Shown piece after piece: positions 1 to 64,000 of a stretch of DNA of 64,000 nucleotides. Both the position numbers and the translations under genes were made by a program. Positions within the stretch are counted from its first letter, which is position 1; the number at the start of each line of letters is the position of its first letter. The notes under the pieces were generated by a model, which did not search any database, was not told the DNA's origin, and worked only from the letters and a program-made list of their open reading frames with translations. Origin of the DNA: an uncultured Candidatus Peribacteria bacterium (GTDB lineage: Bacteria > Patescibacteriota > Gracilibacteria > Peribacterales > Peribacteraceae); contig CAZWNJ010000001.1 of the NCBI GenBank assembly GCA_964635215.1, positions 254,741-318,740 on the forward strand, given 5' to 3'.

Positions 1-116
1 GAGCATGGCCTTCGCCGTTTCATTGCCAGCGCCCGACACGGTGAGGTGCCGGTGACTTTCCAGGAGACTCGAAAGTTCCTGGTGGGTGCTTTTTCCGATG
101 AGGAGCGATGCTTTCA
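1..116 (-). CDS. hypothetical protein, N-terminal fragment running off the window start
   Basis: ATG (minus) at 114-116 opens the frame MKASLLIGKSTHQELSSLLESHRHLTVSGAGNETAKAML, which stays open to the window edge. It is on the same strand as dnaN and 62 nt downstream of it. No motif recognised. Confidence 0.3.
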
Positions 117-178
117 TGTTGTTTCAACCACACGATCATGCCCCCTCCGCGGCGGAGAGAGCTCCATCCCAGTATCGC

Positions 179-1315
179 TCATTCCTCCGGTAGGCGCAAC
201 GGCATGATCAGGTGAATGTACTGCGGAACTCCGGCAATCGCAAAGATCGCCGGGTGGACGCCGTCTTGAACGCGCATCTCCACCCCGTCACCACCAACGT
301 GTGACAAAAAATCGAGGAGGTAGGCGGAGGAGAGAGCGATCCGAGTGTCAGCGCCAGAAACCTGAGCCTGAACCGCGGCCTCATCCTGACCGAAAGCGGT
401 CTGGGGCGTGGTGATCGTCACTTGGCCAGCAGCGGAGCGGATGGTGAGATTGTTGTTCACCTCCTTGGCGAAGTAGTGCAGGCGGCGGACGGCGGTGGTG
501 AGCTCGCTTGTCTGGAACTGCATCACGGACGGTGTCTCTTTGGGGATGATCTGCTTGTAGTCGGGGAATTTTCCTTCAATAAGGCGTGAGAGTAAACGCG
601 TCGAGCCCACGTTAAATTCCACTTGTTGAGTACTGAGGACGATTTCCACCGTCGCGGCTTCCGGGCCGGTCTTGCCTGACTTACGGCCAGCGAGGATGGA
701 ACGAAGTTCGTCGAGAACCTTCACCGGAATGATGCAGGAGATGTCCTGACCCCCCTGTGGCAGCGGCAGGCGGCTCTCTGAGAGGCGATAGCTATCGGTG
801 GCAGCCAACACGAGCTCATCCTTCTCGCAGCGCACAAAGACGCCAGAGAGCACGGGGCGGAGGGCAGTGCGAGCGCAGGAGAAGGTGACGAGGTGGAGCG
901 CATCGAGAAGGATGGCGCCATCCACCACAAGCACGCTCTGACGATCGATTGTGGGAATTGTGGGATAATCGGTAGCAACTTCACCTGCGAGATTCGCTTT
1001 AGCGTGAGCCGACGAACACTTCAACTGCGTGCCCTCTTTGGTTTCGAGAAGGATTTCTGGATCGTTGTTGTACTGCACGAAGTTCAAAAGGGCCTTCGCG
1101 GGAATTGTCAGCGAGCCCTCATTCTCAATCGACGCCTCAATAGAACTAACAATGGAAAGCTCTAAATCCGTGGCGCTGATCGTGCAACGCTTTCCCTCCG
1201 CTTGAATAAGGACGTTTCCCAAAATCGGCAACGCTTGTTGCGCGCTGATTGCGCGTGACACAACTTGGAGGGCCTGTAGGAGTTCCGATGTTTTACACTG
1301 GAGTTTCATCTGCAC
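179..1315 (-). CDS. dnaN: DNA polymerase III beta sliding clamp
   Basis: 378-aa ORF. N-terminus MKLQCKTSELLQALQVVSRAISAQQALPILGNVLIQAEG. Three-domain length and the C-terminal YIHLIMPLRL are typical of DnaN. Confidence 0.95.
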   Translation of the reverse strand: MQMKLQCKTSELLQALQVVSRAISAQQALPILGNVLIQAEGKRCTISATDLELSIVSSIEASIENEGSLTIPAKALLNFVQYNNDPEILLETKEGTQLKCSSAHAKANLAGEVATDYPTIPTIDRQSVLVVDGAILLDALHLVTFSCARTALRPVLSGVFVRCEKDELVLAATDSYRLSESRLPLPQGGQDISCIIPVKVLDELRSILAGRKSGKTGPEAATVEIVLSTQQVEFNVGSTRLLSRLIEGKFPDYKQIIPKETPSVMQFQTSELTTAVRRLHYFAKEVNNNLTIRSAAGQVTITTPQTAFGQDEAAVQAQVSGADTRIALSSAYLLDFLSHVGGDGVEMRVQDGVHPAIFAIAGVPQYIHLIMPLRLPEE

Positions 1316-1667
1316 GGAAGTAATACAGGTAATAGTATATTATGAATTCGTCATATTCATAGACCCTTCACAAGTGTTCAGAAAACGGTGGGGGTGTGTG
1401 GAGGGAAGAGACAGGGAGCCTTCACAAGAGGCATTTTCTCACCAGTTTTTCCGCAGATATGCCTGGTTTTTCGCACATCAGGGGCTGCGTCTTGGGTGTG
1501 GAAAAGATGTGGAAGAGGTTGATTCGCCCTAATCAGGAAGCCAAATGCTGCAAGACCGCTCTCTTAAGCCGTTTCCCAATTGGCCTGTGGGGAAGGTGGG
1601 TGTCGATGTTCGGTTTGAGAAAGAAGGCTTTCCACAGCCGAGGTGGAAGGGTGGGAGTTTCTCCCCC

Positions 1668-2984
1668 TTAGCGCTGGTCGAATTCTTGCTTCCAACGGCT
1701 GCGCTCACTGCCTTCGGGATGGGGGGCACTCGTCGTGTTCTCACGGACGTCCAGGACACCGTTTTGGACGTGGATGAATCGCTTTTCAGGGACATCGCTC
1801 GTGAGGAGCGCGTGACTGGCCACGAAGGTGTGGCGGCCGACCTTCACACCCGGGTAGAGACCAACGCCGAACCCAAAGCGGCAGCCCTCACCAACAGCGG
1901 TGCCGAATTTCTTCAGGCCGGTCTTTAGTTTTGTGCCGCGCACGGATGAGCCGATCTCATCTTCATCAAGACGGAGATTGCCGGCGTTGCAGCCGTTCCC
2001 AAAGGAGACGTTCTCAGCGATGACACTGTCGCCCAAGTACGTGCCATGCGTCCAGACGTGTGGGTAGAGGACGCAGTTTTTGATTTCTGAGCGGCCGTTC
2101 ACCGCGCAGTGGTGGCCGATGCTGCCGCCGCGAACGATCGTGCCATAGCCGACGACTGATTGGGGGCCGATGTAGACCGGACCGGTGATGATGGCGTGGG
2201 CGAGGACGGAGGCTCCTTCATCGATGACGACAGGCCCCTCGATGACGGCGCTGGGATGGATCTTCGCAGTGGGATGGATGGACGGCTTTGTGATCAGGCC
2301 AAGGAAGAGCGGTAGGGCTTTGATGGCATCCCACGGATATTTGAAGGCGTACCAGGTGCCGGTATAGCGCGCGAGTTCGTAGCGAGAACGCTGCATGAGC
2401 AACTGCTCCACTTGAGAGTATCCGTCCCCTTTCAAGTCAGGAATATCAGCCAGGGCTTGAACGAGGGCGGCGCGCTTATGGGCATGGATGACAATGTTCA
2501 CGAGGTCACTTGGCTCTTCGCCGGGTTTTGGTTTCTCCACAATGCCGACAATGCGGTCGCCGTCGACCGAGATATAGCCGCCGGGGAAGTGCGTCGTCAT
2601 CTGCTTGGCCAAGAAGACGCCGTCGACACCGGGCTGGCGGCTCTTGGCGAGGACGCTCTCGTACGCCGAGATTTCCACCAGATCCGTTCCAGCCACCACA
2701 AGCACCCACTCGTCCGTGATGTGTGGCAGCGCAGAGAGTAGAGCACCGCGCGTTCCAAGAGAGCCGTCGTCTTCCTGGACGACGACCGGCAGGTCCGGTG
2801 CCAAACGGCGCACTTGGGTCTCATTGCTCCGGCTGGCGACAATGGTGATGGTCGTCAGACCGGCCTGGCGCAGGATCGAGAGCTGATGCTCCATCGGCGT
2901 CGTGCCGCAAATCGGCACAAGAGCCTTATCCTGGAGAGGCCAGAATCGTTCACTGCGACCGGCGACGGTGAGGATGACGTGCAT
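1668..2984 (-). CDS. sugar-phosphate nucleotidyltransferase with C-terminal left-handed beta-helix (GlmU-like bifunctional architecture)
   Basis: N-terminal NTP-transferase motif (HVILTVAGRSERFWPL...KALVPICG) followed by hexapeptide repeats (IHPSAVIEGPVVIDEGASVLAHAIITGPVYIGPQSVVG...). I prefer the ATG at 2984 (MHVILT). The ORF-track start at 3041 would overlap the upstream gene. Confidence 0.8.
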   Translation of the reverse strand: MHVILTVAGRSERFWPLQDKALVPICGTTPMEHQLSILRQAGLTTITIVASRSNETQVRRLAPDLPVVVQEDDGSLGTRGALLSALPHITDEWVLVVAGTDLVEISAYESVLAKSRQPGVDGVFLAKQMTTHFPGGYISVDGDRIVGIVEKPKPGEEPSDLVNIVIHAHKRAALVQALADIPDLKGDGYSQVEQLLMQRSRYELARYTGTWYAFKYPWDAIKALPLFLGLITKPSIHPTAKIHPSAVIEGPVVIDEGASVLAHAIITGPVYIGPQSVVGYGTIVRGGSIGHHCAVNGRSEIKNCVLYPHVWTHGTYLGDSVIAENVSFGNGCNAGNLRLDEDEIGSSVRGTKLKTGLKKFGTAVGEGCRFGFGVGLYPGVKVGRHTFVASHALLTSDVPEKRFIHVQNGVLDVRENTTSAPHPEGSERSRWKQEFDQR

Positions 2985-3009
2985 GGCTGGCGAGTGTAGC
3001 GCGATTAGT

Positions 3010-3861
3010 CTACCTGTCCCAGACGAACGAGACCGTGCCATCGTGATCCGTCCGGTGGATCGGAATGCCAGCGCTGGTCAGACGATCGAGGACTTCGGGG
3101 CTGGGATGGCCGTAGCTATTGTGTGCACCGACAGAGATGACTGCCACCTGGGGGCGGACGGCGAGCAGCCATGGTTCGGATGTGGAGCTTTTACTCCCAT
3201 GATGGCCGACCTTCAGAATCTCGCAGTGAATGTCTGCCCCCGACGTAAGAATGTCTTCTTCTCCAGGCGATTCCAGATCACCGGTCAGCAGGGCGAGGCA
3301 TCGCCCATGCCAACGTAACGCCATTGTGACCGAAGCATTATTCACATCGCCGGTCCAAGGCTGGCCAAAAGTGTCCGCCCCGGGCCAAAGGACATCGAGT
3401 GTGAGGTCGTGATCCAGGGCGATGGACTGATGAGGGTCACTAGGCACGACAGTCGCGTGCCTTTCGGCAGCCAGTGTGAGGAGAGACCGATACTCACTAC
3501 TGTTGTAGGTGGGGCCACTCATGAGGAGTGACGGCGTGGGATTCTGGCGCATGATCGTTGGCAGAATCGCTAGATGGTCGTGGTGGGGATGGGTGAGGAC
3601 GATGAAATCGATATGTTGATCGCTCAGCGGCAGGATGCGCTTCAGCTCGCGTAAGGCCGAGCCATCCGGCCCACCATCAATGAGAATTCGCCGCCCATCA
3701 GGGGTACGCAGGAGTAGACTGTCGCCCTGACCGACATCAAGGATATCGAGGTACACCCGGCCGTCAGTCAGGTGTGACAGGTCGTAGCCGAGGCCGAGGA
3801 GTAGGACGCATAAACCAGCAATGATTTTCAACAGCCAAGAACACAGGCGCGACTTCATCAC
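3010..3861 (-). CDS. ComEC/Rec2-type MBL-fold metallo-hydrolase domain protein (single N-terminal TM helix, no channel domain)
   Basis: The sequences LDVGQGDSLLLRTPDGRRILIDGG, LTHPHHDHLAILP and KVGHHGSKSS are the characteristic ComEC C-terminal beta-lactamase-fold motifs. The N-terminus is hydrophobic (SWLLKIIAGLCVLLLGLG). Confidence 0.8.
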   Translation of the reverse strand: MMKSRLCSWLLKIIAGLCVLLLGLGYDLSHLTDGRVYLDILDVGQGDSLLLRTPDGRRILIDGGPDGSALRELKRILPLSDQHIDFIVLTHPHHDHLAILPTIMRQNPTPSLLMSGPTYNSSEYRSLLTLAAERHATVVPSDPHQSIALDHDLTLDVLWPGADTFGQPWTGDVNNASVTMALRWHGRCLALLTGDLESPGEEDILTSGADIHCEILKVGHHGSKSSTSEPWLLAVRPQVAVISVGAHNSYGHPSPEVLDRLTSAGIPIHRTDHDGTVSFVWDR

Positions 3862-3950
3862 ATCTCACACTCTAAGTGAGATGTCGAATCGGTGAAAAAC
3901 CATACACGCGAACACAGTGATGGTTGTGAAGGCAGCCGCGCTGTGGCGGT

Positions 3951-5237
3951 TCAGTGGGCGCGCAGAACCCGGCGGGCCTGGAGGAGGCCTACTGCCGCAC
4001 CCGTCACAATGAGAGTGAGGACGAGTGACGCTGGTCCTGAAGACGTCAGCGGCGTGCTTGGGGTGATTGTGGATGTGGTAACAACCGTTGCCAATGGAGC
4101 GGGTGGCACGGCAGTGCCGCGATTCCCAAGGAGGATCGAACGCTCGGTCGAAAGGTTGGCAGCACCCGAGATCGAAATGGGGGTCAGATTGACCGTGAAG
4201 CTGCCGGCGGGAACGCGCTCGATACGAACCATGCGCATATCTGAGGGGAGGATCTGCGGATTGCCGAAGGTCTTACCGCCATCAATGGACTGTGACAGGG
4301 CAAAACCACCCACATCCTGATCGTCCAGCTGCCAGCCAAGTTCCACATCATAGAAGTCGTCCGTTCGAGGGAAAGATTCTAGGCTCAGGGCGAGCTTGTC
4401 CGAGGACGCCTTCTTCACGCTTGAGCTCGAAGACGCAGGAGATTCCGAGGCAGTCGTTGCGACGGAAGACGTAGTGGCGCTGGAAGAGGAGGCGCGGGCG
4501 GGGGCGGTAATGACGGTCTTCACCGTTTCAACAGGGGCCGGGACCGTGCTCTTGAAGGATTGACCGGTGCGGTCGGCAAGTACGAGTGGGGCGGCGCCCG
4601 AGTCCTTAGGCAAACCGAAGAAAGCGGAGGGCGTGAGGGCGACGTTGTAGGAGCCGCTTTTTTGCGCAGCGGTAGTGATAAGCAGGGAGTTATCGGCGAG
4701 CTTCAGGCCCGTCACGGGCAAGAGGGCGCCGCTACCGTCGGTGATCTGGATCGCGTTTTCGAGCGCGGCCACGTTCAGAACAAGAACATGCGAGAACATG
4801 AGGCGAACGCTGTTGGCAGTCACCGGCGTCACAGTGAGGAGACGCAGGTTGTCGGCCGGGCTTTTGGCGGTGATCGCGACATATGCTTCTTCGGCGAAGG
4901 CTGGACTCTCCTGACCAGCGGCGTCTATGGCGATGACGGCTACGTATGTCTCTTGGTCGCTTGGCATGCTCTTCAACATGAACGTCGTCACGTCGCCGGC
5001 CGTGTCCTCGCTATCGTCGTAGTTGCCGTCATTCCCAAGAATGGAGGCGTTGCTCCAGTAGACGCGGTAGTGGTCGATGTTTGTGCCGGCCGACTGCCAA
5101 GAGACGACGATGTTCGGTCCCTTGCGTTCCGCGACGATCCCACGGACGTTCTCCGGAGCGACGCTGGCGGCGAGCGCGAGCAGCGGCACGGCCAACGTGA
5201 GCGAGGCGGCGATGAGAGTGTGTGTGAGGCGGGACAT
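3951..5237 (-). CDS. secreted fibronectin type III domain protein with Ser-rich linker and C-terminal hydrophobic anchor
   Basis: Signal peptide MSRLTHTLIAASLTLAVPLLALAAS. Fn3-like stretch PENVRGIVAERKGPNIVVSWQSAGTNIDHYRVYWS. C-terminus ...LTSSGPASLVLTLIVTGAAVGLLQARRVLRAH. Confidence 0.7.
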   Translation of the reverse strand: MSRLTHTLIAASLTLAVPLLALAASVAPENVRGIVAERKGPNIVVSWQSAGTNIDHYRVYWSNASILGNDGNYDDSEDTAGDVTTFMLKSMPSDQETYVAVIAIDAAGQESPAFAEEAYVAITAKSPADNLRLLTVTPVTANSVRLMFSHVLVLNVAALENAIQITDGSGALLPVTGLKLADNSLLITTAAQKSGSYNVALTPSAFFGLPKDSGAAPLVLADRTGQSFKSTVPAPVETVKTVITAPARASSSSATTSSVATTASESPASSSSSVKKASSDKLALSLESFPRTDDFYDVELGWQLDDQDVGGFALSQSIDGGKTFGNPQILPSDMRMVRIERVPAGSFTVNLTPISISGAANLSTERSILLGNRGTAVPPAPLATVVTTSTITPSTPLTSSGPASLVLTLIVTGAAVGLLQARRVLRAH

Positions 5238-5312
5238 GTGAGTGTTTCTCTTCAGTATAACAGAATTCTGGCCAGCTGGCTCTTGCCTGGACCGTCTGAA
5301 TGTGACCTATCG

Positions 5313-6488
5313 TTAATGCGAGATATTACCAACGACACTGTAAATCGGCGTCAGAATGGCGAAGGCAATGAAACCGACGAGTCCACCGATGAAGAGCAGG
5401 AGCATCGGCTCCAGCACGACCGGCAGTTTCTGGGCGGTTTCGGCCGCCTTGCGGTCATAGATGTCGGCGATCTTCAGGAGAATCTGGGCGAGCGTGCCCG
5501 AGCGTTCACCAACGACGATGAGCGACGTCACTGACACGGGCAGGAGCTTGCGGCTGGCCTTCAATTCCGCGAAGCACTTCTGGAACGACTGGCCGAGCGT
5601 GATCTCTTCAGTCATGCGGGCGTAGAGATCCTTATACGTCAATACACTCGTCACGTCGGTGAGCGAGCGCATCGCCTCAGTGAGGGGAACTCCAGCTTGC
5701 AGAAGGCCACCGAGGATGACGCCGAAGCGGGCGATTGTGGCTGAGCGGGCCAATGGCCCGATGCCCGGTGTGGCGAAGACCAGCCACTGCAGCGATCGGC
5801 GCATCGGCGTCCAGAGGGCGTTGAGCACGACGATCGTCAGCAGGCCGCCGATACCGATCGCGATGACGAGAGAGCCGTGGTTCGACGAGAAGTCCGCGAA
5901 GGCGATAAGAACACGTGTGGCGAGCGGGAGCGGGGCGTTGAGCGAGATGAGCACTTGCACAAGGTTCGGCAGGACGAAGACGCCGAGGATGATGACCATT
6001 GCCACCACGAGCACGATGACGATTGCGGGGTAGATCATGGCCATCTTCACTTTGGATTTCAGCTCGCTGTCCTTGTCCTGTTGCACGGCCAGGTAGGCCA
6101 TGTTGCGCGCGAGTGTGCCCGCCTCTTCGCCGATGCGCACGAGGGCGATGGCGTAGGTGGTGAAGAAGTGCTGTTCGTCCATCGCCACCCACAGTGGCGT
6201 GCCGCTCTCGACTGATTCCAAAATCTTCTTCACGATCTTTTTCATCGGCTTCACCGTCGTTTCTTCCAGCACGGTCTCCAGGGCGTCCACGAGCGGCAAG
6301 CCGGCATTGAGCAGCGTCCCCATGTTCTCGATGAACATCGTTCGCTCGCGGCCCATGCCGATGTAATTGAGTGACGTGAGGAAGCTCGTGAGTTTGCTGT
6401 CGACTTTCTTCTTGGGCGCGACGGCGAGAGTGGCGGTGGTGACCGCGGCAGGAGTGGGGGCGGCCGGCGCGGGGAGGGTCTCAGCCAT
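5313..6488 (-). CDS. pilC: type IV pilus assembly platform protein (GspF/PilC family)
   Basis: 391 aa with two T2SS-F repeats and three TM segments. Sequences such as FIENMGTLLNAGLPLVDAL and LLQAGVPLTEAM are typical of PilC. Confidence 0.9.
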   Translation of the reverse strand: MAETLPAPAAPTPAAVTTATLAVAPKKKVDSKLTSFLTSLNYIGMGRERTMFIENMGTLLNAGLPLVDALETVLEETTVKPMKKIVKKILESVESGTPLWVAMDEQHFFTTYAIALVRIGEEAGTLARNMAYLAVQQDKDSELKSKVKMAMIYPAIVIVLVVAMVIILGVFVLPNLVQVLISLNAPLPLATRVLIAFADFSSNHGSLVIAIGIGGLLTIVVLNALWTPMRRSLQWLVFATPGIGPLARSATIARFGVILGGLLQAGVPLTEAMRSLTDVTSVLTYKDLYARMTEEITLGQSFQKCFAELKASRKLLPVSVTSLIVVGERSGTLAQILLKIADIYDRKAAETAQKLPVVLEPMLLLFIGGLVGFIAFAILTPIYSVVGNISH

Positions 6489-6491
6489 GGA

Positions 6492-8309
6492 TTAGACGCG
6501 AGGCGGGGTGGGCTTTTGGGTCTTCGGGGCGGCCAGCGGCTCGGGTGGGGCGGCGACGCGCAGGAGCTCCTCAAGACTTGTGACACCGCGCTTCACCTTC
6601 TCGAAGCCGTCTTCAAAGAGCGTAGCCATGCCCTGGCGGCGGGCGAGGTCATTGATGTCGGAACTGCTCGCGCGTTTTACGATCAGCTCTTCCATCTCGG
6701 GTGTGATCTGGAGTACTTCGTAGATGCCGACGCGGCCGCGGTAGCCGGTCTGGCTGCAGCGCTCACAGCCTTTACTGCGATAGAGGAGAAGACGCCCGTC
6801 GGCGGGAAAGAGGCTGTCGCCAGCCAGCGGGAAGAGTGTGCGGGCTTCCTCGCGCGAGACCATCGCGGTGTAGCGGCAGTGTGGGCAGAGGCGGCGAACG
6901 AGGCGCTGGGCCACCACCACCTCGAGCGTCGAGGCGACGAGGTAGGGTTCGACGCCCATGTCGAGCAGGCGCGGGATGGCTGTGGCAGCATCGTTGGCGT
7001 GGAGCGTCGAGAGCAGAAGGTGGCCGGTCAGGGCGGCGTTCACAGAGATCGATGCCGTCTCGCCATCACGGATTTCACCGACGAGGACGATGTCTGGGTC
7101 CTGGCGGACGAGTGAACGCAGACCCGAGGCGAACGTGAGGTTGGCCTTGGGGTTTACCTGAATATGGTTCACACCGGGCACCTTGTATTCCACTGGATCT
7201 TCGATGGTGGAGATATTCACATCAGGATGGTTGCGGAGCTTCACGAGGGCATAGAGCGTCGTCGACTTACCGGCGCCGGTCGGACCGACCGTGAGCAGCA
7301 TGCCGAAGGGTTGGAAAGCGGCTTTCTTCAGCACTTCCTGCTGTTTCTCAGAGAAGCCGAGATCGTCCAGGGTGATCGTACGGACATAGGCCGAGAGCAC
7401 GCGCATCACCACCTTCTCGCCGTCTACGATCGGGACAATCGAGACACGCACATCCATCGTTTCACCGTTGCTCACCACGCGTAGTGCCCCGTCTTGGGCG
7501 GCGTAGTGTTCGTCGATGCGCATGTTGCCTTCGATCTTGATGCGGTTCACGACGCCTTCGTACTGTTCCCTCGGCAGGCGACCGACTTCATGAAGCACGC
7601 CGTCCACACGGAAGCGGACGACGACGTGTTTTTCCTGAGGTTCAAAGTGGATGTCCGAGGCGCGCAGCTGGAAGGCATCGCTGATGATCTCCTGGAGGAG
7701 GATCGGAGCAGGCTTCTGCTTCTCGCTGATGATCTCCTGAAAGCGCGACGCGAGGGGCTTACGGTAGTGCGCGAGGAGCGAATCGATGGACGATTGCGGG
7801 ACGTAGACGAAGCGGATGGCGCCGATGAAGCGCTGTCGCTCGGCGGCCTTGCTGCGTCCAAGACTGAGAAGCGAGTCCAGCGGGCCAGCCGCCTTGGGGG
7901 CAGTGACTTCGGGCGAAGCGCCTTCGGGCAAGATGCCTTCCGCTTGGTCGATATTTTGACGCAGGGCTTCCTCCAGATTTTCACGCGTGGGATCGGGAGT
8001 GGCGACGGTTACACCAGCAGCGTCGCGGGCAACCACAACGCACAAGAACGTCCGTGCCACATTCTCTGGCAGGGCGGCGATGAGTTCAGGCGTGATGTCG
8101 GCGTGCTCAATGTCGAAGTGAGCGAGCTGAAAATGCTCGGCCATCGCGCTCTCGAGGAGTTCTTGGGTGAGGAGTCCGAGTTCGAAGAGCGCCGCTTTGA
8201 GTGACAGTTCATGTTGTGATGCGTGTTCTTCAGCACGCTTTAAATCCTCTGGCGAGAGGTAGTTTTGCTTGATGAGGAGCTGGCCGAGATCAGTGTCGGT
8301 GAAGGCCAT
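6492..8309 (-). CDS. pilB: type IV pilus assembly ATPase (GspE/PilB family)
   Basis: Walker A LLTVGPTGAGKSTTLYA, Asp box, Walker B DIVLVGEIRD, His box and tetracysteine motif CPHC...CERC. N-terminal MshEN-like domain. Confidence 0.93.
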   Translation of the reverse strand: MAFTDTDLGQLLIKQNYLSPEDLKRAEEHASQHELSLKAALFELGLLTQELLESAMAEHFQLAHFDIEHADITPELIAALPENVARTFLCVVVARDAAGVTVATPDPTRENLEEALRQNIDQAEGILPEGASPEVTAPKAAGPLDSLLSLGRSKAAERQRFIGAIRFVYVPQSSIDSLLAHYRKPLASRFQEIISEKQKPAPILLQEIISDAFQLRASDIHFEPQEKHVVVRFRVDGVLHEVGRLPREQYEGVVNRIKIEGNMRIDEHYAAQDGALRVVSNGETMDVRVSIVPIVDGEKVVMRVLSAYVRTITLDDLGFSEKQQEVLKKAAFQPFGMLLTVGPTGAGKSTTLYALVKLRNHPDVNISTIEDPVEYKVPGVNHIQVNPKANLTFASGLRSLVRQDPDIVLVGEIRDGETASISVNAALTGHLLLSTLHANDAATAIPRLLDMGVEPYLVASTLEVVVAQRLVRRLCPHCRYTAMVSREEARTLFPLAGDSLFPADGRLLLYRSKGCERCSQTGYRGRVGIYEVLQITPEMEELIVKRASSSDINDLARRQGMATLFEDGFEKVKRGVTSLEELLRVAAPPEPLAAPKTQKPTPPRV

Positions 8310-8315
8310 GGATGG

Positions 8316-8894
8316 TTAGAGCGGGAAATCTTCGGAACTGGCGGGAGCCTGTGTTTCCGGTGGCGCTTCGGCGGCCTCCTCAGATGCGGTGGCTTCCTCA
8401 GCGGGTGCATCAGCTTCCGGCGCTGGCTCAGGCGCTGGCTCTTCCTCTGGTTCGGACGGAGCGTCGCCGAGGGTTTTGTGAATGATCGCGACAATGGTCT
8501 TGAGCGGCACATTGGATTTTACGAGGTAGTCGAGTGCGCCGAGCCCCTTGGCACGGACGCGGTCTTCCTCCTGGCCAAGATTGCTTAAGACGATAATGGG
8601 CGTGGTGATGGTGCCTTTGAGTTTTTCGAGGATGCTGAATCCGTCGAGCTCCGGCAGGATCATGTCGAGGAGGATCAGCTTGAATTGGCCGCTTTGAGCC
8701 TGGGCCAATCCCTCCGAACCCGTGACAGCGAGTGTCACGTCGTAGCCCTCATGCGTGAGTTTCAACTGCAGCGCGTGTCCGAGCGGTCGTTCATCTTCGA
8801 CGATGAGAATCTTCGTCTTTCCGCCGCCGCTGACTGGAGCGGTGCTGAGCAAGCCGGCCGGCGTAGGGGTCTGAGGGGTGTTTGTGTTCTCCAT
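8316..8894 (-). CDS. receiver-only response regulator with acidic Pro/Glu-rich C-terminal tail
   Basis: KILIVEDERPLG...LILLDMILPELDG...IIVLSNLG...DYLVKS gives the full CheY-like D-D-T-K set. The tail is PSEPEEEPAPEPAPEADAPAEE. I prefer the ATG at 8894 (MENTNT); the ORF-track start at 8927 is a TTG lying inside the recR terminator. Confidence 0.85.
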   Translation of the reverse strand: MENTNTPQTPTPAGLLSTAPVSGGGKTKILIVEDERPLGHALQLKLTHEGYDVTLAVTGSEGLAQAQSGQFKLILLDMILPELDGFSILEKLKGTITTPIIVLSNLGQEEDRVRAKGLGALDYLVKSNVPLKTIVAIIHKTLGDAPSEPEEEPAPEPAPEADAPAEEATASEEAAEAPPETQAPASSEDFPL

Positions 8895-8924
8895 GAAGCC
8901 CAAAACTATCTCTATAGTATAGCA

Positions 8925-8957
8925 CAAAAACGTCGGGTCTCCAAGTCACACCGACGG
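8925..8957 (-). terminator. rho-independent terminator after recR
   Basis: On the minus strand, stem CGTCGG (8951-8956 paired with 8931-8936) is followed by TTTTTG (8926-8930 on the plus strand). Confidence 0.6.
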
Positions 8958-8993
8958 GCGATTCTTTAGCATCTGTCTGCGGAAAAAACTTAC

Positions 8994-9590
8994 TCAGAGC
9001 GCCCGTCTGCCGCTCAGGGCCTCGCGGAGCGTCACTTGGTCGGCGAATTCGATGTCCGCGCCCATTGGGAGTCCGTGGGCGAGGCGGGTGATCTTACCAA
9101 CGAGCGGCGCGAGTTGCTCGCGCAGGTAGCTGGCTGTGGCCTCACCTTCGATATCGGGGTCGGTGGCGATGATCACTTCGTTCACGCCGCCCCGACGAAT
9201 GCGGTCGAGGAGTTCGCGGATTTTCAGTTGTTCGGGGCCAAGACCGTCGATCGGGGAGAGGACGCCATGGAGGACGTGGTAGCGCCCTTTGTATCCCGAG
9301 CGTTCGAAGGCGATGACTTCGAGTGGCTCCTCCACCACGAGCACCATCGCCGGGTCACGCGCGGCGTCTTGGCAGATCGGACAGAGACTGTCGACGGCGA
9401 CCATCTGGCACTCCTGGCAGTACTTCAAATTCCGCTTTAGCTCAATCAGGGCTTGGCCGAGGGTTTCGGGCGAAGCACGTGAGCTGCGAAGCAGGTGAAA
9501 CGTCAGGCGTTCGGCCGATTTGGGGCCGATTCCCGGTAGTTTCTGCAGTTCTTCGATGGCCCGGTGGATCTGTGGCGGTAGGAGCGACAC
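8994..9590 (-). CDS. recR: recombination protein RecR
   Basis: HhH motif LQKLPGIGPKSAERLTFHLL, C4 zinc finger CQECQ...CPICQ and Toprim domain VLVVEEPLEVIAFE...EVIIATDPDIEGEATA. A GTG at 9590 gives a typical 198-aa RecR and leaves room for the divergent promoter. The ORF track extends the frame to an ATG at 9662. Confidence 0.9.
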   Translation of the reverse strand: MSLLPPQIHRAIEELQKLPGIGPKSAERLTFHLLRSSRASPETLGQALIELKRNLKYCQECQMVAVDSLCPICQDAARDPAMVLVVEEPLEVIAFERSGYKGRYHVLHGVLSPIDGLGPEQLKIRELLDRIRRGGVNEVIIATDPDIEGEATASYLREQLAPLVGKITRLAHGLPMGADIEFADQVTLREALSGRRAL

Positions 9591-9660
9591 GGGCGCAGAA
9601 TAGCAGGTCAGACGATGATGTATTTGCGTCAAAATTGAGTTCTGTCTAGAGTCTCTCTCC

Positions 9661-10758
9661 ATGCCTCCTCAGCCCGCACCTCTCGGTCAGCTCTCACATG
9701 CGCAGTTCGATGACGCGCTGCTCGCGAGCAATCTCGAGCACTGCGCCTGGCACACTGCGCCCGTCCGCCGCGAGCCGACCTACACCGAGCTTCAATTCTC
9801 CGAGTTTGTGCAGGCTCGTTTACGCTCCGCGCTGCAGGACGATACGGTTCGCCGCGAGTTGAGTGAGCGCCATCACTTGCCGGTGCAGGATCTCGTCCGC
9901 GAAGACCTCTCTGGTCGGCGGAAGTTCATGCGGCACTTCTACTACGAGCTCATCATGCAGGCGACGAAGCGTCACACGCGGATTACCTCGCGTGAACAGA
10001 TGCTCAGCAGTATTCGGCAGGATCTTTGGAATGTATCGGCCGGTTACATCGTTATGGATCAGCCGTCGCATCCGCTTTGGACGATGGGGACGAGTGGGAC
10101 ATCGCCCTCGGGCAAGCCCGTTCGTATCATGGACCCGACGCGAGCTGACCGACGCTTTGCTGCTCAGCTTCACGGCAGTGGCCAGAAATTCCAACCTGGT
10201 CCGGACGGTCCTGTGACGACATTGATCGAGCGTGCCCTTCCAGAACTGCTCACGCGTCATGAAGACTGTCGCATCATTCAATACTGCTTGCCACTGCGAC
10301 AGCGTCTTCTCGAACTTGTCGGTGGAGCGACACATCTCTCGATTGAGACACAGACGGAGTGCATCAACGAGATTGTGGCAGCGTGGGTCGACGTCATTCC
10401 TCCCAACGATGAACACACGCTCAAACAAGCCGAAGAGAAGACGGGTGTGAGTCGCAATGATGCGATTGCAGATATTGAACGTGCACTCGTACAACCGTAC
10501 GTGACGGCGCCTGGTGGCGATCGCGTCTGGCTGGCGACGCTCGAGGAGCGCACGCTGCTGGCCGCCGCCGATCGGCGCCAACAGGAGTACGACGACCTGC
10601 TTGCGGTGTGGGAGCGGGCACTGAAGCGCTCCACTGTTCCGCCGTGCACACGTCCATCGCTCGGACTCGCGTATCTGGCGATCTCCGCCAAGCAGAAGGA
10701 GGCGGCTGACTTCCTCGGTCGCATTCGTATTCTCCCCGACGAGACGACGGCTTCCTGA
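9661..10758 (+). CDS. hypothetical protein (orphan, no motif recognised)
   Basis: 365-aa ORF with an ATG start and strong third-position G/C bias in this frame. The competing minus-strand ORF 9820-10581 looks Arg-rich and antisense-like. Confidence 0.6.
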   Translation: MPPQPAPLGQLSHAQFDDALLASNLEHCAWHTAPVRREPTYTELQFSEFVQARLRSALQDDTVRRELSERHHLPVQDLVREDLSGRRKFMRHFYYELIMQATKRHTRITSREQMLSSIRQDLWNVSAGYIVMDQPSHPLWTMGTSGTSPSGKPVRIMDPTRADRRFAAQLHGSGQKFQPGPDGPVTTLIERALPELLTRHEDCRIIQYCLPLRQRLLELVGGATHLSIETQTECINEIVAAWVDVIPPNDEHTLKQAEEKTGVSRNDAIADIERALVQPYVTAPGGDRVWLATLEERTLLAAADRRQQEYDDLLAVWERALKRSTVPPCTRPSLGLAYLAISAKQKEAADFLGRIRILPDETTAS

Positions 10759-11193
10759 TCAGATCTCCCGCCCCTCCCGCAGGCGACGACTTTCGTCGCG
10801 CGCGCGAATGACCTGGCGACGGTCAGCCTTCTTGCGCCCCTTCGCGACGCCGAGGACGAGCTTGATGTACCGGCCGACTTTCAATTCGAGCGGGATGATC
10901 GTCACGCCTTTTTCCTGACTGAGCGACTGCAGTCGCTCGACTTCGCGTTTGTGTAGGAGCAACGGACGGCGGCGCTTGGGGTCGTAGTCCGTCGTGTCGG
11001 CGTACTTGTACGGAGCGATCATGAGCTGTGCGATCTCCGGTTGGCCGCCGGGGAAGACGACGTAGGCGCCGGCGAATTGCACCTGCCCCGCGCGGCACGA
11101 TTTCACCTCGGGGCCAGTTAAACGCAGTCCGGCTTCTACGGTCTCGAGGATCTCGTAGTCGAAGCGAGCGCGGCGGTTATTCACGGTCTTCAC
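10759..11193 (-). CDS. smpB: SsrA-binding protein
   Basis: NRRARFDYEILETVEAGLRLTGPEVKS...LLLHKREVERL and the basic C-terminal tail are typical of SmpB. Confidence 0.93.
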   Translation of the reverse strand: MKTVNNRRARFDYEILETVEAGLRLTGPEVKSCRAGQVQFAGAYVVFPGGQPEIAQLMIAPYKYADTTDYDPKRRRPLLLHKREVERLQSLSQEKGVTIIPLELKVGRYIKLVLGVAKGRKKADRRQVIRARDESRRLREGREI

Positions 11194-11231
11194 CGCAACA
11201 CTCTATAGGGAACCGCTCTTTGAGCGTACAA

Positions 11232-11259
11232 TTGACAGAATATATTTCTGTTCTACCAT
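11232..11259 (+). promoter_or_regulatory. sigma70-like promoter; predicted start site coincides with the ATG at 11266 (possible leaderless mRNA)
   Basis: TTGACA (11232-11237), 16-nt spacer, TACCAT (11254-11259). The ATG lies 7 nt downstream and has no Shine-Dalgarno. Confidence 0.45.
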
Positions 11260-11265
11260 CGAACC

Positions 11266-12036
11266 ATGCCTCGGAAACACGACTTAGAATTAGCGATTTG
11301 GACCGTCCGCCTGGAGGGGGATCAAGAGCGACTGACGCCTCAGCCAGCTGTGACCGTGCACGAAGACGGTGGTCGCGAACGCCTGGAGCATCAGGCTGTT
11401 TTCGGACTTCCGAGCATTCTTGTCATTCGCGAGGGAATCGCCGAATGCGTGCGCAGTTCCATGACTCGCCGTAGGCGAATGCAAAAAGAAATCTCCCAGC
11501 TCTCGGGCTCGCTTGTGCAGCGGACGCTTCAGCGGTCTGGATTACCTCAATCCTTTGTGAATAACATGGCCGATTCCGAGATGCATCTCACCGCGCGGCT
11601 CCATCTGCCTGATCCCGTTGAGACACAGCGGATTGATGCCACGGTGAACAATGTCGTCGAGACAGCGATCAGTTCGGTGCTCAAGAGCGGAGATGTCGCA
11701 CCTGACGACGTTTCAGCGCGAGCAATACATCTGGAAAACATCCAACACATTCTCTTCGCCACCAACTATCTAGAGCCCAAGGATCGGCATCACGCGACCA
11801 TCCATATTCGCCAACAGACAGACCTCTATGAGGCGATTGGCACCGTGGTGAATGAATTTCGCCTCGATCTGGCGCCGTTTGTCGCGATGGCCGAAGAGGC
11901 CGGTGTCCCCATGGGGGCCGGCGATATTCGTCATTTGATGATCCAATCTGCACAGGAGACCATTGGCCAAGTGAGCGATATCATTGCTAGAACCGCCCTT
12001 CTGCAGCTTATTCTTCGTACTCTTGATAAAGATTGA
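11266..12036 (+). CDS. hypothetical protein (orphan)
   Basis: 256-aa ORF with an ATG start and a consensus-like promoter immediately upstream. No motif recognised. Confidence 0.6.
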   Translation: MPRKHDLELAIWTVRLEGDQERLTPQPAVTVHEDGGRERLEHQAVFGLPSILVIREGIAECVRSSMTRRRRMQKEISQLSGSLVQRTLQRSGLPQSFVNNMADSEMHLTARLHLPDPVETQRIDATVNNVVETAISSVLKSGDVAPDDVSARAIHLENIQHILFATNYLEPKDRHHATIHIRQQTDLYEAIGTVVNEFRLDLAPFVAMAEEAGVPMGAGDIRHLMIQSAQETIGQVSDIIARTALLQLILRTLDKD

Positions 12037-12060
12037 CAAAAATCCAATAAATAGTATCAT
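12033..12060 (+). promoter_or_regulatory. near-consensus sigma70-like promoter with no downstream ORF
   Basis: TTGACA (12033-12038, overlapping the stop codon of the previous gene), 16-nt spacer, TATCAT (12055-12060). Confidence 0.5.
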
Positions 12061-12066
12061 CTGGTC

Positions 12067-12228
12067 GTTGGTTCACATCGTTGACTCTTCTCCGCCCGGA
12101 TCTTGGCGCATCCATACTGGTGCATCGAGATCCGAGCGGAGGGGCGCAAGCCTCTGCTCTGCGACAAAAAGTCGCCACTGAACCAATGAAGAAATCACCC
12201 CGCTTGGAAACAAGCGGGGTTTCTTTTG
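12067..12228 (+). ncRNA. candidate small RNA of about 160 nt (unclassified)
   Basis: Bounded by the promoter at 12033-12060 and the intrinsic terminator at 12198-12228. No ATG with a Shine-Dalgarno lies inside. Internal helices: TTGGTTCA (12073-12080) with TGAACCAA (12178-12185); CTCCGCCCGGATC with GATCCGAGCGGAG; and a GCAA-capped hairpin GAGCGGAGGGGC-GCAA-GCCTCTGCTC. Confidence 0.3.
12198..12228. terminator. rho-independent terminator (plus-strand T-run; may also serve convergent pilD)
   Basis: CCCCGCTTG-GAAA-CAAGCGGGG followed by TTTCTTTTG. Confidence 0.75.
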
Positions 12229-12233
12229 TGTGC

Positions 12234-13001
12234 TCACCAACCACGAGCCAGAAGCCACGGGACGACGGTCGGGCTGACAATGAGCGCGAGGACGGCGCCG
12301 AGGACGAGGAAGGGTCCGAAGGGAATGTGGTCGTGTCGTTTCAACGTGCCCGTCAGCAGTCCGACGACGGCGACGGCCGCGCCGCTGATGTAGGCGAGCA
12401 GACAGCCGATGAACATGGCGTGCGCGCTGCCAAGGAGGAGTCCAAGTCCGATTCCTAGGACGATGTCGCCGCTGCCGAGCCAGCGCCCGCGGCTGACGAG
12501 CCACTGACTGCCGAAGAACGCGGTTGCGAAGAGGGCACCGTGGAGTGTCAGTTGCCCCTGGAGCATCTGCTCCAGGAGGGCAAGGAGGATGACGGCGCCC
12601 GAGAGGGCGTCGGGGATCGTCTGCGTCTCAGCGTCGATGATGGCGATCACGAGCAGAATGACCAGGGCGAGTCCGAGCACAAGACTCGTGAGGAGCGTGG
12701 GGCTGAGGGCGCCAGCCAGAAGGAAAAGTAACCCCCCGCCGAGCTCCAGGAGCGGGTAACGTGTGGCGATGGCGGCCCGGCAATGTCGGCAGCAGCCACG
12801 CAGCAGCGCGAAGCTGAGGAGCGGCACAAGATCTGGTACTCCGAGGGTGCTCTGACACTGTGGACAACGCGAGCGGCCGAGGACGGACTGGCCGCGTGGC
12901 AGACGCCAGACGAGGACATTCCCAAAGCTACCGAAGGCCAAGCCGAGGACGAAGAGCATCAGCGGTCCAAGAGCGGCCGGCAAGGAGTCGACGGCGGGCA
13001 T
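12234..13001 (-). CDS. pilD: prepilin peptidase (A24 family)
   Basis: FGSFGNVLVWRLPRGQSVLGRSRCPQCQSTLGVPDLVPLLSFALLRGCCRHC (DiS-P-DiS zinc motif), then a polytopic domain with the conserved Asp residues (AIIDAETQTIPD, GSGDIVL). I prefer the ATG at 13001 over the ORF-track start at 13049. Confidence 0.88.
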   Translation of the reverse strand: MPAVDSLPAALGPLMLFVLGLAFGSFGNVLVWRLPRGQSVLGRSRCPQCQSTLGVPDLVPLLSFALLRGCCRHCRAAIATRYPLLELGGGLLFLLAGALSPTLLTSLVLGLALVILLVIAIIDAETQTIPDALSGAVILLALLEQMLQGQLTLHGALFATAFFGSQWLVSRGRWLGSGDIVLGIGLGLLLGSAHAMFIGCLLAYISGAAVAVVGLLTGTLKRHDHIPFGPFLVLGAVLALIVSPTVVPWLLARGW

Positions 13002-13008
13002 GTCTGGC

Positions 13009-13554
13009 TCAGTGTAGCGTCTGGCGCACAGCGGCCAATGACCGCTCAAGTAGGCGGCGGTGCCAACCAGCAGCCGCCCCTAGGGCACCGACGATCAAGA
13101 GCCAGTCCGTCGGTCCCGACTGCGGCAGGGCCGTTGCCTGCGTGACGCTTGCTACCGGCGCGGCCGTTTCCGCAGCGCGCGGAGCGATGGGCGGATGACT
13201 CTCCACGAACGTGTGGATCTCCTGAATGATCGCCGCTGTTGACGATGACGATCGTAGAGACGACGAGGATGAGGCTGTCGATGACGAGGACGAGGACGTT
13301 GGGGCGATGAATTGCGGGGGCGGGAGCGGCGTGGGGGCAGGCACGGCGGGTGGAGGCAGCGGGTCGACGATGCGGGCCAGCAGCGAGTCGCCAGTATCGG
13401 CCTGTGCCATGGCGACGGGCGCGTCAGCAGGGAGGACGTCCGTTCCAGTGCTCAGAAGGTCAGCCGTCGTGGTGTAGACGCCGTACGCGCCGGCGGCGAC
13501 CGAGGCACCGATAACGGCGCCGAGAATCTGACGAACGAGTGGGTGGAGGGTCAT
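13009..13554 (-). CDS. hypothetical Pro/Ser-rich membrane protein with N-terminal TM helix and C-terminal LPQSGP-TM-RR tail
   Basis: MTLHPLVRQILGAVIGASVAAGAYGVY..., a PPPAVPAPTPLPPP stretch, a poly-Ser run, and the ending ...ALPQSGPTDWLLIVGALGAAAGWHRRL. Third-position GC bias is present in this frame. Confidence 0.55.
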   Translation of the reverse strand: MTLHPLVRQILGAVIGASVAAGAYGVYTTTADLLSTGTDVLPADAPVAMAQADTGDSLLARIVDPLPPPAVPAPTPLPPPQFIAPTSSSSSSTASSSSSLRSSSSTAAIIQEIHTFVESHPPIAPRAAETAAPVASVTQATALPQSGPTDWLLIVGALGAAAGWHRRLLERSLAAVRQTLH

Positions 13555-13682
13555 AGGGTGTGGGTTTCTTCGCATTATACTACAAAAATCATCTGGCCGC
13601 GACCGTCCTACTTTGCCTAAATCATAGGTCTATGTTAAAAGCATATTACACAGGCGCCATTCCGCGCCCGTTCCACCACTCT

Positions 13683-14780
13683 ATGAAGCGCGTTCTCCTG
13701 ACTGGCATCGACGGATTCATCGGTCACCACGTGGCCGAGGGCATCCTGAAGAACACCGATTGGAAGATCGTCGGTATGAGCAAGATCGACAGCGCGTCGA
13801 CGCTCCACCGGTTGAGCGACATCGAGGGGTGGTCTGAGAAGTTCGCCCACCGCGTTGAATTCATCCACCATGATTTTCGCTCGCCGGTGAATCCGTACGT
13901 CGCCAACCGCATCGGACCGGTGAACTACATCCTCCACCTAGCCGCCAGCACGCACGTCGATCGCTCGATCGAGGCGCCGATGGAGTTCGTGCTCGACAAC
14001 GTCGTCGGTACGGCCAACGTCCTCGATTATGCCCGCACCCTGCCGGAGCTCGACCTCATGATCTACTTCTCGACCGACGAGGTCTTCGGCCCAGCACCCG
14101 AGGGTGTCGCCTATAAGGAGTGGGATCGTTACCAGTCCAGCAACCCGTACGCCGCTACCAAGGCCGGTGGCGAGGAGCTCTCGTACGCCTACTACAACAC
14201 CTACGGCCTGCCCGTCGCCATCACGCACACCATGAACGTCTTCGGTGAGCGACAGCACCCCGAGAAATTCATTCCGAAGACGATCAACGCCGCCCTGCGC
14301 GGTGAGCGCCTCTTCATTCATGCCGATCCTTCCAAGACGAAAGCCGGCAGCCGCTTCTATATTCATGCGCGCAACGTCGCCGCGGCGATGCTCTTCCTCA
14401 TGAGTGAGCAGCAGAAGGGGACGGCGATCGCCGGTGACAAGTTCAATATCGTCGGTGAGCGCGAAGTGGACAACCTCACGCTGGCCAAGATGATCGCCAA
14501 GGTGGTAGGCAAGGAATTGAACTACGAACTCGTCGACTTCCACGGCAGCCGCCCGGGCCACGACCTGCGCTACGCACTCGATGGCACGAAGCTGGCTCAG
14601 ATGGGCTTCTCGTACCCGATGGGCTTCGAGGAGAGTTTGGAGAAGACCGTCCGCTGGTACCTCGCCAATCCCGCCTGGCTCCTTGATGGTTTCTCACGCG
14701 CACAATTTGCCAAGGAGGCCGCCGTCTACGACCTGATGCATCGCCAGGGCGAAAAGCCTGCCGTTAGGCCCCACGCCTGA
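13683..14780 (+). CDS. NAD-dependent sugar-nucleotide 4,6-dehydratase/epimerase (extended SDR)
   Basis: MKRVLLTGIDGFIGHHV (Rossmann motif), STDEVFG and YAATKAGGEEL (YxxxK). The start is the ATG at 13683; the upstream extension in the ORF track carries no domain. Confidence 0.88.
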   Translation: MKRVLLTGIDGFIGHHVAEGILKNTDWKIVGMSKIDSASTLHRLSDIEGWSEKFAHRVEFIHHDFRSPVNPYVANRIGPVNYILHLAASTHVDRSIEAPMEFVLDNVVGTANVLDYARTLPELDLMIYFSTDEVFGPAPEGVAYKEWDRYQSSNPYAATKAGGEELSYAYYNTYGLPVAITHTMNVFGERQHPEKFIPKTINAALRGERLFIHADPSKTKAGSRFYIHARNVAAAMLFLMSEQQKGTAIAGDKFNIVGEREVDNLTLAKMIAKVVGKELNYELVDFHGSRPGHDLRYALDGTKLAQMGFSYPMGFEESLEKTVRWYLANPAWLLDGFSRAQFAKEAAVYDLMHRQGEKPAVRPHA

Positions 14781-15198
14781 GCAGGCTGCTCTTGTATTTG
14801 TCTGGCTTGAACGCTGCCAGCCGTTCGACCGGACAGGAGAAGTGACTTTCATCCACGCCGGGCGGGAGTTTCTGATCGTAGCCGAGGAGGATGAGGTCCG
14901 GAGCCACCTCGCGGACAGGGGCGAGGAAGTCGCCCTCGGCCGAGCCGAGTAAAACGTGGGCGTGCGGGAAGGCGTCGGCGATGGCGTCGCGACGTACGAG
15001 TTCGGTGTGTTCAGGTGAGCGACTCTTCAATGAAGACACTGTCACATCGCGCGCCACGACGACGAAGAGCTCGCCGCGCTTGCTTGCTTCGGACAGGACG
15101 AACTTGTGGCCGGGATGCAGGCCGTCGAAGGTCCCGAAGACAAGGACACGCTGACGCTTAATGGGCCGAGAGGTCGACGATATAGATGCGCTGGTCAT
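14764..15198 (-). CDS. cytidylyltransferase-like nucleotidyltransferase (FAD synthase RibL / PPAT-like)
   Basis: VLVFGTFDGLHPGHKFVLSEA contains the (T/H)xGH motif of the cytidylyltransferase superfamily. 144 aa. Confidence 0.75.
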   Translation of the reverse strand: MTSASISSTSRPIKRQRVLVFGTFDGLHPGHKFVLSEASKRGELFVVVARDVTVSSLKSRSPEHTELVRRDAIADAFPHAHVLLGSAEGDFLAPVREVAPDLILLGYDQKLPPGVDESHFSCPVERLAAFKPDKYKSSLLRRGA

Positions 15199-17152
15199 CC
15201 ATGACGTAGAGGTGGCCGTCTTCTGGATCGACGTAGAGATCTTTCAGCGTGCCGACCTGCTCGCCCTCGAGCACGTACTGCTTCACGTAGAGCGACTCAC
15301 CATTGGCGCCGCCGTCGGTCGTGACGATCACACGCTTGCCCACCGGATCGAGGAAGTAGAAGTTCCCCTGCTTCACGACTTTCGTCACATCGACCAAGGC
15401 GTCTTTCGGCAGGCGGAGAATCTTGAAGGGCTGCACTTCGCCGCGGTAGTACTTCAGGAGCGTGCCGCCGCGCTTCAAGACGTAGACGTTACCGTCGATC
15501 GTCATGTCGATGGCGTCGGTTAGATCACCGTTCACGTTGTACTGCACCGGGGCGGCGTAGCGATTGGTCAGACGCTCGTACTTGTAGATCTTGCGGTTAG
15601 CGGCCGAGAGGATGTAGAGGTTTCGCTGGTAACTCTTCACATCTTCGCCGCTCACCCAGCCATTGGGGTCCTCGGTCTTCATGGCCTGCGTCTCACCGGC
15701 GGCCAGTTCCACGACTGAGTTATCGGTGGTCAGGAAAGCAACCGAGTCATAGCGCGGGAAAGAAACGGCGTCGACGATGCTCGCTGTATCACCGAGGGCG
15801 ATAGGGTTGTCGACGGAGTTCAGTAGGACGCGGTAGGCGTCCTTATGATCAAAGGCGTAGAACTCGCCGTCACTGACGCCCACGAGGCCCGTGAGTGAGA
15901 CAGTGCCATTCTTGGCAGCCACATTCGCGGCCACGCGCGGCGAGGGGATGCGGATGATATTGTTCAATTCCTCACGCTTACTCTGGATGGTCTGGAGGAG
16001 GTTTAGAGCTTCGGTGCGGTAGAGACCGCTCTTATTCACGATAATCTGGTTGGCGCGCTCCTCGGCCTGTTCCAGGATGTCGTTGGCGTCATCGATCTTG
16101 CCGATGATGCGGCGATTTTCGGCCGTCTTGATACTGTCGTTAATCTGCGTGACGAGCTTCTGGAGGTCGGCCTCGGTTTTGCTGAGCTGGCTTAAGGTAA
16201 AGAGGTGAACCACCGCCCAGATAGTGACGAGCGCGGCCAGGGCACCGGCCAGGAGCAGGAGATGAGCCCGCTTCTTGCGTGTGGGGTGCGAGAGATCAGA
16301 GAGAAGTTGATCGAAGACACCGCGCAGGCGGCGTACGCGCGAGTGGACATCAATTGAAGGTAGGGCAGGCAGTGACAAGCCGGCAGTCGTCTCTTTGAGC
16401 CAGGCCGCGGCCGCGCCCATGGCTTCGCCGCCAAGGGCGGACTTTCCGCTACGACGAGCGGATGCGGGTCGCATGACGGGGGACTGTTCGAAAGCAATCG
16501 CGTTGTGATGTGGCGAGACTTCGATCATCGCCAGGGCGGCGCTCTCGCCCTCGGATTCTAGGGTGGCAGTGAGCGACGTGAGGACAGTCTGGCCGCCGTG
16601 CGATGCCGCTTTGCCGAGCTGGGCGGGCGTGAGGGTGCGAAGCAGGCGCTGCGTCGAGAGGATGACGATGTCCTTCGGCTCCAATTGCCCGCTGGCGATG
16701 TGGACGAAAGCGGGCGTCGGCTTGCCGCCGGTGTATTCGGTCACTTGGCTGGCGCTGCCGCGGCGCACGAGATAGCCCTCGCTGCGGCCGGCGTGTGACA
16801 CGTGCATCGTGCCGTTCGGCTCGCAGATGGCGAGAAGGAGATGAACGTCGTGGAGAGAGCCGCCGACGAGGAGGCCCTTTAAAAGGCCGTTAAGCTCCTT
16901 CAGCGTGCCATCTAGACGGCCGGCGGCATCGCCCTCGGTGACAATCAGAGCGTGCTGGATCGTCTCTAAACAACTACGTTCCATCGTCCGGGCGGCATCG
17001 GCATCACCGTGGGCTTCCAGAAGAAAGACCACGTGTTCGTCGTTCCCGGTGGTGAGGGCGTGAGGGGCAACAGTCCCTCCGGCATGCGCGCGTGTTTGGC
17101 CCGTGCGAACGATGACGTCCATACGGTATGCCAGGCTACTATGGTCGGACAC
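15158..17152 (-). CDS. hypothetical membrane protein (cytoplasmic N-domain, one TM helix, beta-rich extracytoplasmic C-domain)
   Basis: 664-aa ORF with a central TM helix AHLLLLAGALAALVTIWAVVHLF followed by a coiled coil and a beta-strand-rich region. An alternative ATG lies at 17122. Confidence 0.7.
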   Translation of the reverse strand: MSDHSSLAYRMDVIVRTGQTRAHAGGTVAPHALTTGNDEHVVFLLEAHGDADAARTMERSCLETIQHALIVTEGDAAGRLDGTLKELNGLLKGLLVGGSLHDVHLLLAICEPNGTMHVSHAGRSEGYLVRRGSASQVTEYTGGKPTPAFVHIASGQLEPKDIVILSTQRLLRTLTPAQLGKAASHGGQTVLTSLTATLESEGESAALAMIEVSPHHNAIAFEQSPVMRPASARRSGKSALGGEAMGAAAAWLKETTAGLSLPALPSIDVHSRVRRLRGVFDQLLSDLSHPTRKKRAHLLLLAGALAALVTIWAVVHLFTLSQLSKTEADLQKLVTQINDSIKTAENRRIIGKIDDANDILEQAEERANQIIVNKSGLYRTEALNLLQTIQSKREELNNIIRIPSPRVAANVAAKNGTVSLTGLVGVSDGEFYAFDHKDAYRVLLNSVDNPIALGDTASIVDAVSFPRYDSVAFLTTDNSVVELAAGETQAMKTEDPNGWVSGEDVKSYQRNLYILSAANRKIYKYERLTNRYAAPVQYNVNGDLTDAIDMTIDGNVYVLKRGGTLLKYYRGEVQPFKILRLPKDALVDVTKVVKQGNFYFLDPVGKRVIVTTDGGANGESLYVKQYVLEGEQVGTLKDLYVDPEDGHLYVMDDQRIYIVDLSAH

Positions 17153-17398
17153 TGAACATCAATACGATCAGATACTCGCCTGCCCGCTTGTCTGCACACA
17201 ACGCCGGTGCACTTTGCGCGCTTTTTGCCCGTGTTGAGAGTAGTATTTTGACCTAAAAAGCAAAAAAACAAACAAATTTTTTGTTTTTCTTAAGCCAATA
17301 AATCGACTTCATGACATTGATAGCCTTCCAAAATTTGACAGACTGGAGTACAGTGAACTCATCACGAATATCCGTATTCCCCAGTCCCACACACGTCC

Positions 17399-19345
17399 AT
17401 GAAGACCGTGAAAGAATGGATGCAGCGCAAATTCAACGCTGCTCCCGGAGAGGAGATGCCTCTCAACCCGATCGATGCCAATGAGGCGCCGTTCACCCCA
17501 GACACCGTTTCCCCACCCGCGTCCCCGACGCCGGGTCAACGCCCACCGCAGGGCCAGGGATTTTCCGGTCGCAACAACCAGTCGCGTCCGCAGCCAAATC
17601 GCCAACCGCAGAATCACCGCGGTCGCGGTCCTGTACCGCAGGCCCAGCCTCAAGAACCGCAGGGCGGTGGCGAGCGTAAAGTGCCGCTGCGCTTCTATCC
17701 CCTCGGCGGCTTTGAACAAGTCGGCCGCAACAGCTGCGTGATCGAAGTCGACGGCGACATCTACATCGTCGATCTCGGCGTACAGTTTCCGGATGAAGAC
17801 ATGCTTGGCATCGACTACTTGATCCCGGATGTCTCCTGCCTTAAGGGCCGCGAGAATCGTATCAAGGGTGTCTTCTTCACACATGCGCACTTCGACCACG
17901 TTGGTGCCGCTCAGCACATCCTGCCGCAACTGCATTTCCCGCAGTGTTACGGCACCAAGCTGACGCTTGCCATGATGAAGAAGAAGCTTGATGAGGAACA
18001 CATGACGAACAAGGTGCGCATGAACACCGTGAAGGACGGCGATCGCATCCGTGTCGGTAAAGTGGAGATTGAATTCATCCGCGTCACGCACTCCATCCCA
18101 GATTGCGTCGCCATCGCCTTCCACACCCCGTACGGCACGCTCCTCCACACGGGTGACTTCAAGATCGACCTAATGCCGCTCTATGAGCCGCCGATGGACT
18201 TCCAGCGCTTCGCGGAGCTGGGTAAGAAGGGCGTCCTCGCCATCATTGCCGACTCCACGAACGCGCAGAAGCCCGGTTACTCACCGAGCGAGCGAGAGAT
18301 TGCGGCCACACTCCAGGGCTCTATCGTCCAGGCCAAGGGCCGCGTCATCATCTCGACTTTCTCGTCGCTCATCACCCGCGTTCAGCAAATTATTGATGTG
18401 GCGCGTGAGACGAACCGCAAGATTTACCTCTCAGGCCGCAGCATGGAGGAGAACATCGATATCGCCATCCAGCTCGGTTACCTGAAAGCCCCTCGCGGCA
18501 TGGTCCGCAAGGCCGGTCCGGGTATGGATAAGCTCCCTGCCAACGAGGTGATCATCATCACCACTGGCGCTCAGGGGCAGGAGAACGCGGGCCTCGCGCG
18601 CATGGGCCTTGGTACGCACCGTCACATCGCCGTGCAAAAGGGCGACACCGTTATCCTTAGCTCCAGCACAATCGTTGGTAACGAGCGGGCGGTGGCGAAG
18701 GTGGTGAACAATCTGCACGAGAAGGGCGCTAAGGTATTGCGCAACAGCGAACTCGCCCTCCACGTCACGGGTCACGGCTACGCTGGTGACCTCACGCTCA
18801 TGCATCAACTTGTGCGTGCCAAGCACGTCATCCCTGAGCACGGTGAGCCGATGATGAAATCGGCCCACGCCGATATCGCTCGCTCAATCGGCTACCAGGA
18901 GAACCAGGTCCACCTCCTCGCCAACGGCGAGATCCTGGAGTTCGACCGCGACGGCAGCGCTCGTAAGAGCAAGCAGAAGTTACCCTTCAAGGATGTCATC
19001 GTCGACGGCAAGAGCGGCGGCGGCGAAGGCGAGCGCACGCTCAACGATCGCAAGATCATGAGCAACTCCGGCGCCGTCATTCTGGTGCTGAAGGCCTATG
19101 CCGACAGCATGCGCCTCGTCGGCGACCCCGACGTCATGAGTCGCGGCCTCCTCTACGGCAGCGAGCAGCAGGACATCACGCGCGAGATCATCGTCACAGC
19201 GAAGAAGGCCTACGAGGATGAGCTCAACCGCGGCAGCAAGGACCGCAAGGAACTCAAGCGCGCCGTGACGGGCGCCCTCTACCGCTTCTTCGACCGCAAG
19301 CTCGACCGCGAGCCGATGGTCATCCCCATCGTCGTCGAGGTGTAA
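17399..19345 (+). CDS. rnj: ribonuclease J with ~95-aa Pro/Gln/Arg-rich N-terminal extension
   Basis: RFYPLGGFEQVGRNSCVIEVDGDIYIVDLG, FFTHAHFDHVGA (HxHxDH), beta-CASP and C-terminal domains. Confidence 0.9.
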   Translation: MKTVKEWMQRKFNAAPGEEMPLNPIDANEAPFTPDTVSPPASPTPGQRPPQGQGFSGRNNQSRPQPNRQPQNHRGRGPVPQAQPQEPQGGGERKVPLRFYPLGGFEQVGRNSCVIEVDGDIYIVDLGVQFPDEDMLGIDYLIPDVSCLKGRENRIKGVFFTHAHFDHVGAAQHILPQLHFPQCYGTKLTLAMMKKKLDEEHMTNKVRMNTVKDGDRIRVGKVEIEFIRVTHSIPDCVAIAFHTPYGTLLHTGDFKIDLMPLYEPPMDFQRFAELGKKGVLAIIADSTNAQKPGYSPSEREIAATLQGSIVQAKGRVIISTFSSLITRVQQIIDVARETNRKIYLSGRSMEENIDIAIQLGYLKAPRGMVRKAGPGMDKLPANEVIIITTGAQGQENAGLARMGLGTHRHIAVQKGDTVILSSSTIVGNERAVAKVVNNLHEKGAKVLRNSELALHVTGHGYAGDLTLMHQLVRAKHVIPEHGEPMMKSAHADIARSIGYQENQVHLLANGEILEFDRDGSARKSKQKLPFKDVIVDGKSGGGEGERTLNDRKIMSNSGAVILVLKAYADSMRLVGDPDVMSRGLLYGSEQQDITREIIVTAKKAYEDELNRGSKDRKELKRAVTGALYRFFDRKLDREPMVIPIVVEV

Positions 19346-19416
19346 GCCACCACCGTATCCGTTCCATTTCTCTATTCGTCGAACAACACTCCGTTTTTCG
19401 ATACACACAACTTTTT

Positions 19417-20034
19417 ATGAAGAACACTCTTCACACACGCCATCGTTTTACGCGCCCGACTTCCGAGCGGAAGTCGCGTCGCACCCGTTCCGCGCCAAAA
19501 GGTAACTACGCCTTCATCGACGCCCAGAACATCCACCGCGGCACGCGTGCCGCGGGCTGGCTCCTCAACTGGAAGAGTCTGCGCGAGTACCTCCGTACCG
19601 AGCAACGCGTCACAAAAGCCTTCCTGTTCATCGGGTTTCTACCCGGCCAGGAGCCGCTCTACGCCTCACTCAAAGAGGCCGGCTTTGAACTTGTCTTCAA
19701 GCCCACCACCACGCACACCGTCGACGGCAAGACCGTCGTGAAGGGCAACGTCGACACCGACCTCGTCCTGCAGACACTGCTGGAGTGGGATCACTTCGAC
19801 CAGGCGATCTTGCTCTCGGGCGACGGCGACTTCCTGTCGCTACTCAAACATCTCGCTCAGGCCGGCAAACTACGGTCACTCGTCATTCCGAGTGCCCGCT
19901 CGGCGTCGTCACTCCTCGGCCAGTTCCGTCGTTCGACGGTGAGCCTGGACCAGCTGCGCCCTCGTCTCGCCACCCGGTCTGCCCGCCCGAAAACGAAGGT
20001 TTCCTCTTCTGGAAGCCGTCGGCGCCACCGCTGA
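19417..20034 (+). CDS. NYN (LabA/DUF88-like) domain protein
   Basis: YAFIDAQNIHRG...NVDTDLVLQTL...AILLSGDGDFLSLL matches the acidic motifs of the NYN/LabA nuclease fold. The C-terminal tail is basic. Confidence 0.8.
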   Translation: MKNTLHTRHRFTRPTSERKSRRTRSAPKGNYAFIDAQNIHRGTRAAGWLLNWKSLREYLRTEQRVTKAFLFIGFLPGQEPLYASLKEAGFELVFKPTTTHTVDGKTVVKGNVDTDLVLQTLLEWDHFDQAILLSGDGDFLSLLKHLAQAGKLRSLVIPSARSASSLLGQFRRSTVSLDQLRPRLATRSARPKTKVSSSGSRRRHR

Positions 20035-20140
20035 ATTCGATCTTGAATGATTGCTCTTTAACTAAAATTATTGTTCAATAGTCTTAGCACTGCGGGAGGT
20101 CCCGCAGTCGATCATTCACCCAGACGGCAGGAGAAAACGG

Positions 20141-20614
20141 ATGACAGAGTTATTGCAGCCCAATCCCGCTTTTGAGCGGGATGACGAGCAGAGGTTCTCG
20201 ATCACGCAGCAGGCGCACGAGCTTGTGCCCCTCATGATCCGTCCCAAGCGCCCGCTGAAGGTTGTGGTCGTCGACGATCTGCCGATCGCCCTGATGATCA
20301 TGCAGAAGATCCTCGCCCTCTGGCCGGATCTGTCCGTCGAGTACATTGCGCAGGTTGGCGGCGTGCCCGTGGTCATCGCCTCAGACACGGACATTGTGCT
20401 CCTCGACGAACAGCTCATCGGCACCACCGGCACCAAGATTCACGCCGAGCAGATGCGGCTCGGCAGCCGGGCGGTGTTCGGCTCGACGAGCACGAACCAC
20501 TGCCCCTCGTTCACCAAGGTTCAGTTCGTGGATAAGACGGCGTTCATGAGTAATCGGCAGGCTGCCGAGAGGTTCGTCGCCTTCGTCAACGACTTGATCG
20601 CTCTCGTCCCCTGA
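20141..20614 (+). CDS. single-domain response regulator (receiver only)
   Basis: KVVVVDDLP, DIVLLDEQL, VFGSTST and FVDKT supply the DD / D / T / K receiver positions. A Shine-Dalgarno (GGAG) precedes the ATG. Confidence 0.65.
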   Translation: MTELLQPNPAFERDDEQRFSITQQAHELVPLMIRPKRPLKVVVVDDLPIALMIMQKILALWPDLSVEYIAQVGGVPVVIASDTDIVLLDEQLIGTTGTKIHAEQMRLGSRAVFGSTSTNHCPSFTKVQFVDKTAFMSNRQAAERFVAFVNDLIALVP

Positions 20615-20639
20615 TTAACGTCCTCTCCTCCCGTCCCCG

Positions 20640-20670
20640 CCCCAACCGCTTGCGGTTGGGGCTCTTTTTT
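20640..20670 (+). terminator. rho-independent terminator
   Basis: CCCCAACCG-CTTG-CGGTTGGGG followed by CTCTTTTTTG. Confidence 0.8.
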
Positions 20671-20712
20671 GTGACCGTCGCGCGGCCGTTTCGCTTTCTC
20701 TACACTAGTCCC

Positions 20713-22164
20713 GTGTCCACCCGTCAAATCGCCAGTTCCACCATTTGGCAGCTCGCCTCGCAGCTCACGATGGCGGCGATCAGCGTCGTCACGGTGAAGT
20801 TCGTGGCGATCGGGTTGAGCCAGCATTTGGCCGGGCTCTACAACTCCGCCTACGGCTACCTGCAGATCTTCGGCATCTTGGCGGATTTCGGCCTGTACGC
20901 CGTCTCGGTGCGCGAGATGAGTCGGGCCAAGGATGAGCCGGCGATGCTCGGCATGATCATTTTATTGCGGTCGTTCATCGTGCTCCTGAGCTTCGCGGTG
21001 GCGCTCGTCGTCGCGTTCGTCATCCCATCCTGGCAGGGCACGCCGCTGCCACTCGCCATCGTCATCACGTGCTTCGTACCGGTCCTGACGCTCTTGGCCG
21101 GAACGCTGCGCGTCGTCTTCCAGGTTCGTTACCGGATGCAGTGGGTCTTCGCGGCGGAGGTGACGCAGCGCGTCGTCTCCGTCTCACTTATCGGCGCGGC
21201 CGTGTGGCTGGGCGCTCGTAGCAGCGAGAATATCGGCACGCTCTACTGGTTCCTCGCCGCGGGTGGCATCGGGGCCGCGGTGCTGCTCATCATTTCGCTC
21301 ATCGGCAGCCTGCGACTGATGGTGCCAACCTTCGCTTGGGATGGAGTCGCCCTGCGCCGCCTCTTTGGCTTGGCTCTGCCCTTTGGGCTCGCCTTCCTCT
21401 GCACGACACTCTATCGCCAATCGGACGTCACACTGATCTCGCTCCTTCGACCTGACTTCACTCTGCAGAATGCGACCTACGGGTTCGTGCAGCGCGTGAT
21501 GGACATGACGTACCTCGTGCCGACGTTCCTGCTCAACTCGGCGCTGCCGATCTTGAGTGAGCGTCTCGATAAGGGTGGCGAGACACGTCACCTGCTGGGC
21601 AAAGTGCTCCTGATCATTCTTATTCTCGGGTCGACGACGGCGTTGACGGCGGCGCTCTGGGGACGTCCGATCATGGGTCTACTCACGAAGGAGAGTTACC
21701 TGAGCACGCTCAGTCATCCCGGCGCGGATACGGCTCTGCAGTGGCTGGCGATCTCGATGGTCATGAACGGACTCGTCGTCTATGCCTTCTACGTCCTCCT
21801 CGCTCGTCACCGTTGGCGGTCGCTCGTTGTCACGCTCGGGCTGGCGGCTGGGCTCTCGCTCGGCCTGAACCTCTGGCTCATTCCGACGCTCGGGTTCGTC
21901 GGCGCGTCGATCACGTCGGCTGTCATCCATACCCTGCTCGCAATCGCCCTCATGCCCCAGGCCGAGCGCGCGCTGAAGGCTCAGATCGGGCAGAGAGAGA
22001 TCCTCCGCTGGTATGGATTCGTCGCTCTCTTAGCCGGGTACCTTGTCATTGTTCGCCCCTTCCTGACATCCGATCTGCTGACAGCGCTTGGTTTAGCTGG
22101 GCTTTGCCTCTGGCTTGTGCTTGCTGGGCTACTGGTCGGATTCCGACGGACTTTTCAGGCCTGA
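20713..22164 (+). CDS. polysaccharide/oligosaccharide flippase (MOP superfamily, Wzx/MurJ-like)
   Basis: About 484 aa with roughly 12-14 predicted TM helices. N-terminus STRQIASSTIWQLASQLTMAAISVVTVKFVAIGL. I prefer the GTG at 20713, because the ORF-track start (20650) lies inside the upstream terminator hairpin. Confidence 0.82.
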   Translation: MSTRQIASSTIWQLASQLTMAAISVVTVKFVAIGLSQHLAGLYNSAYGYLQIFGILADFGLYAVSVREMSRAKDEPAMLGMIILLRSFIVLLSFAVALVVAFVIPSWQGTPLPLAIVITCFVPVLTLLAGTLRVVFQVRYRMQWVFAAEVTQRVVSVSLIGAAVWLGARSSENIGTLYWFLAAGGIGAAVLLIISLIGSLRLMVPTFAWDGVALRRLFGLALPFGLAFLCTTLYRQSDVTLISLLRPDFTLQNATYGFVQRVMDMTYLVPTFLLNSALPILSERLDKGGETRHLLGKVLLIILILGSTTALTAALWGRPIMGLLTKESYLSTLSHPGADTALQWLAISMVMNGLVVYAFYVLLARHRWRSLVVTLGLAAGLSLGLNLWLIPTLGFVGASITSAVIHTLLAIALMPQAERALKAQIGQREILRWYGFVALLAGYLVIVRPFLTSDLLTALGLAGLCLWLVLAGLLVGFRRTFQA

Positions 22165-22226
22165 CGGACATCGCCAGCAGCGGTTATACTGGTACTGTCT
22201 GATCTTTCTGTTGCTATTGATTCCGT

Positions 22227-22301
22227 GCCGCCTTAGCTCAGTGGTAGAGCAACGCACTTGTAATGCGTGGGTCGCGAGTTCAACTCTCGCAGGCGGCTCC
22301 A
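22227..22301 (+). tRNA. tRNA-Thr (anticodon UGU), CCA encoded
   Basis: Cloverleaf by hand: acceptor GCCGCCT/AGGCGGC, D arm GCTC-AGTGGTA-GAGC, anticodon arm ACGCA-CTTGTAA-TGCGT, T arm GCGAG-TTCAACT-CTCGC. Confidence 0.9.
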
Positions 22302-22373
22302 TGAAGCCATCAACACGGTCTTGGGGAAGTGCCTTGAACCATTGCCATAATAGGTATTTCATGTTGTTAAACT

Positions 22374-22940
22374 ATGCTTGAAGTCGAAACGAAATTCTTG
22401 GAAATTGATCCTGAGGCCGTTCTCGCTGCGCTGCAGGATTTGAAAGCGGAGCCGCTCTACGACGGTCTCATTGAGACGCGTTACTACGACAATGCCACCC
22501 GCACGATCCGTAGCCAGCAGAAGTCCTTCAGGCTGCGCTTAAAGGTGCTGACCGGCGATGTCTGCCTAACGTCCAAGCGCAAGCTGAGCGACAATCGTGT
22601 GCGCATTTGCGAGGAACACGAAGTGGCCATCGGGAATGGCAGCGGCGCGACCGGCCGAGCGCGCTTTGAGGAAATGCATTTACTCCTCGCTGCGATTAAC
22701 TTCGAGCCCTATCGCACGTTCACCAAGCGACGCGTCTCGCACGCCATTGGCGACACGCACTTTGAGATTGATACGATCTTGAATATCGACGGTCAGGATG
22801 TGTCGATCCCGCCACTCCTCGAAGTGGAATCATCCAGCGCTGATGCCGTCCTGCATTATGCCGGTCTCCTCGGCTTCAAGCCTGAACAGGCCCAGCCCAT
22901 CTCCACTCGGTCCGTTTTCAAGCGCTACAAGAAGACATAA
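22374..22940 (+). CDS. CYTH domain protein (triphosphate tunnel metalloenzyme / class IV adenylate cyclase-like)
   Basis: N-terminal ExExK signature (MLEVETKFLEI), later basic and acidic strands (FRLRLK, TSKRK, EEHEV, FEIDTI). 188 aa. Confidence 0.78.
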   Translation: MLEVETKFLEIDPEAVLAALQDLKAEPLYDGLIETRYYDNATRTIRSQQKSFRLRLKVLTGDVCLTSKRKLSDNRVRICEEHEVAIGNGSGATGRARFEEMHLLLAAINFEPYRTFTKRRVSHAIGDTHFEIDTILNIDGQDVSIPPLLEVESSSADAVLHYAGLLGFKPEQAQPISTRSVFKRYKKT

Positions 22941-24084
22941 TGCGCGCCATGCGCGCGGTCCAGGCGAAGTGAATCACTCGCTCTTTTGCGGTGCCCGCAC
23001 GCGTGGCTGAACCACGTTGGTCGTCGAGTGCGTCACGCAGAGCGCGGGCCAAATCGGCCGCGTCACCCGGCCGGCAGAAGCGCGTCACGCTCTCGTCCGC
23101 CAGATCATGAATCGGCGGCAGGTCGGCGCAGACGGTCGGTATGCCGGCGGCCATGTACTCGAGGAGTTTGAGCGGCGAGGTGTCGCGCTGGAAGAACGGG
23201 TCGGCGCTGTCGGGCGCTGGAAAGACGCCGAGGTCGGCCGCAGCCATGGCGAGCGGCACTGACGCTGAGGGCACGGGCCCTTCAAAGCGAATGGCGTCTT
23301 GGCCAAGTCCCTTGGCGCTGGCGAGCGTCTGTAGCCGGCTGACGTCACCGGCCGGTCCGCCGACGATCCAGACGAGGGCGCGGACTCCTTGCATCTGCAA
23401 GATGGCGGCGGCGTCGATCAATTCTTCGACGCCCTTGGGAAGATCGTGACCGGTCTTCAGTGAGCCGACGTAGGCGATGACGGGGCGGTCTGTCGGGAGC
23501 GACCAATGGGCTTTGGCTTTGGGGTGCGGCGGCAGGTGTGCAAAAGATTCCAGATCGACGCCGTCGGGTTCGACCATGATCTTCTCGGCCGGTACGCCGC
23601 GGCGGACAAGTTCGTCTTTCATTGGCGTGGTCAGGGCCACGATCAGATGACAGCGGCGGCAGCGGCGAATGAAGCCTGGGCGCAGACGGTGAGGAATGGT
23701 GTGGAGTTCGAGGATGGCGGGGATGCCTCGCTCCAGGGCCGGGGCCAGCACGGAGACGGTGCGGGCGTAGACGATGTCGGGCTGGTGTGCGGCTAGCCAC
23801 TCGTCGAGGAGGCGGCGGTACGAGAACCAGCTGGCGTGCACGGCGAGCGGCCCAGGGATGAGTGGATGTTGAAGGGCTACGAAGGCGGGGAGCTTGGCGA
23901 CTGGCACGTCGCGATCAATACGGTAGACCTCCTTGAGGGCGCCGCCGATGGCACCAGGGACGTCGGGACAGACAATAGTGACGTCGTGGCCGATTGCTGT
24001 CAGCGCGGCGCTGACCTGGGCGATCTGGTGACCGTAGGCTTTCTCGGTCGGAAAACGGCCGTGGGCGATGTACGCGATACGCAC
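22918..24084 (-). CDS. glycosyltransferase family 4 (GT-B fold)
   Basis: MRIAYIAHGRFPTEKAYGHQIAQV..., with C-terminal EGPVPS...FQRDTSPLKLLEYMAAGIPTV (E-x7-E region). Its 3' end overlaps the convergent CYTH gene by 23 nt. Confidence 0.9.
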   Translation of the reverse strand: MRIAYIAHGRFPTEKAYGHQIAQVSAALTAIGHDVTIVCPDVPGAIGGALKEVYRIDRDVPVAKLPAFVALQHPLIPGPLAVHASWFSYRRLLDEWLAAHQPDIVYARTVSVLAPALERGIPAILELHTIPHRLRPGFIRRCRRCHLIVALTTPMKDELVRRGVPAEKIMVEPDGVDLESFAHLPPHPKAKAHWSLPTDRPVIAYVGSLKTGHDLPKGVEELIDAAAILQMQGVRALVWIVGGPAGDVSRLQTLASAKGLGQDAIRFEGPVPSASVPLAMAAADLGVFPAPDSADPFFQRDTSPLKLLEYMAAGIPTVCADLPPIHDLADESVTRFCRPGDAADLARALRDALDDQRGSATRAGTAKERVIHFAWTARMARIMSSCSA

Positions 24085-24116
24085 GAGGCGATTCTAACGG
24101 TCTTTGGGCGTTTGTC

Positions 24117-25154
24117 TTAGAGGAGATTTTTGAACGCGTACGTGAAGAACTTGTCGATACGCAGATAATCGGCGAAGGCGCGGCGGGCTTGGTACTGAGC
24201 CTCTATGAGGTCGTTGGCCGAGGTTTTGTGCCACCAGGCGCGGACGCGCTCGGGTAGGCGGGGAAGCTCGCGCATATCAACACTCAAGAGGAAACGGTCG
24301 TAGGGCACGACACCCTCGAGCGGGAGGGGGGTTTCGGTATCGACGAAGAGGAGCGGTCTTCCGAGACTTAAAGCCTCGTAGAAGCGGTAGGAATAGTTGC
24401 CGTCGCCCTTCACTACAAGTGCCAAGTCGCAATCACGCAGATTGTCGACGTACTCGCGGCGGGCTCGCTCTGGCGGCAAGCTGATCGTCTTGGCGTGGCC
24501 GGAGTAACTCTTGCGAATGAGGAAATTTGTCTTCAAGCCGTGCGCCCCCTGCAAGGCATGCAGCGCCCGGCGTCGGAAGGTGAGGCCTTTGCGTTCGGCC
24601 AGACGCCGGCGGTCGAAGGCGGCGAGGACTTCGAGGTAGGTGAGCGCGTTGCCGACCATGGTGCCGACGCGGTTCTGCAGATTCTTGTAGTCCGACCAGC
24701 CGCAGAAGCCGATGACTGGCTCTGCCCCCTTATGGCGCGGGACGAGGGGTTCGGCGCCAAGGAGGTCCTCGGCGTACGCGGGCATCATGATTTCGTTCGA
24801 TCTCAGCGCGTAGCGGTAGGCAGACGAGATGAAGGCGACGGAATGGGGGAGGTTGATGACTGGCGGGGCATCGCCGTAGGCGACGGTGATGATTTTCTTT
24901 CCCAAGCGTGAGGCGAGCGTGGTGATCGTGTCTAAATAGGCGCGGTCGTGCTGGACGGCGGCGAAGGGGTGCGGAATGAGGATGAAGTCGGCGTCCTCGG
25001 GCCGGTCGGCCAGACGGACGATTGGATCTTGTAGACAATCGAAAGCGTGGTCGAGGAAAAGAATGCGGCTCCGCTGGTCCTCCTGACCGAGGTTTGGGTT
25101 TAGCAGCGGAATGTGGGGCAGGCCGGACTTGAAGACACAGTAGACCGAACGCAC
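24117..25154 (-). CDS. exostosin-like (GT47-type) glycosyltransferase family protein
   Basis: The C-terminal block CDLALVVKGDGNYSYRFYEALSLGRPLLFVDTETPLPLEGVVPYDRFLLSV resembles the exostosin-domain signature (FCL.P.G....R..EA...G.IPV...PF). Confidence 0.65.
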   Translation of the reverse strand: MRSVYCVFKSGLPHIPLLNPNLGQEDQRSRILFLDHAFDCLQDPIVRLADRPEDADFILIPHPFAAVQHDRAYLDTITTLASRLGKKIITVAYGDAPPVINLPHSVAFISSAYRYALRSNEIMMPAYAEDLLGAEPLVPRHKGAEPVIGFCGWSDYKNLQNRVGTMVGNALTYLEVLAAFDRRRLAERKGLTFRRRALHALQGAHGLKTNFLIRKSYSGHAKTISLPPERARREYVDNLRDCDLALVVKGDGNYSYRFYEALSLGRPLLFVDTETPLPLEGVVPYDRFLLSVDMRELPRLPERVRAWWHKTSANDLIEAQYQARRAFADYLRIDKFFTYAFKNLL

Positions 25155-25356
25155 GGCCTAAGCCTATCAGAGCGCGGTCGCCAAGGGGCGACCAATTCGC
25201 TAGCCTTTTGCCATCGCCCGCCTCTACTACGAAATCCTCCCGCCGGCTTTCAAGAAATTCTCCGTCCTGACGGCGGGGCGCACCTTATTGCCCACACTTG
25301 GGTATTACCTGCGCCGGCCGATACTGCCACCCAGTGAAAAGCTGCCGCTCTTCACC

Positions 25357-26241
25357 ATGAACATCCTTCCCCCGATGGGACGGGTGTGGCTGCACTACGC
25401 TAAGAAGTACCTGGGTGACAATGTCGACATCACGATCTTCGACTGCTCGGGACGGCTCAATCCGGCCGACTTTCCGGGGGCGACGGTGCAGCCGTTTCTC
25501 AACTTCTATGCCGCGACGAAGAGTGACGAATTCCTCTATCACATCGCCAAGAACCGTCGTCACGGTTGGATCTGTGACGACGACGTCTTCTTTGTGAGCG
25601 ACGAGTCGCTCCACGTTCTAAAGCGTGAGTTCGCCGTGCCCGGCACGGCCTCGGTGAGCCTTCGCCCGCGCAACTGGTGGGAGTTCCAGATCGACGGTCA
25701 GACGTACCCTGTCTCGGGGAGCTACTCCATTGCCTTCGACCGCGAGATCTTCTGCAAAAAAGAACACCTGTCGCTTCGACCGGCCGACGGCAACACGCAC
25801 CGGTCGCTCAACGGCAAGGATTTGAAGCGCTACGACACGGGCGACCTGAGCAACGAACTGCTCATCCGCCGCGGGTACCGTTGCTACGTCAGTCCGCCCG
25901 ACGAGAGCAAGCGCTGCATCGCGGCCTTCTCGGGGCTCAGCGGCGCGGTCATTCTGCTTTGGCTCTTCAAGCGTCCCGAGCAGGTGCTGGACTACTTCGA
26001 ATCCCCGCCCAAGGAGAGCTGGAGCGGGACGATGCTCTTCGGCCTTCTCTCCTCCATGCTCGCGATCTGGACGATTCAGGATCTGCACGAGAAGATCACG
26101 GGCAAACCCTACCCTCTGCCGTCTCTGCCGCCACGTCAGGCCCTGGAACGGATCGCCAAAGAAGCGGCCCCGTACCTGCCCACCGGGTCGGATTTCCGTT
26201 GGATCGAAGAGGTGCGGGAGCAGCTACTGAAGGCGCTCTAA
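25357..26241 (+). CDS. hypothetical protein, possible DxD glycosyltransferase
   Basis: ATG at 25357 (MNILPP); the ORF-track start at 25288 is a TTG. Contains the DxD-like WICDDDVFF. Sits inside a glycan gene neighbourhood. Confidence 0.6.
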   Translation: MNILPPMGRVWLHYAKKYLGDNVDITIFDCSGRLNPADFPGATVQPFLNFYAATKSDEFLYHIAKNRRHGWICDDDVFFVSDESLHVLKREFAVPGTASVSLRPRNWWEFQIDGQTYPVSGSYSIAFDREIFCKKEHLSLRPADGNTHRSLNGKDLKRYDTGDLSNELLIRRGYRCYVSPPDESKRCIAAFSGLSGAVILLWLFKRPEQVLDYFESPPKESWSGTMLFGLLSSMLAIWTIQDLHEKITGKPYPLPSLPPRQALERIAKEAAPYLPTGSDFRWIEEVREQLLKAL

Positions 26242-26255
26242 GCTACACTCTGGCC

Positions 26256-27113
26256 ATGCCCGAATTGCCGGAAGTCGAGACCGTCCGCCGGAGTCTCGAG
26301 CGCCATCTCCCCGGACGCCGGATCACGGGCGTCGAGGTTCGTCACCAGAAGAGCATCGGCGGAAACGCCGCCTTTGCGACATGGCTTCTGAAGCGCACGA
26401 TCGATCGGATCGACCGGCGGGCGAAGTTGCTTATTATTCGTTTCAAAGACGACCGCGACGTGCTGGCGATCCATCTGAAGATGACGGGTCAGCTGCTCTA
26501 TCAGCAGGGTATGGTGAAGGCCGGCGGCGGCCACAGCCTGTCTCAAGCAGCTGATGAGCTCGACGACCGCCATGCCCGCGTCATCCTGACGTTCGATAAC
26601 GGCGCGCGGCTCGTCTTCAACGATCTGCGACTCTTCGGCTATCTGCGCCGGTACGATTCGCTGCGATTGGAGCGCGAACTCACGGGCTACGGCCCGGAGC
26701 CGGGGACGCCCGCCTTCACCGTCGCCGTCCTGACAAACGTCCTCGGCAAGCGAAAGGCACCGCTTAAGGCCGTGCTCCTTGATCAGCGGCGGATCGGGGG
26801 ATTGGGCAATATCTACGTCGACGAAGCCTGCTTCCGGGCAAAGATCAAACCAACGCGTCGCGCCGGTTCGCTGAAGGCGGCGGAAATCGCCGCGCTCCAT
26901 GCCGCTTGCGGCGATGTCATCACCGAGTCGATCGCCGTTGGCGGCACGACCTTCCGCAGCTACACCGATGCCGACGGCAAGAGTGGCGGATTTTTGGCCA
27001 AGCTCAAGGTGTATGGCCGCCAAGGCAAAGCCTGCCTTCGTTGCCGAGGCATGATTAAGAAGGCGGTGTGTGCCGGGCGCGGCACACACTTCTGTCCCGA
27101 TTGCCAGCAGTAG
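26256..27113 (+). CDS. mutM: formamidopyrimidine-DNA glycosylase
   Basis: MPELPEVETVRRSL (catalytic Pro2/Glu3), an H2TH region and the C-terminal zinc finger CLRC...CPDCQ. The ORF-track frame 25677-27113 is only an upstream extension. Confidence 0.92.
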   Translation: MPELPEVETVRRSLERHLPGRRITGVEVRHQKSIGGNAAFATWLLKRTIDRIDRRAKLLIIRFKDDRDVLAIHLKMTGQLLYQQGMVKAGGGHSLSQAADELDDRHARVILTFDNGARLVFNDLRLFGYLRRYDSLRLERELTGYGPEPGTPAFTVAVLTNVLGKRKAPLKAVLLDQRRIGGLGNIYVDEACFRAKIKPTRRAGSLKAAEIAALHAACGDVITESIAVGGTTFRSYTDADGKSGGFLAKLKVYGRQGKACLRCRGMIKKAVCAGRGTHFCPDCQQ

Positions 27114-27159
27114 TTCTGCCCGAGCGGTACGTCAGTACGATTGCTGCTAGACTACGGTC

Positions 27160-27471
27160 ATGCCCGTCAAACGCGCCCACCTCAACGACTTCGCCAAGCT
27201 CCTGGCCTCGGTCCGGACATCGGCCGAGAGTGCCCGGCTCTTGGAAGATCTGCTGACGCCGCAGGAGCACGAGGAACTGGCCCGTCGGTGGCAGATCGTG
27301 CAGATGCTCTGGCGGCGTATGCCGCAGCGCGACATCGCCAAAAAGCTGAAGGTGAGCGTCAGTAAGATCACGCGCGGCTCGCGAGCGATGCAGTACGGAT
27401 CGGGCGGATTTGAACTCTTCTTGAAGCGCCTCAAAAAGCCGCGCACGCCGCCGCGCGGGATACGCTCATAA
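27160..27471 (+). CDS. TrpR-like YerC/YecD family DNA-binding protein
   Basis: LEDLLTPQEHEELARRWQIVQMLWRRMPQRDIAKKLKVSVSKITRGSRAMQYGSGGFELF closely follows the YerC/YecD pattern. Confidence 0.85.
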   Translation: MPVKRAHLNDFAKLLASVRTSAESARLLEDLLTPQEHEELARRWQIVQMLWRRMPQRDIAKKLKVSVSKITRGSRAMQYGSGGFELFLKRLKKPRTPPRGIRS

Positions 27472-27588
27472 CCGACGCGGGTGATGCAATAACCTGGGTA
27501 TTCCTTGGGGCTACTTTGGCCTAATTTGACATACCCCACCTTAGGTATCCCGCTATCCTTTTGGGGCGTTTTCTGCTATTCTGTACAG

Positions 27589-27906
27589 ATGGCACAAACT
27601 CTCCTTGTCCTTCTTCAGAACTCCCACTCCCTTTCGGACGCGGATAAACAGAGGCTCTCGGAGCAACTGCCGCTGATGACAGTCGAAGAGCAGCAGTCTT
27701 TGGAGGGCGCGCTGATGAAAGAGGCTGCCAGAGTGAAACAAATCGAAGATCAACACCAAAGCCAGTCGCACATCTTGAATGAGGAATACGAGCGGACAGT
27801 ATCGGACTTCAAAACGCATACCCTCAAAACCATCCGCAGCTCCACCGAACAGAACAAGCGCACGGAAGAGATGCAAAAAATAGACGAGGCGCTTAACTCT
27901 GCCTGA
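27589..27906 (+). CDS. hypothetical coiled-coil protein (low-GC island)
   Basis: 105-aa Gln/Glu-rich helical ORF with an ATG at 27589. It is co-oriented with the 942-aa gene and ends 20 nt before it. The ORF-track start 27505 adds a hydrophobic extension that I consider less likely. Confidence 0.5.
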   Translation: MAQTLLVLLQNSHSLSDADKQRLSEQLPLMTVEEQQSLEGALMKEAARVKQIEDQHQSQSHILNEEYERTVSDFKTHTLKTIRSSTEQNKRTEEMQKIDEALNSA

Positions 27907-27926
27907 CGTGCCTACGGCGCTCTGCT

Positions 27927-30755
27927 ATGGAAAATCGAGACATCACCCCTGGCGAAGTGAAAGAAACCGCGCAATCGGAGGTGAAACCGGATAAGGAGAA
28001 GAAGCCGGATGCCAAGCCCATTGACGGCGCGCGGGTGCGTAATGACGTGGCAGAAGTGCTTAGTAAATTGGACTATCTGCAGCGCGACGTTCAGGAGGAT
28101 GTCGTGAAGGATTTTCGGGCCAAACTGGATGCTATCCGTCAAAAATTCCAAAAACTCGATGAGACAAAAGTGGATGCCCTACGCGAGTTGGAGAAAGAGA
28201 TGTACAAAGAATTCAGTCCGTTTCTTAAGAAAGCCGCCCAATCGCAGTTGAGCAAGTGCAAGAACATTCAGAAGGTGACATTTGAGAAGAGGGGGATGAA
28301 CTTTACATTCGGTGGCCAAACGATGTCAGCCGAGCTGACCGATCTTTATGAAATTCGATCGGTGCAAATCCTCGGCGCGACGGTGCGATTTCAGAAGCCA
28401 GTGCAGCTGAAAGACTTTGACAATCGTATGGGTAATAATTTATTGGCATCGCTCCAGCTCATCGCTAAACGCTTTGATCCGAAGGGAATGGAGATTCTTG
28501 CTACGGAATTGTGGTACGAATTCACGGCAAAGGACGATGGCAAAGAGAGGCAGTTTGTCGCTACTCCGCAGGATGTCCTCGAGGTGACGCAGGTACCAAC
28601 AGCTGAGAAAGTCCAGGAATGGAGAAATGCTCTAAAGGATTTGAATGCCATCCAAAAGCGTATGGAGGAGACTGAGCGGTCCATGCGAGAGGCGTTCAAA
28701 GACACGGACGTGATGATAAAAATGCAGATAAATGGGACATCCGGCATCGACGTGAGCAAGTTCACTCCAGAACAGAAGAAGATCTGGGATGCGTTTCAGG
28801 CACTCCGAAAAGAATTCGGTGTTGCCGCAGAGAAGGAGCGTTCGCTGCGTCGCGAGTGTGGTACACGTATGTTGAAAACCAAAGACGGCACTCAAGTTCG
28901 TGAGGAAAGTGATCCTGAGTGGAAATTTAGTTTCCAATGGGTCTATCTCAACAAGGACGGCAAAGAACAAACGCGGCTTTCTTGGTCAGGCTTTCGGTAT
29001 AGGGGGAAAACGGAGTACGAGTATGAAAAGGGAGAGCCAGTACGGCAGACGTATTTCAGCGAAACTGGTCAGCCGGAATACATGAGGGATTTTCGCTCGG
29101 GGACGTCAGATATCTATGACAAGAAGGGGAAGAAATCATATCGCGAACTTTTTGATTTGGAGAAGCCCGATATTCGCATCGGAACACAAATGTACGATGC
29201 CGAAGGCAGGCTGATGGACGAGAGGGCGTTGCAGGCCATGACTCCTGCGCAAATTGAGGCATTCTTCCTTCCGCTGTTAGCGCAGGAGGATTTTCGCGCG
29301 CAAAGAGTAGCCATTGATGCGTGTTATACGGCAGCAAAGTACATCATCAAGTGTCCTCGTGGTGAAGAAATTATGCGCAGAGTTGTACTCAGCAGCACAT
29401 TGGTAGCCTTCGAAGAGTTCACGAAGTACAAGGATGCGCCGTATGCCGTGAAACTGCTGGAGGAGGCCGCATACCAGATCGAGGATAAGGAAGTTGTAAC
29501 GAGAATGGTGAATGATGCCACGAAAGTGCCAGGACTCTCAGAGGGCGATAAAAAGCGCATTATTGCAATGGCCGGGAGAAAGAAAGTGAATACACCGCTC
29601 GCCGAAAAACTCCTATCAATTGATCAACAGCCACAGCGAGCGCGGTTGCTGGAAGATCCCGGTTTGAGAGACTGGTCTGAGGTAAAGGAAGAATGGATCG
29701 ATTGGAGGAAGCTGAAATCTCCGGCGAGCGGCGAGAAGCAAGCAGCGGTATGGAAATTACAAATGCGGGCGATGATCGCTAGAAATCTCTATTTCCAGAA
29801 TCTAGAAGTGAACGAGGCGAACGTGAAAAAGGAATTCTTGCGGATCGTTGAGACGAGGGAAAAATATTCTACGCTGAAGGTGTTTAAAGGCAGGAATGTT
29901 CTGCATGCTGCACACACCGAATTGATCCGAGATGTTAAAAAGCTTGATGGCAAGCTCTTCACCGATGAGCAATATCAAGAATGGGAGAAGGCATCCGAAG
30001 ATCCACATCGCTTTGGGAAAAAGGGAACCCAGGACGCGATCAAAAAACAGCAAGATGGAGAAGGTACCTATGAAATGCTTCGTCCCGCAAAAAATCTAGA
30101 AGCTCTGCAGAAGGCCAAGGAGGATATTCTGCAGAAAATAAAAACCATGGGGCCGCCTTCAACGTTTATTTTTGATGGGCATGGCGGACCAGATGCGTGG
30201 TATTTGTCTGATGGCACCGTTTCTGGAACGGCGAAGGCTGGTACTGTGAATGAGACAGATACAACAGTGAAAATTTCCGTAGAAGAACTGGCGCAAGCCT
30301 TAGTTGAAAGAGCAAAGAAATTTCCCCAATTACGAACAAATGATCCGAGCAAGAAAGATATATTCATCTTCGCCTGTTGTTATAACACCAATTTTATCCG
30401 CAGCCTGTATATGCAGATGGGTGATGCGCCAAAGCCAATTGCCCTGGGAGCGTCCGAGTATGGTCAGTATGGCTACTCCAAACTTGGCTCAATACATGGC
30501 AGCCGTTTCTTCTCCGAAATATTACAATTAGAGAAAAACAAAAAAACTCACATTAATCCTGTGAGTCCCTCGAGAAAACAGCTCATTATTCATGAAGCTG
30601 CGAAGCGACCAACCGTAATTTCCGATGTTTTTGAGAACGAATTTAGTGACGATTCCAATCCAAGTCTCTACATACCGGACGATAAGAACCTGCCTATGCA
30701 AATAACGAGGGATGATGGGGATCATGGCAATAGAGACAACACTCAGGGTGCATGA
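27927..30755 (+). CDS. large orphan protein with C-terminal clan CD (legumain/caspase-fold) cysteine peptidase-like domain
   Basis: 942 aa with an ATG start in a low-GC region. C-terminal STFIFDGHGGPDAWYL then, 65 aa later, DIFIFACCYNTNF matches the strand-His-Gly / strand-Ala-Cys dyad of family C13-like peptidases. The N-terminal 730 aa contain coiled coils and YD/MORN-like hairpins. No signal peptide. Confidence 0.8.
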   Translation: MENRDITPGEVKETAQSEVKPDKEKKPDAKPIDGARVRNDVAEVLSKLDYLQRDVQEDVVKDFRAKLDAIRQKFQKLDETKVDALRELEKEMYKEFSPFLKKAAQSQLSKCKNIQKVTFEKRGMNFTFGGQTMSAELTDLYEIRSVQILGATVRFQKPVQLKDFDNRMGNNLLASLQLIAKRFDPKGMEILATELWYEFTAKDDGKERQFVATPQDVLEVTQVPTAEKVQEWRNALKDLNAIQKRMEETERSMREAFKDTDVMIKMQINGTSGIDVSKFTPEQKKIWDAFQALRKEFGVAAEKERSLRRECGTRMLKTKDGTQVREESDPEWKFSFQWVYLNKDGKEQTRLSWSGFRYRGKTEYEYEKGEPVRQTYFSETGQPEYMRDFRSGTSDIYDKKGKKSYRELFDLEKPDIRIGTQMYDAEGRLMDERALQAMTPAQIEAFFLPLLAQEDFRAQRVAIDACYTAAKYIIKCPRGEEIMRRVVLSSTLVAFEEFTKYKDAPYAVKLLEEAAYQIEDKEVVTRMVNDATKVPGLSEGDKKRIIAMAGRKKVNTPLAEKLLSIDQQPQRARLLEDPGLRDWSEVKEEWIDWRKLKSPASGEKQAAVWKLQMRAMIARNLYFQNLEVNEANVKKEFLRIVETREKYSTLKVFKGRNVLHAAHTELIRDVKKLDGKLFTDEQYQEWEKASEDPHRFGKKGTQDAIKKQQDGEGTYEMLRPAKNLEALQKAKEDILQKIKTMGPPSTFIFDGHGGPDAWYLSDGTVSGTAKAGTVNETDTTVKISVEELAQALVERAKKFPQLRTNDPSKKDIFIFACCYNTNFIRSLYMQMGDAPKPIALGASEYGQYGYSKLGSIHGSRFFSEILQLEKNKKTHINPVSPSRKQLIIHEAAKRPTVISDVFENEFSDDSNPSLYIPDDKNLPMQITRDDGDHGNRDNTQGA

Positions 30756-30903
30756 AATCGTCCAGTGGCGACCCGACTCTCGGGAGTATGCAAAATATAA
30801 ACGCGAGTTCAATTTTGTGATTGGATTCTTCCCCTGAAGGAAGGCCAGTCTTTGAGCGCCGCACTGACTTCCGATGCACATTGCCGCGGCAAAGCCTTCG
30901 AGC

Positions 30904-30993
30904 TGGCGGAGAGGGGGGGATTCGAACCCCCGAGACCCTTGCAGGTCTACGCGCTTTCCAAGCGCGCGCACTAGGCCACTATGCGACCTCTCC
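30904..30993 (-). tRNA. tRNA-Ser (anticodon GGA), long variable arm, CCA encoded
   Basis: The reverse complement reads GGAGAGG TC GCA TAGTGGCCTAG TGC G CGCGC TTGGAAA GCGCG T AGACCTGCAAGGGTCT C GGGGG TTCGAAT CCCCC CCTCTCC G CCA. Confidence 0.9.
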
Positions 30994-31037
30994 AGCGGGC
31001 GGGAGTGTAGCAGACCACGCACCAGGACGGAATCTCG

Positions 31038-31505
31038 TCAATTGGCCGCTTCGGCCCCGAGCAGGGGCGCAAATTCCTGCAGCATCGCCACGACGTTGGG
31101 GGCGAGGAGGCAGGGCTGCGCGGCCGCCAGGGCTTGGAGTTCGGCGTAGGCGTACCAGCGGATCTTGCCGATCTTCTTTGGTTCGCGGCCTTCCTGCGGT
31201 TCGCCCCGGATGGCGCAGATGAGATTATGAACGATGAACTGACCCTCCTGCGACTCGGTTTCGAAGTCGGCCATGCGGCCGAGGATCTCGGCCTCGCAAC
31301 CGATTTCCTCCATGATCTCGCGCAGAATCGCGGCGATCAGGTCTTCGTCAGGCTCGACTTTGCCGCCGGGGAATTCCAGGCGGATGCCGTACTTGATGTT
31401 CTCCACCAGGAGGAGACATTGCTCGCGGATGATGATGGCGGCCACGAGAGAACGCCGCGGGCGCTCCACGGTACCATCAGGCGGGGGCGGTGATGCGAGG
31501 GCCAT
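31038..31505 (-). CDS. NUDIX hydrolase
   Basis: Nudix box GGKVEPDEDLIAAILREIMEEIGCE. Its start codon overlaps the rpmB stop (ATGA). Confidence 0.85.
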   Translation of the reverse strand: MALASPPPPDGTVERPRRSLVAAIIIREQCLLLVENIKYGIRLEFPGGKVEPDEDLIAAILREIMEEIGCEAEILGRMADFETESQEGQFIVHNLICAIRGEPQEGREPKKIGKIRWYAYAELQALAAAQPCLLAPNVVAMLQEFAPLLGAEAAN

Positions 31506-31714
31506 CAGACCTTCTTACCGGCCTGCAGTCTCTTCGCGAGCGTGCGGATGTAGCTCGTCGCGACCTTCATCGTCACGAACGTTCCGCTCTTCGGGTCGAA
31601 GACGCGCTTCTTCTGCACATTGGCCTTAAACGAGCGGCGGCCGGCGCGCAGCGAGTGGCTGCGGGTGTTGCCGTAAGCGGTTCCTTTGCCGGTTTTGGAG
31701 CAGCGATGAGCCAT
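31505..31714 (-). CDS. rpmB: 50S ribosomal protein L28
   Basis: MAHRCSKTGKGTAYGNTRSHSLRAGRRSFKANVQKKRVF is the classic L28 N-terminus. 69 aa starting at the ATG at 31714. Confidence 0.9.
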   Translation of the reverse strand: MAHRCSKTGKGTAYGNTRSHSLRAGRRSFKANVQKKRVFDPKSGTFVTMKVATSYIRTLAKRLQAGKKV

Positions 31715-31783
31715 TGGGACCAGGAGAGTAACGGCCTTTCCAGAAAACGTCAACTCATTCGGACATGCTCTTTGGAAGGCGCT

Positions 31784-32479
31784 ATGATGCCCCGCGTGCC
31801 CTTCATCCACTTCATCCAACCGACGTACCTTTTAGCCGCGCTGATCGCGATTACGGTCCATGAGGCCTCCCACGCCCTCGTGGCCAAACGCCTCGGCGAT
31901 CGCACGGCCGAACTCCTCGGCCGTCTGACGCTCAACCCGCTGGCGCACTTGGACCCGATCGGCAGCCTGATGTTCCTGCTCATCGGTTTTGGCTGGGCCA
32001 AACCCGTGCCGATTGACCCGCGGTATCTCTCCTCGCCCAAGCGCGATCTGGCCCTGATCTCGCTCGCCGGTCCGGTGAGTAACCTGCTCCTCGCCATCGT
32101 CGCCTTCGTTCTGCTTTCGGTGATCGCCCCGGCCTTCAGCCATGGGCAGATCGAACTGCTGCTCGCCGGAGCGCGCGGTAGCAATCCCTTCCTGACGGCG
32201 CTCGTACAGTTTTTGCAACAGTGCGTGACGGTGAACGTCCTCCTGATGGCCTTCAACCTGCTGCCCATCGCGCCGCTCGACGGCTCGAAGATCGTGCAGG
32301 CGTTCGTCCCGTGGCAGTACGCTGAGCAGTACGAGGAATTCATGCGGCGCGGGCCGATGATCCTGCTCGCCTTGCTCATCGCCGAGGATCTGCTCGGCAT
32401 CCCGCTCATCAGCCGCTGGGTCTTCTTCGTCGGCAATGCCGTCTTCCAATTGCTGCAGTTTTTGACGCCCTGGTGGTGA
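31784..32479 (+). CDS. site-2 protease family (M50) zinc metalloprotease
   Basis: The HExxH motif sits in a TM helix (AITVHEASHALVAKRLGD), followed by LNPLAHLDPIGS and LLPIAPLDGSKI. Starts at the ATG at 31784. Confidence 0.85.
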   Translation: MMPRVPFIHFIQPTYLLAALIAITVHEASHALVAKRLGDRTAELLGRLTLNPLAHLDPIGSLMFLLIGFGWAKPVPIDPRYLSSPKRDLALISLAGPVSNLLLAIVAFVLLSVIAPAFSHGQIELLLAGARGSNPFLTALVQFLQQCVTVNVLLMAFNLLPIAPLDGSKIVQAFVPWQYAEQYEEFMRRGPMILLALLIAEDLLGIPLISRWVFFVGNAVFQLLQFLTPWW

Positions 32480-32528
32480 CCGACCGGCAGATGCGCGGTT
32501 GTGTCATCTGCGCTACCCTTCCTTCGTT

Positions 32529-34916
32529 ATGCGCCTCCCCCTCTCTTGGCTCTCGGATTTCGTAGAATGGACGGTCGCCGACCCGGTGTTGATCGGCGAG
32601 CGGCTGAGCCTAGCGACGTCCGAAGTGGAGGAGATTGAGCAACAGGGCAAGTACCTGCGTGGTGTCTGTGTGGGCCGCATCGAGGCGCTCCTGCCGCACC
32701 CCAAGGCCGATCGTCTGCGGCTGGCCGACGTCCAGACCGACAAGGGTCTCAAGCGCGTCGTCTGCGGCGGCACGAATCTGCGCACGGGGATGCTCGTGGC
32801 CTTCGCGCACATCGGCGCTCGCGTCCGTTGGCATGGCAACGAGGAAGTGACGCTTGAGCCGGCCGTCATTCGCGGCGAGAAGAGTGAAGGAATGATCTGC
32901 GCCGCCGAAGAGCTGGGATTGGAAGCGCGTTTTCCTGCCGCTGCGAGCGACGGCGAGCGGCCAATCGTCGATTTGTCGCGCACGGATCTTGAGGTGGGTG
33001 CGGATCTGCAGAAGGCACTCGGCCTCGACGATGCCGTCTATATCATCTCCAACACCGCCATCACCCATCGCCCCGATCTCTTCTCGATTGTGGGCTTCGC
33101 GCGCGAGTGCATCGCCTTGGAATTGGGTCAGTGGAAGAAGACGCCGGAGACGAAGTTGCCGAAGTTCCCCAAGGGGAAGGGCGGCATCGACTGCGTCTGC
33201 GAAACGGATGCGATCACGCGTTACTTCTCGTGCGTGCTCGAGGTGTCGAGCCTCGGTCAGACGCCGGACTGGATGGTGCGCCGCCTGGAGGCGGCCGGCT
33301 GGCGACCGGTGAGTCTGCCGGTGGACATCACGAACTACGTTGCCACCGAGACGGGCATGCCGCTGCATAGCTTCGATCTTGATGACATCGAGGGCACGTT
33401 CCGTATGCGCGAGTCGCGCGCCGGCGAGACGATCGTTACACTCGACGGCATCGAGCGCACGCTGCCCGCGGGCGCGATCGTCATGAGTGATGATCTCGGC
33501 GTCTTCGACCTGCTTGGCATCATGGGTGGACAGCGCAGCTCCACGAAGGAGACAACGAAGCGCATCCTCCTGCACGCTGCCGTCGTGGACCCGCGTCCGA
33601 TCCGCCGTGCGATGCTGGCCACGGGCCACCGCACGGACGCCGGCACCGTCTACGAGAAGGGTATCCCCGACGAGGCCGCCGAGCGCGGCTTTGCCCGCGC
33701 GCTCGAGCTGATGCTTGCGCTCATCCCCGGCGCGACCATCGCCTCGCCGCTCCATTCCTTCGGCAAGCTCGGTCCGTCGCCGGCCATCCGCCTGTCGCTG
33801 CCGGCGCTAGAGTCGTTGCTTGGCATCAGCGTTCCTGCCCGCGACATCCGCCGCATCCTCAAAGACATCGAGTGCGCGGTCACGGGCAGCGGCGACACGC
33901 TCACCGTCCGTCCGCCGATGCACCGCCGCCGCGACCTGAAGACCGCGACCGACCTGGCCGAAGAGATCGGCCGCCTCTACGGTTACGAGAAAATCACTCC
34001 GACCCTGCCGCGCGCGCCGATCGGCGTGCCGAACCAGCCGCTTCGCCTGCACCGCCTGCGCGACGCCTTGGCCGCCCGGGGCGCCATGGAGGTCTGCCCG
34101 CTCTCGCTCGTGGGGCCGCTGCTCCTCAAGCGCGCCGGTATTGACCCGGCGGGTGCCACGCAGGTCAAAAACCCGCTCGGCGAAGACACCTCGCTCCACC
34201 ACCCGACGGGACTGCCAAGATTGCTCGAACACGCGGCCGGCATCCTGCCCGGGCGCTCCGCTCCGCTCTGGACCTTCCAGGCGGCCCACGTCAGCGGCCA
34301 CGGCCGCGCTGACGAAATCTTGGAACTGAGCACCGTCCTCTGTCATCCCGGTGCCGTCACGATGAAGGATCTACCCGTGTTGCAGCTCGGCGTCAGCCTG
34401 GAGGCACTCTGGGCCCGCGACGGCCAGACGCTCGTCCGCACGCCCGCGCTGGCCGTACCGGCCTGGGCTCATCCCGGCCGCGCCGCGGATCTGACGCTCG
34501 ATGGCCAGGTGATCGGCACGGTCGCCGAGCTCCATCCGCGCGTCATCGCTGCCTTCGGTCTGCCTGAACGATCGGCCGCCGCCCTCGTCAATCTGTCCGT
34601 GGGCCTGCGCGCGTCGCTTTTGCCACAGACCATCACACCCGTGCTGACGTTCCCGGCCATCGCCTACGACGTGACGGTGAAGGCCGACGCCCACGTGACG
34701 GTCGGTCCGATGCTCGCGCGCCTGAAGGCTGCAGATCCGCTCGTGGAGCGGGCCGAGGTGGCGGACCTGTACGTTGGGTCCGAGCACAAGGATGGCGCCT
34801 ACAACCTGACGCTGCGTCTGACCTACCGTGCCCCTGACCGCACGCTCGCCGAAGGCGACGTCCAGCCGCTGCACCAGCGTCTGGTCAAGGACGTGATCGC
34901 CCTCCCCGTCGTCTGA
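32529..34916 (+). CDS. pheT: phenylalanine--tRNA ligase beta subunit
   Basis: MRLPLSWLSDFVEW, then tRNA-binding, B3/4, B5 and FDX-ACB domains, about 795 aa. No pheS is adjacent. Confidence 0.93.
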   Translation: MRLPLSWLSDFVEWTVADPVLIGERLSLATSEVEEIEQQGKYLRGVCVGRIEALLPHPKADRLRLADVQTDKGLKRVVCGGTNLRTGMLVAFAHIGARVRWHGNEEVTLEPAVIRGEKSEGMICAAEELGLEARFPAAASDGERPIVDLSRTDLEVGADLQKALGLDDAVYIISNTAITHRPDLFSIVGFARECIALELGQWKKTPETKLPKFPKGKGGIDCVCETDAITRYFSCVLEVSSLGQTPDWMVRRLEAAGWRPVSLPVDITNYVATETGMPLHSFDLDDIEGTFRMRESRAGETIVTLDGIERTLPAGAIVMSDDLGVFDLLGIMGGQRSSTKETTKRILLHAAVVDPRPIRRAMLATGHRTDAGTVYEKGIPDEAAERGFARALELMLALIPGATIASPLHSFGKLGPSPAIRLSLPALESLLGISVPARDIRRILKDIECAVTGSGDTLTVRPPMHRRRDLKTATDLAEEIGRLYGYEKITPTLPRAPIGVPNQPLRLHRLRDALAARGAMEVCPLSLVGPLLLKRAGIDPAGATQVKNPLGEDTSLHHPTGLPRLLEHAAGILPGRSAPLWTFQAAHVSGHGRADEILELSTVLCHPGAVTMKDLPVLQLGVSLEALWARDGQTLVRTPALAVPAWAHPGRAADLTLDGQVIGTVAELHPRVIAAFGLPERSAAALVNLSVGLRASLLPQTITPVLTFPAIAYDVTVKADAHVTVGPMLARLKAADPLVERAEVADLYVGSEHKDGAYNLTLRLTYRAPDRTLAEGDVQPLHQRLVKDVIALPVV

Positions 34917-34918
34917 AC

Positions 34919-35464
34919 ATGACGAGCATCGTCACTAAGACCGGGGATAAGGGCGACACCGGGCTCTTCGGTGGTCATCGCACGGCGAAAGACTCGCCGC
35001 GCCTGCAGGCATACGGCACCGTCGATGAGTTGAATGCTAACTTGGGTGTGGCCCTCGCCGAGAATCCACCGGCCGAGATTGCCGGGCACTTGGATCGCCT
35101 TCAACACCTGCTTTTCCGGGCCGGAGCCGATCTGGCTACGCCGGCCGAGTCGCCGCTTCGTACCCACCGAATGCGCGATGAGGACATCACGATGCTTGAG
35201 GGCTGGGTCGATGCCCTAGAAGCGATACTGCCGCCTCAACAGGCCTTCATCTTGCCTGGTGGAACCAAGGCCTCGGCCGCGCTCCACGTCTGTCGCACCG
35301 TCTGCCGCCGCGCCGAACGCGAAATTGTGACGCTCTCCCGGCTCGAACCGCTCGAACCGAACGTCATCATCTTCTTCAACCGCCTGGGCGACTACCTCTT
35401 TTTGGCTGCCCGGCAGTGCAATACGGCCACCGGCCACCCCGACACGATCGTCCGTTACGAGTGA
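34919..35464 (+). CDS. ATP:cob(I)alamin adenosyltransferase, PduO type
   Basis: TKTGDKGDTGLFGGHRTAKDSPRLQAYGTVDELNANLG and FILPGG motifs. Confidence 0.88.
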   Translation: MTSIVTKTGDKGDTGLFGGHRTAKDSPRLQAYGTVDELNANLGVALAENPPAEIAGHLDRLQHLLFRAGADLATPAESPLRTHRMRDEDITMLEGWVDALEAILPPQQAFILPGGTKASAALHVCRTVCRRAEREIVTLSRLEPLEPNVIIFFNRLGDYLFLAARQCNTATGHPDTIVRYE

Positions 35465-35488
35465 CGGGAGACCCGGTATGATGGGTCC

Positions 35489-37156
35489 GTGACCCGCATT
35501 GCGATCATCGCCGGCGCCGGCCCGGCCGGCCTCACCGCCGCCTACGAGCTCCTGGAGCGCACGGACATCGTGCCGATCGTCTGCGAGGCGACGGACGCCA
35601 TTGGCGGCATCGCGCGCACTCACGTCTACAAAGGCAACCGCATCGACATCGGCGGTCACCGCTTCTTCAGCAAAGAGGAGCGCGTGATGAAGTGGTGGTT
35701 CAACATCCTGCCGCTCCAGGGCCACCCCTCGGCCGACACCGCCGAGAAGGGGCACGAGATCGACTTGGCGACGGAGGCGATCTTGAAGCGCCTGTGCCCC
35801 GAGTGTCTGGAGCCCGGTGACGAGAAGTTGAAGACCGAGCGACGAACCGTGACCGTTCGCCGGCCCGTGCCAGATCCTGAGAAAGAGGATGCCGTCATGC
35901 TCCAGCGGCCGCGTTTGTCGCGCATCTTCTACCGTTCACGCTTCTTCCCGTATCCGATCTCCATCACGCTCTCGGTGGCGCGGCGCCTGGGTCTGTGGAA
36001 CACGTTCCTCATTGGTCTGTCCTACATTAAGCGCAAGATCTTCCCGCTGACGGACGAGACGTACCTCGATGCCTTCTACCGCAACCGCTTCGGCGACCGC
36101 CTCTACGAGACGTTCTTCCGCGGGTACACCGAGAAGGTTTGGGGCGTGAAGTGCGGCGAGATCCGCGCCGATTGGGGGGCTCAGCGTGTGAAGGGGTTGT
36201 CACTGAAGCGGGCCGTCACTCACGCCGTGAAAGACTTGCTCTCAAGTGACTTCAAGAAGCAGCAGCAGGAGCGCGAGACGTCGCTCATTACGCGCTTCTT
36301 CTACCCGAAGTTCGGGCCGGGACAGATGTGGGAGACGGTCACGGCCCAGGTGAAGAAAGCGGGTGGCGAGGTGCGCATGCAGACGCGCGTCTCGGGCGTG
36401 CACCTGACAGGCGACCGCGTGACATCAGTCACACTAGAGAACGTTCATACGGGCCAGACGACCGAGCAGCCCTGTGACTTCTTCTTCTCGACGATGCCGA
36501 TCAAACACTTGATCGGAATGATGACGCCCCGCCCGCCCGCGGCCGTGACGGAAGTGGCTGACGGTCTGCAGTACCGCGACTTCCTGACAGTCGGACTTCT
36601 CTTGAAGAAACTCCATGTGAAGGAGTGGGGCGAGGCTGTCACCACCGACGTGCCCGATACCTGGATCTATGTGCAGGATGACAGCGTGCGCGTGGGCCGG
36701 GTGCAGTTCTTCAACAACTGGAGCCCGTACATGGTGGCCGACCGCAAGAATACGACCTGGATCGGGCTCGAGTACTTCGTGAACGAGGGGGGTGATCTGT
36801 GGGTGCAGACGGATCAGGCCCTGATCAACCTCGGCATCCAGGAGATGGAGAAGATCGGCCTGGCTCGAAACGAGGACCTCGTCGACGCCTGCGTGCTACG
36901 TATGCCGAAGGCCTACCCGGCGTACTGGGGCAGCTACACACAGCTCGATACCGTCCAGAAGTTCGTGGAGGGTATCTCGAATCTCTACCTCATCGGCCGA
37001 AACGGGATGCACCGCTATAACAACCAAGATCACTCTATGCTCACGGCCATGACCGCCGTCGATAACATCGTGGCCGGACGGACGGACAAGACGAACCTCT
37101 GGGAAGTGAATTTGGACATGGTCTACCACGAAACCAAGGAGAAAGCGGCCTCTTGA
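35489..37156 (+). CDS. FAD/NAD(P)-binding oxidoreductase (amine oxidase / UDP-galactopyranose mutase-like)
   Basis: A GTG start gives [22 protein letters not shown] (GxGxxG) followed by [23 protein letters not shown]. 555 aa. Confidence 0.82.
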
Positions 37157-37248
37157 TGGTGTTTGTGGATATTGCATAATAATATAAATATTGTACGATA
37201 ATCATCCGGCCAAGGAGTTGCCGGGTGTCCCTTTCAGGAGGAAACGTC

Positions 37249-37449
37249 ATGGTCAGAATGGTTTGGGTCTTTCTGCTCCTCTGTGTCCTGCTTGGCTGCC
37301 AAGCCCCGCCGAGACAACGGATTACCGTCGGCGTGCGCGTCTCACCGCCGCCCGGTCGCCGCCACACGGCAGCTAAGATCCCGATCGATCTGCGGATCGA
37401 CTATGAATGGGGTGTTGAACCAAAGGGGGAGCCGTCTAGTGACGACTGA
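37249..37449 (+). CDS. small putative lipoprotein
   Basis: A strong Shine-Dalgarno (AGGAGG) lies 7 nt before the ATG at 37249. Signal plus lipobox MVRMVWVFLLLCVLLGC. A strong terminator follows. Confidence 0.5.
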   Translation: MVRMVWVFLLLCVLLGCQAPPRQRITVGVRVSPPPGRRHTAAKIPIDLRIDYEWGVEPKGEPSSDD

Positions 37450-37457
37450 GTGTCCCC

Positions 37458-37488
37458 GCGGGTGCCATCCGGCACCCGCTTCTTTTTG
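37458..37488. terminator. bidirectional rho-independent terminator between convergent genes
   Basis: GCGGGTGCC-ATCC-GGCACCCGC followed by TTCTTTTTG. Confidence 0.8.
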
Positions 37489-37491
37489 TGC

Positions 37492-38403
37492 TCAGGCGAG
37501 GTGGGCCGAGTACCACTCCACCGCCTTCTCGACGCCGCGGTCGAGGGGGGTTTTTGGATCGTAACCGAGTATCCGCTTGGCTTTCGAGATATCGGCGACG
37601 TAGCGGAAGATCTCGCCGGTGCGCGACTGGCCGATCGTGATGGCCGAGTTGGACTTGAGCAGGTCCTTCATGCGTTCGGCGACGTGCAGGATGGTCGTGC
37701 CCTGGCCGTAGGCAATGTTGTAGGTGTCGTTCTTGGCGGTCTCAAAGTTCTCAAGGACGCGGATGATGCCCTGGACGGTGTCGTCGACGTAGGTGAAGTC
37801 GAGGCACTTTTCGGCGCCGAAGATCGGCAGCTCGCGTCCGGCCTTGGCCCGGCGGAAGAATTCGGGGATGAGGCGCTCGGAGTCGTCGTACATGCCGTAG
37901 ACGTTGCTGAAGCGCAGGATCACCTGGTCGATGCCGTAGCAACGGCGGTAACTCTCGACCATCGCCTCACCGGCGAATTTGCTGGCCGTGTAGGGGCTCT
38001 CGCAATTCTCGACGCGGACGAGGTCCTCGGTATAGCGCTCGACGCCGATGTTGCCGTAAGTCTCGCGCGAGGAGGCGAAGACGAAGCGCTTTACGTTATT
38101 CTTGCGGGCGTACTCGAGCGCCTGGTAGGTCGTGACCATGTTCTCGAAGGCGCGGTCGGGGTGTTGCACGAGTTCGTAGACGCGAGCGTTGGCGGCCAGG
38201 TGGACAACGACGTCGACGTTGCCCGGCACCGTCGCCATCTGGGCGGGGTCGAGCATATCGGCCACGATCGTGACGGCCTGGACGGACGGTTGCCACTTAT
38301 TAGGAACCCGGTCGACGCCAATCACGTCGTGTCCGGCGGCGAGGAGGGTTTCGCAGAGACGGGTGCCGATGGTGCCGCTGCTACCAGTGACGAGAATGCG
38401 CAT
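37492..38403 (-). CDS. NAD-dependent epimerase/dehydratase (UDP-sugar epimerase or decarboxylase-like)
   Basis: MRILVTGSSGTIGTRL (Rossmann motif), SSRETYG and YTASKFAGE (YxxxK). Starts at the ATG at 38403. Confidence 0.9.
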   Translation of the reverse strand: MRILVTGSSGTIGTRLCETLLAAGHDVIGVDRVPNKWQPSVQAVTIVADMLDPAQMATVPGNVDVVVHLAANARVYELVQHPDRAFENMVTTYQALEYARKNNVKRFVFASSRETYGNIGVERYTEDLVRVENCESPYTASKFAGEAMVESYRRCYGIDQVILRFSNVYGMYDDSERLIPEFFRRAKAGRELPIFGAEKCLDFTYVDDTVQGIIRVLENFETAKNDTYNIAYGQGTTILHVAERMKDLLKSNSAITIGQSRTGEIFRYVADISKAKRILGYDPKTPLDRGVEKAVEWYSAHLA

Positions 38404-38449
38404 GTTCGCGCATGGTAGCGGGTTCCTCTCTGGTACTGTAGTCCTCGTT

Positions 38450-39541
38450 ATGATTACCCTCGTCCTGCCCACCTACAACGAGACGGAGAGCCTGCCGATC
38501 ATCCTGCCGGAGATCGCGAAGGCGCTCGCCGGGCACGAATTCGAGGTGATCATCGTCGATGACGACTCGCCCGACGGCACGGCCGCCCTGGCTCGGACGA
38601 TGGGTGATCAGTATCCCTGGCTGCGCGTCATTCAGCGCGTCGGACGGCGGGGACTCTCGTCGGCCGTCATCGAGGGCTGGCTGGCCGGCCGGGGCGACGT
38701 GTTGGCTGTGGCCGACGCTGATGGGCAGCACGATCTCGCCATCCTCCCGGCGCTCGCCGCCGCGGTGACGGAGGGGGCGGCGGTGGCGATCGGCTCGCGC
38801 TACACGGATGGCGGCAGCACAGGCACCTGGGGCGGTAGCCGCCTGATGCTGAGCCGGCTCGCCACGAAGCTGACGAATCTCTTCTGTCCCAGTCCCGTCA
38901 CGGACCCGATGAGCGGGTTCTTCGTCCTTAGCCGCAGTGCCTTCGAGGGCGTGATGCACAAGCTGCGGCCCAAGGGATTCAAGCTCCTGATGGAGATCCT
39001 CGTGCATTTACCGAAGTCCGCGCGCCTGGCCGAGCGGCCCTACACCTTCCGCGAACGGCGGGCGGGGACGAGCAAGATGTCGCTCAAGGTGGAGGTGGAG
39101 TTTTTGGAATCGCTCTACGACCTGACGATCGGCCGGATCTTCCCGCTCCTGTTACTGAAGTATTGCGTGGTGGGTGCGCTCGGCATCCTCGTGAACCTGC
39201 TCACCTTCCGTCTGCTCGTGCAGTTCTTCCCGGTTACAGCGCAGCCGGGCTGGCTTGGGGCGACGACGGCGCTGCTCTGGGCGACGGAGGCGGCCATCCT
39301 GTTCAACTTCCTCCTGAACAACGTCTGGACCTTCCGCAGTGCCCGTCTGAAGGGCCTGCAGCTCGTCCGCGGTCTCATCACCTACCACGCCGCCTGCGCG
39401 CTCGGTGCCTTCGCCAATACGGCCGCCAGCACGCTCCTCATTCTCCGCGGCTTCAACGAGATCACGGCCTTGGCGATCGGCGCCGCCATGGCCGCGGCCT
39501 GGAACTACACTATGAGCCGCATGCTCACCTGGCGTGAATGA
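38450..39541 (+). CDS. GT2 polyprenol-phosphate glycosyltransferase fused to a GtrA-like membrane domain
   Basis: MITLVLPTYNETESLP, IIVDDDSPDGT, VADADGQHD (DxD), then four C-terminal TM helices with the GtrA pattern (KYCVVGALGILVNL...). Confidence 0.88.
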   Translation: MITLVLPTYNETESLPIILPEIAKALAGHEFEVIIVDDDSPDGTAALARTMGDQYPWLRVIQRVGRRGLSSAVIEGWLAGRGDVLAVADADGQHDLAILPALAAAVTEGAAVAIGSRYTDGGSTGTWGGSRLMLSRLATKLTNLFCPSPVTDPMSGFFVLSRSAFEGVMHKLRPKGFKLLMEILVHLPKSARLAERPYTFRERRAGTSKMSLKVEVEFLESLYDLTIGRIFPLLLLKYCVVGALGILVNLLTFRLLVQFFPVTAQPGWLGATTALLWATEAAILFNFLLNNVWTFRSARLKGLQLVRGLITYHAACALGAFANTAASTLLILRGFNEITALAIGAAMAAAWNYTMSRMLTWRE

Positions 39542-39546
39542 GGCAC

Positions 39547-39575
39547 AAAAAAGCCGGCCCGCGGCCGGCTTTTTC
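39547..39575. terminator. bidirectional rho-independent terminator
   Basis: AAAAAAGCCGGCC-CGC-GGCCGGCTTTTT, with an A-run and a T-run flanking a GC-rich stem. Confidence 0.8.
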
Positions 39576-39592
39576 TGGAAGGCAGAGAGGAA

Positions 39593-39853
39593 TTACTTGC
39601 GGTAGGCGAGCATGCCCATGAAGCGGGCGCGCTCGACGGCCTGGCGGAGCATCTTCTGGTGCTTCAGGCAGACGCCGGTGTAGTACTTGGCGCGGATGTT
39701 GCCGAAGTAGTCGATGAACGGCTTGATCGTGGGGTAATCCTTGTAGTCGATGTACGCCACGTGCTTAGGATCGAAAGGGCACGTCTTGAGGCGCGGATCG
39801 CTGCGCTGCTGCTTCTGCTGGTTCTGGTAGGAGGGTTTCTTGGCGGTAGCCAT
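39593..39853 (-). CDS. rpsR: 30S ribosomal protein S18
   Basis: CPFDPKHVAYIDYKDYPTIKPFIDYFGNIRAKYYTGVCLKHQKMLRQAVERARFMGMLAY. Confidence 0.93.
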   Translation of the reverse strand: MATAKKPSYQNQQKQQRSDPRLKTCPFDPKHVAYIDYKDYPTIKPFIDYFGNIRAKYYTGVCLKHQKMLRQAVERARFMGMLAYRK

Positions 39854-39867
39854 GGGTGAGGGGGGAG

Positions 39868-40425
39868 TCAGATATCGAGGTTGTCGGACGACAGGATCTT
39901 ATCGAGCTGCTGATCGACATCGCCGGCGGCGGCCTTCTTCTCGACGGGCTTCTTGCGCACAACATCGCTGCGTTTAGCATCACGCTTAGCTTTCTCGACA
40001 ACGCGCTCCTCAAGTTTCTTGGCCTTCTCGTTCTCGCGCTCCTGCTCCTCGACGTGGCGGTGTTCCAGCCACTCCTCGTAGCGCTTGGCGTACGAGACGA
40101 TCTCATAGTTCTTCGGAGGCTTCACCACCAGGTGGCGAAGGAGACCCTTCGTGATCTTCAGGGCCTGATCAACCTCGGTCACTTTCGCTGGGTCCATCTC
40201 GACGTAGTAGATGACGTAGGTGCCTTCGTTGTAGCCGCCAATCGGGTAGGCCAAACCGCGGCGTCCCCAGGCGTCCTTGGAGACCATGATGGCGCCAGCT
40301 TCGGCAAAGATCCCGTCGATCTCCTTCAGGAGAGTTGCCTCTTCCTTCTGGGTCATCGGGTAGGGGTACAAGACGCAGAATTCGTAGAGACGTGCGTCCT
40401 CGTCTTTGAGGGTATAGGGGGTCAT
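39868..40425 (-). CDS. rpsF: 30S ribosomal protein S6 with Lys/Glu-rich C-terminal extension
   Basis: YEFCVLYPYPMTQKEEATLLKEIDGIF...WGRRGLAYPIGGYNEGTYVIYYVEM. It sits directly upstream of rpsR with no ssb between them. Confidence 0.9.
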   Translation of the reverse strand: MTPYTLKDEDARLYEFCVLYPYPMTQKEEATLLKEIDGIFAEAGAIMVSKDAWGRRGLAYPIGGYNEGTYVIYYVEMDPAKVTEVDQALKITKGLLRHLVVKPPKNYEIVSYAKRYEEWLEHRHVEEQERENEKAKKLEERVVEKAKRDAKRSDVVRKKPVEKKAAAGDVDQQLDKILSSDNLDI

Positions 40426-40526
40426 AGGGCTTCTATGGGCAAGCCCGGCGGCGAAGGCCGCCAGGAGAAAAGCGGGACGATCCTACGGGGACCGCGGGGG
40501 AACGTCAAGCAGGCTCAACACGAGAT

Positions 40527-41051
40527 TTAGGCCTTGGCCTCGTAGGCCGCGCGGCTCTGGATCACGAGTTCCTTCGCGGCAGCCGCGGGGCGCCAGTCAC
40601 CGATGGTGACAGTCTTGCCTTCCAACTGCTTGTACGTGACGAAGAAGTGGCCGATCTCGTCGAGGATGGGCTTCGGCACATCGTTGATGTCCTTGATGTG
40701 ATTGAAGCGCGGGTCACTCTTGGGGACACAGAGCACCTTGTCGTCCGGATCGCCGCTGTCGACCATGCCGAGCACGCCGACTGGGCGGGCGGGGATGACG
40801 ACACCCGGGAGGGTTGGGGCGTTCATGAGGACGAGGGCGTCGAGTGGGTCGCCGTCCTGGGCGAGGGTCTTTGGCACAAATCCGTAATCCGCCGGATAGT
40901 GGAAGGGCGAGAAGAGGACGCGGTCGAGGAAGACGAAACCGCTCTCCTTGTCGAACTCGTACTTGTTCGAGGAGCCTTTGGGGATTTCGACGAGGACATT
41001 GATCTCGTCGGGAAGTTTCTTACCGGGGCCGAGGGCGTCGAGGTTGGGCAT
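40527..41051 (-). CDS. ppa: inorganic pyrophosphatase (family I)
   Basis: VLVEIPKGSSNKYEFDKESG, DGDPLDALVL and DDKVLCVP motifs. Confidence 0.93.
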   Translation of the reverse strand: MPNLDALGPGKKLPDEINVLVEIPKGSSNKYEFDKESGFVFLDRVLFSPFHYPADYGFVPKTLAQDGDPLDALVLMNAPTLPGVVIPARPVGVLGMVDSGDPDDKVLCVPKSDPRFNHIKDINDVPKPILDEIGHFFVTYKQLEGKTVTIGDWRPAAAAKELVIQSRAAYEAKA

Positions 41052-41077
41052 ACGGCGGGGAGTGTATCAGGCTGGCT

Positions 41078-42070
41078 TCAGTCGCCATAGGCCAGTTCGC
41101 CGTCGGCGACGGCTTTCTGGCAGGCTGGTTGATCCGCATCTGGAAGCGCTGGGCAGAGGCTCCGGCCATGTTCGGGGTCGGCGAAGTGCACAATCTCATA
41201 GCTGATGAGACCCTCGATACACGCCGCCCGGTTGGTGCCGCCGAGTCCAGTGCAGGCAACGACGGCGGTGAGGGGCTCAGTGATGTGCGCTTTCATGGCG
41301 GCGCTGCCGAGGCCCTTCAGGCAGAGCGGGACCGTGAGCGGATCGGACGCCTGACACCAGGTGACGGCCGCCGCGTACTCGTCGGGGTGCAGGGCCAGGA
41401 AGGCACGAGGTGCGTAGAAGGCGCAGACGTTACGGTCGCCCAGTTCTCGGCCACGGCAGACGGCGAATGGATCAGCAGTGTCGTCCCCGGGAGCGGTGGG
41501 CGGAGTGGGATGTCCATTGGAGGCGAAGTGCTCCATGAAGACGCCTTCGGCACACTTTGCTTTCTGGAAGAGGTGGTCGAGCGTGTGACAGAGGGTGAGG
41601 CTGTGATCGATGTCGTCGTTGTACGCGGCCATGAGACCGTGGCCGAGACCATGGAAGCATTTGGGGCTGCCGGGCGGACAGGCCGCCGCGAAGAGGGCGG
41701 GGACGTCGGCGTCCGGGACACCTGCAAAGCGCGCCTCAATCACGCCGTGTAGATAGCCCGAGCCGCAGATGTCGTCCTCGTAGCGCAGGGCGTCTTGAAA
41801 GCCATAGCGGTCGAGTGCGGCGTGCCCGATCTGGTGGGCGAGACCGTGACAGGCGGTGGCGAGCTCACTGTCGGCGCCGTCGGCGATAGAGCGCAAGCGT
41901 TCGAGGGCAGTGCGAGCGCCGTCGAGGGCAGTCATGGCCTGTAGCTCATCGCTCATGACGACGAAACGTTCGGGGAGCGGATCGGGATAGTGGACGATGA
42001 AGACGATCCCGCTGGCGACGGCGAGAAACAACAAGACAGCCAGGCCGACAGGGAAGATCATGCGGCGCAT
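41078..42070 (-). CDS. hypothetical membrane-anchored Cys/His-rich repeat protein
   Basis: MRRMIFPVGLAVLLFLAVASGIVFIV anchor followed by about 16 Cys, with recurring C-x-x-G-h-h modules (CHGLAHQIGH, CGSGYLHG, CFHGLGHG, CAEGVFME, CLKGLGSA, CIEGLISY). The start is set at the ATG at 42070 because the longer ORF would overlap tRNA-Arg. Confidence 0.7.
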   Translation of the reverse strand: MRRMIFPVGLAVLLFLAVASGIVFIVHYPDPLPERFVVMSDELQAMTALDGARTALERLRSIADGADSELATACHGLAHQIGHAALDRYGFQDALRYEDDICGSGYLHGVIEARFAGVPDADVPALFAAACPPGSPKCFHGLGHGLMAAYNDDIDHSLTLCHTLDHLFQKAKCAEGVFMEHFASNGHPTPPTAPGDDTADPFAVCRGRELGDRNVCAFYAPRAFLALHPDEYAAAVTWCQASDPLTVPLCLKGLGSAAMKAHITEPLTAVVACTGLGGTNRAACIEGLISYEIVHFADPEHGRSLCPALPDADQPACQKAVADGELAYGD

Positions 42071-42094
42071 CGGAACACAGTATACTGAGAGCAC

Positions 42095-42169
42095 GGCCCT
42101 GTAGTTCAATGGATAGAACAACCCCGTCCTAAGGGGTGGATGTAGGTTCGATTCCTACCGGGGCTACCA
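42095..42169 (+). tRNA. tRNA-Arg (anticodon CCU), CCA encoded
   Basis: GGCCCTG TA GTTC AATGGATA GAAC A ACCCC GTCCTAA GGGGT GGAT GTAGG TTCGATT CCTAC CGGGGCT A CCA. The acceptor stem has two G-U pairs, and position 32 is an unusual G. Confidence 0.8.
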
Positions 42170-42175
42170 GCCACC

Positions 42176-42598
42176 ATGCCTCACGATTCAACCCCTCTAC
42201 CGGCAGACATGGAGGAAGTTGCGATCGCACTACGACAGACCCAATCGCGCACCGAGTGCCTGCGCCTGGCGTACGATCTGCTGACCGAGAGATACCACGG
42301 CGACCGCCTAAAAACGTACACGCACTTCTATGAATTCTTCCCTCGGTCATTGGCTGAGGTCTGGTCGAGAAGGGGGTTTCTCCACTGTACGAACATCAAC
42401 TGGATTCTGCGCACGCTCCTCATTGCGAGCGGCCATTTTTTGGCCGCCGATCTTCGCACGCGATGGACGCTCATCTGGTGGTTCTCGCCGCACCAGTACC
42501 TGCGTGTTCGTCTGGAAGACGGGACGTGGATGGCGATCGACGTCTGGGCGCAGCGCTACGGCGTCGGGTTTGGCGATTACGCGCACGGTTTCCAGTGA
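42176..42598 (+). CDS. transglutaminase-like (papain-fold Cys-His-Asp) domain protein
   Basis: RGFLHCTNINWILRTLLIASG (Cys), SPHQYLRVRLEDGTW (His) and MAIDVW (Asp), in the order and spacing of the transglutaminase core. The ATG lies 7 nt after the tRNA CCA end. Confidence 0.6.
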   Translation: MPHDSTPLPADMEEVAIALRQTQSRTECLRLAYDLLTERYHGDRLKTYTHFYEFFPRSLAEVWSRRGFLHCTNINWILRTLLIASGHFLAADLRTRWTLIWWFSPHQYLRVRLEDGTWMAIDVWAQRYGVGFGDYAHGFQ

Positions 42599-42700
42599 CC
42601 CATGTCTCCTTCTTCTCCTTCGCGCGCTGCCCCGACGGGGCAGCGGCTTTGTTTCCGCATGAGCGTTCGCTTCTATCTCCGGAAGTAGAATTCACCTATA

Positions 42701-43573
42701 ATGTTAGTAATGTTTCGCATCGACCCCTCTGACGAACTCACCAGCGCCATTCTCCACCTGGTGGCAGAGCGCCCGGGCTTGTCCGTGGCCGAGCTTCATA
42801 CCGCGCTAAAGAAAAAGAAGAGCGTGACGCTCCAGCACCTCTATCGCAAGCTGAACCAGCTGATCGAGGAGGAGATCTTGCTGAAGCGAAAGAGCCGGCT
42901 GACAATGAACCTTCTCTGGCTGACGTACCTCCAGTTCTTCGCCTCCGAGGCGAAGGAGGCGTTGGCGAAAGAGAAGACATTGAATGTGTTCCCCATGAAG
43001 AAGGGGCAGCGTATGTCGTTCCCCGCGCAAACGATGAATGAGGTGCAGACCCTGTGGCACCACCTGCTCGTACAGCTTCACCGTCTACAGCCCCAGAAGA
43101 AGCTCCATAAGTACTATTCCCACGCTTGGTGGGTCTGGAATAAGCACACACTTGATATCGCCTTCTACAAGAAAATTCTCACCAGCGGAGTGCGCTGCCT
43201 CTGGCTCTACGGCAATAACACCCATCTCGATCGCGGGGCAGTGACGATGTATCCCGATCTGATCGATTCACGAATCGCGCTCGATGCGCCGTTTCCGGCC
43301 GAGGGGTACAACCTCAACGTCTACGGTGACTACGTCTTTGAGTGCACGTTCCCCTCGCATATTGCGCGGCACCTGGATTTAGTCTTCCACTCCGTGCAAC
43401 CAGAGGACCAGAAGGATCTGGCGATCATCGACGACATCTTCGAGATGGAAGGGGACTTCAAGATCACGGTCTGGAACAACCCGACCCTGGCTCTGAAGTT
43501 TCAGAAGGACATCGAGAAGTACTTTCTCTTCGGCGCCAGGCTCATGCCGGAGGCAGGGGAAGAGAGAAACTAA
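42701..43573 (+). CDS. hypothetical protein with N-terminal winged-helix-like segment
   Basis: ILHLVAERPGLSVAELHTALKKKKSVTLQHLYRKLNQLIEEEILLKR looks like a wHTH; the remaining ~210 aa are unrecognised. TATAAT at 42697-42702 overlaps the first ATG, so the ATG at 42710 could be a leaderless start. Confidence 0.62.
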   Translation: MLVMFRIDPSDELTSAILHLVAERPGLSVAELHTALKKKKSVTLQHLYRKLNQLIEEEILLKRKSRLTMNLLWLTYLQFFASEAKEALAKEKTLNVFPMKKGQRMSFPAQTMNEVQTLWHHLLVQLHRLQPQKKLHKYYSHAWWVWNKHTLDIAFYKKILTSGVRCLWLYGNNTHLDRGAVTMYPDLIDSRIALDAPFPAEGYNLNVYGDYVFECTFPSHIARHLDLVFHSVQPEDQKDLAIIDDIFEMEGDFKITVWNNPTLALKFQKDIEKYFLFGARLMPEAGEERN

Positions 43574-43716
43574 CAGAAAAGGTTAATGAACTAAAATGGT
43601 TATTTTTGGCTTCAATAAGCCAATATTTCCTTATGTGAGCCGGTGGTTCGTGAGGTAATGGGCGTGTCCCTCCCCCAGGGAGAGATACGGACAAGACCGT
43701 TCATTACCACCACCAC

Positions 43717-44583
43717 ATGAAGGAGACTGAGATGAGCACGCAGAACCTGTCGAACGCGATCGAGAAGGCCTTGGCGATCATCGAGGCACGCTACGGCCAC
43801 GGGGCCGCGAACGAGAACGAGTTGGCCTTCCACGGCGTCCGCCACACGCGCGGCGTCGTGAACCGGGCCGTCACCTTGGCCACGGCCATGGGCGGGTCCG
43901 CACAGGACATCGATCTGGCCGGTATCGCCGGCGCGTTCCACGACACGGTCCAGAACTGGGAGGAATTCACTCGGGCTGACGGTGCGACCATGCGTAAGCG
44001 TTTCGCCGGCCAGAACGAGAAGGATTCCGCCATCGAGGCCGTTCACTGGATGCGCCAGACCGGTAACTACAGCGAGAGTGCCGAAGCGCTGGTGACCGAG
44101 GCCATCCTCGCCACGGTCCCGGGGTGGAACCCCGAGCAGAAGACGGTGATCCAACCGAATCTCCGCCCGGACAGCCATCTCGTCGTCCGCGCCGTCGCTC
44201 TGGCCGATCTCGGCACCGGCGGCATGGAAGGCGAGGTCTTCGTTCAAGAGGGCGACCCCCTCTTCCGCGAGGAGAACCTCGACATCGCTCGGGCCATCCG
44301 AGCGGCGACGATCCGAAACGACATTCTTGAGGAGACGCAACAGCGCTTCCGCACCCGAATGCTCGCATGGACGCAGTCGCAAGTGACGTTCGCGGCTGGC
44401 CGCAAGGCTCTGCTCGAAGCGGAACTGGGTTACCTGACCGCTCCCGCGCAGGAGCAGGTCCGCTTGCTCTTCAGCCACTTCGATGAGGCCATCACGGCTT
44501 CCGCCGCCCTCGTCACCGAGCGCAGCACGCTCTCCTTCTGGGACTTGGCCGCCGCCATGGGATACGCGATTCCCGCGGCCTGA
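43717..44583 (+). CDS. HD-domain phosphohydrolase-like protein
   Basis: FHGVRHTRGV ... IAGAFHDTVQ ... VALADLG supplies the H...HD...D pattern. There is strong GC3 bias in this frame. The ATG at 43732 has the better Shine-Dalgarno (AAGGAG). The 346-aa antisense ORF is rejected. Confidence 0.7.
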   Translation: MKETEMSTQNLSNAIEKALAIIEARYGHGAANENELAFHGVRHTRGVVNRAVTLATAMGGSAQDIDLAGIAGAFHDTVQNWEEFTRADGATMRKRFAGQNEKDSAIEAVHWMRQTGNYSESAEALVTEAILATVPGWNPEQKTVIQPNLRPDSHLVVRAVALADLGTGGMEGEVFVQEGDPLFREENLDIARAIRAATIRNDILEETQQRFRTRMLAWTQSQVTFAAGRKALLEAELGYLTAPAQEQVRLLFSHFDEAITASAALVTERSTLSFWDLAAAMGYAIPAA

Positions 44584-44614
44584 GTCTCCCCGTTGATGGT
44601 TCATGTTTTGTCCC

Positions 44615-44643
44615 GCACCCAGTCTCTGACTGGGTGCTTTTTT
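44615..44643 (+). terminator. rho-independent terminator
   Basis: GCACCCAGT-CTCTG-ACTGGGTGC followed by TTTTTTG. Confidence 0.8.
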
Positions 44644-44659
44644 GTCGTACACTGAAAGA

Positions 44660-44911
44660 GTGACACATTTCTTCTACCTCGCGCGCTGCGCGGACGGCTC
44701 GCTCTACGCCGGCACCTGCCTCGATCTGGCCGAGCGCGAGGCGAAGCACAACGACGGTACGGGCGCGAAGTATACCCGCTCGCGGCGGCCGGTGACGATC
44801 GTGTACCACGAGGAATGCCCCACACTCTCGGCCGTGCGGAAGCGCGAGGCAGCAGTAAAGAAGCTGACGAGAGACGCCAAGGAGCGCCTGATCAGCAGGG
44901 CGGGCGAGTGA
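44660..44911 (+). CDS. GIY-YIG nuclease family protein (UPF0213/YhbQ-like)
   Basis: FFYLARCADGSLYAGTCLDLAEREAKHNDGTGAKYTRSRRP...KREAAVKK. I prefer the GTG at 44660, because the ORF-track TTG at 44642 lies inside the terminator T-run. Confidence 0.82.
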   Translation: MTHFFYLARCADGSLYAGTCLDLAEREAKHNDGTGAKYTRSRRPVTIVYHEECPTLSAVRKREAAVKKLTRDAKERLISRAGE

Positions 44912-45442
44912 TTACTGGGCGAGGATCACGACCTCGCGGCCCTCAGCCGGCAGACCCTTGAGCTTATACTCGGCCACCTGCTCCTTGCCGAGTGCGCCGA
45001 CGGCCTTGAGGACGTCGTTCTCGATCTTGCCGCCTTCACCAGGGAAGAGCACGAGGACGCGCGGATCGACTTCGTCGACGATTGCCTGGACGCGCTTGGC
45101 GTCCTGGGCGGGCAGCGCCAGTACGGCGATATCGCCGAGCTTCTCGATGTCGGCTTCAATCCAATCGGTCAGCGGCGCGGCGAGGAGGGCAACACGCGTG
45201 TCGTCGGCGACGAGCACGAATGAAACGTGCTGGCCTTCATCCTGACCGATGCCCTTGATGGAGATGCCGGCGCGGTCGTACTCACCCGGCCACGAGATGA
45301 CGGGATCCTTCGGCTCCTCTTCGGGTACAGCCTGGAGGACAATGTCCTTCTCTTGGGCATCCTTGGATGCAAAGGCAGTGATGGGACGAGCGGCGCCGAT
45401 CAGACGTAGGCCGGAACCGGAGGTGGCGAGGAAGGTGAGCAT
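44912..45442 (-). CDS. hypothetical protein (possibly a degenerate MBL-fold-like protein)
   Basis: 176-aa ORF. The N-terminus MLTFLATSGSGLRLIG resembles UPF0173/MBL-fold starts, but no HxHxDH motif is present. Confidence 0.55.
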   Translation of the reverse strand: MLTFLATSGSGLRLIGAARPITAFASKDAQEKDIVLQAVPEEEPKDPVISWPGEYDRAGISIKGIGQDEGQHVSFVLVADDTRVALLAAPLTDWIEADIEKLGDIAVLALPAQDAKRVQAIVDEVDPRVLVLFPGEGGKIENDVLKAVGALGKEQVAEYKLKGLPAEGREVVILAQ

Positions 45443-45481
45443 CGAGCGGGAGTGTAGCGGAGGAGAGGCAGCTCTGCACGG

Positions 45482-46762
45482 TCAGGCGACCGGCGACGAC
45501 GTGATGCGTTCCATGCGGGCGCCGAGGTTCCGCAGCTTCTCGTCGAAGCGGTCGTAGCCGCGTTCGATGTAGCGGACATCGGTGATGACCGTCTCGCCTT
45601 CGGCGCAGAGCCCGGCCACGACCATGGCGGCGCCGGCGCGGATGTCGTTGCTGGAAACGATCTGGCCCTTGAGCTGGGTGGGTCCGATGATCAGGGCTTG
45701 GTGGGCGTTCAAAATCTCGATGTGGGCGCCCATTTTCTCCAGTTCGAACAGGTAGCCGAGGCGGCCGTCGTAGAGGCGCTCGAACATGCGCGAGACGCCC
45801 TTGGATTGGGTCATGAGCACGCCGACGGGGGCCTGGAGATCGGTGTGGAAGCCGGGGTGGATGTTCGTGCGGACCTGGAGGGCATTGAGCATCGACAATT
45901 CACCGTCGATGAAGAGCGTCTTGGCGGCGGGGTCGTACGTCCAGATGGCGCCGGAGTTTTTGAGCGTTTCGAGGAAGAGGAAGAGGTCCTCGCGCTCGAT
46001 GTCGTGCAGGCGCACCTTACCCTTGGTCACGAGCGCGGCCACCGTGAAGGTACCGGCCTCGAGGTAATCGAAGGGAACGCGGGCGGTGACGGCCGAGAGT
46101 TTCTTCTTGCCGCGGATGATGATGGTGTGCGTGCCGATGCCTTCCACTTCGGCGCCCATGGCCTTCACCATCTTGCAGACGGCCTGGACATGCGGCTCGG
46201 CGGCGGCCAGATCGATGCGCGTCTCGCCCTCGGTGAGGGCGGCGGCCATAACGGCGTTTTCGGTGGCCGTGACGGAGAATTCCGGCAGGATGACGTGGCC
46301 CGCCTTGGGTTGGCCCTGCAAATGGAGCACGTCGCGATTGCTCATGTTCGTCACGCCCATCTGTTCGAAGGCCGACGTGTGCGCCTCGGCGCCGCGCTTC
46401 TTGCTGATGACATCGCCGCCCGGGTAAGCCATCTCGGCCACGCCGAAGCGCGCGAGCATGGGTCCCAGCAGCACGATGGAGGCGCGCAGTTTGCTGGTGA
46501 GCTCGAGCGGGATCGGCTGGTACTTCAGGTTGCGCGTGGAGACGCGGACGGTGGAGCCTTCGAAGCTCGTCTCGGCACCGAGGTGCTCGAGCATCTTCAG
46601 CATGATGATCGTGTCCGACAGACGCGGCACGTTTTCGACGACTGTCTCACCATCGGCGAGGAGCGTGGCGGCCAGCATGGGGAGCGTGGCATTCTTTGAA
46701 CCGCTGATGGTGACTTCGCCCTGGAGCGGCACGCCGCCCTGGATGCGGTAACGGATATCCAT
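45482..46762 (-). CDS. murA: UDP-N-acetylglucosamine 1-carboxyvinyltransferase
   Basis: MDIRYRIQGGVPLQGEVTISGSKNATLPMLAATLLADGETVVENVPRLSD. 426 aa. Confidence 0.95.
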   Translation of the reverse strand: MDIRYRIQGGVPLQGEVTISGSKNATLPMLAATLLADGETVVENVPRLSDTIIMLKMLEHLGAETSFEGSTVRVSTRNLKYQPIPLELTSKLRASIVLLGPMLARFGVAEMAYPGGDVISKKRGAEAHTSAFEQMGVTNMSNRDVLHLQGQPKAGHVILPEFSVTATENAVMAAALTEGETRIDLAAAEPHVQAVCKMVKAMGAEVEGIGTHTIIIRGKKKLSAVTARVPFDYLEAGTFTVAALVTKGKVRLHDIEREDLFLFLETLKNSGAIWTYDPAAKTLFIDGELSMLNALQVRTNIHPGFHTDLQAPVGVLMTQSKGVSRMFERLYDGRLGYLFELEKMGAHIEILNAHQALIIGPTQLKGQIVSSNDIRAGAAMVVAGLCAEGETVITDVRYIERGYDRFDEKLRNLGARMERITSSPVA

Positions 46763-46929
46763 GCCCGCAGTCTACCCCATAGCGGGGGTTTGCCAATAGT
46801 GTGCTCTATGTCGTTATAGAATATTTTTGGCTGGCTGTATGGCCATTTTTTCCTTTTGTAGCAGCGGAAATAGCCCCATACACATTAATGGTCAATTTCG
46901 AGGCTGTTGTATCTCCTTCTGGAACGGGC

Positions 46930-47904
46930 TCAGGGCTGAGTCGCGAGCGCAAAACGGGTACAGAGAAGTCCGCGGTGCGTATTGGTCTCGAGGTCGCGCG
47001 TGAATTCCAAGAGGGCGCCGGCGGCTCGCTCGCGCTGGCCGGGGTCAATCTCACGTAGGCCAAGGTGGAGGTGGTGCAAGAGGGCCTCGCCCTGCGGGCC
47101 GCGCTTGGCGAGCGGCTCCAGAATCTTCAAGCGACCGGTGAGTGTCTTTTCGTTGAAGAAGGCGCGGGCGGTGGTGTGGAGAACGCGGGCGTCGCGGCGG
47201 GCGTCGGGATCGGCGAGGAGGCTCTTCACCAGGCCGGGAGCGCCTTGGGAGAGGTGGAGCAGGAAGCCCTGCTCGTCTTGCGGTTCATCCTGGAGGAGTG
47301 GCAGGAGCTCGCGGTGGGGCAGCGGCGAGAAGTGGAGGATGCGGCAGCGCGAGACGACGGTTGGCAGGAGCGTCTCGATCTGCTGGGTCGTCAGAATGAA
47401 CGTGCGGCCGGGTGGCGGTTCTTCGAGGATCTTGAGGAGGGCGTTGGCAGCCTCGTCCTGCATGCGCTCGACTGAGCGGATGAGGCAGAAGCGACGCGGG
47501 CTGGAACCCGTCGAAAGAAACCGTTCCTGAATAGCGCGGACGTCGTCGATACTGATGGTGTCGGTCTTCATGGGTGGCTCGCGTTTGCTGCGGTGCTCCT
47601 GGGGCACGTTCGAGGTCTTGGCGATGACGTCCCAGTCGTCGCAGATGCCGTCCATCCAGAGTTGATCAAGCACGAGCAGGTCGCTGTGGATGAGGCGCTC
47701 GAGCTGGTGGAGGGCGGCAGGGCGTTCCTCCGGCGGCAGGTCCCGCGTCAGAGCCTCGCGCGCCAGCCAGTGGGCGACGGCAAATTTGCCGACGTGCCGC
47801 GGGCCCGAGAAGAGGTAAGCGTGGGCGAGGTTATCGCTCGCCAGATCGCGCAGGAGCGAATCGCGCTGGTGGCGGTGGCCGATGAGGTCAGGCGGGACGG
47901 TCAC
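46930..47904 (-). CDS. holB: DNA polymerase III delta-prime subunit
   Basis: HAYLFSGPRHVGKFAVAHWLAREAL (P-loop-like), ANALLKILEEPP and TVVSRC (sensor) motifs. Confidence 0.88.
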   Translation of the reverse strand: MTVPPDLIGHRHQRDSLLRDLASDNLAHAYLFSGPRHVGKFAVAHWLAREALTRDLPPEERPAALHQLERLIHSDLLVLDQLWMDGICDDWDVIAKTSNVPQEHRSKREPPMKTDTISIDDVRAIQERFLSTGSSPRRFCLIRSVERMQDEAANALLKILEEPPPGRTFILTTQQIETLLPTVVSRCRILHFSPLPHRELLPLLQDEPQDEQGFLLHLSQGAPGLVKSLLADPDARRDARVLHTTARAFFNEKTLTGRLKILEPLAKRGPQGEALLHHLHLGLREIDPGQRERAAGALLEFTRDLETNTHRGLLCTRFALATQP

Positions 47905-47949
47905 GGGGCCAGGGTATCACTTCGTTTGAATAGCAGGGGCAGAACCGTT

Positions 47950-47978
47950 GAAAAAACGGACGCGCTGGGCGCGTCCGT
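47950..47978 (-). terminator. rho-independent terminator after the 47995-48444 gene
   Basis: On the minus strand: ACGGACGCG-CCCAG-CGCGTCCGT followed by TTTTTTC. Confidence 0.8.
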
Positions 47979-47994
47979 CGGGGCGATGTCGGGA

Positions 47995-48444
47995 TCAGCC
48001 GCCTTCGCCATGGCGGGTCTTTGGGAAGATGTCCGGGCCTTTTTTGACCAGTTTCTTGATGGCCCGGCGCCTTTCGTAGGCTTTGATGAGGGTGACGATC
48101 GAGCCGATCTGTTCGTGGTCGAGGTAGTAGCTCGTCTGCGGTCCCTTTTCGGAGGTTTTCTTACCCACTCGGTTGTGCTCGTCATCATCCCAGAAGTAGC
48201 AGTTCCAGTTATCGCCGACTTTCACGAAGATGCTGGTGAGTGTCACTTCTTCGTTATCGAGCACATAGACGATGCGGAGACGATGCGGTTCTGGGCATGA
48301 TTTGATCTGGCGGCAGTGTGCGTCACTCGCACGCGCTTGGGCGACGATGGTGACGGCATCTGCTCGTCCCATCAGGTAGATGCGCTTCGTGGGGGCGGCG
48401 GGGTCGGCCTTGATGGTGGCCGGTCGATCGAGGATCTCGAGCAT
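47995..48444 (-). CDS. hypothetical protein (orphan with its own promoter, operator-like palindrome, Shine-Dalgarno and terminator)
   Basis: 149-aa ORF with GC3 bias. AGGAGG lies 8 nt upstream of the ATG, and the gene is flanked by a promoter and a terminator. Confidence 0.65.
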   Translation of the reverse strand: MLEILDRPATIKADPAAPTKRIYLMGRADAVTIVAQARASDAHCRQIKSCPEPHRLRIVYVLDNEEVTLTSIFVKVGDNWNCYFWDDDEHNRVGKKTSEKGPQTSYYLDHEQIGSIVTLIKAYERRRAIKKLVKKGPDIFPKTRHGEGG

Positions 48445-48483
48445 GGGTTCTTCCTCCTGTGCTATGAACGGGCGAACGACAGT

Positions 48484-48545
48484 AGTCCTGACACTAAAAT
48501 TATTATCAATTAAAATTGATATTTGTCAACTATTCACGACAGGAC

Positions 48546-48546
<1 letters not shown>
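48484..48546 (-). promoter_or_regulatory. sigma70-like promoter with embedded perfect inverted repeat (candidate operator)
   Basis: On the minus strand: TTGACA (48524-48529), 16-nt spacer, GATAAT (48502-48507). The palindrome ATCAATT-AA-AATTGAT (48505-48520) lies within the spacer and -10. Outer inverted repeat: AGTCCTG (48484-48490) and CAGGACT (48540-48546). Confidence 0.5.
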
Positions 48547-51257
<2,711 letters not shown>

Positions 51258-51316
51258 GGGGCACGGAGTATAGCGAGTGAAATGAAAGAAAGCGTCAAAA
51301 AAACTTCCCGGATATC

Positions 51317-51925
51317 CTACCATCCCCGGCCGTACCAGGGGTCGATGGGGGCTTTGGCCGGTTTGGCGTTGGCGAGCAAGGCGGGCAAGACGGCTGCGAT
51401 TGGGCGCAGGGGCGCTTCGATGAGGCCAAGAGGAGCCAGAATCTCGCGTTGGGCGGGAATGAGTTCGCCGGCCCAGGGGGCGCCTTGTAGGGGGAGTGAG
51501 AGGAGGGCGTCGGCGCGAGAGAGTGTGGGTTCGGAAAAGTGCGTGGCCAGGGCACCAAAGCCGCGGGCGAAGAGTTGATCGTTTCGGGTGCTGTGGAGCC
51601 ACAGGAGATCGGCGCCCTCCACCCGGGCGCGCATGACGTCGCTGCCGTGGATGGGGAGTATTGGGATCGTTCGTTCCCAAGCGAGTGCGTTGCAAGCCGC
51701 GACGGCCACGCGCAGGCTCGTGAATCCACCGGGTCCTGTAACGCAGGCGATGTGTGTCAGCGTCTCGAAGGAGAGGCCTGCCTCAGCCAGTACAGCCTCG
51801 AGCAGCGGCACGAGTCCGTCGTCGCGCAGGCGGTGATCGGCCGCGCGGAGGGCGAGCGTCCGGTCGTCGTCGACAACGGCGACGGCACCATCATGGTGGG
51901 CGAGGTCGAGGAAGAGGGTACGCAT
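51317..51925 (-). CDS. tsaB: tRNA threonylcarbamoyladenosine biosynthesis protein TsaB
   Basis: [18 protein letters not shown]...[28 protein letters not shown] is the YeaZ/TsaB pattern. Confidence 0.82.
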
Positions 51926-51959
51926 GTCGCAGGCATCCTATCCCGGCGGCAGTGCCGAC

Positions 51960-51992
51960 GACAAAAGGCCGCAACGATCGATACGTTGCGGC
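51960..51992 (-). terminator. rho-independent terminator after the 52014-52313 gene
   Basis: On the minus strand: GCCGCAACG-TATCGAT-CGTTGCGGC followed by CTTTTG. Confidence 0.65.
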
Positions 51993-52013
51993 GAGTGTGG
52001 TTGGTTGCCCGGC

Positions 52014-52313
52014 TCAGGCCAGGTCAATGTCAATCAGCTCCCTCTCGTCGTGATCCGGCTCATTCCGGATATCCTCGAGGTAGCTGTTGCTGCAGGGCAG
52101 GACGATGCCTCCGGCCCGGCGGATCATTTTCAAGAGCCGCACGAGCGATTCCTGACTTCCGTTGTAGCACACGGCCATCTGGAGCTGGCCATCGTCGGTC
52201 GGCGGCCACATGTCCATCCGGAACTCCCAGAACTCCCGGAGGGCGAGGAACCAGGGCAGGTCCCGGGCGGTGTCCAGCTGGATAGTGATGCCCCCCTGCG
52301 GGTGCACGATCAT
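52014..52313 (-). CDS. hypothetical small protein
   Basis: 99-aa ORF. AGGAG lies about 9 nt upstream of the ATG, with TTGACA at 52372-52377 (minus strand) and a terminator downstream. Confidence 0.58.
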   Translation of the reverse strand: MIVHPQGGITIQLDTARDLPWFLALREFWEFRMDMWPPTDDGQLQMAVCYNGSQESLVRLLKMIRRAGGIVLPCSNSYLEDIRNEPDHDERELIDIDLA

Positions 52314-52345
52314 AACGGTCGTCTCCTGCCTGTGAATGGGCTATG

Positions 52346-52377
52346 TGTATTAATACATTAAACATATTTTATGTCAA
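52346..52377 (-). promoter_or_regulatory. promoter region with 12-bp perfect palindrome
   Basis: On the minus strand: TTGACA (52372-52377), 17-nt spacer, ATTAAT. The palindrome TGTATTAATACA (52346-52357) overlaps the -10. Confidence 0.4.
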
Positions 52378-52401
52378 ATAATTCACTCGACCAGGTGGTG
52401 A

Positions 52402-52436
52402 GGCAATACAAGAACCCGGTGCGATGACGCACCGGG
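52402..52436 (-). terminator. probable rho-independent terminator after the 52457-52729 gene
   Basis: CCCGGTGCG-ATGA-CGCACCGGG hairpin. On the minus strand it is followed by TTCTTGTATT. Confidence 0.55.
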
Positions 52437-52456
52437 CGGATTGAACAGGGCTCGAG

Positions 52457-52729
52457 TCAGACTTCGAGCAGGTCAGTGGGCATGTAGGTTTGGTAATCGT
52501 ACGCCAGCTTGACGCCTTGCGGCGGCAGTTTTTTTACGAAAGCGGGCGCAGCAGCCTTGGCGATTTCAATGCCGACCCAGACCCAGTGATCCCACGCGGG
52601 GGCTTCCACCGGCCGTTCGGCGTGGGAGTCGTTCAATTTGAAGACGGTGGCGCCCATGTGGGCGGCATAGGCCGGGAGCCATGCGAACTCGCGAGCGCTA
52701 TGCAGACAGGCCCGAAAGCGAATGATCAT
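52457..52729 (-). CDS. hypothetical small protein
   Basis: 90-aa ORF. AGGAGA lies 8 nt upstream of the ATG, and a hairpin lies downstream. Confidence 0.55.
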   Translation of the reverse strand: MIIRFRACLHSAREFAWLPAYAAHMGATVFKLNDSHAERPVEAPAWDHWVWVGIEIAKAAAPAFVKKLPPQGVKLAYDYQTYMPTDLLEV

Positions 52730-52841
52730 GTGTTTTCTCCTGCGGACGATGGTGAGAAGGATTCTTTTCCTGCCGGGGGCAGGTGGGGCATCCTGTCGTT
52801 CTTCCCTGCCCTGCGCAAGGGGATCGGCCTACAATCCGACC

Positions 52842-53711
52842 GTGCCCGCTCTCTCCGTCGTCATCCCCACTCACCGGCGCGCCGCGCTCCTGAAGGAGGC
52901 GCTCGGACATCTGCAGCGCCAGACCGTTGCCGAGCAGCTAGAGGTGATCGTCATCAGCGATGGTCCCGACGACCAGGCCCGCCAAGCGGCCGAAGCGGTC
53001 GTCATCGGCGGACAGCCGGTGGTGTTTTTGGAGATTCCGAAGTGCCAACAAGGCGTCGCCCGCAACCGCGGCGTCGAGCGGGCGACCGCGCCGCTCGTGC
53101 TCTTTGCACAAGACGACATCTTCCTGGCCCCGGAGGCCTGTGCCGTGCATCTGCGCGCCCATGCTGTTCATCCTGACTCGGCGGTGCTGGGGTTCACGAC
53201 CTGGGATCCAGCCTGCGGCATTTCGCCGGTGATGACGTGGCTTGAGGCGACGGGCTGGCAGTTTGGGTATCCCCAACTGCAACCCTACGTCCGGCGCCAG
53301 ATCCCGCCGGCGATCCAACACCGCTACACCTACACCTCACACATCAGTCTGCCGACGAAGACAGCCAAGTGCATCGCCTTCCGCGAGGACGTGACGCTCT
53401 ACGGTTGGGAGGACATTGAGTGGGGAATGCGCCTGAAGAAAGACGGCGTGCCGCTCATCTATGAGCCCGACGCCACCGCCCTCCACCACCACCACTTGGA
53501 GCTCACCGATTCACTGAAGCGTATGGAGACGATCGGCCGGTCAGCCGTGCACATCGAGACGATCTGTCCGGAGCTGCGGGTCGTGCCACGCGGTTGGAAG
53601 GCCTGGGCCTACCGGGCTATGGCATGTCTGCCGACCATGCGTGGAAGGCATACTTCAGCCTTCCTTACAGGGGTGATGTCAGGTCTGGCTAACATCCCCC
53701 AGTCTCGCTAG
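52842..53711 (+). CDS. glycosyltransferase family 2
   Basis: A GTG at 52842 gives PALSVVIPTHRRAALLKEALGHLQRQT, VIVISDGPDD, FAQDDIF (DxD) and GWEDIEWGMRL. Confidence 0.85.
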   Translation: MPALSVVIPTHRRAALLKEALGHLQRQTVAEQLEVIVISDGPDDQARQAAEAVVIGGQPVVFLEIPKCQQGVARNRGVERATAPLVLFAQDDIFLAPEACAVHLRAHAVHPDSAVLGFTTWDPACGISPVMTWLEATGWQFGYPQLQPYVRRQIPPAIQHRYTYTSHISLPTKTAKCIAFREDVTLYGWEDIEWGMRLKKDGVPLIYEPDATALHHHHLELTDSLKRMETIGRSAVHIETICPELRVVPRGWKAWAYRAMACLPTMRGRHTSAFLTGVMSGLANIPQSR

Positions 53712-53763
53712 ACTCGGCTCAGTATCGATCTTCACCCCGGTCTTTCCAGCAAAGGAGTCATGC

Positions 53764-54135
53764 ATGACGCTCGACATCTTGTCGAACGACGAGCGGCACA
53801 AAATCCGCTCCCACGCCAACCGTCTCTTCCTCGATCATTGCGATCTCGGTCTCTATGTCCGAAGCCGTCTCCTCGCGATCGCCAATGACGGGCAGCACTT
53901 TGCGTTCGTCGACGACGACACGAGCACGCTCTTCGTGTGCCGCATGAGTACGCCGACGCTCTTCGTCGAAATCGGACGTCTCGTGGCATTCGAAGCCGAA
54001 AGCTACGCCGAACTCGAATGGGACGACAGTCGACTCGCTCTCCTTGGGGTCTATCACTGCCAGCTCCATGGGCGGCAGCGCCGGCGGTACGAGACCGTCT
54101 GGCTTCCCGAAGAAAAACTCGTCGCCTGTGCGTGA
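53764..54135 (+). CDS. hypothetical protein
   Basis: 123-aa ORF. AAGGAG lies 7 nt upstream of the ATG, and a strong terminator follows. Confidence 0.6.
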   Translation: MTLDILSNDERHKIRSHANRLFLDHCDLGLYVRSRLLAIANDGQHFAFVDDDTSTLFVCRMSTPTLFVEIGRLVAFEAESYAELEWDDSRLALLGVYHCQLHGRQRRRYETVWLPEEKLVACA

Positions 54136-54159
54136 ACACCCTCTGTCTGATCGATGCCC

Positions 54160-54193
54160 AACCCGGTGGCTTGCCACCGGGTTCTTTTCTTTT
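54160..54193 (+). terminator. rho-independent terminator
   Basis: ACCCGGTGG-CTTG-CCACCGGGT followed by TCTTTTCTTTT. Confidence 0.85.
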
Positions 54194-54236
54194 GGCCAAT
54201 GCTTGTTTCTCAGGATTCACCGCGTAGCATTGGCCC

Positions 54237-54803
54237 ATGCGCCTCCTCCTTTCGCTCCCTGTTCTTCTGCTTGTCGCCTGCACTGCCTACGCTCCAGGAC
54301 CGCGCGACGGTGCGTCGTCCTCGTCCGCCGTGGCGCTCCTGCCGACGCCAGCAGGGTTCGAGACCTTCGGGCATCTGAAATGGAACTATGCGCTCTCTTT
54401 GCCGAAGGGATTTGCGCTCGATCAGGGCTCGCTCTCGAATGACGAGCCTCTGACGTCCTTCCGCGGCGGTACGCCGGCCACCGTAGTGCGTGTACTCGTG
54501 ACACCCGTGACGCAGACGACGCTCGCCGAGGCGCTGGCCGCGCGCGATGCCGTCTCGGCTCACGCCTGGGAGAGCCAACCAAGTATCGCCGTGCAGTCCT
54601 CAAGCGGTGTGACGGTCGCTGGTCTGTCCGGGATCGAGCGTCGTGAAAGCCAGCTGGCCGCCGGTTTCGACGTGGAGGCAACGTACGTTCTCCATGCCGG
54701 TCGCCTCTACCGCTTCTCGACCGAGCCCTACGACAGCGAGACGCTCCTGCCCGCTCAGATCGACCTGCACCATCAGATCGTGAAGACGATTCAATTCCTC
54801 TAA
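54237..54803 (+). CDS. putative lipoprotein
   Basis: MRLLLSLPVLLLVAC has a lipobox (LVAC). 188 aa. Confidence 0.65.
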   Translation: MRLLLSLPVLLLVACTAYAPGPRDGASSSSAVALLPTPAGFETFGHLKWNYALSLPKGFALDQGSLSNDEPLTSFRGGTPATVVRVLVTPVTQTTLAEALAARDAVSAHAWESQPSIAVQSSSGVTVAGLSGIERRESQLAAGFDVEATYVLHAGRLYRFSTEPYDSETLLPAQIDLHHQIVKTIQFL

Positions 54804-54933
54804 AGCGGGCCGAAAATCGGTTGCGCAAAAGCACAGTCCTCTGTACCATTGAGGAAACATTGACGCTTAGATTATCTGACTGTTCCTTATGATAGGAACG
54901 GTCGATTCACTCGTCTTTATTCCCCTTCATCCC

Positions 54934-56322
54934 ATGCGCGCCTCATTCCTCGCCGCCATCAACCAGATCTGTTCCGAGAAGAACGTCTCGGCCGATCAGG
55001 TCATCGAAGCCGTCAAGCAAGCGATTGCTACGGCCTACCGCAAAGACTACGGCAATAAGGAGCAGGAAATCCGCGTCGACTTCGAGGAGGGCAAGGACAT
55101 GCCGACGATCCTCGTGGTGAAGGAAGTGGTCGAGACCGTCGAGAACGAGAACTTCGAAGTGGGCATCAAGGACGCCAAGCGCGTGAAGCCCGACTCTGAA
55201 GTGGGTGATGAAATCACGATCGACGTGACGCCCGCCGGCTACGGTCGCATCGCTGCTCAGGCCGCCAAGCAGGTGATCCTGCAGAAGCTTCAGGAGGCCG
55301 AGCGTCAGAGCCTCTACGAGCGCTTCAAGGATCGCGAGCAACAGCTACTCACGGCTACGGTGACGAAGGTCGACACGAGCTGGGTGACGCTTGAGATCGA
55401 AGGCATGACGGTCAGCTTGCCGTGGCGCGAGCAGATCCCCGGCGAGCACTACTACACGGGTAAGCGCATTCGCGTGTACCTCGACACTGTTGAGTTCACG
55501 GGTAAGGGTCCGCAGCTGCGGATCTCACGCACGCACCCCGAGCTCGTCCGCAAGCTCCTCGAGTTGGAAATCCCCGAAGTCCGCAACGGCGACGTGGAAA
55601 TCCGCGGCATCGCTCGCGATGCCGGTTTCCGCAGCAAGGTGGCCGTGCTCAGCAAGGATCCCCGCATCGATCCAATCGGCGCCTGTGTCGGTCAGAAGGG
55701 CGTGCGCATCCAGGCTGTCATGGAAGAGATCAACGGCGAGCGCGTCGACATGCTCGAGTGGAGCGAGGACCCGATCAAGCTCATCTCCACCGCCCTCCAG
55801 CCCGCCGCCATCTCGGCCGTGATCATCGTGAACGACAAGGAGCAGGTGGACGAGCAGGGCCGTCGCGTGAAGAAGCGCGCCGCCGTCTTCGTCGAAGAGG
55901 CGCAGCGCCCGATGGCCATCGGCAAGAAGGGGCAGAACATCCGCCTGGCGACCGACCTGACCGGCTACGAACTCGACATGTACAACTACGAGGAGCTTCC
56001 GGCCTTCAAGGCGAAGCTCGCGGAACTTCGCGGTGAGCCGCTACCCGAGCCCGAGGTTCAGAATCTGGAGGCTGAACAGGCTGCCGACCAGGCCGAGGAT
56101 CAAGACGGTCTCGTGAAGGAGACGGCCGTGGGCGAGGCGCCGGCCACCGAGATGGTGGCCGAACTGCCGGTCGATGAGACGGGGGCGGCGATGGCAGTGG
56201 ATACGAAGAACGCCGAGCAGACTGTCGAAGGCGCTTCGGGCGAGACGCCCGAGCACGCCGCCGAAAAGCCGAAGAAGAAGGCCGCCAAGAAGCCCGAGGC
56301 CAACGAGCCGCCGGCCGCCTGA
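54934..56322 (+). CDS. nusA: transcription termination/antitermination factor NusA with acidic and Lys-rich C-terminal tail
   Basis: MRASFLAAINQICSEKNVSADQVIEAVKQAIATAYRKDYG, then S1 and two KH domains (GACVGQKGVRIQAV, AIGKKGQNIRLA). Confidence 0.93.
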   Translation: MRASFLAAINQICSEKNVSADQVIEAVKQAIATAYRKDYGNKEQEIRVDFEEGKDMPTILVVKEVVETVENENFEVGIKDAKRVKPDSEVGDEITIDVTPAGYGRIAAQAAKQVILQKLQEAERQSLYERFKDREQQLLTATVTKVDTSWVTLEIEGMTVSLPWREQIPGEHYYTGKRIRVYLDTVEFTGKGPQLRISRTHPELVRKLLELEIPEVRNGDVEIRGIARDAGFRSKVAVLSKDPRIDPIGACVGQKGVRIQAVMEEINGERVDMLEWSEDPIKLISTALQPAAISAVIIVNDKEQVDEQGRRVKKRAAVFVEEAQRPMAIGKKGQNIRLATDLTGYELDMYNYEELPAFKAKLAELRGEPLPEPEVQNLEAEQAADQAEDQDGLVKETAVGEAPATEMVAELPVDETGAAMAVDTKNAEQTVEGASGETPEHAAEKPKKKAAKKPEANEPPAA

Positions 56323-56448
56323 GGCGCTTTCGCCGGTTTTCTGTTGCCCGCCAGAGGCCAGTGCTACAGTTGCCCTCCTGCGGTCCGATTCGGACGCAGG
56401 CTCGCAGCGAAGCGACGCTGCACCGATCTTTGAGGAGGGTCTTGGGTT

Positions 56449-56907
56449 ATGGCTCTCGAATTGGTCGCGATCGTACGTCACGGGGAGTACGACACGTACT
56501 ATCTCAATCCTCGTGGCGAAGCACAGATGCGCGCCTTGGCCACCGGATTGCTGCCGCTTGTCGGTGGCCGAAAATTGGCTGTGATCAGCTCCACCATCCG
56601 TCGGGCGGTGCAGAGCGCGTGTCTCCTTGCTGAAGGGCTCGGTGCCCCGCGGCCGATCCTCTATGAGGTACTCGTATCGCACGACGAGTGTCGGCCGGAT
56701 CTGCCTGTCGCGTATGCGCTCATCACTCGAGAATCTGAGGCGGGAGCCGCCGCGGTCATCGTAGTGACGCACATGGAGTACACCGAGGAGTTGCCGAGCT
56801 TCGTGTGTCAGCAGCTTGGCATCAGCGGTGTCCACCTGCCTCGCCGGCTCCAGAAGGGGCAGGCATGGATTCTGAACGTTGCGACGAAGGAAGCCTTCGT
56901 CGCCTAG
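56449..56907 (+). CDS. histidine phosphatase superfamily protein (SixA/PGAM-like)
   Basis: IVRHGE catalytic motif, SSTIRRAVQSA and a later VVTHMEY His. A Shine-Dalgarno (GAGGAGGG) lies upstream. Confidence 0.72.
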   Translation: MALELVAIVRHGEYDTYYLNPRGEAQMRALATGLLPLVGGRKLAVISSTIRRAVQSACLLAEGLGAPRPILYEVLVSHDECRPDLPVAYALITRESEAGAAAVIVVTHMEYTEELPSFVCQQLGISGVHLPRRLQKGQAWILNVATKEAFVA

Positions 56908-56991
56908 GACCACATCTCAGCCGCTTCGCATCTGCGAGGCGGCTTCGCCCTGTGTTGACACATCCCGAAAGAGGGGGAGAATCGGCAGCCA

Positions 56992-57618
56992 ATGCCGATG
57001 GAATATCCTACAGAGGACGGCACGATCGAAACGGACGCCCCACTGACGACGCCCGAGATGGTGACTATCACGCCCGAGCTGGCGGAGAAGCGACAGGCAC
57101 TGATCTTGGCCTTCACGGTGTTTCGGCCGAGTCTGCGGGCGTACTGTCTGAAGATTGGCGTGCGTGAGGATCGGGTTGATGATCTCCTGCAGGACGTGTG
57201 GATGCATGCCAACCTCAAATTGCACCAATTGCGTGAAGTTCGATCGGTCGGGTTCTGGGTGAAGCGCATTGCCCACCGCATGTCGATCAATCGCCACGTG
57301 CGTAGTCGCCGCGAACGACAGGCGAACGACAGCGAAATGGGGAATGAGCCTCACTTGTTCGTCGATGATGTTGATCAGCCACTCGACATCCTCATTGCTC
57401 GAGAAGAAGCAGATGCCGTCCGGGCGGGCATTGCCTCACTCAAAGACTTGGACCGCCAGACGCTCGATGATTACTACCTCAATCATCTCACCATCAAAGA
57501 GATCGCGGCCAAGGAACACACCTTCATCGGGACGGTGAAGCGGCGTCTCCATACAGCGAGACTCCGTCTGCGTGCCGTCCTGCCGTCGGACATCTGTGAA
57601 GGGGGTGACGCGGAGTGA
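56992..57618 (+). CDS. ECF-type RNA polymerase sigma factor
   Basis: Region 2 (DDLLQDVWMHANLKLHQL...WVKRIAHRMSINRHV) and region 4 HTH (LTIKEIAAKEHTFIGTVKRRLHTARLRLR). Confidence 0.83.
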   Translation: MPMEYPTEDGTIETDAPLTTPEMVTITPELAEKRQALILAFTVFRPSLRAYCLKIGVREDRVDDLLQDVWMHANLKLHQLREVRSVGFWVKRIAHRMSINRHVRSRRERQANDSEMGNEPHLFVDDVDQPLDILIAREEADAVRAGIASLKDLDRQTLDDYYLNHLTIKEIAAKEHTFIGTVKRRLHTARLRLRAVLPSDICEGGDAE

Positions 57619-59999
57619 GGCTTCCCGTAGTGTCATCTCGACGCATGAGCACGCCGCCACTCCGCATCATCGTTCTGGATACCGAGACGACGGGATTTGT
57701 CCCGAAGGTGCATCGCATCATCGAATTGGCGTGGCTGCTCATCGAGAACGGCAACGTGACGAAGGAGTTCGAGAGCCTGCTCTCCGTACCCGATGACATT
57801 CCGCCGACAGTGGAGGTGCTGACGCGCATTGATACCGAACACCTTCAGGGCAAGCCGACGTTCAAAGACGTCGTCGGTCAGCTCTCGGCCGTGCTTACGC
57901 CCGAGACGATCATCGTCGGTCAGAACATCGCCTTCGATCTCTCGATGCTCAAGGGTGAGGGGCTCGACCTGAGTGACTATCCGCGGCTCGATACCGCCAT
58001 GCTCGCGTCACTCGTCTTCCCCGAGGCGCGCAGCTTCTCGCTGTCGTTTTTAAGCAGCCTGCTCGATCTGCCGCACGAGCCCGTACACCGGGCGATGGGC
58101 GACGTCCGCGCCACGGCCGCATTGTTGCAACGCTGTCTTGATCGCATGGAGGAACTGCCTGAAGACCTTCTGCACTCCGCCCGATCGCTCCTTGGTCGCA
58201 GCCCCGGGGGACTGCAGATGTTGGCCAACGTCCTGCCCAAAACCGGCGCTGGCGCCGGCGAGCCGGCGTGGCTCGTCATGGAGCGAGGGCAGCCGGTAGA
58301 GCGTGGGCGCGATTCGGTCGATCTGACGCTTCCTAAGATCGGTTCGGTTCAGATCCGCGAGCAGGCCGTGAGCACCGACGGACTCGGTCAATTGCTCTCG
58401 ACCCCGCTCCAGAAGGGCGAGGAGAGGCGCATCGTCGCCGTGAAGAATCTGGAATCGACGTTGCGCCAGACGTTGCTTCCCAAGCAAGCCCGCGCCATCG
58501 TGCCGCCGCAGTTCCTGCTTGATCCCGAGGCCCGCGACCGGCTCCTCAATGCCCAGACGCTGACCCCTGACGAAGCGACGCTCGCCCTGAAGCTCGCGTG
58601 GTACGACCCGGCCCGCCGTAGCGAACTGCCGCTCCATGGCGACGAACGAGCAGTGTGGAATGGACTCATTGCCTGCACGCCGACGTCGCCGGTCTATCTC
58701 GAGCAATTCAAGGACCTTCCGGAGATCATTGTCATCGATCATCAGCAGCTCCTGCAGTTCGTCTCGGGCGAAAGTCCCGAAGCAAAGCGTCTGCTTGAGA
58801 AAGGGGCACACATCGTGGTGACGGACGCGTCGATGCTCGAGGACACGGCCACCAAGGCCTTTGGCGCCTACCTGTCCATCGATGACCTTCGCGCTTCAGC
58901 TCAGGGCGACACTGCCCTCACGAGCCTGGCGGATCTGCTCTCGATTTTTGTGGAGAAACTCGGCGGTGAGGATGTCCGCTACCTCGTGCCGGACGAACTG
59001 CAGAGTCGCGAGGCCAAGGGCCTGCGCGATCTCATTGCCCAGATCCGCGCGTCCGGTGTCCTGCCGGTGCGCACCGAGCACCTGCTCACGCAGGTGGAGA
59101 AAGTCCTGGCGCCCGACGGCCTGGAGGGCCGCATCGCCTGGGTGGAACGACGACGGGGTGGCGGGATCTCGCTGCAGAGCGCACCCGAGCATCCGGCGGA
59201 ACTCTTGAGGACCAGTCTCTATGACCGTGCCGCTACGACGCTGCTGCTGCCGCCCGGCAAGGCGGGGGACGAAGCGCCGATTGTGCCGGTGACGACGACG
59301 AAGGTGGAGCGCACCCCGGCCTCCGCCGATCCAGAGCCCGTCACGTTCTTGTTCGAGAATGCGCTGCTGGATGCGATTTTGCGCGAGCCACCCGCCGGCA
59401 AGACGATCGTGCTGCTCGGCAGTAAGCGGTCGATTGAGATTGCGTTCGTGAAGTACACCGAGCTCCTGGAAGAGAAGGGCGTGAAGCTCATTTGCCAGGG
59501 CATGAGCGGCGGCCAGGGGCGCATGGAGGCGGACTTCATTGCCGCCACCGGTCAGACGGTCTGGCTGCTGACACCGTGGACGTACGAGGGCACGGAACTG
59601 CCGGCTGGGACTGTTGATCGTCTCTTCATTGAAACGCTGCCCTTTGATCACCCGAGTCATCCGGTCCTGAGCCGCCGAGCCGCGCGCTTCCGCGACGCCT
59701 TCAGTGACTATCTGTTGCCGCGCCTCGAGCAACGAATGTTCCGCTTACTCCGGACATTCGCGCAGCAGCGTCGGGCCGGTGCTGAAGTGGCGATCCTCGA
59801 CCGCCGTCTCTTCGAGAAGGATTACGGCCGCCGCATCCAGGCCTACCTCAAGACCGTCGCGCATCTGAAAGACAGCGAGCAGCGGCCGGTGCTGGCGCCC
59901 GTGCCAGCGGCCATTCGCCCAAAGCCCGTGCAGAAGAAAGCGACCGTGAAGAAACCAGCAAAGAAGAAAGAGAACGACACGCAGCTGCCTCTGCTCTGA
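57615..59999 (+). CDS. DnaQ-type 3'-5' exonuclease fused to a DinG-like helicase-related domain (ATPase motifs apparently degenerate)
   Basis: Exo I IIVLDTETTG, Exo II IVGQNIAFDLSML and Exo III HRAMGDVRATAAL. The C-terminal block TIVLLGSKRS...TVWLLTPWTYEGTELPAGTVDRLFIETLPF resembles the DinG Helicase_C_2 domain. The GTG at 57615 overlaps the sigma stop (GTGA); an alternative ATG lies at 57645. Confidence 0.82.
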   Translation: MRLPVVSSRRMSTPPLRIIVLDTETTGFVPKVHRIIELAWLLIENGNVTKEFESLLSVPDDIPPTVEVLTRIDTEHLQGKPTFKDVVGQLSAVLTPETIIVGQNIAFDLSMLKGEGLDLSDYPRLDTAMLASLVFPEARSFSLSFLSSLLDLPHEPVHRAMGDVRATAALLQRCLDRMEELPEDLLHSARSLLGRSPGGLQMLANVLPKTGAGAGEPAWLVMERGQPVERGRDSVDLTLPKIGSVQIREQAVSTDGLGQLLSTPLQKGEERRIVAVKNLESTLRQTLLPKQARAIVPPQFLLDPEARDRLLNAQTLTPDEATLALKLAWYDPARRSELPLHGDERAVWNGLIACTPTSPVYLEQFKDLPEIIVIDHQQLLQFVSGESPEAKRLLEKGAHIVVTDASMLEDTATKAFGAYLSIDDLRASAQGDTALTSLADLLSIFVEKLGGEDVRYLVPDELQSREAKGLRDLIAQIRASGVLPVRTEHLLTQVEKVLAPDGLEGRIAWVERRRGGGISLQSAPEHPAELLRTSLYDRAATTLLLPPGKAGDEAPIVPVTTTKVERTPASADPEPVTFLFENALLDAILREPPAGKTIVLLGSKRSIEIAFVKYTELLEEKGVKLICQGMSGGQGRMEADFIAATGQTVWLLTPWTYEGTELPAGTVDRLFIETLPFDHPSHPVLSRRAARFRDAFSDYLLPRLEQRMFRLLRTFAQQRRAGAEVAILDRRLFEKDYGRRIQAYLKTVAHLKDSEQRPVLAPVPAAIRPKPVQKKATVKKPAKKKENDTQLPLL

Positions 60000-61391
60000 T
60001 CAGTCGGCCCCCTTTCGGCCCAGGATTACAACGAGCGTGCGCCAACAGATCCAGAGATCCGTCGTCCATGACCACTCTTCGATGTACTGCAGATCGAGCC
60101 GGACTTCGTCGGCGAAGCTCAGGTCGCTGCGTCCCGAGACTTGAGCCAGGCCGGTGATGCCGGGCTTCACGGCGAAGACGCGGCGTTCGCGCGGGGAGTA
60201 GCGCGAGACTTCCTCCGGCAGGTGCGGGCGCGGCCCGACGAGCGACATCTGGCCGACGAGGACGTTGAAGAGCTGGGGCAGTTCGTCGAGCGACCACCGG
60301 CGCAGGAAGTGGCCCAAGGGGGTGACGCGCGGGTCGTTATGAATCTTGAAGAGTGGGCCGTCCTGGCGGTGATTCTGCGCGGCTAGAGCGGGTTTAATGG
60401 CGTCGGCTTCCTTGATCATCGTGCGGAATTTCAGGACCGGGACCAGAGTCGTGCCGTGCTGTCCGACGCGGCGCGAGACGTAGAGGATCGGCCAGCCGCT
60501 TGTGAGCAGGATGAGTAGGGCGATGAACAGGAGTAGCGGCGACAGGAGAATGAGCGCGAGCGCGGCGCCGAGCATGTCCATGGCGGCCTTGCCGACGCGG
60601 CCCCAGCCGTCGAGAGGTGTTGGCTGGAAGCGAATGAGCGGCAGGAGCCCCAGACGGTCGATGGCGAGCAGGTGGGGTGACTCAGTGAACACCGGCGGCA
60701 GGAAGGCGTATTCGACGTGGCGACTGCGGCAGAAGTCGATGAGCTGGAGCGTGTCTTCACGGTCGGGATCGGGACAAGTTTCGATCACAAGATCGACCGC
60801 GCCGCTCTCGGCCAGGTGGACCACTTCGGCGAAGGACGAGGCGTGGGCGACGAAACGATAGGATGGCTCGGAGAGCAGTGGCTCGAGGACACCGGGGGGC
60901 AGACGGCGGCCGATCGTCACGACCTGACGCACACCGAAGCCCGCCCTGAGCAGTCCGCGGTAGGCGATGGTCAGGAGCGCACGCAGGCCCACGACGCAGA
61001 CGGTCATCAGCACGACGGCGTGTAGGAGCAGGATGCGTGAGTAGAAGAGTTCTTTGCGGACGAAGAAGTACCAGATGGTGACGACGACGAGCCACGTCGC
61101 CACGGCCAGACAGATCTGGCCGAATTCGCGCCAGCCGCTCTGCGTGCCACGGAAGGCGTAGAGGTTGTGGAAGGCGGAACCGGCCAGGTAGATCGCGATG
61201 CTCGGGATGATGAACGTTGAAAAGTACTCGGCAAACGCCGGCAGCGTCGTCGGCGCTTCAAGCAGCTGGACGCCGGGGATAAGGTCCATGTTCGCCTGGC
61301 GTAGGCGATAGCTCACGACCAGCGCCAGGAGCACGGCGAGGGCGTCCATGGGGACGCGGAGGGTGCCGAAGAGGATCTCGAGCTTCTTCAC
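60000..61391 (-). CDS. polyprenyl-phosphate sugar phosphotransferase (WbaP/exopolysaccharide priming enzyme family)
   Basis: N-terminal TM helices, then the C-terminal bacterial sugar transferase domain (RVGQHGTTLVPVLKFRTM, DELPQLFNVLVGQMSLVGPRP, KPGITGLAQV). Confidence 0.9.
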   Translation of the reverse strand: MKKLEILFGTLRVPMDALAVLLALVVSYRLRQANMDLIPGVQLLEAPTTLPAFAEYFSTFIIPSIAIYLAGSAFHNLYAFRGTQSGWREFGQICLAVATWLVVVTIWYFFVRKELFYSRILLLHAVVLMTVCVVGLRALLTIAYRGLLRAGFGVRQVVTIGRRLPPGVLEPLLSEPSYRFVAHASSFAEVVHLAESGAVDLVIETCPDPDREDTLQLIDFCRSRHVEYAFLPPVFTESPHLLAIDRLGLLPLIRFQPTPLDGWGRVGKAAMDMLGAALALILLSPLLLFIALLILLTSGWPILYVSRRVGQHGTTLVPVLKFRTMIKEADAIKPALAAQNHRQDGPLFKIHNDPRVTPLGHFLRRWSLDELPQLFNVLVGQMSLVGPRPHLPEEVSRYSPRERRVFAVKPGITGLAQVSGRSDLSFADEVRLDLQYIEEWSWTTDLWICWRTLVVILGRKGAD

Positions 61392-61439
61392 GGGGCTATT
61401 GTACTAGGAGTGCACCCCAAAATCGCGGTCTAGCCACGA

Positions 61440-61806
61440 TTCTCGGGTCCGCCCCTGTACGCCGGGTTCTGTCTGCCGTGAGGCAGGATGACCATCTATC
61501 TCGGCCCGCGATTGCTCGCGGTCTCAAGCGGAGGGGAGCGCGGAGTGACGGAACCATCACTGATCCCGCGCACCCATGTCCTCCTTGCACCACCCAGAGT
61601 TTGCCGTGATGCCCGGGGTCGCCCCGGGCCAACCCCCTGAGGGGGACGTTTCACATGACCCTTGCGGGCCTCGTCTCTGTGGCACTGGTCCGTACGCCGC
61701 ATTGCGGCGGCGCAGGTGGCCGTTAGCCACTGGGCGTTCCAGCGGTGCCCGGACGTTCCTCTACCGGCGCAAAACCGGTAGCGGTCATCAAGGAGCGGAT
61801 CGCTAT
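61440..61806 (-). ncRNA. rnpB: RNase P RNA, bacterial type A (ends approximate)
   Basis: On the minus strand: AGAGGAACGTCCGGGCAC (CR-I, compare GAGGAAAGUCCGGGC), GACCAGTGCCACAGAGACGAG, GGCAAACTCTGGGTGGTGCAAGG and CTTGAGACCGCGAGCAATCGCGGGCCGAGATAGATGGTCATCCTGCCTCACGGCAGACAGAACCCGGCGTAC (CR-V, ACAGAACCCGGC). P1 pairing is TCCGCTCC with GGGGCGGA. Confidence 0.88.
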
Positions 61807-61846
61807 CCTCTCTTGTCCAGAGCCGAGATGCAATGTTTTAGCGACT

Positions 61847-64000
61847 TTATTGGACTGTCGCTTTCAAGAATTCCACGCGTACGTAGCCCTCTTTTCCGCT
61901 ACTCGTTCTGACGTAGGCCCACCATGCATCTTTGCCCAGGACGGTCACGGTCTCTCCCTCTTCTAGGAGGCCGAGGATGATGCAGGGAATCTTCGGAATG
62001 GCACGCAGTTTCAGAGCGTATGTGTTGACGACGTAGGTATCCGGTCCGGGGGGAATGGTGGATGGAGATGACTCTGGTGCGGGTGCGAACGGGACGGGTA
62101 GAGAGGGTGGCTGTGGAGCGGCTGGATGGGCAGGCGCTACATCACGTTGCCGTCCAGCTTTCAAACGTTTCGCGAGGCGTGCAGCTGCTGAGACTGAGAG
62201 CTTCTTCGTGGAAGATGAGGAATCTGAAGAGCTACTGCTGGCTGACGCATGTGCTGACGAGGAACGAGAGGAAGGCGAGATCCGGCGGCCTCCGCCGCTG
62301 ATACGCTCTTCACCTCCCCCCGAAGACGAAGCCGATGACGATGATGAACTAACGGGAGGCAGCCCCAGAGTGACGGTTAGGTCTGAGGAAGCGGTTGATG
62401 TGTTGCCGGCGACGTCGGTCTGGACGGCAGCGAAGACGTAGTTGCCGTTCGCTAGGGCCGACACATCAACCGTGAAGGTGGCGGTACCTAAGACACACGT
62501 CTCGGTAGCGATGTCGACGTCATCTTGGCTCAACGTCACGGACGCGTTGGTTTCACAGGTGGCCGTGATCGTGAGGCTCTGGGCGTCCGTGACGTTATCC
62601 GTTGCAGAGGCACCGGTATCCGAAGCGGAGGCGAGATCGGGAGTACCGGGGGCGGCAGCCGTGGTATCAATCGTGACCAAGAGGGCGCTGGAATTTGAGG
62701 AAACGACATCGAGTGTGCTGACTTGTCGAGCGCGTAGGCTATAGACCTGCGGCGTAGAGAGGCTGATCGACAGAGAGACGGATGAACCGGCGCAGGTTTG
62801 AGTGCCGAGGACTGTCGCTCCCGAGAGGAGTTCGACGACGAGGCCGTTCGTGCAGCTGCCGACCGTAATGGTGACGGCGGTGGTCTTCGTAATATTATCG
62901 GTATTCGAACTGCCGCTATCGCTGGCAGCGATCAGATCGGGCGTACCTGGTGTACTGGGGACCGTTGCATCGATCGTGACGTCGAGTGAGGTGGAAAGAG
63001 TGGATTCATTACCGGCAGGATCGGCTTGGCGAGCGGTCATGGTATGAGTGCCATTGCTTAGACTGCTCGCCGTTACGGACACCGAACCGGAGGTGCAGGT
63101 ACCGCTCCCGACAGCGGTGACATCGTCATACAAGGTGACGGTAGCGTCAGTTTCGCAGCTGATCGTGAAGGTCGGCGTGTCGTCGCCCGTGACATTATCG
63201 GTGGCATCATTGCCGGTATCCGAGGCGGCGGCGAGGTCAGGCGCACCTGGAGCGCTAGGGTTGGATGTATCGATGGTGACGATGAGATTCGCCGAGTCTC
63301 CGGAGATGTTGCCAGCGACATCTCTCTGGCGAGACGCCACGGTATATATGCCGTCGAGTAGGGGGGCGGTTGGACTCAGGCTGACAGTGCTACTACTGCA
63401 TGTCCCGGTAGGGACGGACTGCCCATCGTTAATAATTAGGGAAACGAGTTCGCCGTCATTACAACTAATGGAAAAGACGGGCGAGGTTGCGCTCGTAATA
63501 TTGTCGGTAGAGGAAAGGCCAGAGTCGCTTCCGCCAGCAAGATCAGGCACGCCGGGGGCCGATGACGCCGTGCGGTCGATGGTCACACTGAGCGTGCCGG
63601 ACACATCGGAAATATTGGCGGTATTCCCTTGCTTGGCACTGTAGTCGTGTGACCCCTCAGAGGCCGCGCTATCGCTGATGGTCACCGAACCACCTGAGCA
63701 GGTCCCAGACGTGATGATAGAGCCGTCGCGGAGAAGCCAGACGATCACGCCGTTATCGGCGCAACTGGTGGAGAAGTTCAGAGTGTTGGCACTGGTAATG
63801 TTATCGCTATCCAAATTGCCAGTATCATCGCCAGAAGAGAGATCCGGCGTGCCGGGGGGGCTGTAGGTGGTGAAGTTCAATTCCAGAGACAACGTGAACG
63901 AGCTCGATGAATCGTTGCCAGCGACGTCCGTTTGCTTGGCGGTCATGCTGTACGTTCCCGGTGAGCCATTCGTGTAGCCAAGGCTGACGGTTCCATCGGC
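61847..64000 (-). CDS. large surface protein with tandem Ig-like repeats, Ser-rich linker and C-terminal SH3b-like domain (5' end outside window)
   Basis: The frame is open to the window edge. It has at least 5 repeats of ~100 aa that begin PG(T/V/A)PDL..SD(T/S)G...TDN(I/V)T. Then come a poly-Ser/Gly linker, a Pro-rich stretch and YVVNTYALKLRAIPKIPCIILGLLEEGETVTVLGKDAWWAYVRTSSGKEGYVRVEFL. Confidence 0.82.
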   Translation of the reverse strand, partial: ADGTVSLGYTNGSPGTYSMTAKQTDVAGNDSSSSFTLSLELNFTTYSPPGTPDLSSGDDTGNLDSDNITSANTLNFSTSCADNGVIVWLLRDGSIITSGTCSGGSVTISDSAASEGSHDYSAKQGNTANISDVSGTLSVTIDRTASSAPGVPDLAGGSDSGLSSTDNITSATSPVFSISCNDGELVSLIINDGQSVPTGTCSSSTVSLSPTAPLLDGIYTVASRQRDVAGNISGDSANLIVTIDTSNPSAPGAPDLAAASDTGNDATDNVTGDDTPTFTISCETDATVTLYDDVTAVGSGTCTSGSVSVTASSLSNGTHTMTARQADPAGNESTLSTSLDVTIDATVPSTPGTPDLIAASDSGSSNTDNITKTTAVTITVGSCTNGLVVELLSGATVLGTQTCAGSSVSLSISLSTPQVYSLRARQVSTLDVVSSNSSALLVTIDTTAAAPGTPDLASASDTGASATDNVTDAQSLTITATCETNASVTLSQDDVDIATETCVLGTATFTVDVSALANGNYVFAAVQTDVAGNTSTASSDLTVTLGLPPVSSSSSSASSSGGGEERISGGGRRISPSSRSSSAHASASSSSSDSSSSTKKLSVSAAARLAKRLKAGRQRDVAPAHPAAPQPPSLPVPFAPAPESSPSTIPPGPDTYVVNTYALKLRAIPKIPCIILGLLEEGETVTVLGKDAWWAYVRTSSGKEGYVRVEFLKATVQ
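62357..64000 (-). repeat. about 300-nt tandem coding repeats (Ig-like modules) inside the surface protein gene
   Basis: There are five complete ~100-aa units plus the tail of another at the window edge. Each unit has two conserved Cys and a (R/V)Q.D.AGN...L.VTID ending. Confidence 0.8.

Follow-up and report, generated by a model that had tools for sequence, protein, structure and literature searches.

A probably horizontally acquired, low-GC two-gene cassette beside tRNA-Ser in Candidatus Peribacteria encodes a predicted caspase-like protein and a small acidic partner

We identified a low-GC segment in a Candidatus Peribacteria (CPR) genome that we read, with moderate confidence, as a two-gene operon acquired horizontally and fairly recently, in which a small acidic helical protein (orf105) would regulate a cytoplasmic caspase-like protease (orf942) with a conflict-, defence-, or toxin-antitoxin-like role. 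The segment lies between two host genes in the window, by which we mean the whole 64-kb stretch of DNA that was analysed, and its features are as follows:

27160..27471, plus strand: TrpR/YerC-like regulator, host gene, left boundary (PF01371 Trp_repressor, E 5.6e-23)
27472..27588, no strand: left junction and cassette upstream region, with DNA similarity to another copy of the cassette (L001) starting at 27569
27589..27906, plus strand: orf105, small acidic helical protein of 105 aa, whose homologues immediately precede the large gene at six loci
27927..29276, plus strand: orf942 N-terminal module (residues 1–450), coiled-coil and beta segments, 33–35% identical to P0011 and P0018
29277..29744, plus strand: orf942 middle region (residues 451–606), predicted helical
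29745..30755, plus strand: orf942 C-terminal module (residues 607–942), helical lead-in and predicted caspase/legumain-like core (profile search, AF2, Foldseek)
30756..30903, no strand: right junction, read directly from the sequence, with GC back at host level over the final ~70 nt, up to the tRNA
30904..30993, minus strand: tRNA-Ser(GGA), host gene, right boundary (ARAGORN; Rfam RF00005, 54.4 bits)

The original prediction had placed the start of the GC drop at the TrpR-like stop (27471), had the encoded 3′ CCA end of the tRNA facing the island, and allowed the island only two ORFs, of 105 and 942 aa; annotation confirmed the TrpR-like stop, the orientation of the tRNA, and the two ORFs (27589–27906 and 27927–30755), and an Rfam scan returned the tRNA and no other RNA family.

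The larger of the two genes had been described as an orphan, as a word-index homology search returning one homologue also suggested, and this was overturned by exhaustive HMMER searches, in which 357 representative clusters shared the C-terminal ~330 residues of orf942 (at 50% identity the family numbers 357 clusters or more, with a predicted caspase-like fold). Its members fall outside every model in Pfam, NCBIfam, PADLOC, and PHROGs. An AF2 model of residues 607–942 built on a deep alignment reached pLDDT 91.3 and pTM 0.90, and its top Foldseek matches in the PDB were nearly all caspase-7, -8, and -9, CED-3, legumain, Raptor, SAVED-CHAT, and MALT1 (probability 0.9–1.0, E from 1.4e-4), with modest scores (TM 0.33–0.50, sequence identity 9–14%); caspases and metacaspases were the matches in the Foldseek viral library. 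Conserved residues across 140 members were H752, C818, and E844 (99% each), R619 (97%), R795 and G753 (95% each), and R656 (94%). The putative catalytic codons are those of His752 (30180–30182) and Cys818 (30378–30380): in the model, H752-G753 follow the strand 745–750 (STFIFDGHG) and C817/C818 follow the strand 812–816 (IFIFACC), which are the canonical strand ends, with His before Cys. The predicted model thus has both the alpha/beta caspase-hemoglobinase fold and the His(-Gly)-then-Cys arrangement after hydrophobic strands that mark clan CD peptidases (C14 caspases and metacaspases, C13 legumain/GPI8, C25 gingipain), and the pattern 'hhhhDGHGxP ... hhhhxxC' is presumably most like that of C13 (legumain/GPI8).

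The family nevertheless differs from those peptidases in that no member reaches a Pfam or NCBIfam clan CD model. Among 56 members there was no above-threshold Pfam match to C13 (PF01650), C14 (PF00656), C25 (PF01364), C11, or CHAT (PF12770), and NCBIfam gave none; the sole Pfam signal was one sub-threshold Peptidase_C25 match (E 0.0075), and the window protein itself matched Peptidase_C25 faintly across the dyad region (E 0.062, 13 bits vs a cut-off of 23). Further differences are an invariant set of the family's own (R619, R656, R795, E844, Q847) and a lead-in of ~135 residues containing an ARNLYFQ motif. We confidently predict from the structural model that the C-terminal module represents an uncatalogued family with a caspase-hemoglobinase (clan CD) fold and a putative His-Gly...Cys dyad.

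The remainder of orf942 appears modular. Its N-terminal module also occurs in P0004, P0005, and P0010, and the middle region is common to the subset of the family whose match begins at profile position 410–580. Neither Pfam nor the PDB held a match to the N-terminal module; sequence searches of the PDB, whether started from one sequence or from a profile, brought up nothing but designed proteins, coiled coils, and TEV-tag artefacts, and the AF2 model of full-length orf942 from a two-sequence alignment (pLDDT 38.7) is unreliable for this part. P0011 and P0018 carry the N-terminal module with TPR repeats and a different Cys/His-motif C-terminus replacing the caspase-like head, a swap to a different Cys/His-motif domain that occurs at two of the six orf105 loci. 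The motif GDCEDWAF...HAEC(F/V)W led us to consider a transglutaminase or a papain-like peptidase for this C-terminus, a motif-level inference that Pfam did not support.

Homologues of orf105 were found at the window, L001, L012, L014, L015, and L016 (pairwise E 1e-8 to 1e-35), where the gap to the large gene runs from -4 to +34 nt over the six loci and is 20 nt in the window. The protein has a net charge of -6 and matched nothing in Pfam, NCBIfam, PADLOC, or PHROGs, and a search with orf105 alone returned only itself. ORFs upstream of the large gene at L013 (95 aa) and L011 (94 aa) were considered as orf105 relatives and showed no detectable relationship. Conservation at six loci marks the smaller gene as an operon partner of the large one; the N-terminal module is in every case accompanied by orf105. 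This arrangement, in which the gene for a small acidic protein precedes that for a large enzyme-bearing one by 20 nt and the pair is kept at six loci, resembles two-gene toxin-antitoxin and effector-chaperone operons. Searches turned up no resemblance to catalogued toxin-antitoxin, immunity, or chaperone families.

No signal peptide or transmembrane segment was found in orf942, and a hydrophobic segment was present in only 2 of 147 family members, which suggests that the family is cytoplasmic. Our best guess at function is that orf942 is a cytoplasmic, partner-regulated protease with a conflict, defence, or toxin-antitoxin-like role. In the mechanism that seems to us most likely, orf105 would bind the N-terminal module and hold the large protein inactive or stable, a trigger would release or assemble it, and the Cys818/His752 protease would then cleave intracellular targets. 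Caspase-like and CHAT effectors take part in prokaryotic immunity in several forms, including SAVED-CHAT (type III CRISPR/CBASS-like), gasdermin-activating proteases, and NTPase-linked conflict systems (PMC7159879). The cassette is similar to these effectors in joining a predicted cytoplasmic clan CD protease to a large non-catalytic region and in being patchy and horizontally mobile, and the same locus in one relative holds a restriction-modification system; the C-terminal module also matched SAVED-CHAT 8tl0_D in Foldseek (E 1.7e-3). It differs from them in having no SAVED, NTPase, CRISPR, cyclase, or gasdermin partner, its sole conserved partner being the helical protein of ~105 aa, and in having no PADLOC match.

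Neither orf942 nor orf105 matched PADLOC-DB v2 at E<=0.1, a search that did identify the restriction-modification pair in the relative L005, and apart from that pair no defence genes recurred beside family members. Because there was neither a PADLOC or PHROGs match nor a recurring defence neighbour, it is the architecture that argues for a conflict function. A more specific version of this idea, which we offer tentatively, is that orf105 and orf942 form a mobile conflict system of a new, two-component kind that occurs mainly in CPR-type genomes. The small partner would control a large cytoplasmic sensor-effector with an interchangeable cysteine-peptidase head, either clan CD caspase-like or of the Cys/His-motif, transglutaminase-like kind, and a trigger such as phage infection would activate cleavage of host or invader proteins.

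It is rather unlikely, in our estimation, that the cassette was acquired as no defence or toxin module at all, with the large protein serving the episymbiotic CPR lifestyle as an effector or processing protease (for example of host or surface proteins) and orf105 as its dedicated chaperone. Chaperones of secreted effectors can be small and acidic, and orf105 is small, acidic, helical, and encoded immediately ahead of the large gene; some family genes adjoin large Ig-domain surface proteins (Big_1/Invasin at L008, Big_5/SLH at L010), and the sampled contexts suggest a family that is frequent among CPR-type genomes. However, an exported role is at odds with the predicted cytoplasmic location, no secretion genes are linked to the large gene, and the cassette is absent from close relatives of the same lifestyle. 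An intracellular, partner-regulated protease in a conflict-type setting thus stays our preferred reading of the cargo.

The low-GC island proposed in the original prediction was borne out by all three statistics applied, with sliding-window GC, tetranucleotide usage, and GC3 each deviating at 27472–30903. GC is 48.6% in this segment vs 61.5% in the rest of the window, falling in 500-nt windows from ~0.62 to 0.43–0.51 between ~27500 and ~30900; the only other 1-kb windows below 0.55 form a milder dip at 501–2000 (0.53). Tetranucleotide L1 distance has its window-wide peak at 27501–30500 (z=5.0). The GC3 of orf942 (0.53) is the lowest among the confidently identified long ORFs of the window and that of orf105 is 0.65, vs 0.76–0.85 in five host genes nearby. 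The richness of orf942 in Lys (10%) and Glu (9%) accounts for some of the GC deficit, though not for that in GC3. An assembly chimera was ruled out, since a separate Logan assembly matches 22239–30932 with 100% identity, crossing the left junction and, on the right, reaching 29 nt into the tRNA.

The cassette also occurs elsewhere. The closest homologue of the large protein (66%) is in the L001 contig, of ~50% GC, which has the same cassette (GC 0.47, GC3 0.52) in an unrelated context beside an ISAs1-type (PF13808) transposase fragment, and the DNA common to the island and L001 consists of the two genes only. The similarity begins at 27569, ~20 nt 5′ of the orf105 ATG, and takes in GCTAT(T/A)CT; the GCTATTCT box at 27575–27582 ends 6 nt ahead of that ATG and may act as a promoter or in a leaderless transcript. 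A promoter and terminator scan found nothing beyond shuffle expectation. In L016, from a related high-GC genome, a sister cassette lies at another locus and has a GC3 (0.785) like that of its host, and the cassette also occupies non-tRNA sites at L012 and L015. Family genes are scattered among housekeeping genes and lie 0.01–0.11 below host GC at the other loci, the window having the largest gene-to-host gap of the ten tabulated. A metagenome scan recovered L001 again and nothing else.

Three related Peribacteria genomes (L003, L004, L005; PheT 74–77% identical) keep Fpg, the TrpR-like gene (GC3 0.82 in the window; 61–64% identity, same position), tRNA-Ser(GGA), NUDIX, M50, and PheT, and all three lack both orf105 and orf942. 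The TrpR-to-tRNA gap measures 63, 736, 1143, and 3432 bp across the four genomes and has different genes inside; it is L005 that has just 63 bp between the TrpR-like gene and the tRNA, the configuration that the original prediction had asked about in genomes free of the island, and it favours acquisition. In L005 a type II restriction-modification pair (GC 0.454) sits between Fpg and TrpR, giving a second insertion point ~400 bp from the gap. The tRNA is nearly invariant in the four genomes, and similarity between genomes ends at its CCA end; the right junction (30756..30903) could not be aligned to the matching region of the three relatives or to L001. The TrpR-to-tRNA-Ser locus behaves as a variable hotspot with other cargo in relatives.

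Foreign composition together with absence from three relatives with the same flanks supports horizontal acquisition of the orf105-orf942 cassette, in agreement with the proposal of a non-canonical acquisition from a low-GC donor. The synteny sample is of three relatives only, about equally distant, and on parsimony loss in other lineages is possible. That the acquisition is old, as had also been proposed, is unlikely because the GC3 of orf942 has stayed at 0.53 vs ~0.80 in the host, while the L016 sister cassette stands at 0.785.

The cassette resembles tRNA-adjacent genomic islands in that DNA of foreign composition, absent from relatives, directly adjoins the tRNA gene on the side of its 3′ CCA end, and a classical integrative element in the tRNA-Ser 3′ end (a genomic island or prophage/ICE remnant) that has since lost its integrase and att sites would produce such a picture. 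A compensatory T-stem pair also sets the tRNA apart from its counterparts in the relatives, as would fit replacement of the 3′ half, and two other family genes lie <300 bp from a tRNA (3/12 loci, post hoc P ~0.004–0.009). We nevertheless regard such an element as improbable. The absence of an integrase, a transposase, and a repeat of the tRNA 3′ end, already remarked on in the original prediction, was upheld: ORF and domain searches found no integrase, recombinase, or transposase in or adjoining the island (the flanks being TrpR-like, Fpg, NUDIX, and M50), the island contains no mobility gene or terminal repeat, and a seed-based search found no copy of the tRNA 3′ end. In the suggested check for an att remnant, the whole tRNA and its 3′-terminal 50 nt were each aligned by Smith-Waterman with the junction and island, and no score stood out from those of shuffled sequence (best P 0.04 over 8 tests, uncorrected); the best local alignment (score 22, reached by 4–5% of shuffles before multiple-test correction) falls inside the orf105 coding sequence. 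Phage and plasmid sources fared no better, as neither protein significantly matched PHROGs, IMG/VR scans with A1, P0013, and the FDGHGGPDA motif and an INPHARED tblastn search were empty, and a plasmid search was also empty. In contrast to tRNA-adjacent islands, moreover, the unit is of two genes only, ~70 nt of host-like GC separates it from the tRNA, the same gap is filled by different cargo in relatives, there is the second insertion point nearby, and the cassette already resides at the non-tRNA sites of L012, L015, and L016. Site-specific integration into the tRNA, of which the geometry had first seemed typical, is thus unlikely, and the cassette probably arrived through recombination in the conserved flanking sequence, or else through an insertion that was illegitimate or aided by an IS.

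Least probable of all is an ancestral, vertically inherited pair that was lost in the three sampled relatives and owes its low GC merely to a Lys/Glu-rich protein, for while family genes are under host GC at every locus examined and gene turnover at the site makes loss plausible, GC3 is largely independent of amino-acid composition, the L016 cassette shows that residents do reach the host value, and both the 66% homologue beside a transposase fragment and the size of the gene-to-host GC gap in the window speak against it.

The segment is of modest interest as a genomic island, showing that CPR bacteria, with genomes of ~1.2 Mb, trade small cassettes at hotspots flanked by a tRNA and do so without integrases. 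More interesting is the cargo, which combines a sizeable uncatalogued family, a confidently predicted fold, near-invariant His and Cys residues, a conserved small partner, and swappable peptidase heads. If active, the family would be a new addition to the clan CD peptidases and would give Patescibacteria, in which defence and host interaction are little understood, a tractable candidate for regulated proteolysis of a possibly immune or suicidal kind. Should the conflict-system reading be true, ultra-small episymbiotic bacteria would have in the cassette an immune or suicide module of the caspase type.

The stretch between a Trp-repressor/YerC-like gene and tRNA-Ser(GGA), originally predicted to be a low-GC two-gene island, departs in composition from the remainder of the window. 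The window features named below are:

179–1315, minus strand: dnaN (beta clamp), all three Pfam domains
27160–27471, plus strand: Trp-repressor (TrpR)/YerC-like gene (PF01371, E 5.6e-23)
27589–27906, plus strand: orf105, 105 aa
27927–30755, plus strand: orf942, 942 aa
30904–30993, minus strand: tRNA-Ser(GGA), by ARAGORN with Rfam in agreement, its encoded CCA end toward the island

Sliding-window GC, tetranucleotide and GC3 checks all deviated at the island: GC fell from about 0.62 to 0.43–0.51 across about 27500–30900 (500-nt windows), amounting to 48.6% for 27472–30903 compared with 61.5% elsewhere in the window, and strand-symmetrised tetranucleotide distance reached its maximum of the whole 64 kb (z=5.0). 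GC3 was 0.65 in orf105 and 0.53 in orf942, the lowest among confidently identified long ORFs of the window, compared with 0.76–0.85 in five neighbouring genes. The deficit is partly intrinsic to orf942 (10% Lys, 9% Glu), because genes of its family run slightly below host GC at every tabulated locus; the gene-to-host gap of 0.136 in the window was the largest among the ten family loci tabulated. A chimeric assembly is ruled out, since an independent Logan assembly is 100% identical to window 22239–30932, spanning the left junction and entering the tRNA by 29 nt. The only other dip below 0.55 GC (1-kb windows) was a lower-GC stretch after dnaN, within 179–1667, which may mark the origin of replication.

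When GTDB genomes were scanned with PheT from next to the island, the host fell in Candidatus Peribacteria (CPR/Patescibacteria), and three relatives were recovered (L003, L004 and L005; PheT identity 74–77%). The overall window GC of 60.8% agrees with that of published Peribacteria genomes (mean 58.5% GC, 1.25 Mb; PMC4736985). All three relatives kept the gene order Fpg, TrpR-like, tRNA-Ser(GGA), NUDIX, M50 peptidase and PheT, and none held a match to orf105 or orf942, so the flanks are conserved where the island is absent. The gap between the stop codon of the TrpR-like gene and the tRNA varied as follows:

L005: 63 bp
L004: 736 bp, with a 188-aa secreted TPR-like protein (733–1299)
L003: 1143 bp, with a homologous 197-aa protein and a PF05014 gene (7200–8279)
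Window: 3432 bp

The 188-aa and 197-aa proteins are 36% identical, PF05014 is the nucleoside 2-deoxyribosyltransferase family, and no gap gene of the relatives was found anywhere in the 64-kb window. The tRNA is almost invariant in the four genomes, and alignable sequence ends at its CCA end. Because gap contents differ among genomes and alignment stops at this point, the stretch is a gene-turnover hotspot, in which the window cassette represents one cargo among several alternatives. L005 also had an insertion between Fpg and the TrpR-like gene (6339–7704; GC 0.454, genome 0.60): a type II restriction endonuclease paired with a methyltransferase, which makes this a second insertion point, about 400 bp away from the tRNA-Ser gap. 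Another variable spot lies nearby: a 294-aa hypothetical gene between a GT47-like gene and Fpg, 75% identical in the window and L005, is missing in L003, where 1.9 kb of other DNA (4005–5937, GC 0.571) takes its place.

We detected the same two-gene cassette on a JGI metagenome contig (L001; GC 0.47, GC3 0.52), with large and small proteins 66% and 51% identical to those of the window. Its context was unrelated, with an ISAs1-type transposase N-terminal fragment (PF13808) upstream, and DNA similarity was restricted to window 27569–30715, from about 20 nt before orf105 to the end of orf942, with no shared element ends. The cassette is foreign to its host, and its composition, its absence from three relatives with the same flanks and its recurrence on L001 make horizontal acquisition highly probable, as originally predicted. 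A sister cassette in a related genome (L016) occupies a different locus, where a DinG-like helicase and Bac_transf pair is 43–54% identical to window 57615–61391, and the GC3 of this cassette, 0.785, resembles that of its host. Since long-resident copies equilibrate in this way, the window copy, at 0.53, is comparatively recent, which makes the old acquisition that was one of the options first envisaged unlikely. Near the end of the window, 61847–63946 (minus strand) encodes a protein of 699 aa in which five Big_13 Ig-like domains are joined by a C-terminal SH3_3 domain (GC3 0.64, under typical host genes); at the matching position beside its Bac_transf gene, L016 instead has a hydrolase and the sister cassette.

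The original prediction also read the geometry as a tRNA-targeted insertion, which is not the case in the classical sense. Gene annotation, a seed-based repeat search and Smith–Waterman alignment bore out its observation: neither an integrase nor a transposase lies within the island or next to it, and no copy of the tRNA end was found. When the 3' 50 nt and the full tRNA, in the window's and the relatives' versions, were aligned against the junction and island, scores fell inside the shuffle distribution; the best (22) was matched by 4–5% of shuffles, uncorrected over eight tests, and lay within the orf105 coding sequence, yielding no att remnant. Searches of PHROGs, IMG/VR, INPHARED and PLSDB gave no matches. 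A weaker tRNA link is kept alive by two observations. Compared with all three relatives, the window tRNA has a compensatory change in one T-stem pair (G-C for A-U) and another base at one variable-arm position but is otherwise identical, and two other caspase-like family genes are tRNA-adjacent: P0008, 262 bp downstream of a tRNA-Thr(CGT) (L010 7663–7738), and P0009, 84 bp downstream of a tRNA-Asp (L018 6840–6916). With the window, 3 of 12 family loci lie within 300 bp of a tRNA (post hoc binomial P ~0.004–0.009). In our reading, conserved tRNA genes probably serve as stable anchors beside recombination-prone gaps.

Although orf942 was initially considered an orphan, and a word-index search recovered one homologue, exhaustive HMMER searching with a two-sequence profile recovered 357 representative clusters at E<=1e-3 (103 at E<=1e-30). 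What the clusters have in common is the C-terminal ~330 residues, in many cases from about residue 480 on; the N-termini vary greatly, and the family genes are solitary, amid housekeeping genes at unrelated loci. Pfam models reached none of the 56 members scanned, the sole signal being a faint Peptidase_C25 match; NCBIfam, PADLOC and PHROGs were empty too, one member is annotated as "Uncharacterized protein" from a Peregrinibacteria MAG, and no paper in the literature searched ties Peregrinibacteria to caspases. Across 140 aligned members, H752, C818 and E844 were each conserved at 99%, followed by R619 (97%), R795 and G753 (95%) and R656 (94%), in motifs including FDGHGGPDAxYLSDG, DIxIFxxCYNxNFIR and PKPIxxGxSEYGQ. 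AlphaFold2 modelled residues 607–942 from a 124-sequence alignment with mean pLDDT 91.3 and pTM 0.90, and Foldseek matched the model to caspase-7, caspase-8, CED-3, legumain, caspase-9, the Raptor caspase-like domain, SAVED-CHAT and MALT1 in the PDB (probability 0.9–1.0, E from 1.4e-4, target-normalised TM up to 0.50) and to giant-virus caspases and metacaspases in BFVD. H752-G753 follow strand 745–750 (STFIFD) and C817/C818 follow strand 812–816 (IFIFA), the canonical clan CD arrangement. Given these fold matches and this arrangement, the module very probably adopts a clan CD (caspase-hemoglobinase) fold and represents a family new at the sequence level, with Cys818/His752 as putative catalytic dyad; on testing, it fell outside C13, C14, C25 and CHAT proper. 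The family motif M-I-A-R-N-L-Y-F-Q-[G/N] (window 29772–29798, orf942 ~616–624) resembles the TEV protease site ENLYFQ/G and matched the TEV-cleavage tag (NLYFQG) of a PDB chain in a profile search; it is among the most conserved motifs (R619 97%, N620 85%, L621 88%), and the resemblance is probably coincidence.

The 105-aa ORF is more than an incidental coiled coil: homologues of 100–108 aa lie directly upstream of the large gene at six loci (window, L001, L012, L014, L015 and L016), with gaps of -4 to +34 nt and pairwise E of 1e-8 to 1e-35. P0011 (L015 2052–4802) and P0018 (L016 491–3436) have only the N-terminal ~450 residues in common with orf942 (33–35% identical), yet keep the orf105-like partner; the small protein therefore travels with the N-module while the head is interchangeable. 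In place of the caspase-like module, both have a GDCEDWAF...HAEC(F/V)W domain followed by TPR repeats, a domain that from its motif we take to be a transglutaminase or papain-like thiol peptidase, a reading for which Pfam gave no support. The caspase-like head is joined elsewhere to many different N-termini. The cassette is a conserved two-gene operon with modular heads. A conserved, -10-like GCTAT(T/A)CT box (window 27575–27582, L001 892–899) stops 6 nt short of the orf105 start codon (ATG), which points to a transcript with a very short leader or none; a scan for consensus promoters did not pick the box out.

The cassette is patchily distributed, and the hotspot holds a restriction-modification system in one relative. 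We tentatively suggest that it functions as a conflict module, with a conflict, defence or toxin-antitoxin-like logic: orf105 would bind the N-module and restrain or stabilise the large protein, a signal would release or oligomerise it, and Cys818/His752 would then cleave intracellular substrates. The caspase-like conflict systems of general surveys (PMC7159879) have NTPase-linked architectures, which this cassette lacks. The main functional rival casts the large protein as an effector and orf105 as its dedicated chaperone in CPR-host interaction, and Ig-domain surface proteins do adjoin family genes at two loci; however, there is no export signal, and the family is cytoplasmic, because TM-like hydrophobic segments occur in only 2 of 147 members and not in orf942. 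Acquisition, clan CD fold and conflict-module function, taken as one combined statement, are somewhat favoured. The island is integrase-less cargo in a tRNA-flanked hotspot, a kind already known; what it carries is a clan CD-like peptidase family, so far uncatalogued, whose heads can be swapped and whose small partner is conserved, and which appears to be common in CPR-type genomes.

Follow-up and report, generated by a model that had tools for sequence, protein, structure and literature searches.

A low-GC two-gene cassette lies at positions 27472..30903 of the window (the whole 64,000-nucleotide stretch of Peribacteria DNA analysed here), and we consider with moderate confidence that it is best explained as a gene for a helical partner followed by one for a large modular protein that ends in a clan CD cysteine peptidase domain of an undescribed family. 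As for the separate parts of this explanation, the C-terminal domain very likely has a clan CD fold, judging from its predicted structure, His752 and Cys818 are likely to be a functional pair in it, and the domain itself is probably an active peptidase. Candidate Phyla Radiation (CPR) bacteria have tiny genomes in which much of the coding capacity is without an assigned function, and here a fold, together with probable caspase-type Cys/His chemistry, is assigned to a family that counts at least 350 clusters and is unnamed in curated libraries, and in which modules have been shuffled and a small partner protein is dedicated to the large one. In CPR, the family can be tested as a candidate for regulated proteolysis or for attack on the host, and it could add a new member family to clan CD; no new kind of mechanism is revealed at present.

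Predicted fold of the C-terminal domain

The large gene was found as originally predicted, namely as a 942-aa ORF running from ATG to stop at 27927..30755 on the plus strand (stop codon included), and the two peptides that had been quoted from its product, PSTFIFDGHGGPDAWYL and KKDIFIFACCYNTNFIRSLY, are both present. An AlphaFold model was obtained for residues 560-942 (pLDDT 85.5, pTM 0.87), in which the strands at residues 745-750 and 812-816 immediately precede His752 and Cys818. Here, the proposed catalytic histidine, as part of His752-Gly753 (30180..30185, plus strand), is situated two residues past the first of these strands, and the proposed nucleophile, Cys818 (30378..30380, plus strand), two residues past the second, with both predicted to sit at the C-terminal ends of two adjacent central strands. 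Each motif accordingly trails a hydrophobic stretch in the sequence (TFIFDG then H752-G753, and DIFIFA(C) then C818). What the domain has in common with clan CD in general is this very arrangement, with a predicted alpha/beta core whose top structural neighbours are the same and a His(-Gly) that comes before the Cys, each after a hydrophobic strand.

When the PDB was searched with this model using Foldseek, 49 of the top 50 hits were caspase-fold proteins, the exception being 3wrx_B from a helicase complex. Foremost among them was the caspase-like domain of Raptor (7ux2_A, E 1.3e-4; also 6u62, 7uxc, 6bcu, and 6zpn), followed as second best by PIGK/GPI8 (8imy_K, E 4.8e-4), and caspases-1, 3, 6, 7, 8, and 11 were matched with a probability of 0.9-1.0. 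In a separate search of BFVD, giant-virus entries for caspase, metacaspase, and clostripain ranked first. The TM-scores from Foldseek are modest (target-normalised ≤0.53), with E-values of 1e-4 to 1e-2, and the caspase-hemoglobinase fold that had been foreseen was the one returned almost exclusively for residues 560-942.

As for sequence profiles, no clan CD family gave a significant match for the window protein or for the members scanned. Single-sequence searches of Pfam, NCBIfam, PADLOC, PHROG, and PDB sequences with the 942-aa protein produced coiled-coil noise only, and nothing real came from searching PDB sequences with profiles of 4, 59, or 12 aligned sequences, the best match, to the ARNLYFQ helix, being traced to the ENLYFQG remnant of the TEV site in expression tags. 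Against Pfam Peptidase_C25 (PF01364), the window domain scored 12.9 bits (E 0.066), below the threshold of 23 bits, over residues 710-823, which include both the His and the Cys, and 2 of 59 members were likewise sub-threshold (best member E 0.0075). Peptidase_C13 (PF01650) was absent for the window protein and sub-threshold in two of the 59 members (best E 0.086); by sequence, the protein is not a member of C13, the family named earlier as the closest textbook match. One member matched NCBIfam caspase_w_EACC1 below the cut-off (E 0.0095), and there was no match to C14 (PF00656) or CHAT (PF12770) in the 4 + 59 + 56 members scanned. Alignment of the family profile by hhalign with the caspase-3, caspase-7, and legumain sequences put the catalytic residues in register (GHG with SHG/DHG, and sC with QAC/EAC), with P values of 0.04-0.2 that are not significant; in these non-significant alignments, His752 falls opposite caspase-3 His121 and legumain His148, and Cys818 opposite caspase-3 Cys163 and legumain Cys189. 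The part of the original fold prediction that stands is the clan CD fold, which draws on a confident model and two independent structure libraries, but not C13 membership by sequence. Because a clan CD fold coincides with no significant profile in Pfam, NCBIfam, PADLOC, PHROG, or PDB, the domain would represent a new family in a known clan. A search of the literature for caspase in Peregrinibacteria or Gracilibacteria, or for clan CD in CPR, yielded nothing relevant.

Extent of the family and conserved residues

The conserved C-terminal module spans residues 570-930 (29634..30716, plus strand) and consists of a helical sub-domain (residues 570-650, with the ARNLYFQ helix) and a caspase-fold core (residues ~650-930). 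At E≤1e-3, relatives sharing these C-terminal ~360 residues amount to 350 clusters in an exhaustive HMMER scan, for which clusters were defined at 50% identity; at the stricter E≤1e-10, 250 clusters remain. The earlier description of the protein as an orphan is therefore wrong: a word-indexed search had given one homologue, but the exhaustive scan gave the number of clusters just stated. With an alignment as the query, 28 proteins were recovered, and the word-indexed search with alignment A4 gave at least 22 matches. The locus scans returned three loci in metagenomes and two in genomes, which are few because the back-translated patterns are specific to close relatives. The family ranges across Peregrinibacteria-type ultra-small bacteria.

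Conservation was compared among 155 members, and His752 (codon CAT, 30180-30182) is retained as His in 154 of them, Gly753 as Gly in 148, and Cys818 as Cys in 154/154, with Asp replacing the catalytic His in member P0006. The original prediction had paired His752 with Cys817 (codon TGT, 30375-30377), and only the histidine of this dyad holds good, as position 817 is Cys in 17/155 members and otherwise mostly Ser, Ala, or Gly, with the invariant cysteine being the adjacent Cys818. Retention of both the His and the Cys at ~99%, in a family with a mean column identity of 15%, places the motifs beyond chance. Other well-conserved positions among the 155 members are Glu844 (153), Arg619 (151), Thr746 (149), Arg656 (146), and Glu665 (140). 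Glu844 (30456..30458, plus strand) belongs to a SEYGQ motif directly after the strand at residues 838-841 and is a candidate substrate-pocket residue. The last strand of the domain (model residues 354-356) bears the NPSLYIPD motif (residues 911-918; 30657..30680, plus strand), in which Asn911, Pro912, and Pro917 are kept in 128, 115, and 137 members, respectively.

Modular architecture, partner gene, and genomic setting

The C-terminal module is always found at the protein end (median tail of 1 aa), behind highly variable N-termini. In the window protein, it is preceded by an N-terminal module (residues ~1-450; 27927..29276, plus strand), which a low-confidence model depicts as long helices and beta-hairpin repeats, and by a helical region (residues ~451-569; 29277..29633, plus strand) common to shorter Peribacteria homologues, those at loci L003 and L004 aligning from residues ~427-456 onward. 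The full-length AlphaFold model, which was made from a 2-sequence alignment, was judged unusable (pLDDT 38.7); at this low confidence, it places residues 34-120 and 226-312 in long helices and 313-354 in strands, with further helices starting at 432, and so agrees with the earlier structural sketch of this part. For the helical region (residues ~451-569), P0012 carries several copies of a motif, AFEEF.KYKD.PYAVKLLEEAA. Direct reading of the N-terminus of the 942-aa protein found it not to be hydrophobic, bearing out the claimed absence of a signal peptide, and neither a signal peptide nor a TM segment is present in 154/159 members, a hydrophobic 19-mer ahead of the domain being seen in 5/159 only.

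The N-terminal module also occurs in P0033 (32% identity) and P0040 (30%), each with a different C-terminus, and by sequence comparison the N-terminal ~450 residues are a separable evolutionary unit, which the small partner gene accompanies. In the alternative C-terminus of P0033/P0040, we read a Cys-His-Asp motif; a transglutaminase/papain-like interpretation of this region had no profile support in Pfam or PDB and was not adopted. The partner gene (27589..27906, plus strand) encodes an all-helical protein of 105 aa, stops 20 nt before the large ORF, and has no Pfam, NCBIfam, PADLOC, or PHROG family match. In L001, L005, L017 (where it overlaps the start), and L018, a clear homologue of it directly precedes the large gene. 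Upstream ORFs of 72-73 aa, present in L014 and L016, resemble the 105-aa partner marginally at best and were not counted. Tandem paralogues are present in L005.

The cassette is placed between a TrpR-like gene (27160-27471) and a tRNA-Ser(GGA) gene (30904-30993, minus strand; identified by ARAGORN, Rfam tRNA 54.4 bits), and the tRNA linkage that had been claimed is confirmed, this gene being 148 nt downstream of the large ORF with its 3' end facing it. Foreign composition was also borne out, with a GC of 0.479 and GC3 of 0.531 in the large gene as against a GC3 of 0.76-0.85 in six neighbouring genes; for the cassette as a whole, GC is 0.48-0.52 and GC3 is 0.53-0.65. There is no integrase between 27472 and 30903, the 24-nt tRNA 3' end is present once only (up to 3 mismatches allowed) and so has no direct repeat, and no att-like or flanking repeats were found around the cassette. 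Rather than the integrase and tRNA-end repeat of a tRNA-targeted integrative island, the evidence comprises a composition anomaly and tRNA adjacency. The low-GC3 cassette beside tRNA-Ser was probably acquired laterally, and would have come from a relative of ~50% GC into a genome of ~61% GC. An Rfam scan of the cassette identified the tRNA alone, and promoter and terminator counts were no higher than in shuffled sequence. Comparison of the large ORF with its L001 homologue (66% identical) gave a pN of 0.17 against a saturated pS of 0.79, which indicates purifying selection.

Gene neighbourhoods were examined at ~13 distinct loci of relatives, and at most of these the neighbours are housekeeping genes (DnaK, GAPDH, tRNA synthetases, PNPase, and thymidylate synthase). 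The exceptions are L019, which is in a mobile-element region (relaxase, transposase, and LPD7), and L001, which has an IS fragment beside it. Secretion-system genes or a recurrent downstream gene were not found across the loci examined.

Proposed function, alternatives, and known systems

In the mechanism that we propose, the large protein is probably made in the cytoplasm, and its C-terminal domain would act as an endopeptidase in which His752 activates Cys818. Glu665 (after the first core strand) and Glu844 (after the fifth) may line the S1 pocket. An analogy with metacaspases, gingipains, and clostripain-like enzymes, drawn from topology only, suggests that with these acidic residues the enzyme would prefer substrates that have Arg or Lys just before the cut. 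The variable N-terminal region would select the target or location, and in the sub-family of the window it may bind the small partner, a possible chaperone, adaptor, or inhibitor.

With such a modular build and a dedicated small partner, an effector role for the large protein is possible. In one such scheme, which we regard as tentative and somewhat unlikely, the protein is a polymorphic effector directed against a host or prey cell, where the N-terminal module and partner serve for delivery, the C-terminal domain is an exchangeable warhead (caspase-like here, a Cys-His-Asp one in P0033/P0040), and episymbiotic Peregrinibacteria or Gracilibacteria export it via an unrecognised route. The fusion of one N-terminal module to two unrelated C-termini, the joining of the caspase-like module to many different N-termini, the small helical gene directly upstream in L001, L005, L017, and L018, and the tandem paralogues all point this way, as do signs of mobility such as the IS fragment in L001, the mobile-element genes of L019, and the tRNA-adjacent, low-GC3 copy in the window. 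However, nearly all members lack an export signal or TM segment, no secretion-system gene is consistently nearby, a tRNA instead of an immunity-like gene is found downstream in the window, and the reading of the alternative C-terminus as a protease comes from its motif, with no match in Pfam or PDB. LXG toxins carry small helical Lap partners, and with polymorphic toxins of this kind the family shares a ~100-aa helical gene upstream and a conserved helical N-module, and its C-terminus may be exchangeable, two types occurring on one N-module, of which the second belongs to no recognised family. Profiles for LXG, WXG100, Rhs, and PAAR gave no match, and the likeness is architectural only. We consider it unlikely that Peregrinibacteria, together with relatives in which UGA is recoded (of the Gracilibacteria and Absconditabacteria type), own a polymorphic effector system, made up of a lineage-specific N-terminal delivery module, a dedicated ~105-aa helical chaperone, and interchangeable C-terminal proteases (one of the new clan CD family, the other a Cys-His-Asp domain), which would be exported to cut proteins of the host or prey cells that these episymbionts need.

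Caspase-fold proteases with large sensor-like regions act in prokaryotic defence systems, and the original prediction had named a defence or host-interaction effector, with defence as the leading idea. An anti-phage or abortive-infection role, like that of the CHAT/caspase-like proteases in type III CRISPR, CBASS, and gasdermin systems, would suit the foreign composition of the window copy, the patchy distribution, and the varied N-termini, but lost ground on several counts: no PADLOC model matches the partner or large protein, there is no CHAT or Peptidase_C14 profile match, the ~13 loci have no cyclase, CRISPR, gasdermin, or NTPase partner and are mostly of the housekeeping kind, and no relatives were found in the viral contigs scanned. 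We thus view this role as very unlikely. A non-proteolytic use of the fold, either as a Raptor-like scaffold or pseudo-enzyme or for transamidase or ligase chemistry of the kind known from GPI8 and plant legumains, is suggested by Raptor and PIGK/GPI8 being the two best structural matches and by the loss of the His in P0006, but is distinctly unlikely given that near-complete retention of both residues across so divergent a family argues for chemistry at the site, and that a membrane anchor or partner subunits like those of the GPI transamidase complex are absent. That the motifs occur by chance in an unrelated alpha/beta fold would accord with the low TM-scores and with profile comparisons to clan CD that are all non-significant, yet this is extremely unlikely, as the His and Cys are near-invariant, two structure libraries independently rank caspase-fold proteins first, and the strand order and placement of both residues fit clan CD.

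Returning to the clan CD peptidase reading, we compared the domain with known relatives of this fold. Like Raptor, whose RNC region gave the best Foldseek match, the window protein has a caspase-like domain built into a large protein of several domains, helical repeats among them. In Raptor, which is eukaryotic, this domain is N-terminal and has no known catalytic activity, whereas here it is C-terminal with an almost invariant dyad. A hairpin and helix between the motifs are shared with caspases (SHG...IYG.DG...helix...QAC versus GHG...YLSDG...helix...sC), though Glu665 and Glu844, going by topology, would lie where caspases have Arg. Relative to the C14, C13, C11, and C25 families, to which there is no significant profile match, His and Cys stand further apart (66 residues), and the window family adds the helical sub-domain, with its near-invariant Arg619, and the conserved C-terminal NPS.YIPD strand. 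With regard to C13, to which PIGK and the weak Peptidase_C13 matches relate, the family is without the EACESG motif, signal peptide, membrane context, and C-terminal prodomain of legumain, and where the first strand ends, position 663 is a His or Asn that would correspond to legumain Asn42.

Fold and proposed catalytic residues of the C-terminal module

The peptides quoted in the original prediction were found in an ORF at 27927..30755 (+), which runs from ATG to stop and encodes 942 aa. Modelling the full length on just two sequences gave nothing usable (pLDDT 38.7). Residues 560-942 were modelled with a 28-sequence alignment (pLDDT 85.5, pTM 0.87), and here the core strands comprise residues 657-662, 715-718, 745-750, 812-816, 838-841, and 913-915, with helices between, while His752 and Cys818 are found two residues after the third and fourth strands, respectively. 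Searching the PDB with Foldseek gave the Raptor caspase-like domain as the top match (7ux2_A, E 1.3e-4), followed by PIGK/GPI8 (8imy_K, E 4.8e-4) and then a long run of caspases-1, 3, 6, 7, 8, and 11 (E 1e-3 to 5e-2, probability 0.9-1.0). Of the first 50 matches, 49 were caspase-fold proteins and one was a helicase complex (3wrx_B), and giant-virus caspase, metacaspase, and clostripain entries came out on top in the independent BFVD library. The target-normalised TM-scores are modest (<=0.53), partly because the query has an extra helical sub-domain of ~90 residues. The matches in both libraries agree with the fold predicted originally, and the model shows a caspase-type fold, in which the nearly invariant His-Gly and Cys occupy the positions expected for clan CD.

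Conservation was counted on 155 aligned family members, each spanning 60% or more of the module, mean column identity across the family being ~15%. Here, Cys818 is kept in 154/154 members, His752 in 154/155, Glu844 in 153/155, Arg619 in 151/155, Thr746 in 149/155, Gly753 in 148/155, Arg656 in 146/155, and Glu665 in 140/155. Thus, of the dyad originally proposed (His752 and Cys817), the histidine (codon CAT, 30180-30182, +) stands and the cysteine moves by one residue. Position 817 is Ser in 55 members, Ala in 29, Gly in 19, and Cys in only 17, which makes the conserved motif (S/A/G)-C818 (codon TGT, 30378-30380, +), with Cys817 (TGT, 30375-30377, +) as a second cysteine that the window protein happens to have just before it. 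In one member (P0006), the catalytic histidine is Asp (FDMDGSDAG) and the cysteine is retained, so this may be an inactive paralogue. Comparison with the closest homologue (locus L001) gave a pN of 0.17 against a saturated pS of 0.79, and thus the large gene is under purifying selection. The near-invariant helix motif of the family, ARNLYFQ (residues 618-624; 29778-29798), contains Arg619; the motif's likeness to the TEV protease site, ENLYFQ(G/S), drew spurious PDB matches to expression-tag remnants.

Family size, taxonomic range, and known peptidases

A word-indexed search with the window protein returned one homologue, P0002, which is 66% identical and comes from a metagenome contig of 4.4 kb. 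A scan of species-representative genomes added two more distant relatives, which are 42% and 36% identical across the C-terminal ~500 residues; each is from a MAG titled 'uncultured Candidatus Peribacteria bacterium', a class within Candidatus Peregrinibacteriota. A renewed search with an alignment of these four sequences yielded 28 proteins, and an exhaustive HMMER scan over 1.84 billion representatives found 350 clusters at E<=1e-3 (250 of them at E<=1e-10 and 86 at E<=1e-30), so that the protein is no longer the orphan it was first taken to be. The clusters have in common the region that corresponds to residues ~570-930 in the window protein. The sole named source among the relatives is an 'Uncharacterized protein' of a Candidatus Peregrinibacteria MAG. 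Eight database members (P0023, P0083, P0092, P0093, P0116, P0121, P0122, and P0137) have Trp where Gly is otherwise conserved, as if their genes had been called with code 4. Moreover, a gene at locus L012 (3706-4700; metagenome contig Ga0214923_10024184) has in-frame TGA exactly at conserved glycines (e.g., SEY-TGA-Q), and genetic code 25 gives an uninterrupted protein. Together, these indicate that the family reaches UGA=Gly lineages related to Peregrinibacteria, and its range is so far limited to Peregrinibacteria-type CPR lineages.

No curated profile matched the module at threshold. Below threshold, Peptidase_C25 aligned with residues 710-823 of the window domain, taking in both catalytic residues (12.9 bits, E 0.066), and among 59 members Peptidase_C25 appeared twice (best E 0.0075), as did Peptidase_C13 (best E 0.086). 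The Peptidase_C14 and CHAT profiles matched none of the members scanned, NCBIfam gave one sub-threshold match ('caspase_w_EACC1'), and the PADLOC and PHROGs profiles gave nothing. Using hhalign, we compared the family profile with sequences of caspase-3 (identical to 7xn4_A), caspase-7, and legumain (matching 7fqh_A except in the signal-peptide region and at two substitutions, taken as engineered). In the best alignments, GHG falls on SHG/DHG and sC on QAC/EAC, at a P of only 0.04-0.2. No solved relative of the family was detectable by sequence, and no paper on it was found. By sequence the family does not belong to C13, and it is fairly described as a new sequence family that has the fold and motif of clan CD. 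Enzymes of this kind are already known; the family is absent from Pfam, NCBIfam, PADLOC, and PHROGs.

Composition and genomic setting

The GC content is 0.48-0.49 over 28-31 kb of the window against ~0.61 around it, and GC3 is 0.531 in the large gene and 0.651 in the small upstream gene (27589-27906) against 0.76-0.85 in six neighbouring genes. With GC3 also low, the low GC of this cassette does not stem from amino-acid content, and both its foreign composition and its tRNA linkage are as first described, with tRNA-Ser(GGA) at 30904-30993 (-) having its 3' end toward the large ORF. Directly upstream of the cassette is a TrpR/YerC-YecD-type repressor gene of native composition (27160-27471; Pfam Trp_repressor, E 5.6e-23), and between this and the tRNA we found neither an integrase nor a second copy of the tRNA 3' end. 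Family genes, in genomes of 38%-63% GC, lie 0-9 GC points under their surroundings, the window copy being extreme at ~13 points; its GC of 0.479 is close to that of the L001 copy (0.471), which fits a recent transfer from a ~50% GC relative.

Most neighbours at the ~13 distinct loci covered are housekeeping genes, including those for DnaK, GAPDH, CCA-adding enzyme, tRNA synthetases, PNPase, thymidylate synthase, MetK, and DprA. These loci revealed no recurrent partner besides the small gene and no defence genes, and no relatives were found on viral contigs. There are hints of mobility: the closest homologue adjoins an ISAs1-type transposase fragment (DDE_Tnp_1_assoc, E 4.8e-17), and P0010 (1054 aa) is encoded in a region (L019:39-12354; JGI 3300020774, contig Ga0206948_1190) that resembles a conjugative or mobile element, its neighbours being a 1474-aa HTH-DEAD/ResIII helicase, relaxase/TraI fragments, a DDE_3 transposase, LPD7, and an SMC-like ATPase. 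Likewise, locus L005 (GCA_964648045.1, CAZYNU010000014.1) carries full-length P0003 and P0004 in tandem (5888-8704 and 8779-11562) after a single small-partner gene, flanked by GAPDH and AP endonuclease genes. Three genes upstream of the family member in the window, gene 25288-26241 has a homologue (50-70% identity) that directly precedes P0006 (L008:3259-4971 and L009:10001-11713), so that family members may recur in this region.

Modular architecture and proposed action

The module always lies at the extreme C-terminus (median tail of 1 residue), behind N-terminal regions with a median of 331 residues (range 1-1194). A hydrophobic 19-mer precedes it in only 5/159 members, and the N-terminus of the window protein is hydrophilic, hence without a Sec-type signal. 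Pfam recognised almost nothing in the N-termini, save for sporadic TPR or HEAT repeats and, in P0023 (792 aa, UGA-recoded, 2.9-kb JGI contig), a CUE domain upstream of the module (PF02845, E 1.5e-12), which is a ubiquitin-binding module typical of eukaryotes. The overall build of the window protein recurs in a sub-family (P0002-P0005, P0029, P0009, and P0010). P0033 (L018:2052-4802, 32% identity) and P0040 (L017:491-3436, 30% identity) share its N-terminal ~450 residues and then have a different C-terminus (residues ~480-640 in P0033), with the motifs GDCEDWAFL, HAEC(F/V)W, and GTFGLD followed by TPRs. This alternative C-terminus had no Pfam or PDB sequence match, and its motifs suggest a possible Cys-His-Asp (transglutaminase/papain-like) site. 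The window gene is a modular fusion, whose N-terminal ~450 residues are, judging from these sequences, a separate evolutionary module.

The small helical ORF (105 aa) ends 20 nt before the large gene, and clear homologues lie directly upstream of the large gene at four other loci, namely L001 (50% identity), L005 (29%), L017 (30%, overlapping the start of P0040), and L018 (35%, before P0033). The occurrence of this dedicated partner thus tracks the N-terminal module and not the C-terminus, and loci where the family member has a different N-terminus lack it. We propose that the module would have endopeptidase activity, with His752 activating Cys818, and that Glu665 and Glu844, after the first and fifth core strands, may form an acidic S1 pocket that may favour Arg or Lys at P1; at the topologically equivalent places caspases carry Arg179 and Arg341, and metacaspases Asp. 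The N-terminal region would determine which target or location is chosen, and would be bound by the small protein as a chaperone, adaptor, or inhibitor.

A non-proteolytic scaffold or transamidase would accord with Raptor and GPI8 as the top structural matches, though such strong retention of the dyad speaks against a pure scaffold, and a chance motif is disfavoured. As to its role, an exported effector against the host cell is attractive given the exchangeable C-termini and small partner, but comes without a secretion signal or linked secretion system, and anti-phage defence has no supporting context; the defence or effector role first put forward for the window protein is a hypothesis.

Within the N-terminal region, a beta-hairpin run (residues ~313-428; 28863-29210) has YD-repeat-like strings (YLNKDGKEQ, IYDKKGKKSY, and MYDAEGRLMDE) that recall Rhs/YD or MORN-type repeats, with no Pfam repeat family matched. 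A post hoc pattern, R-L-[ILV]-x-F/Y ('EHRLIAF'), occurs in the first 45 residues of 14/141 full-length members against 1.8 expected (P0002-P0006, P0018, P0036, P0040, P0069, P0106, P0117, P0141, P0160, and P0161), including members with unrelated N-terminal regions, and this sequence motif might be a docking or sorting signal. The window protein (27927-27956) has a degenerate MENRDITPGE where the L001 homologue has MENRLLAFNE.
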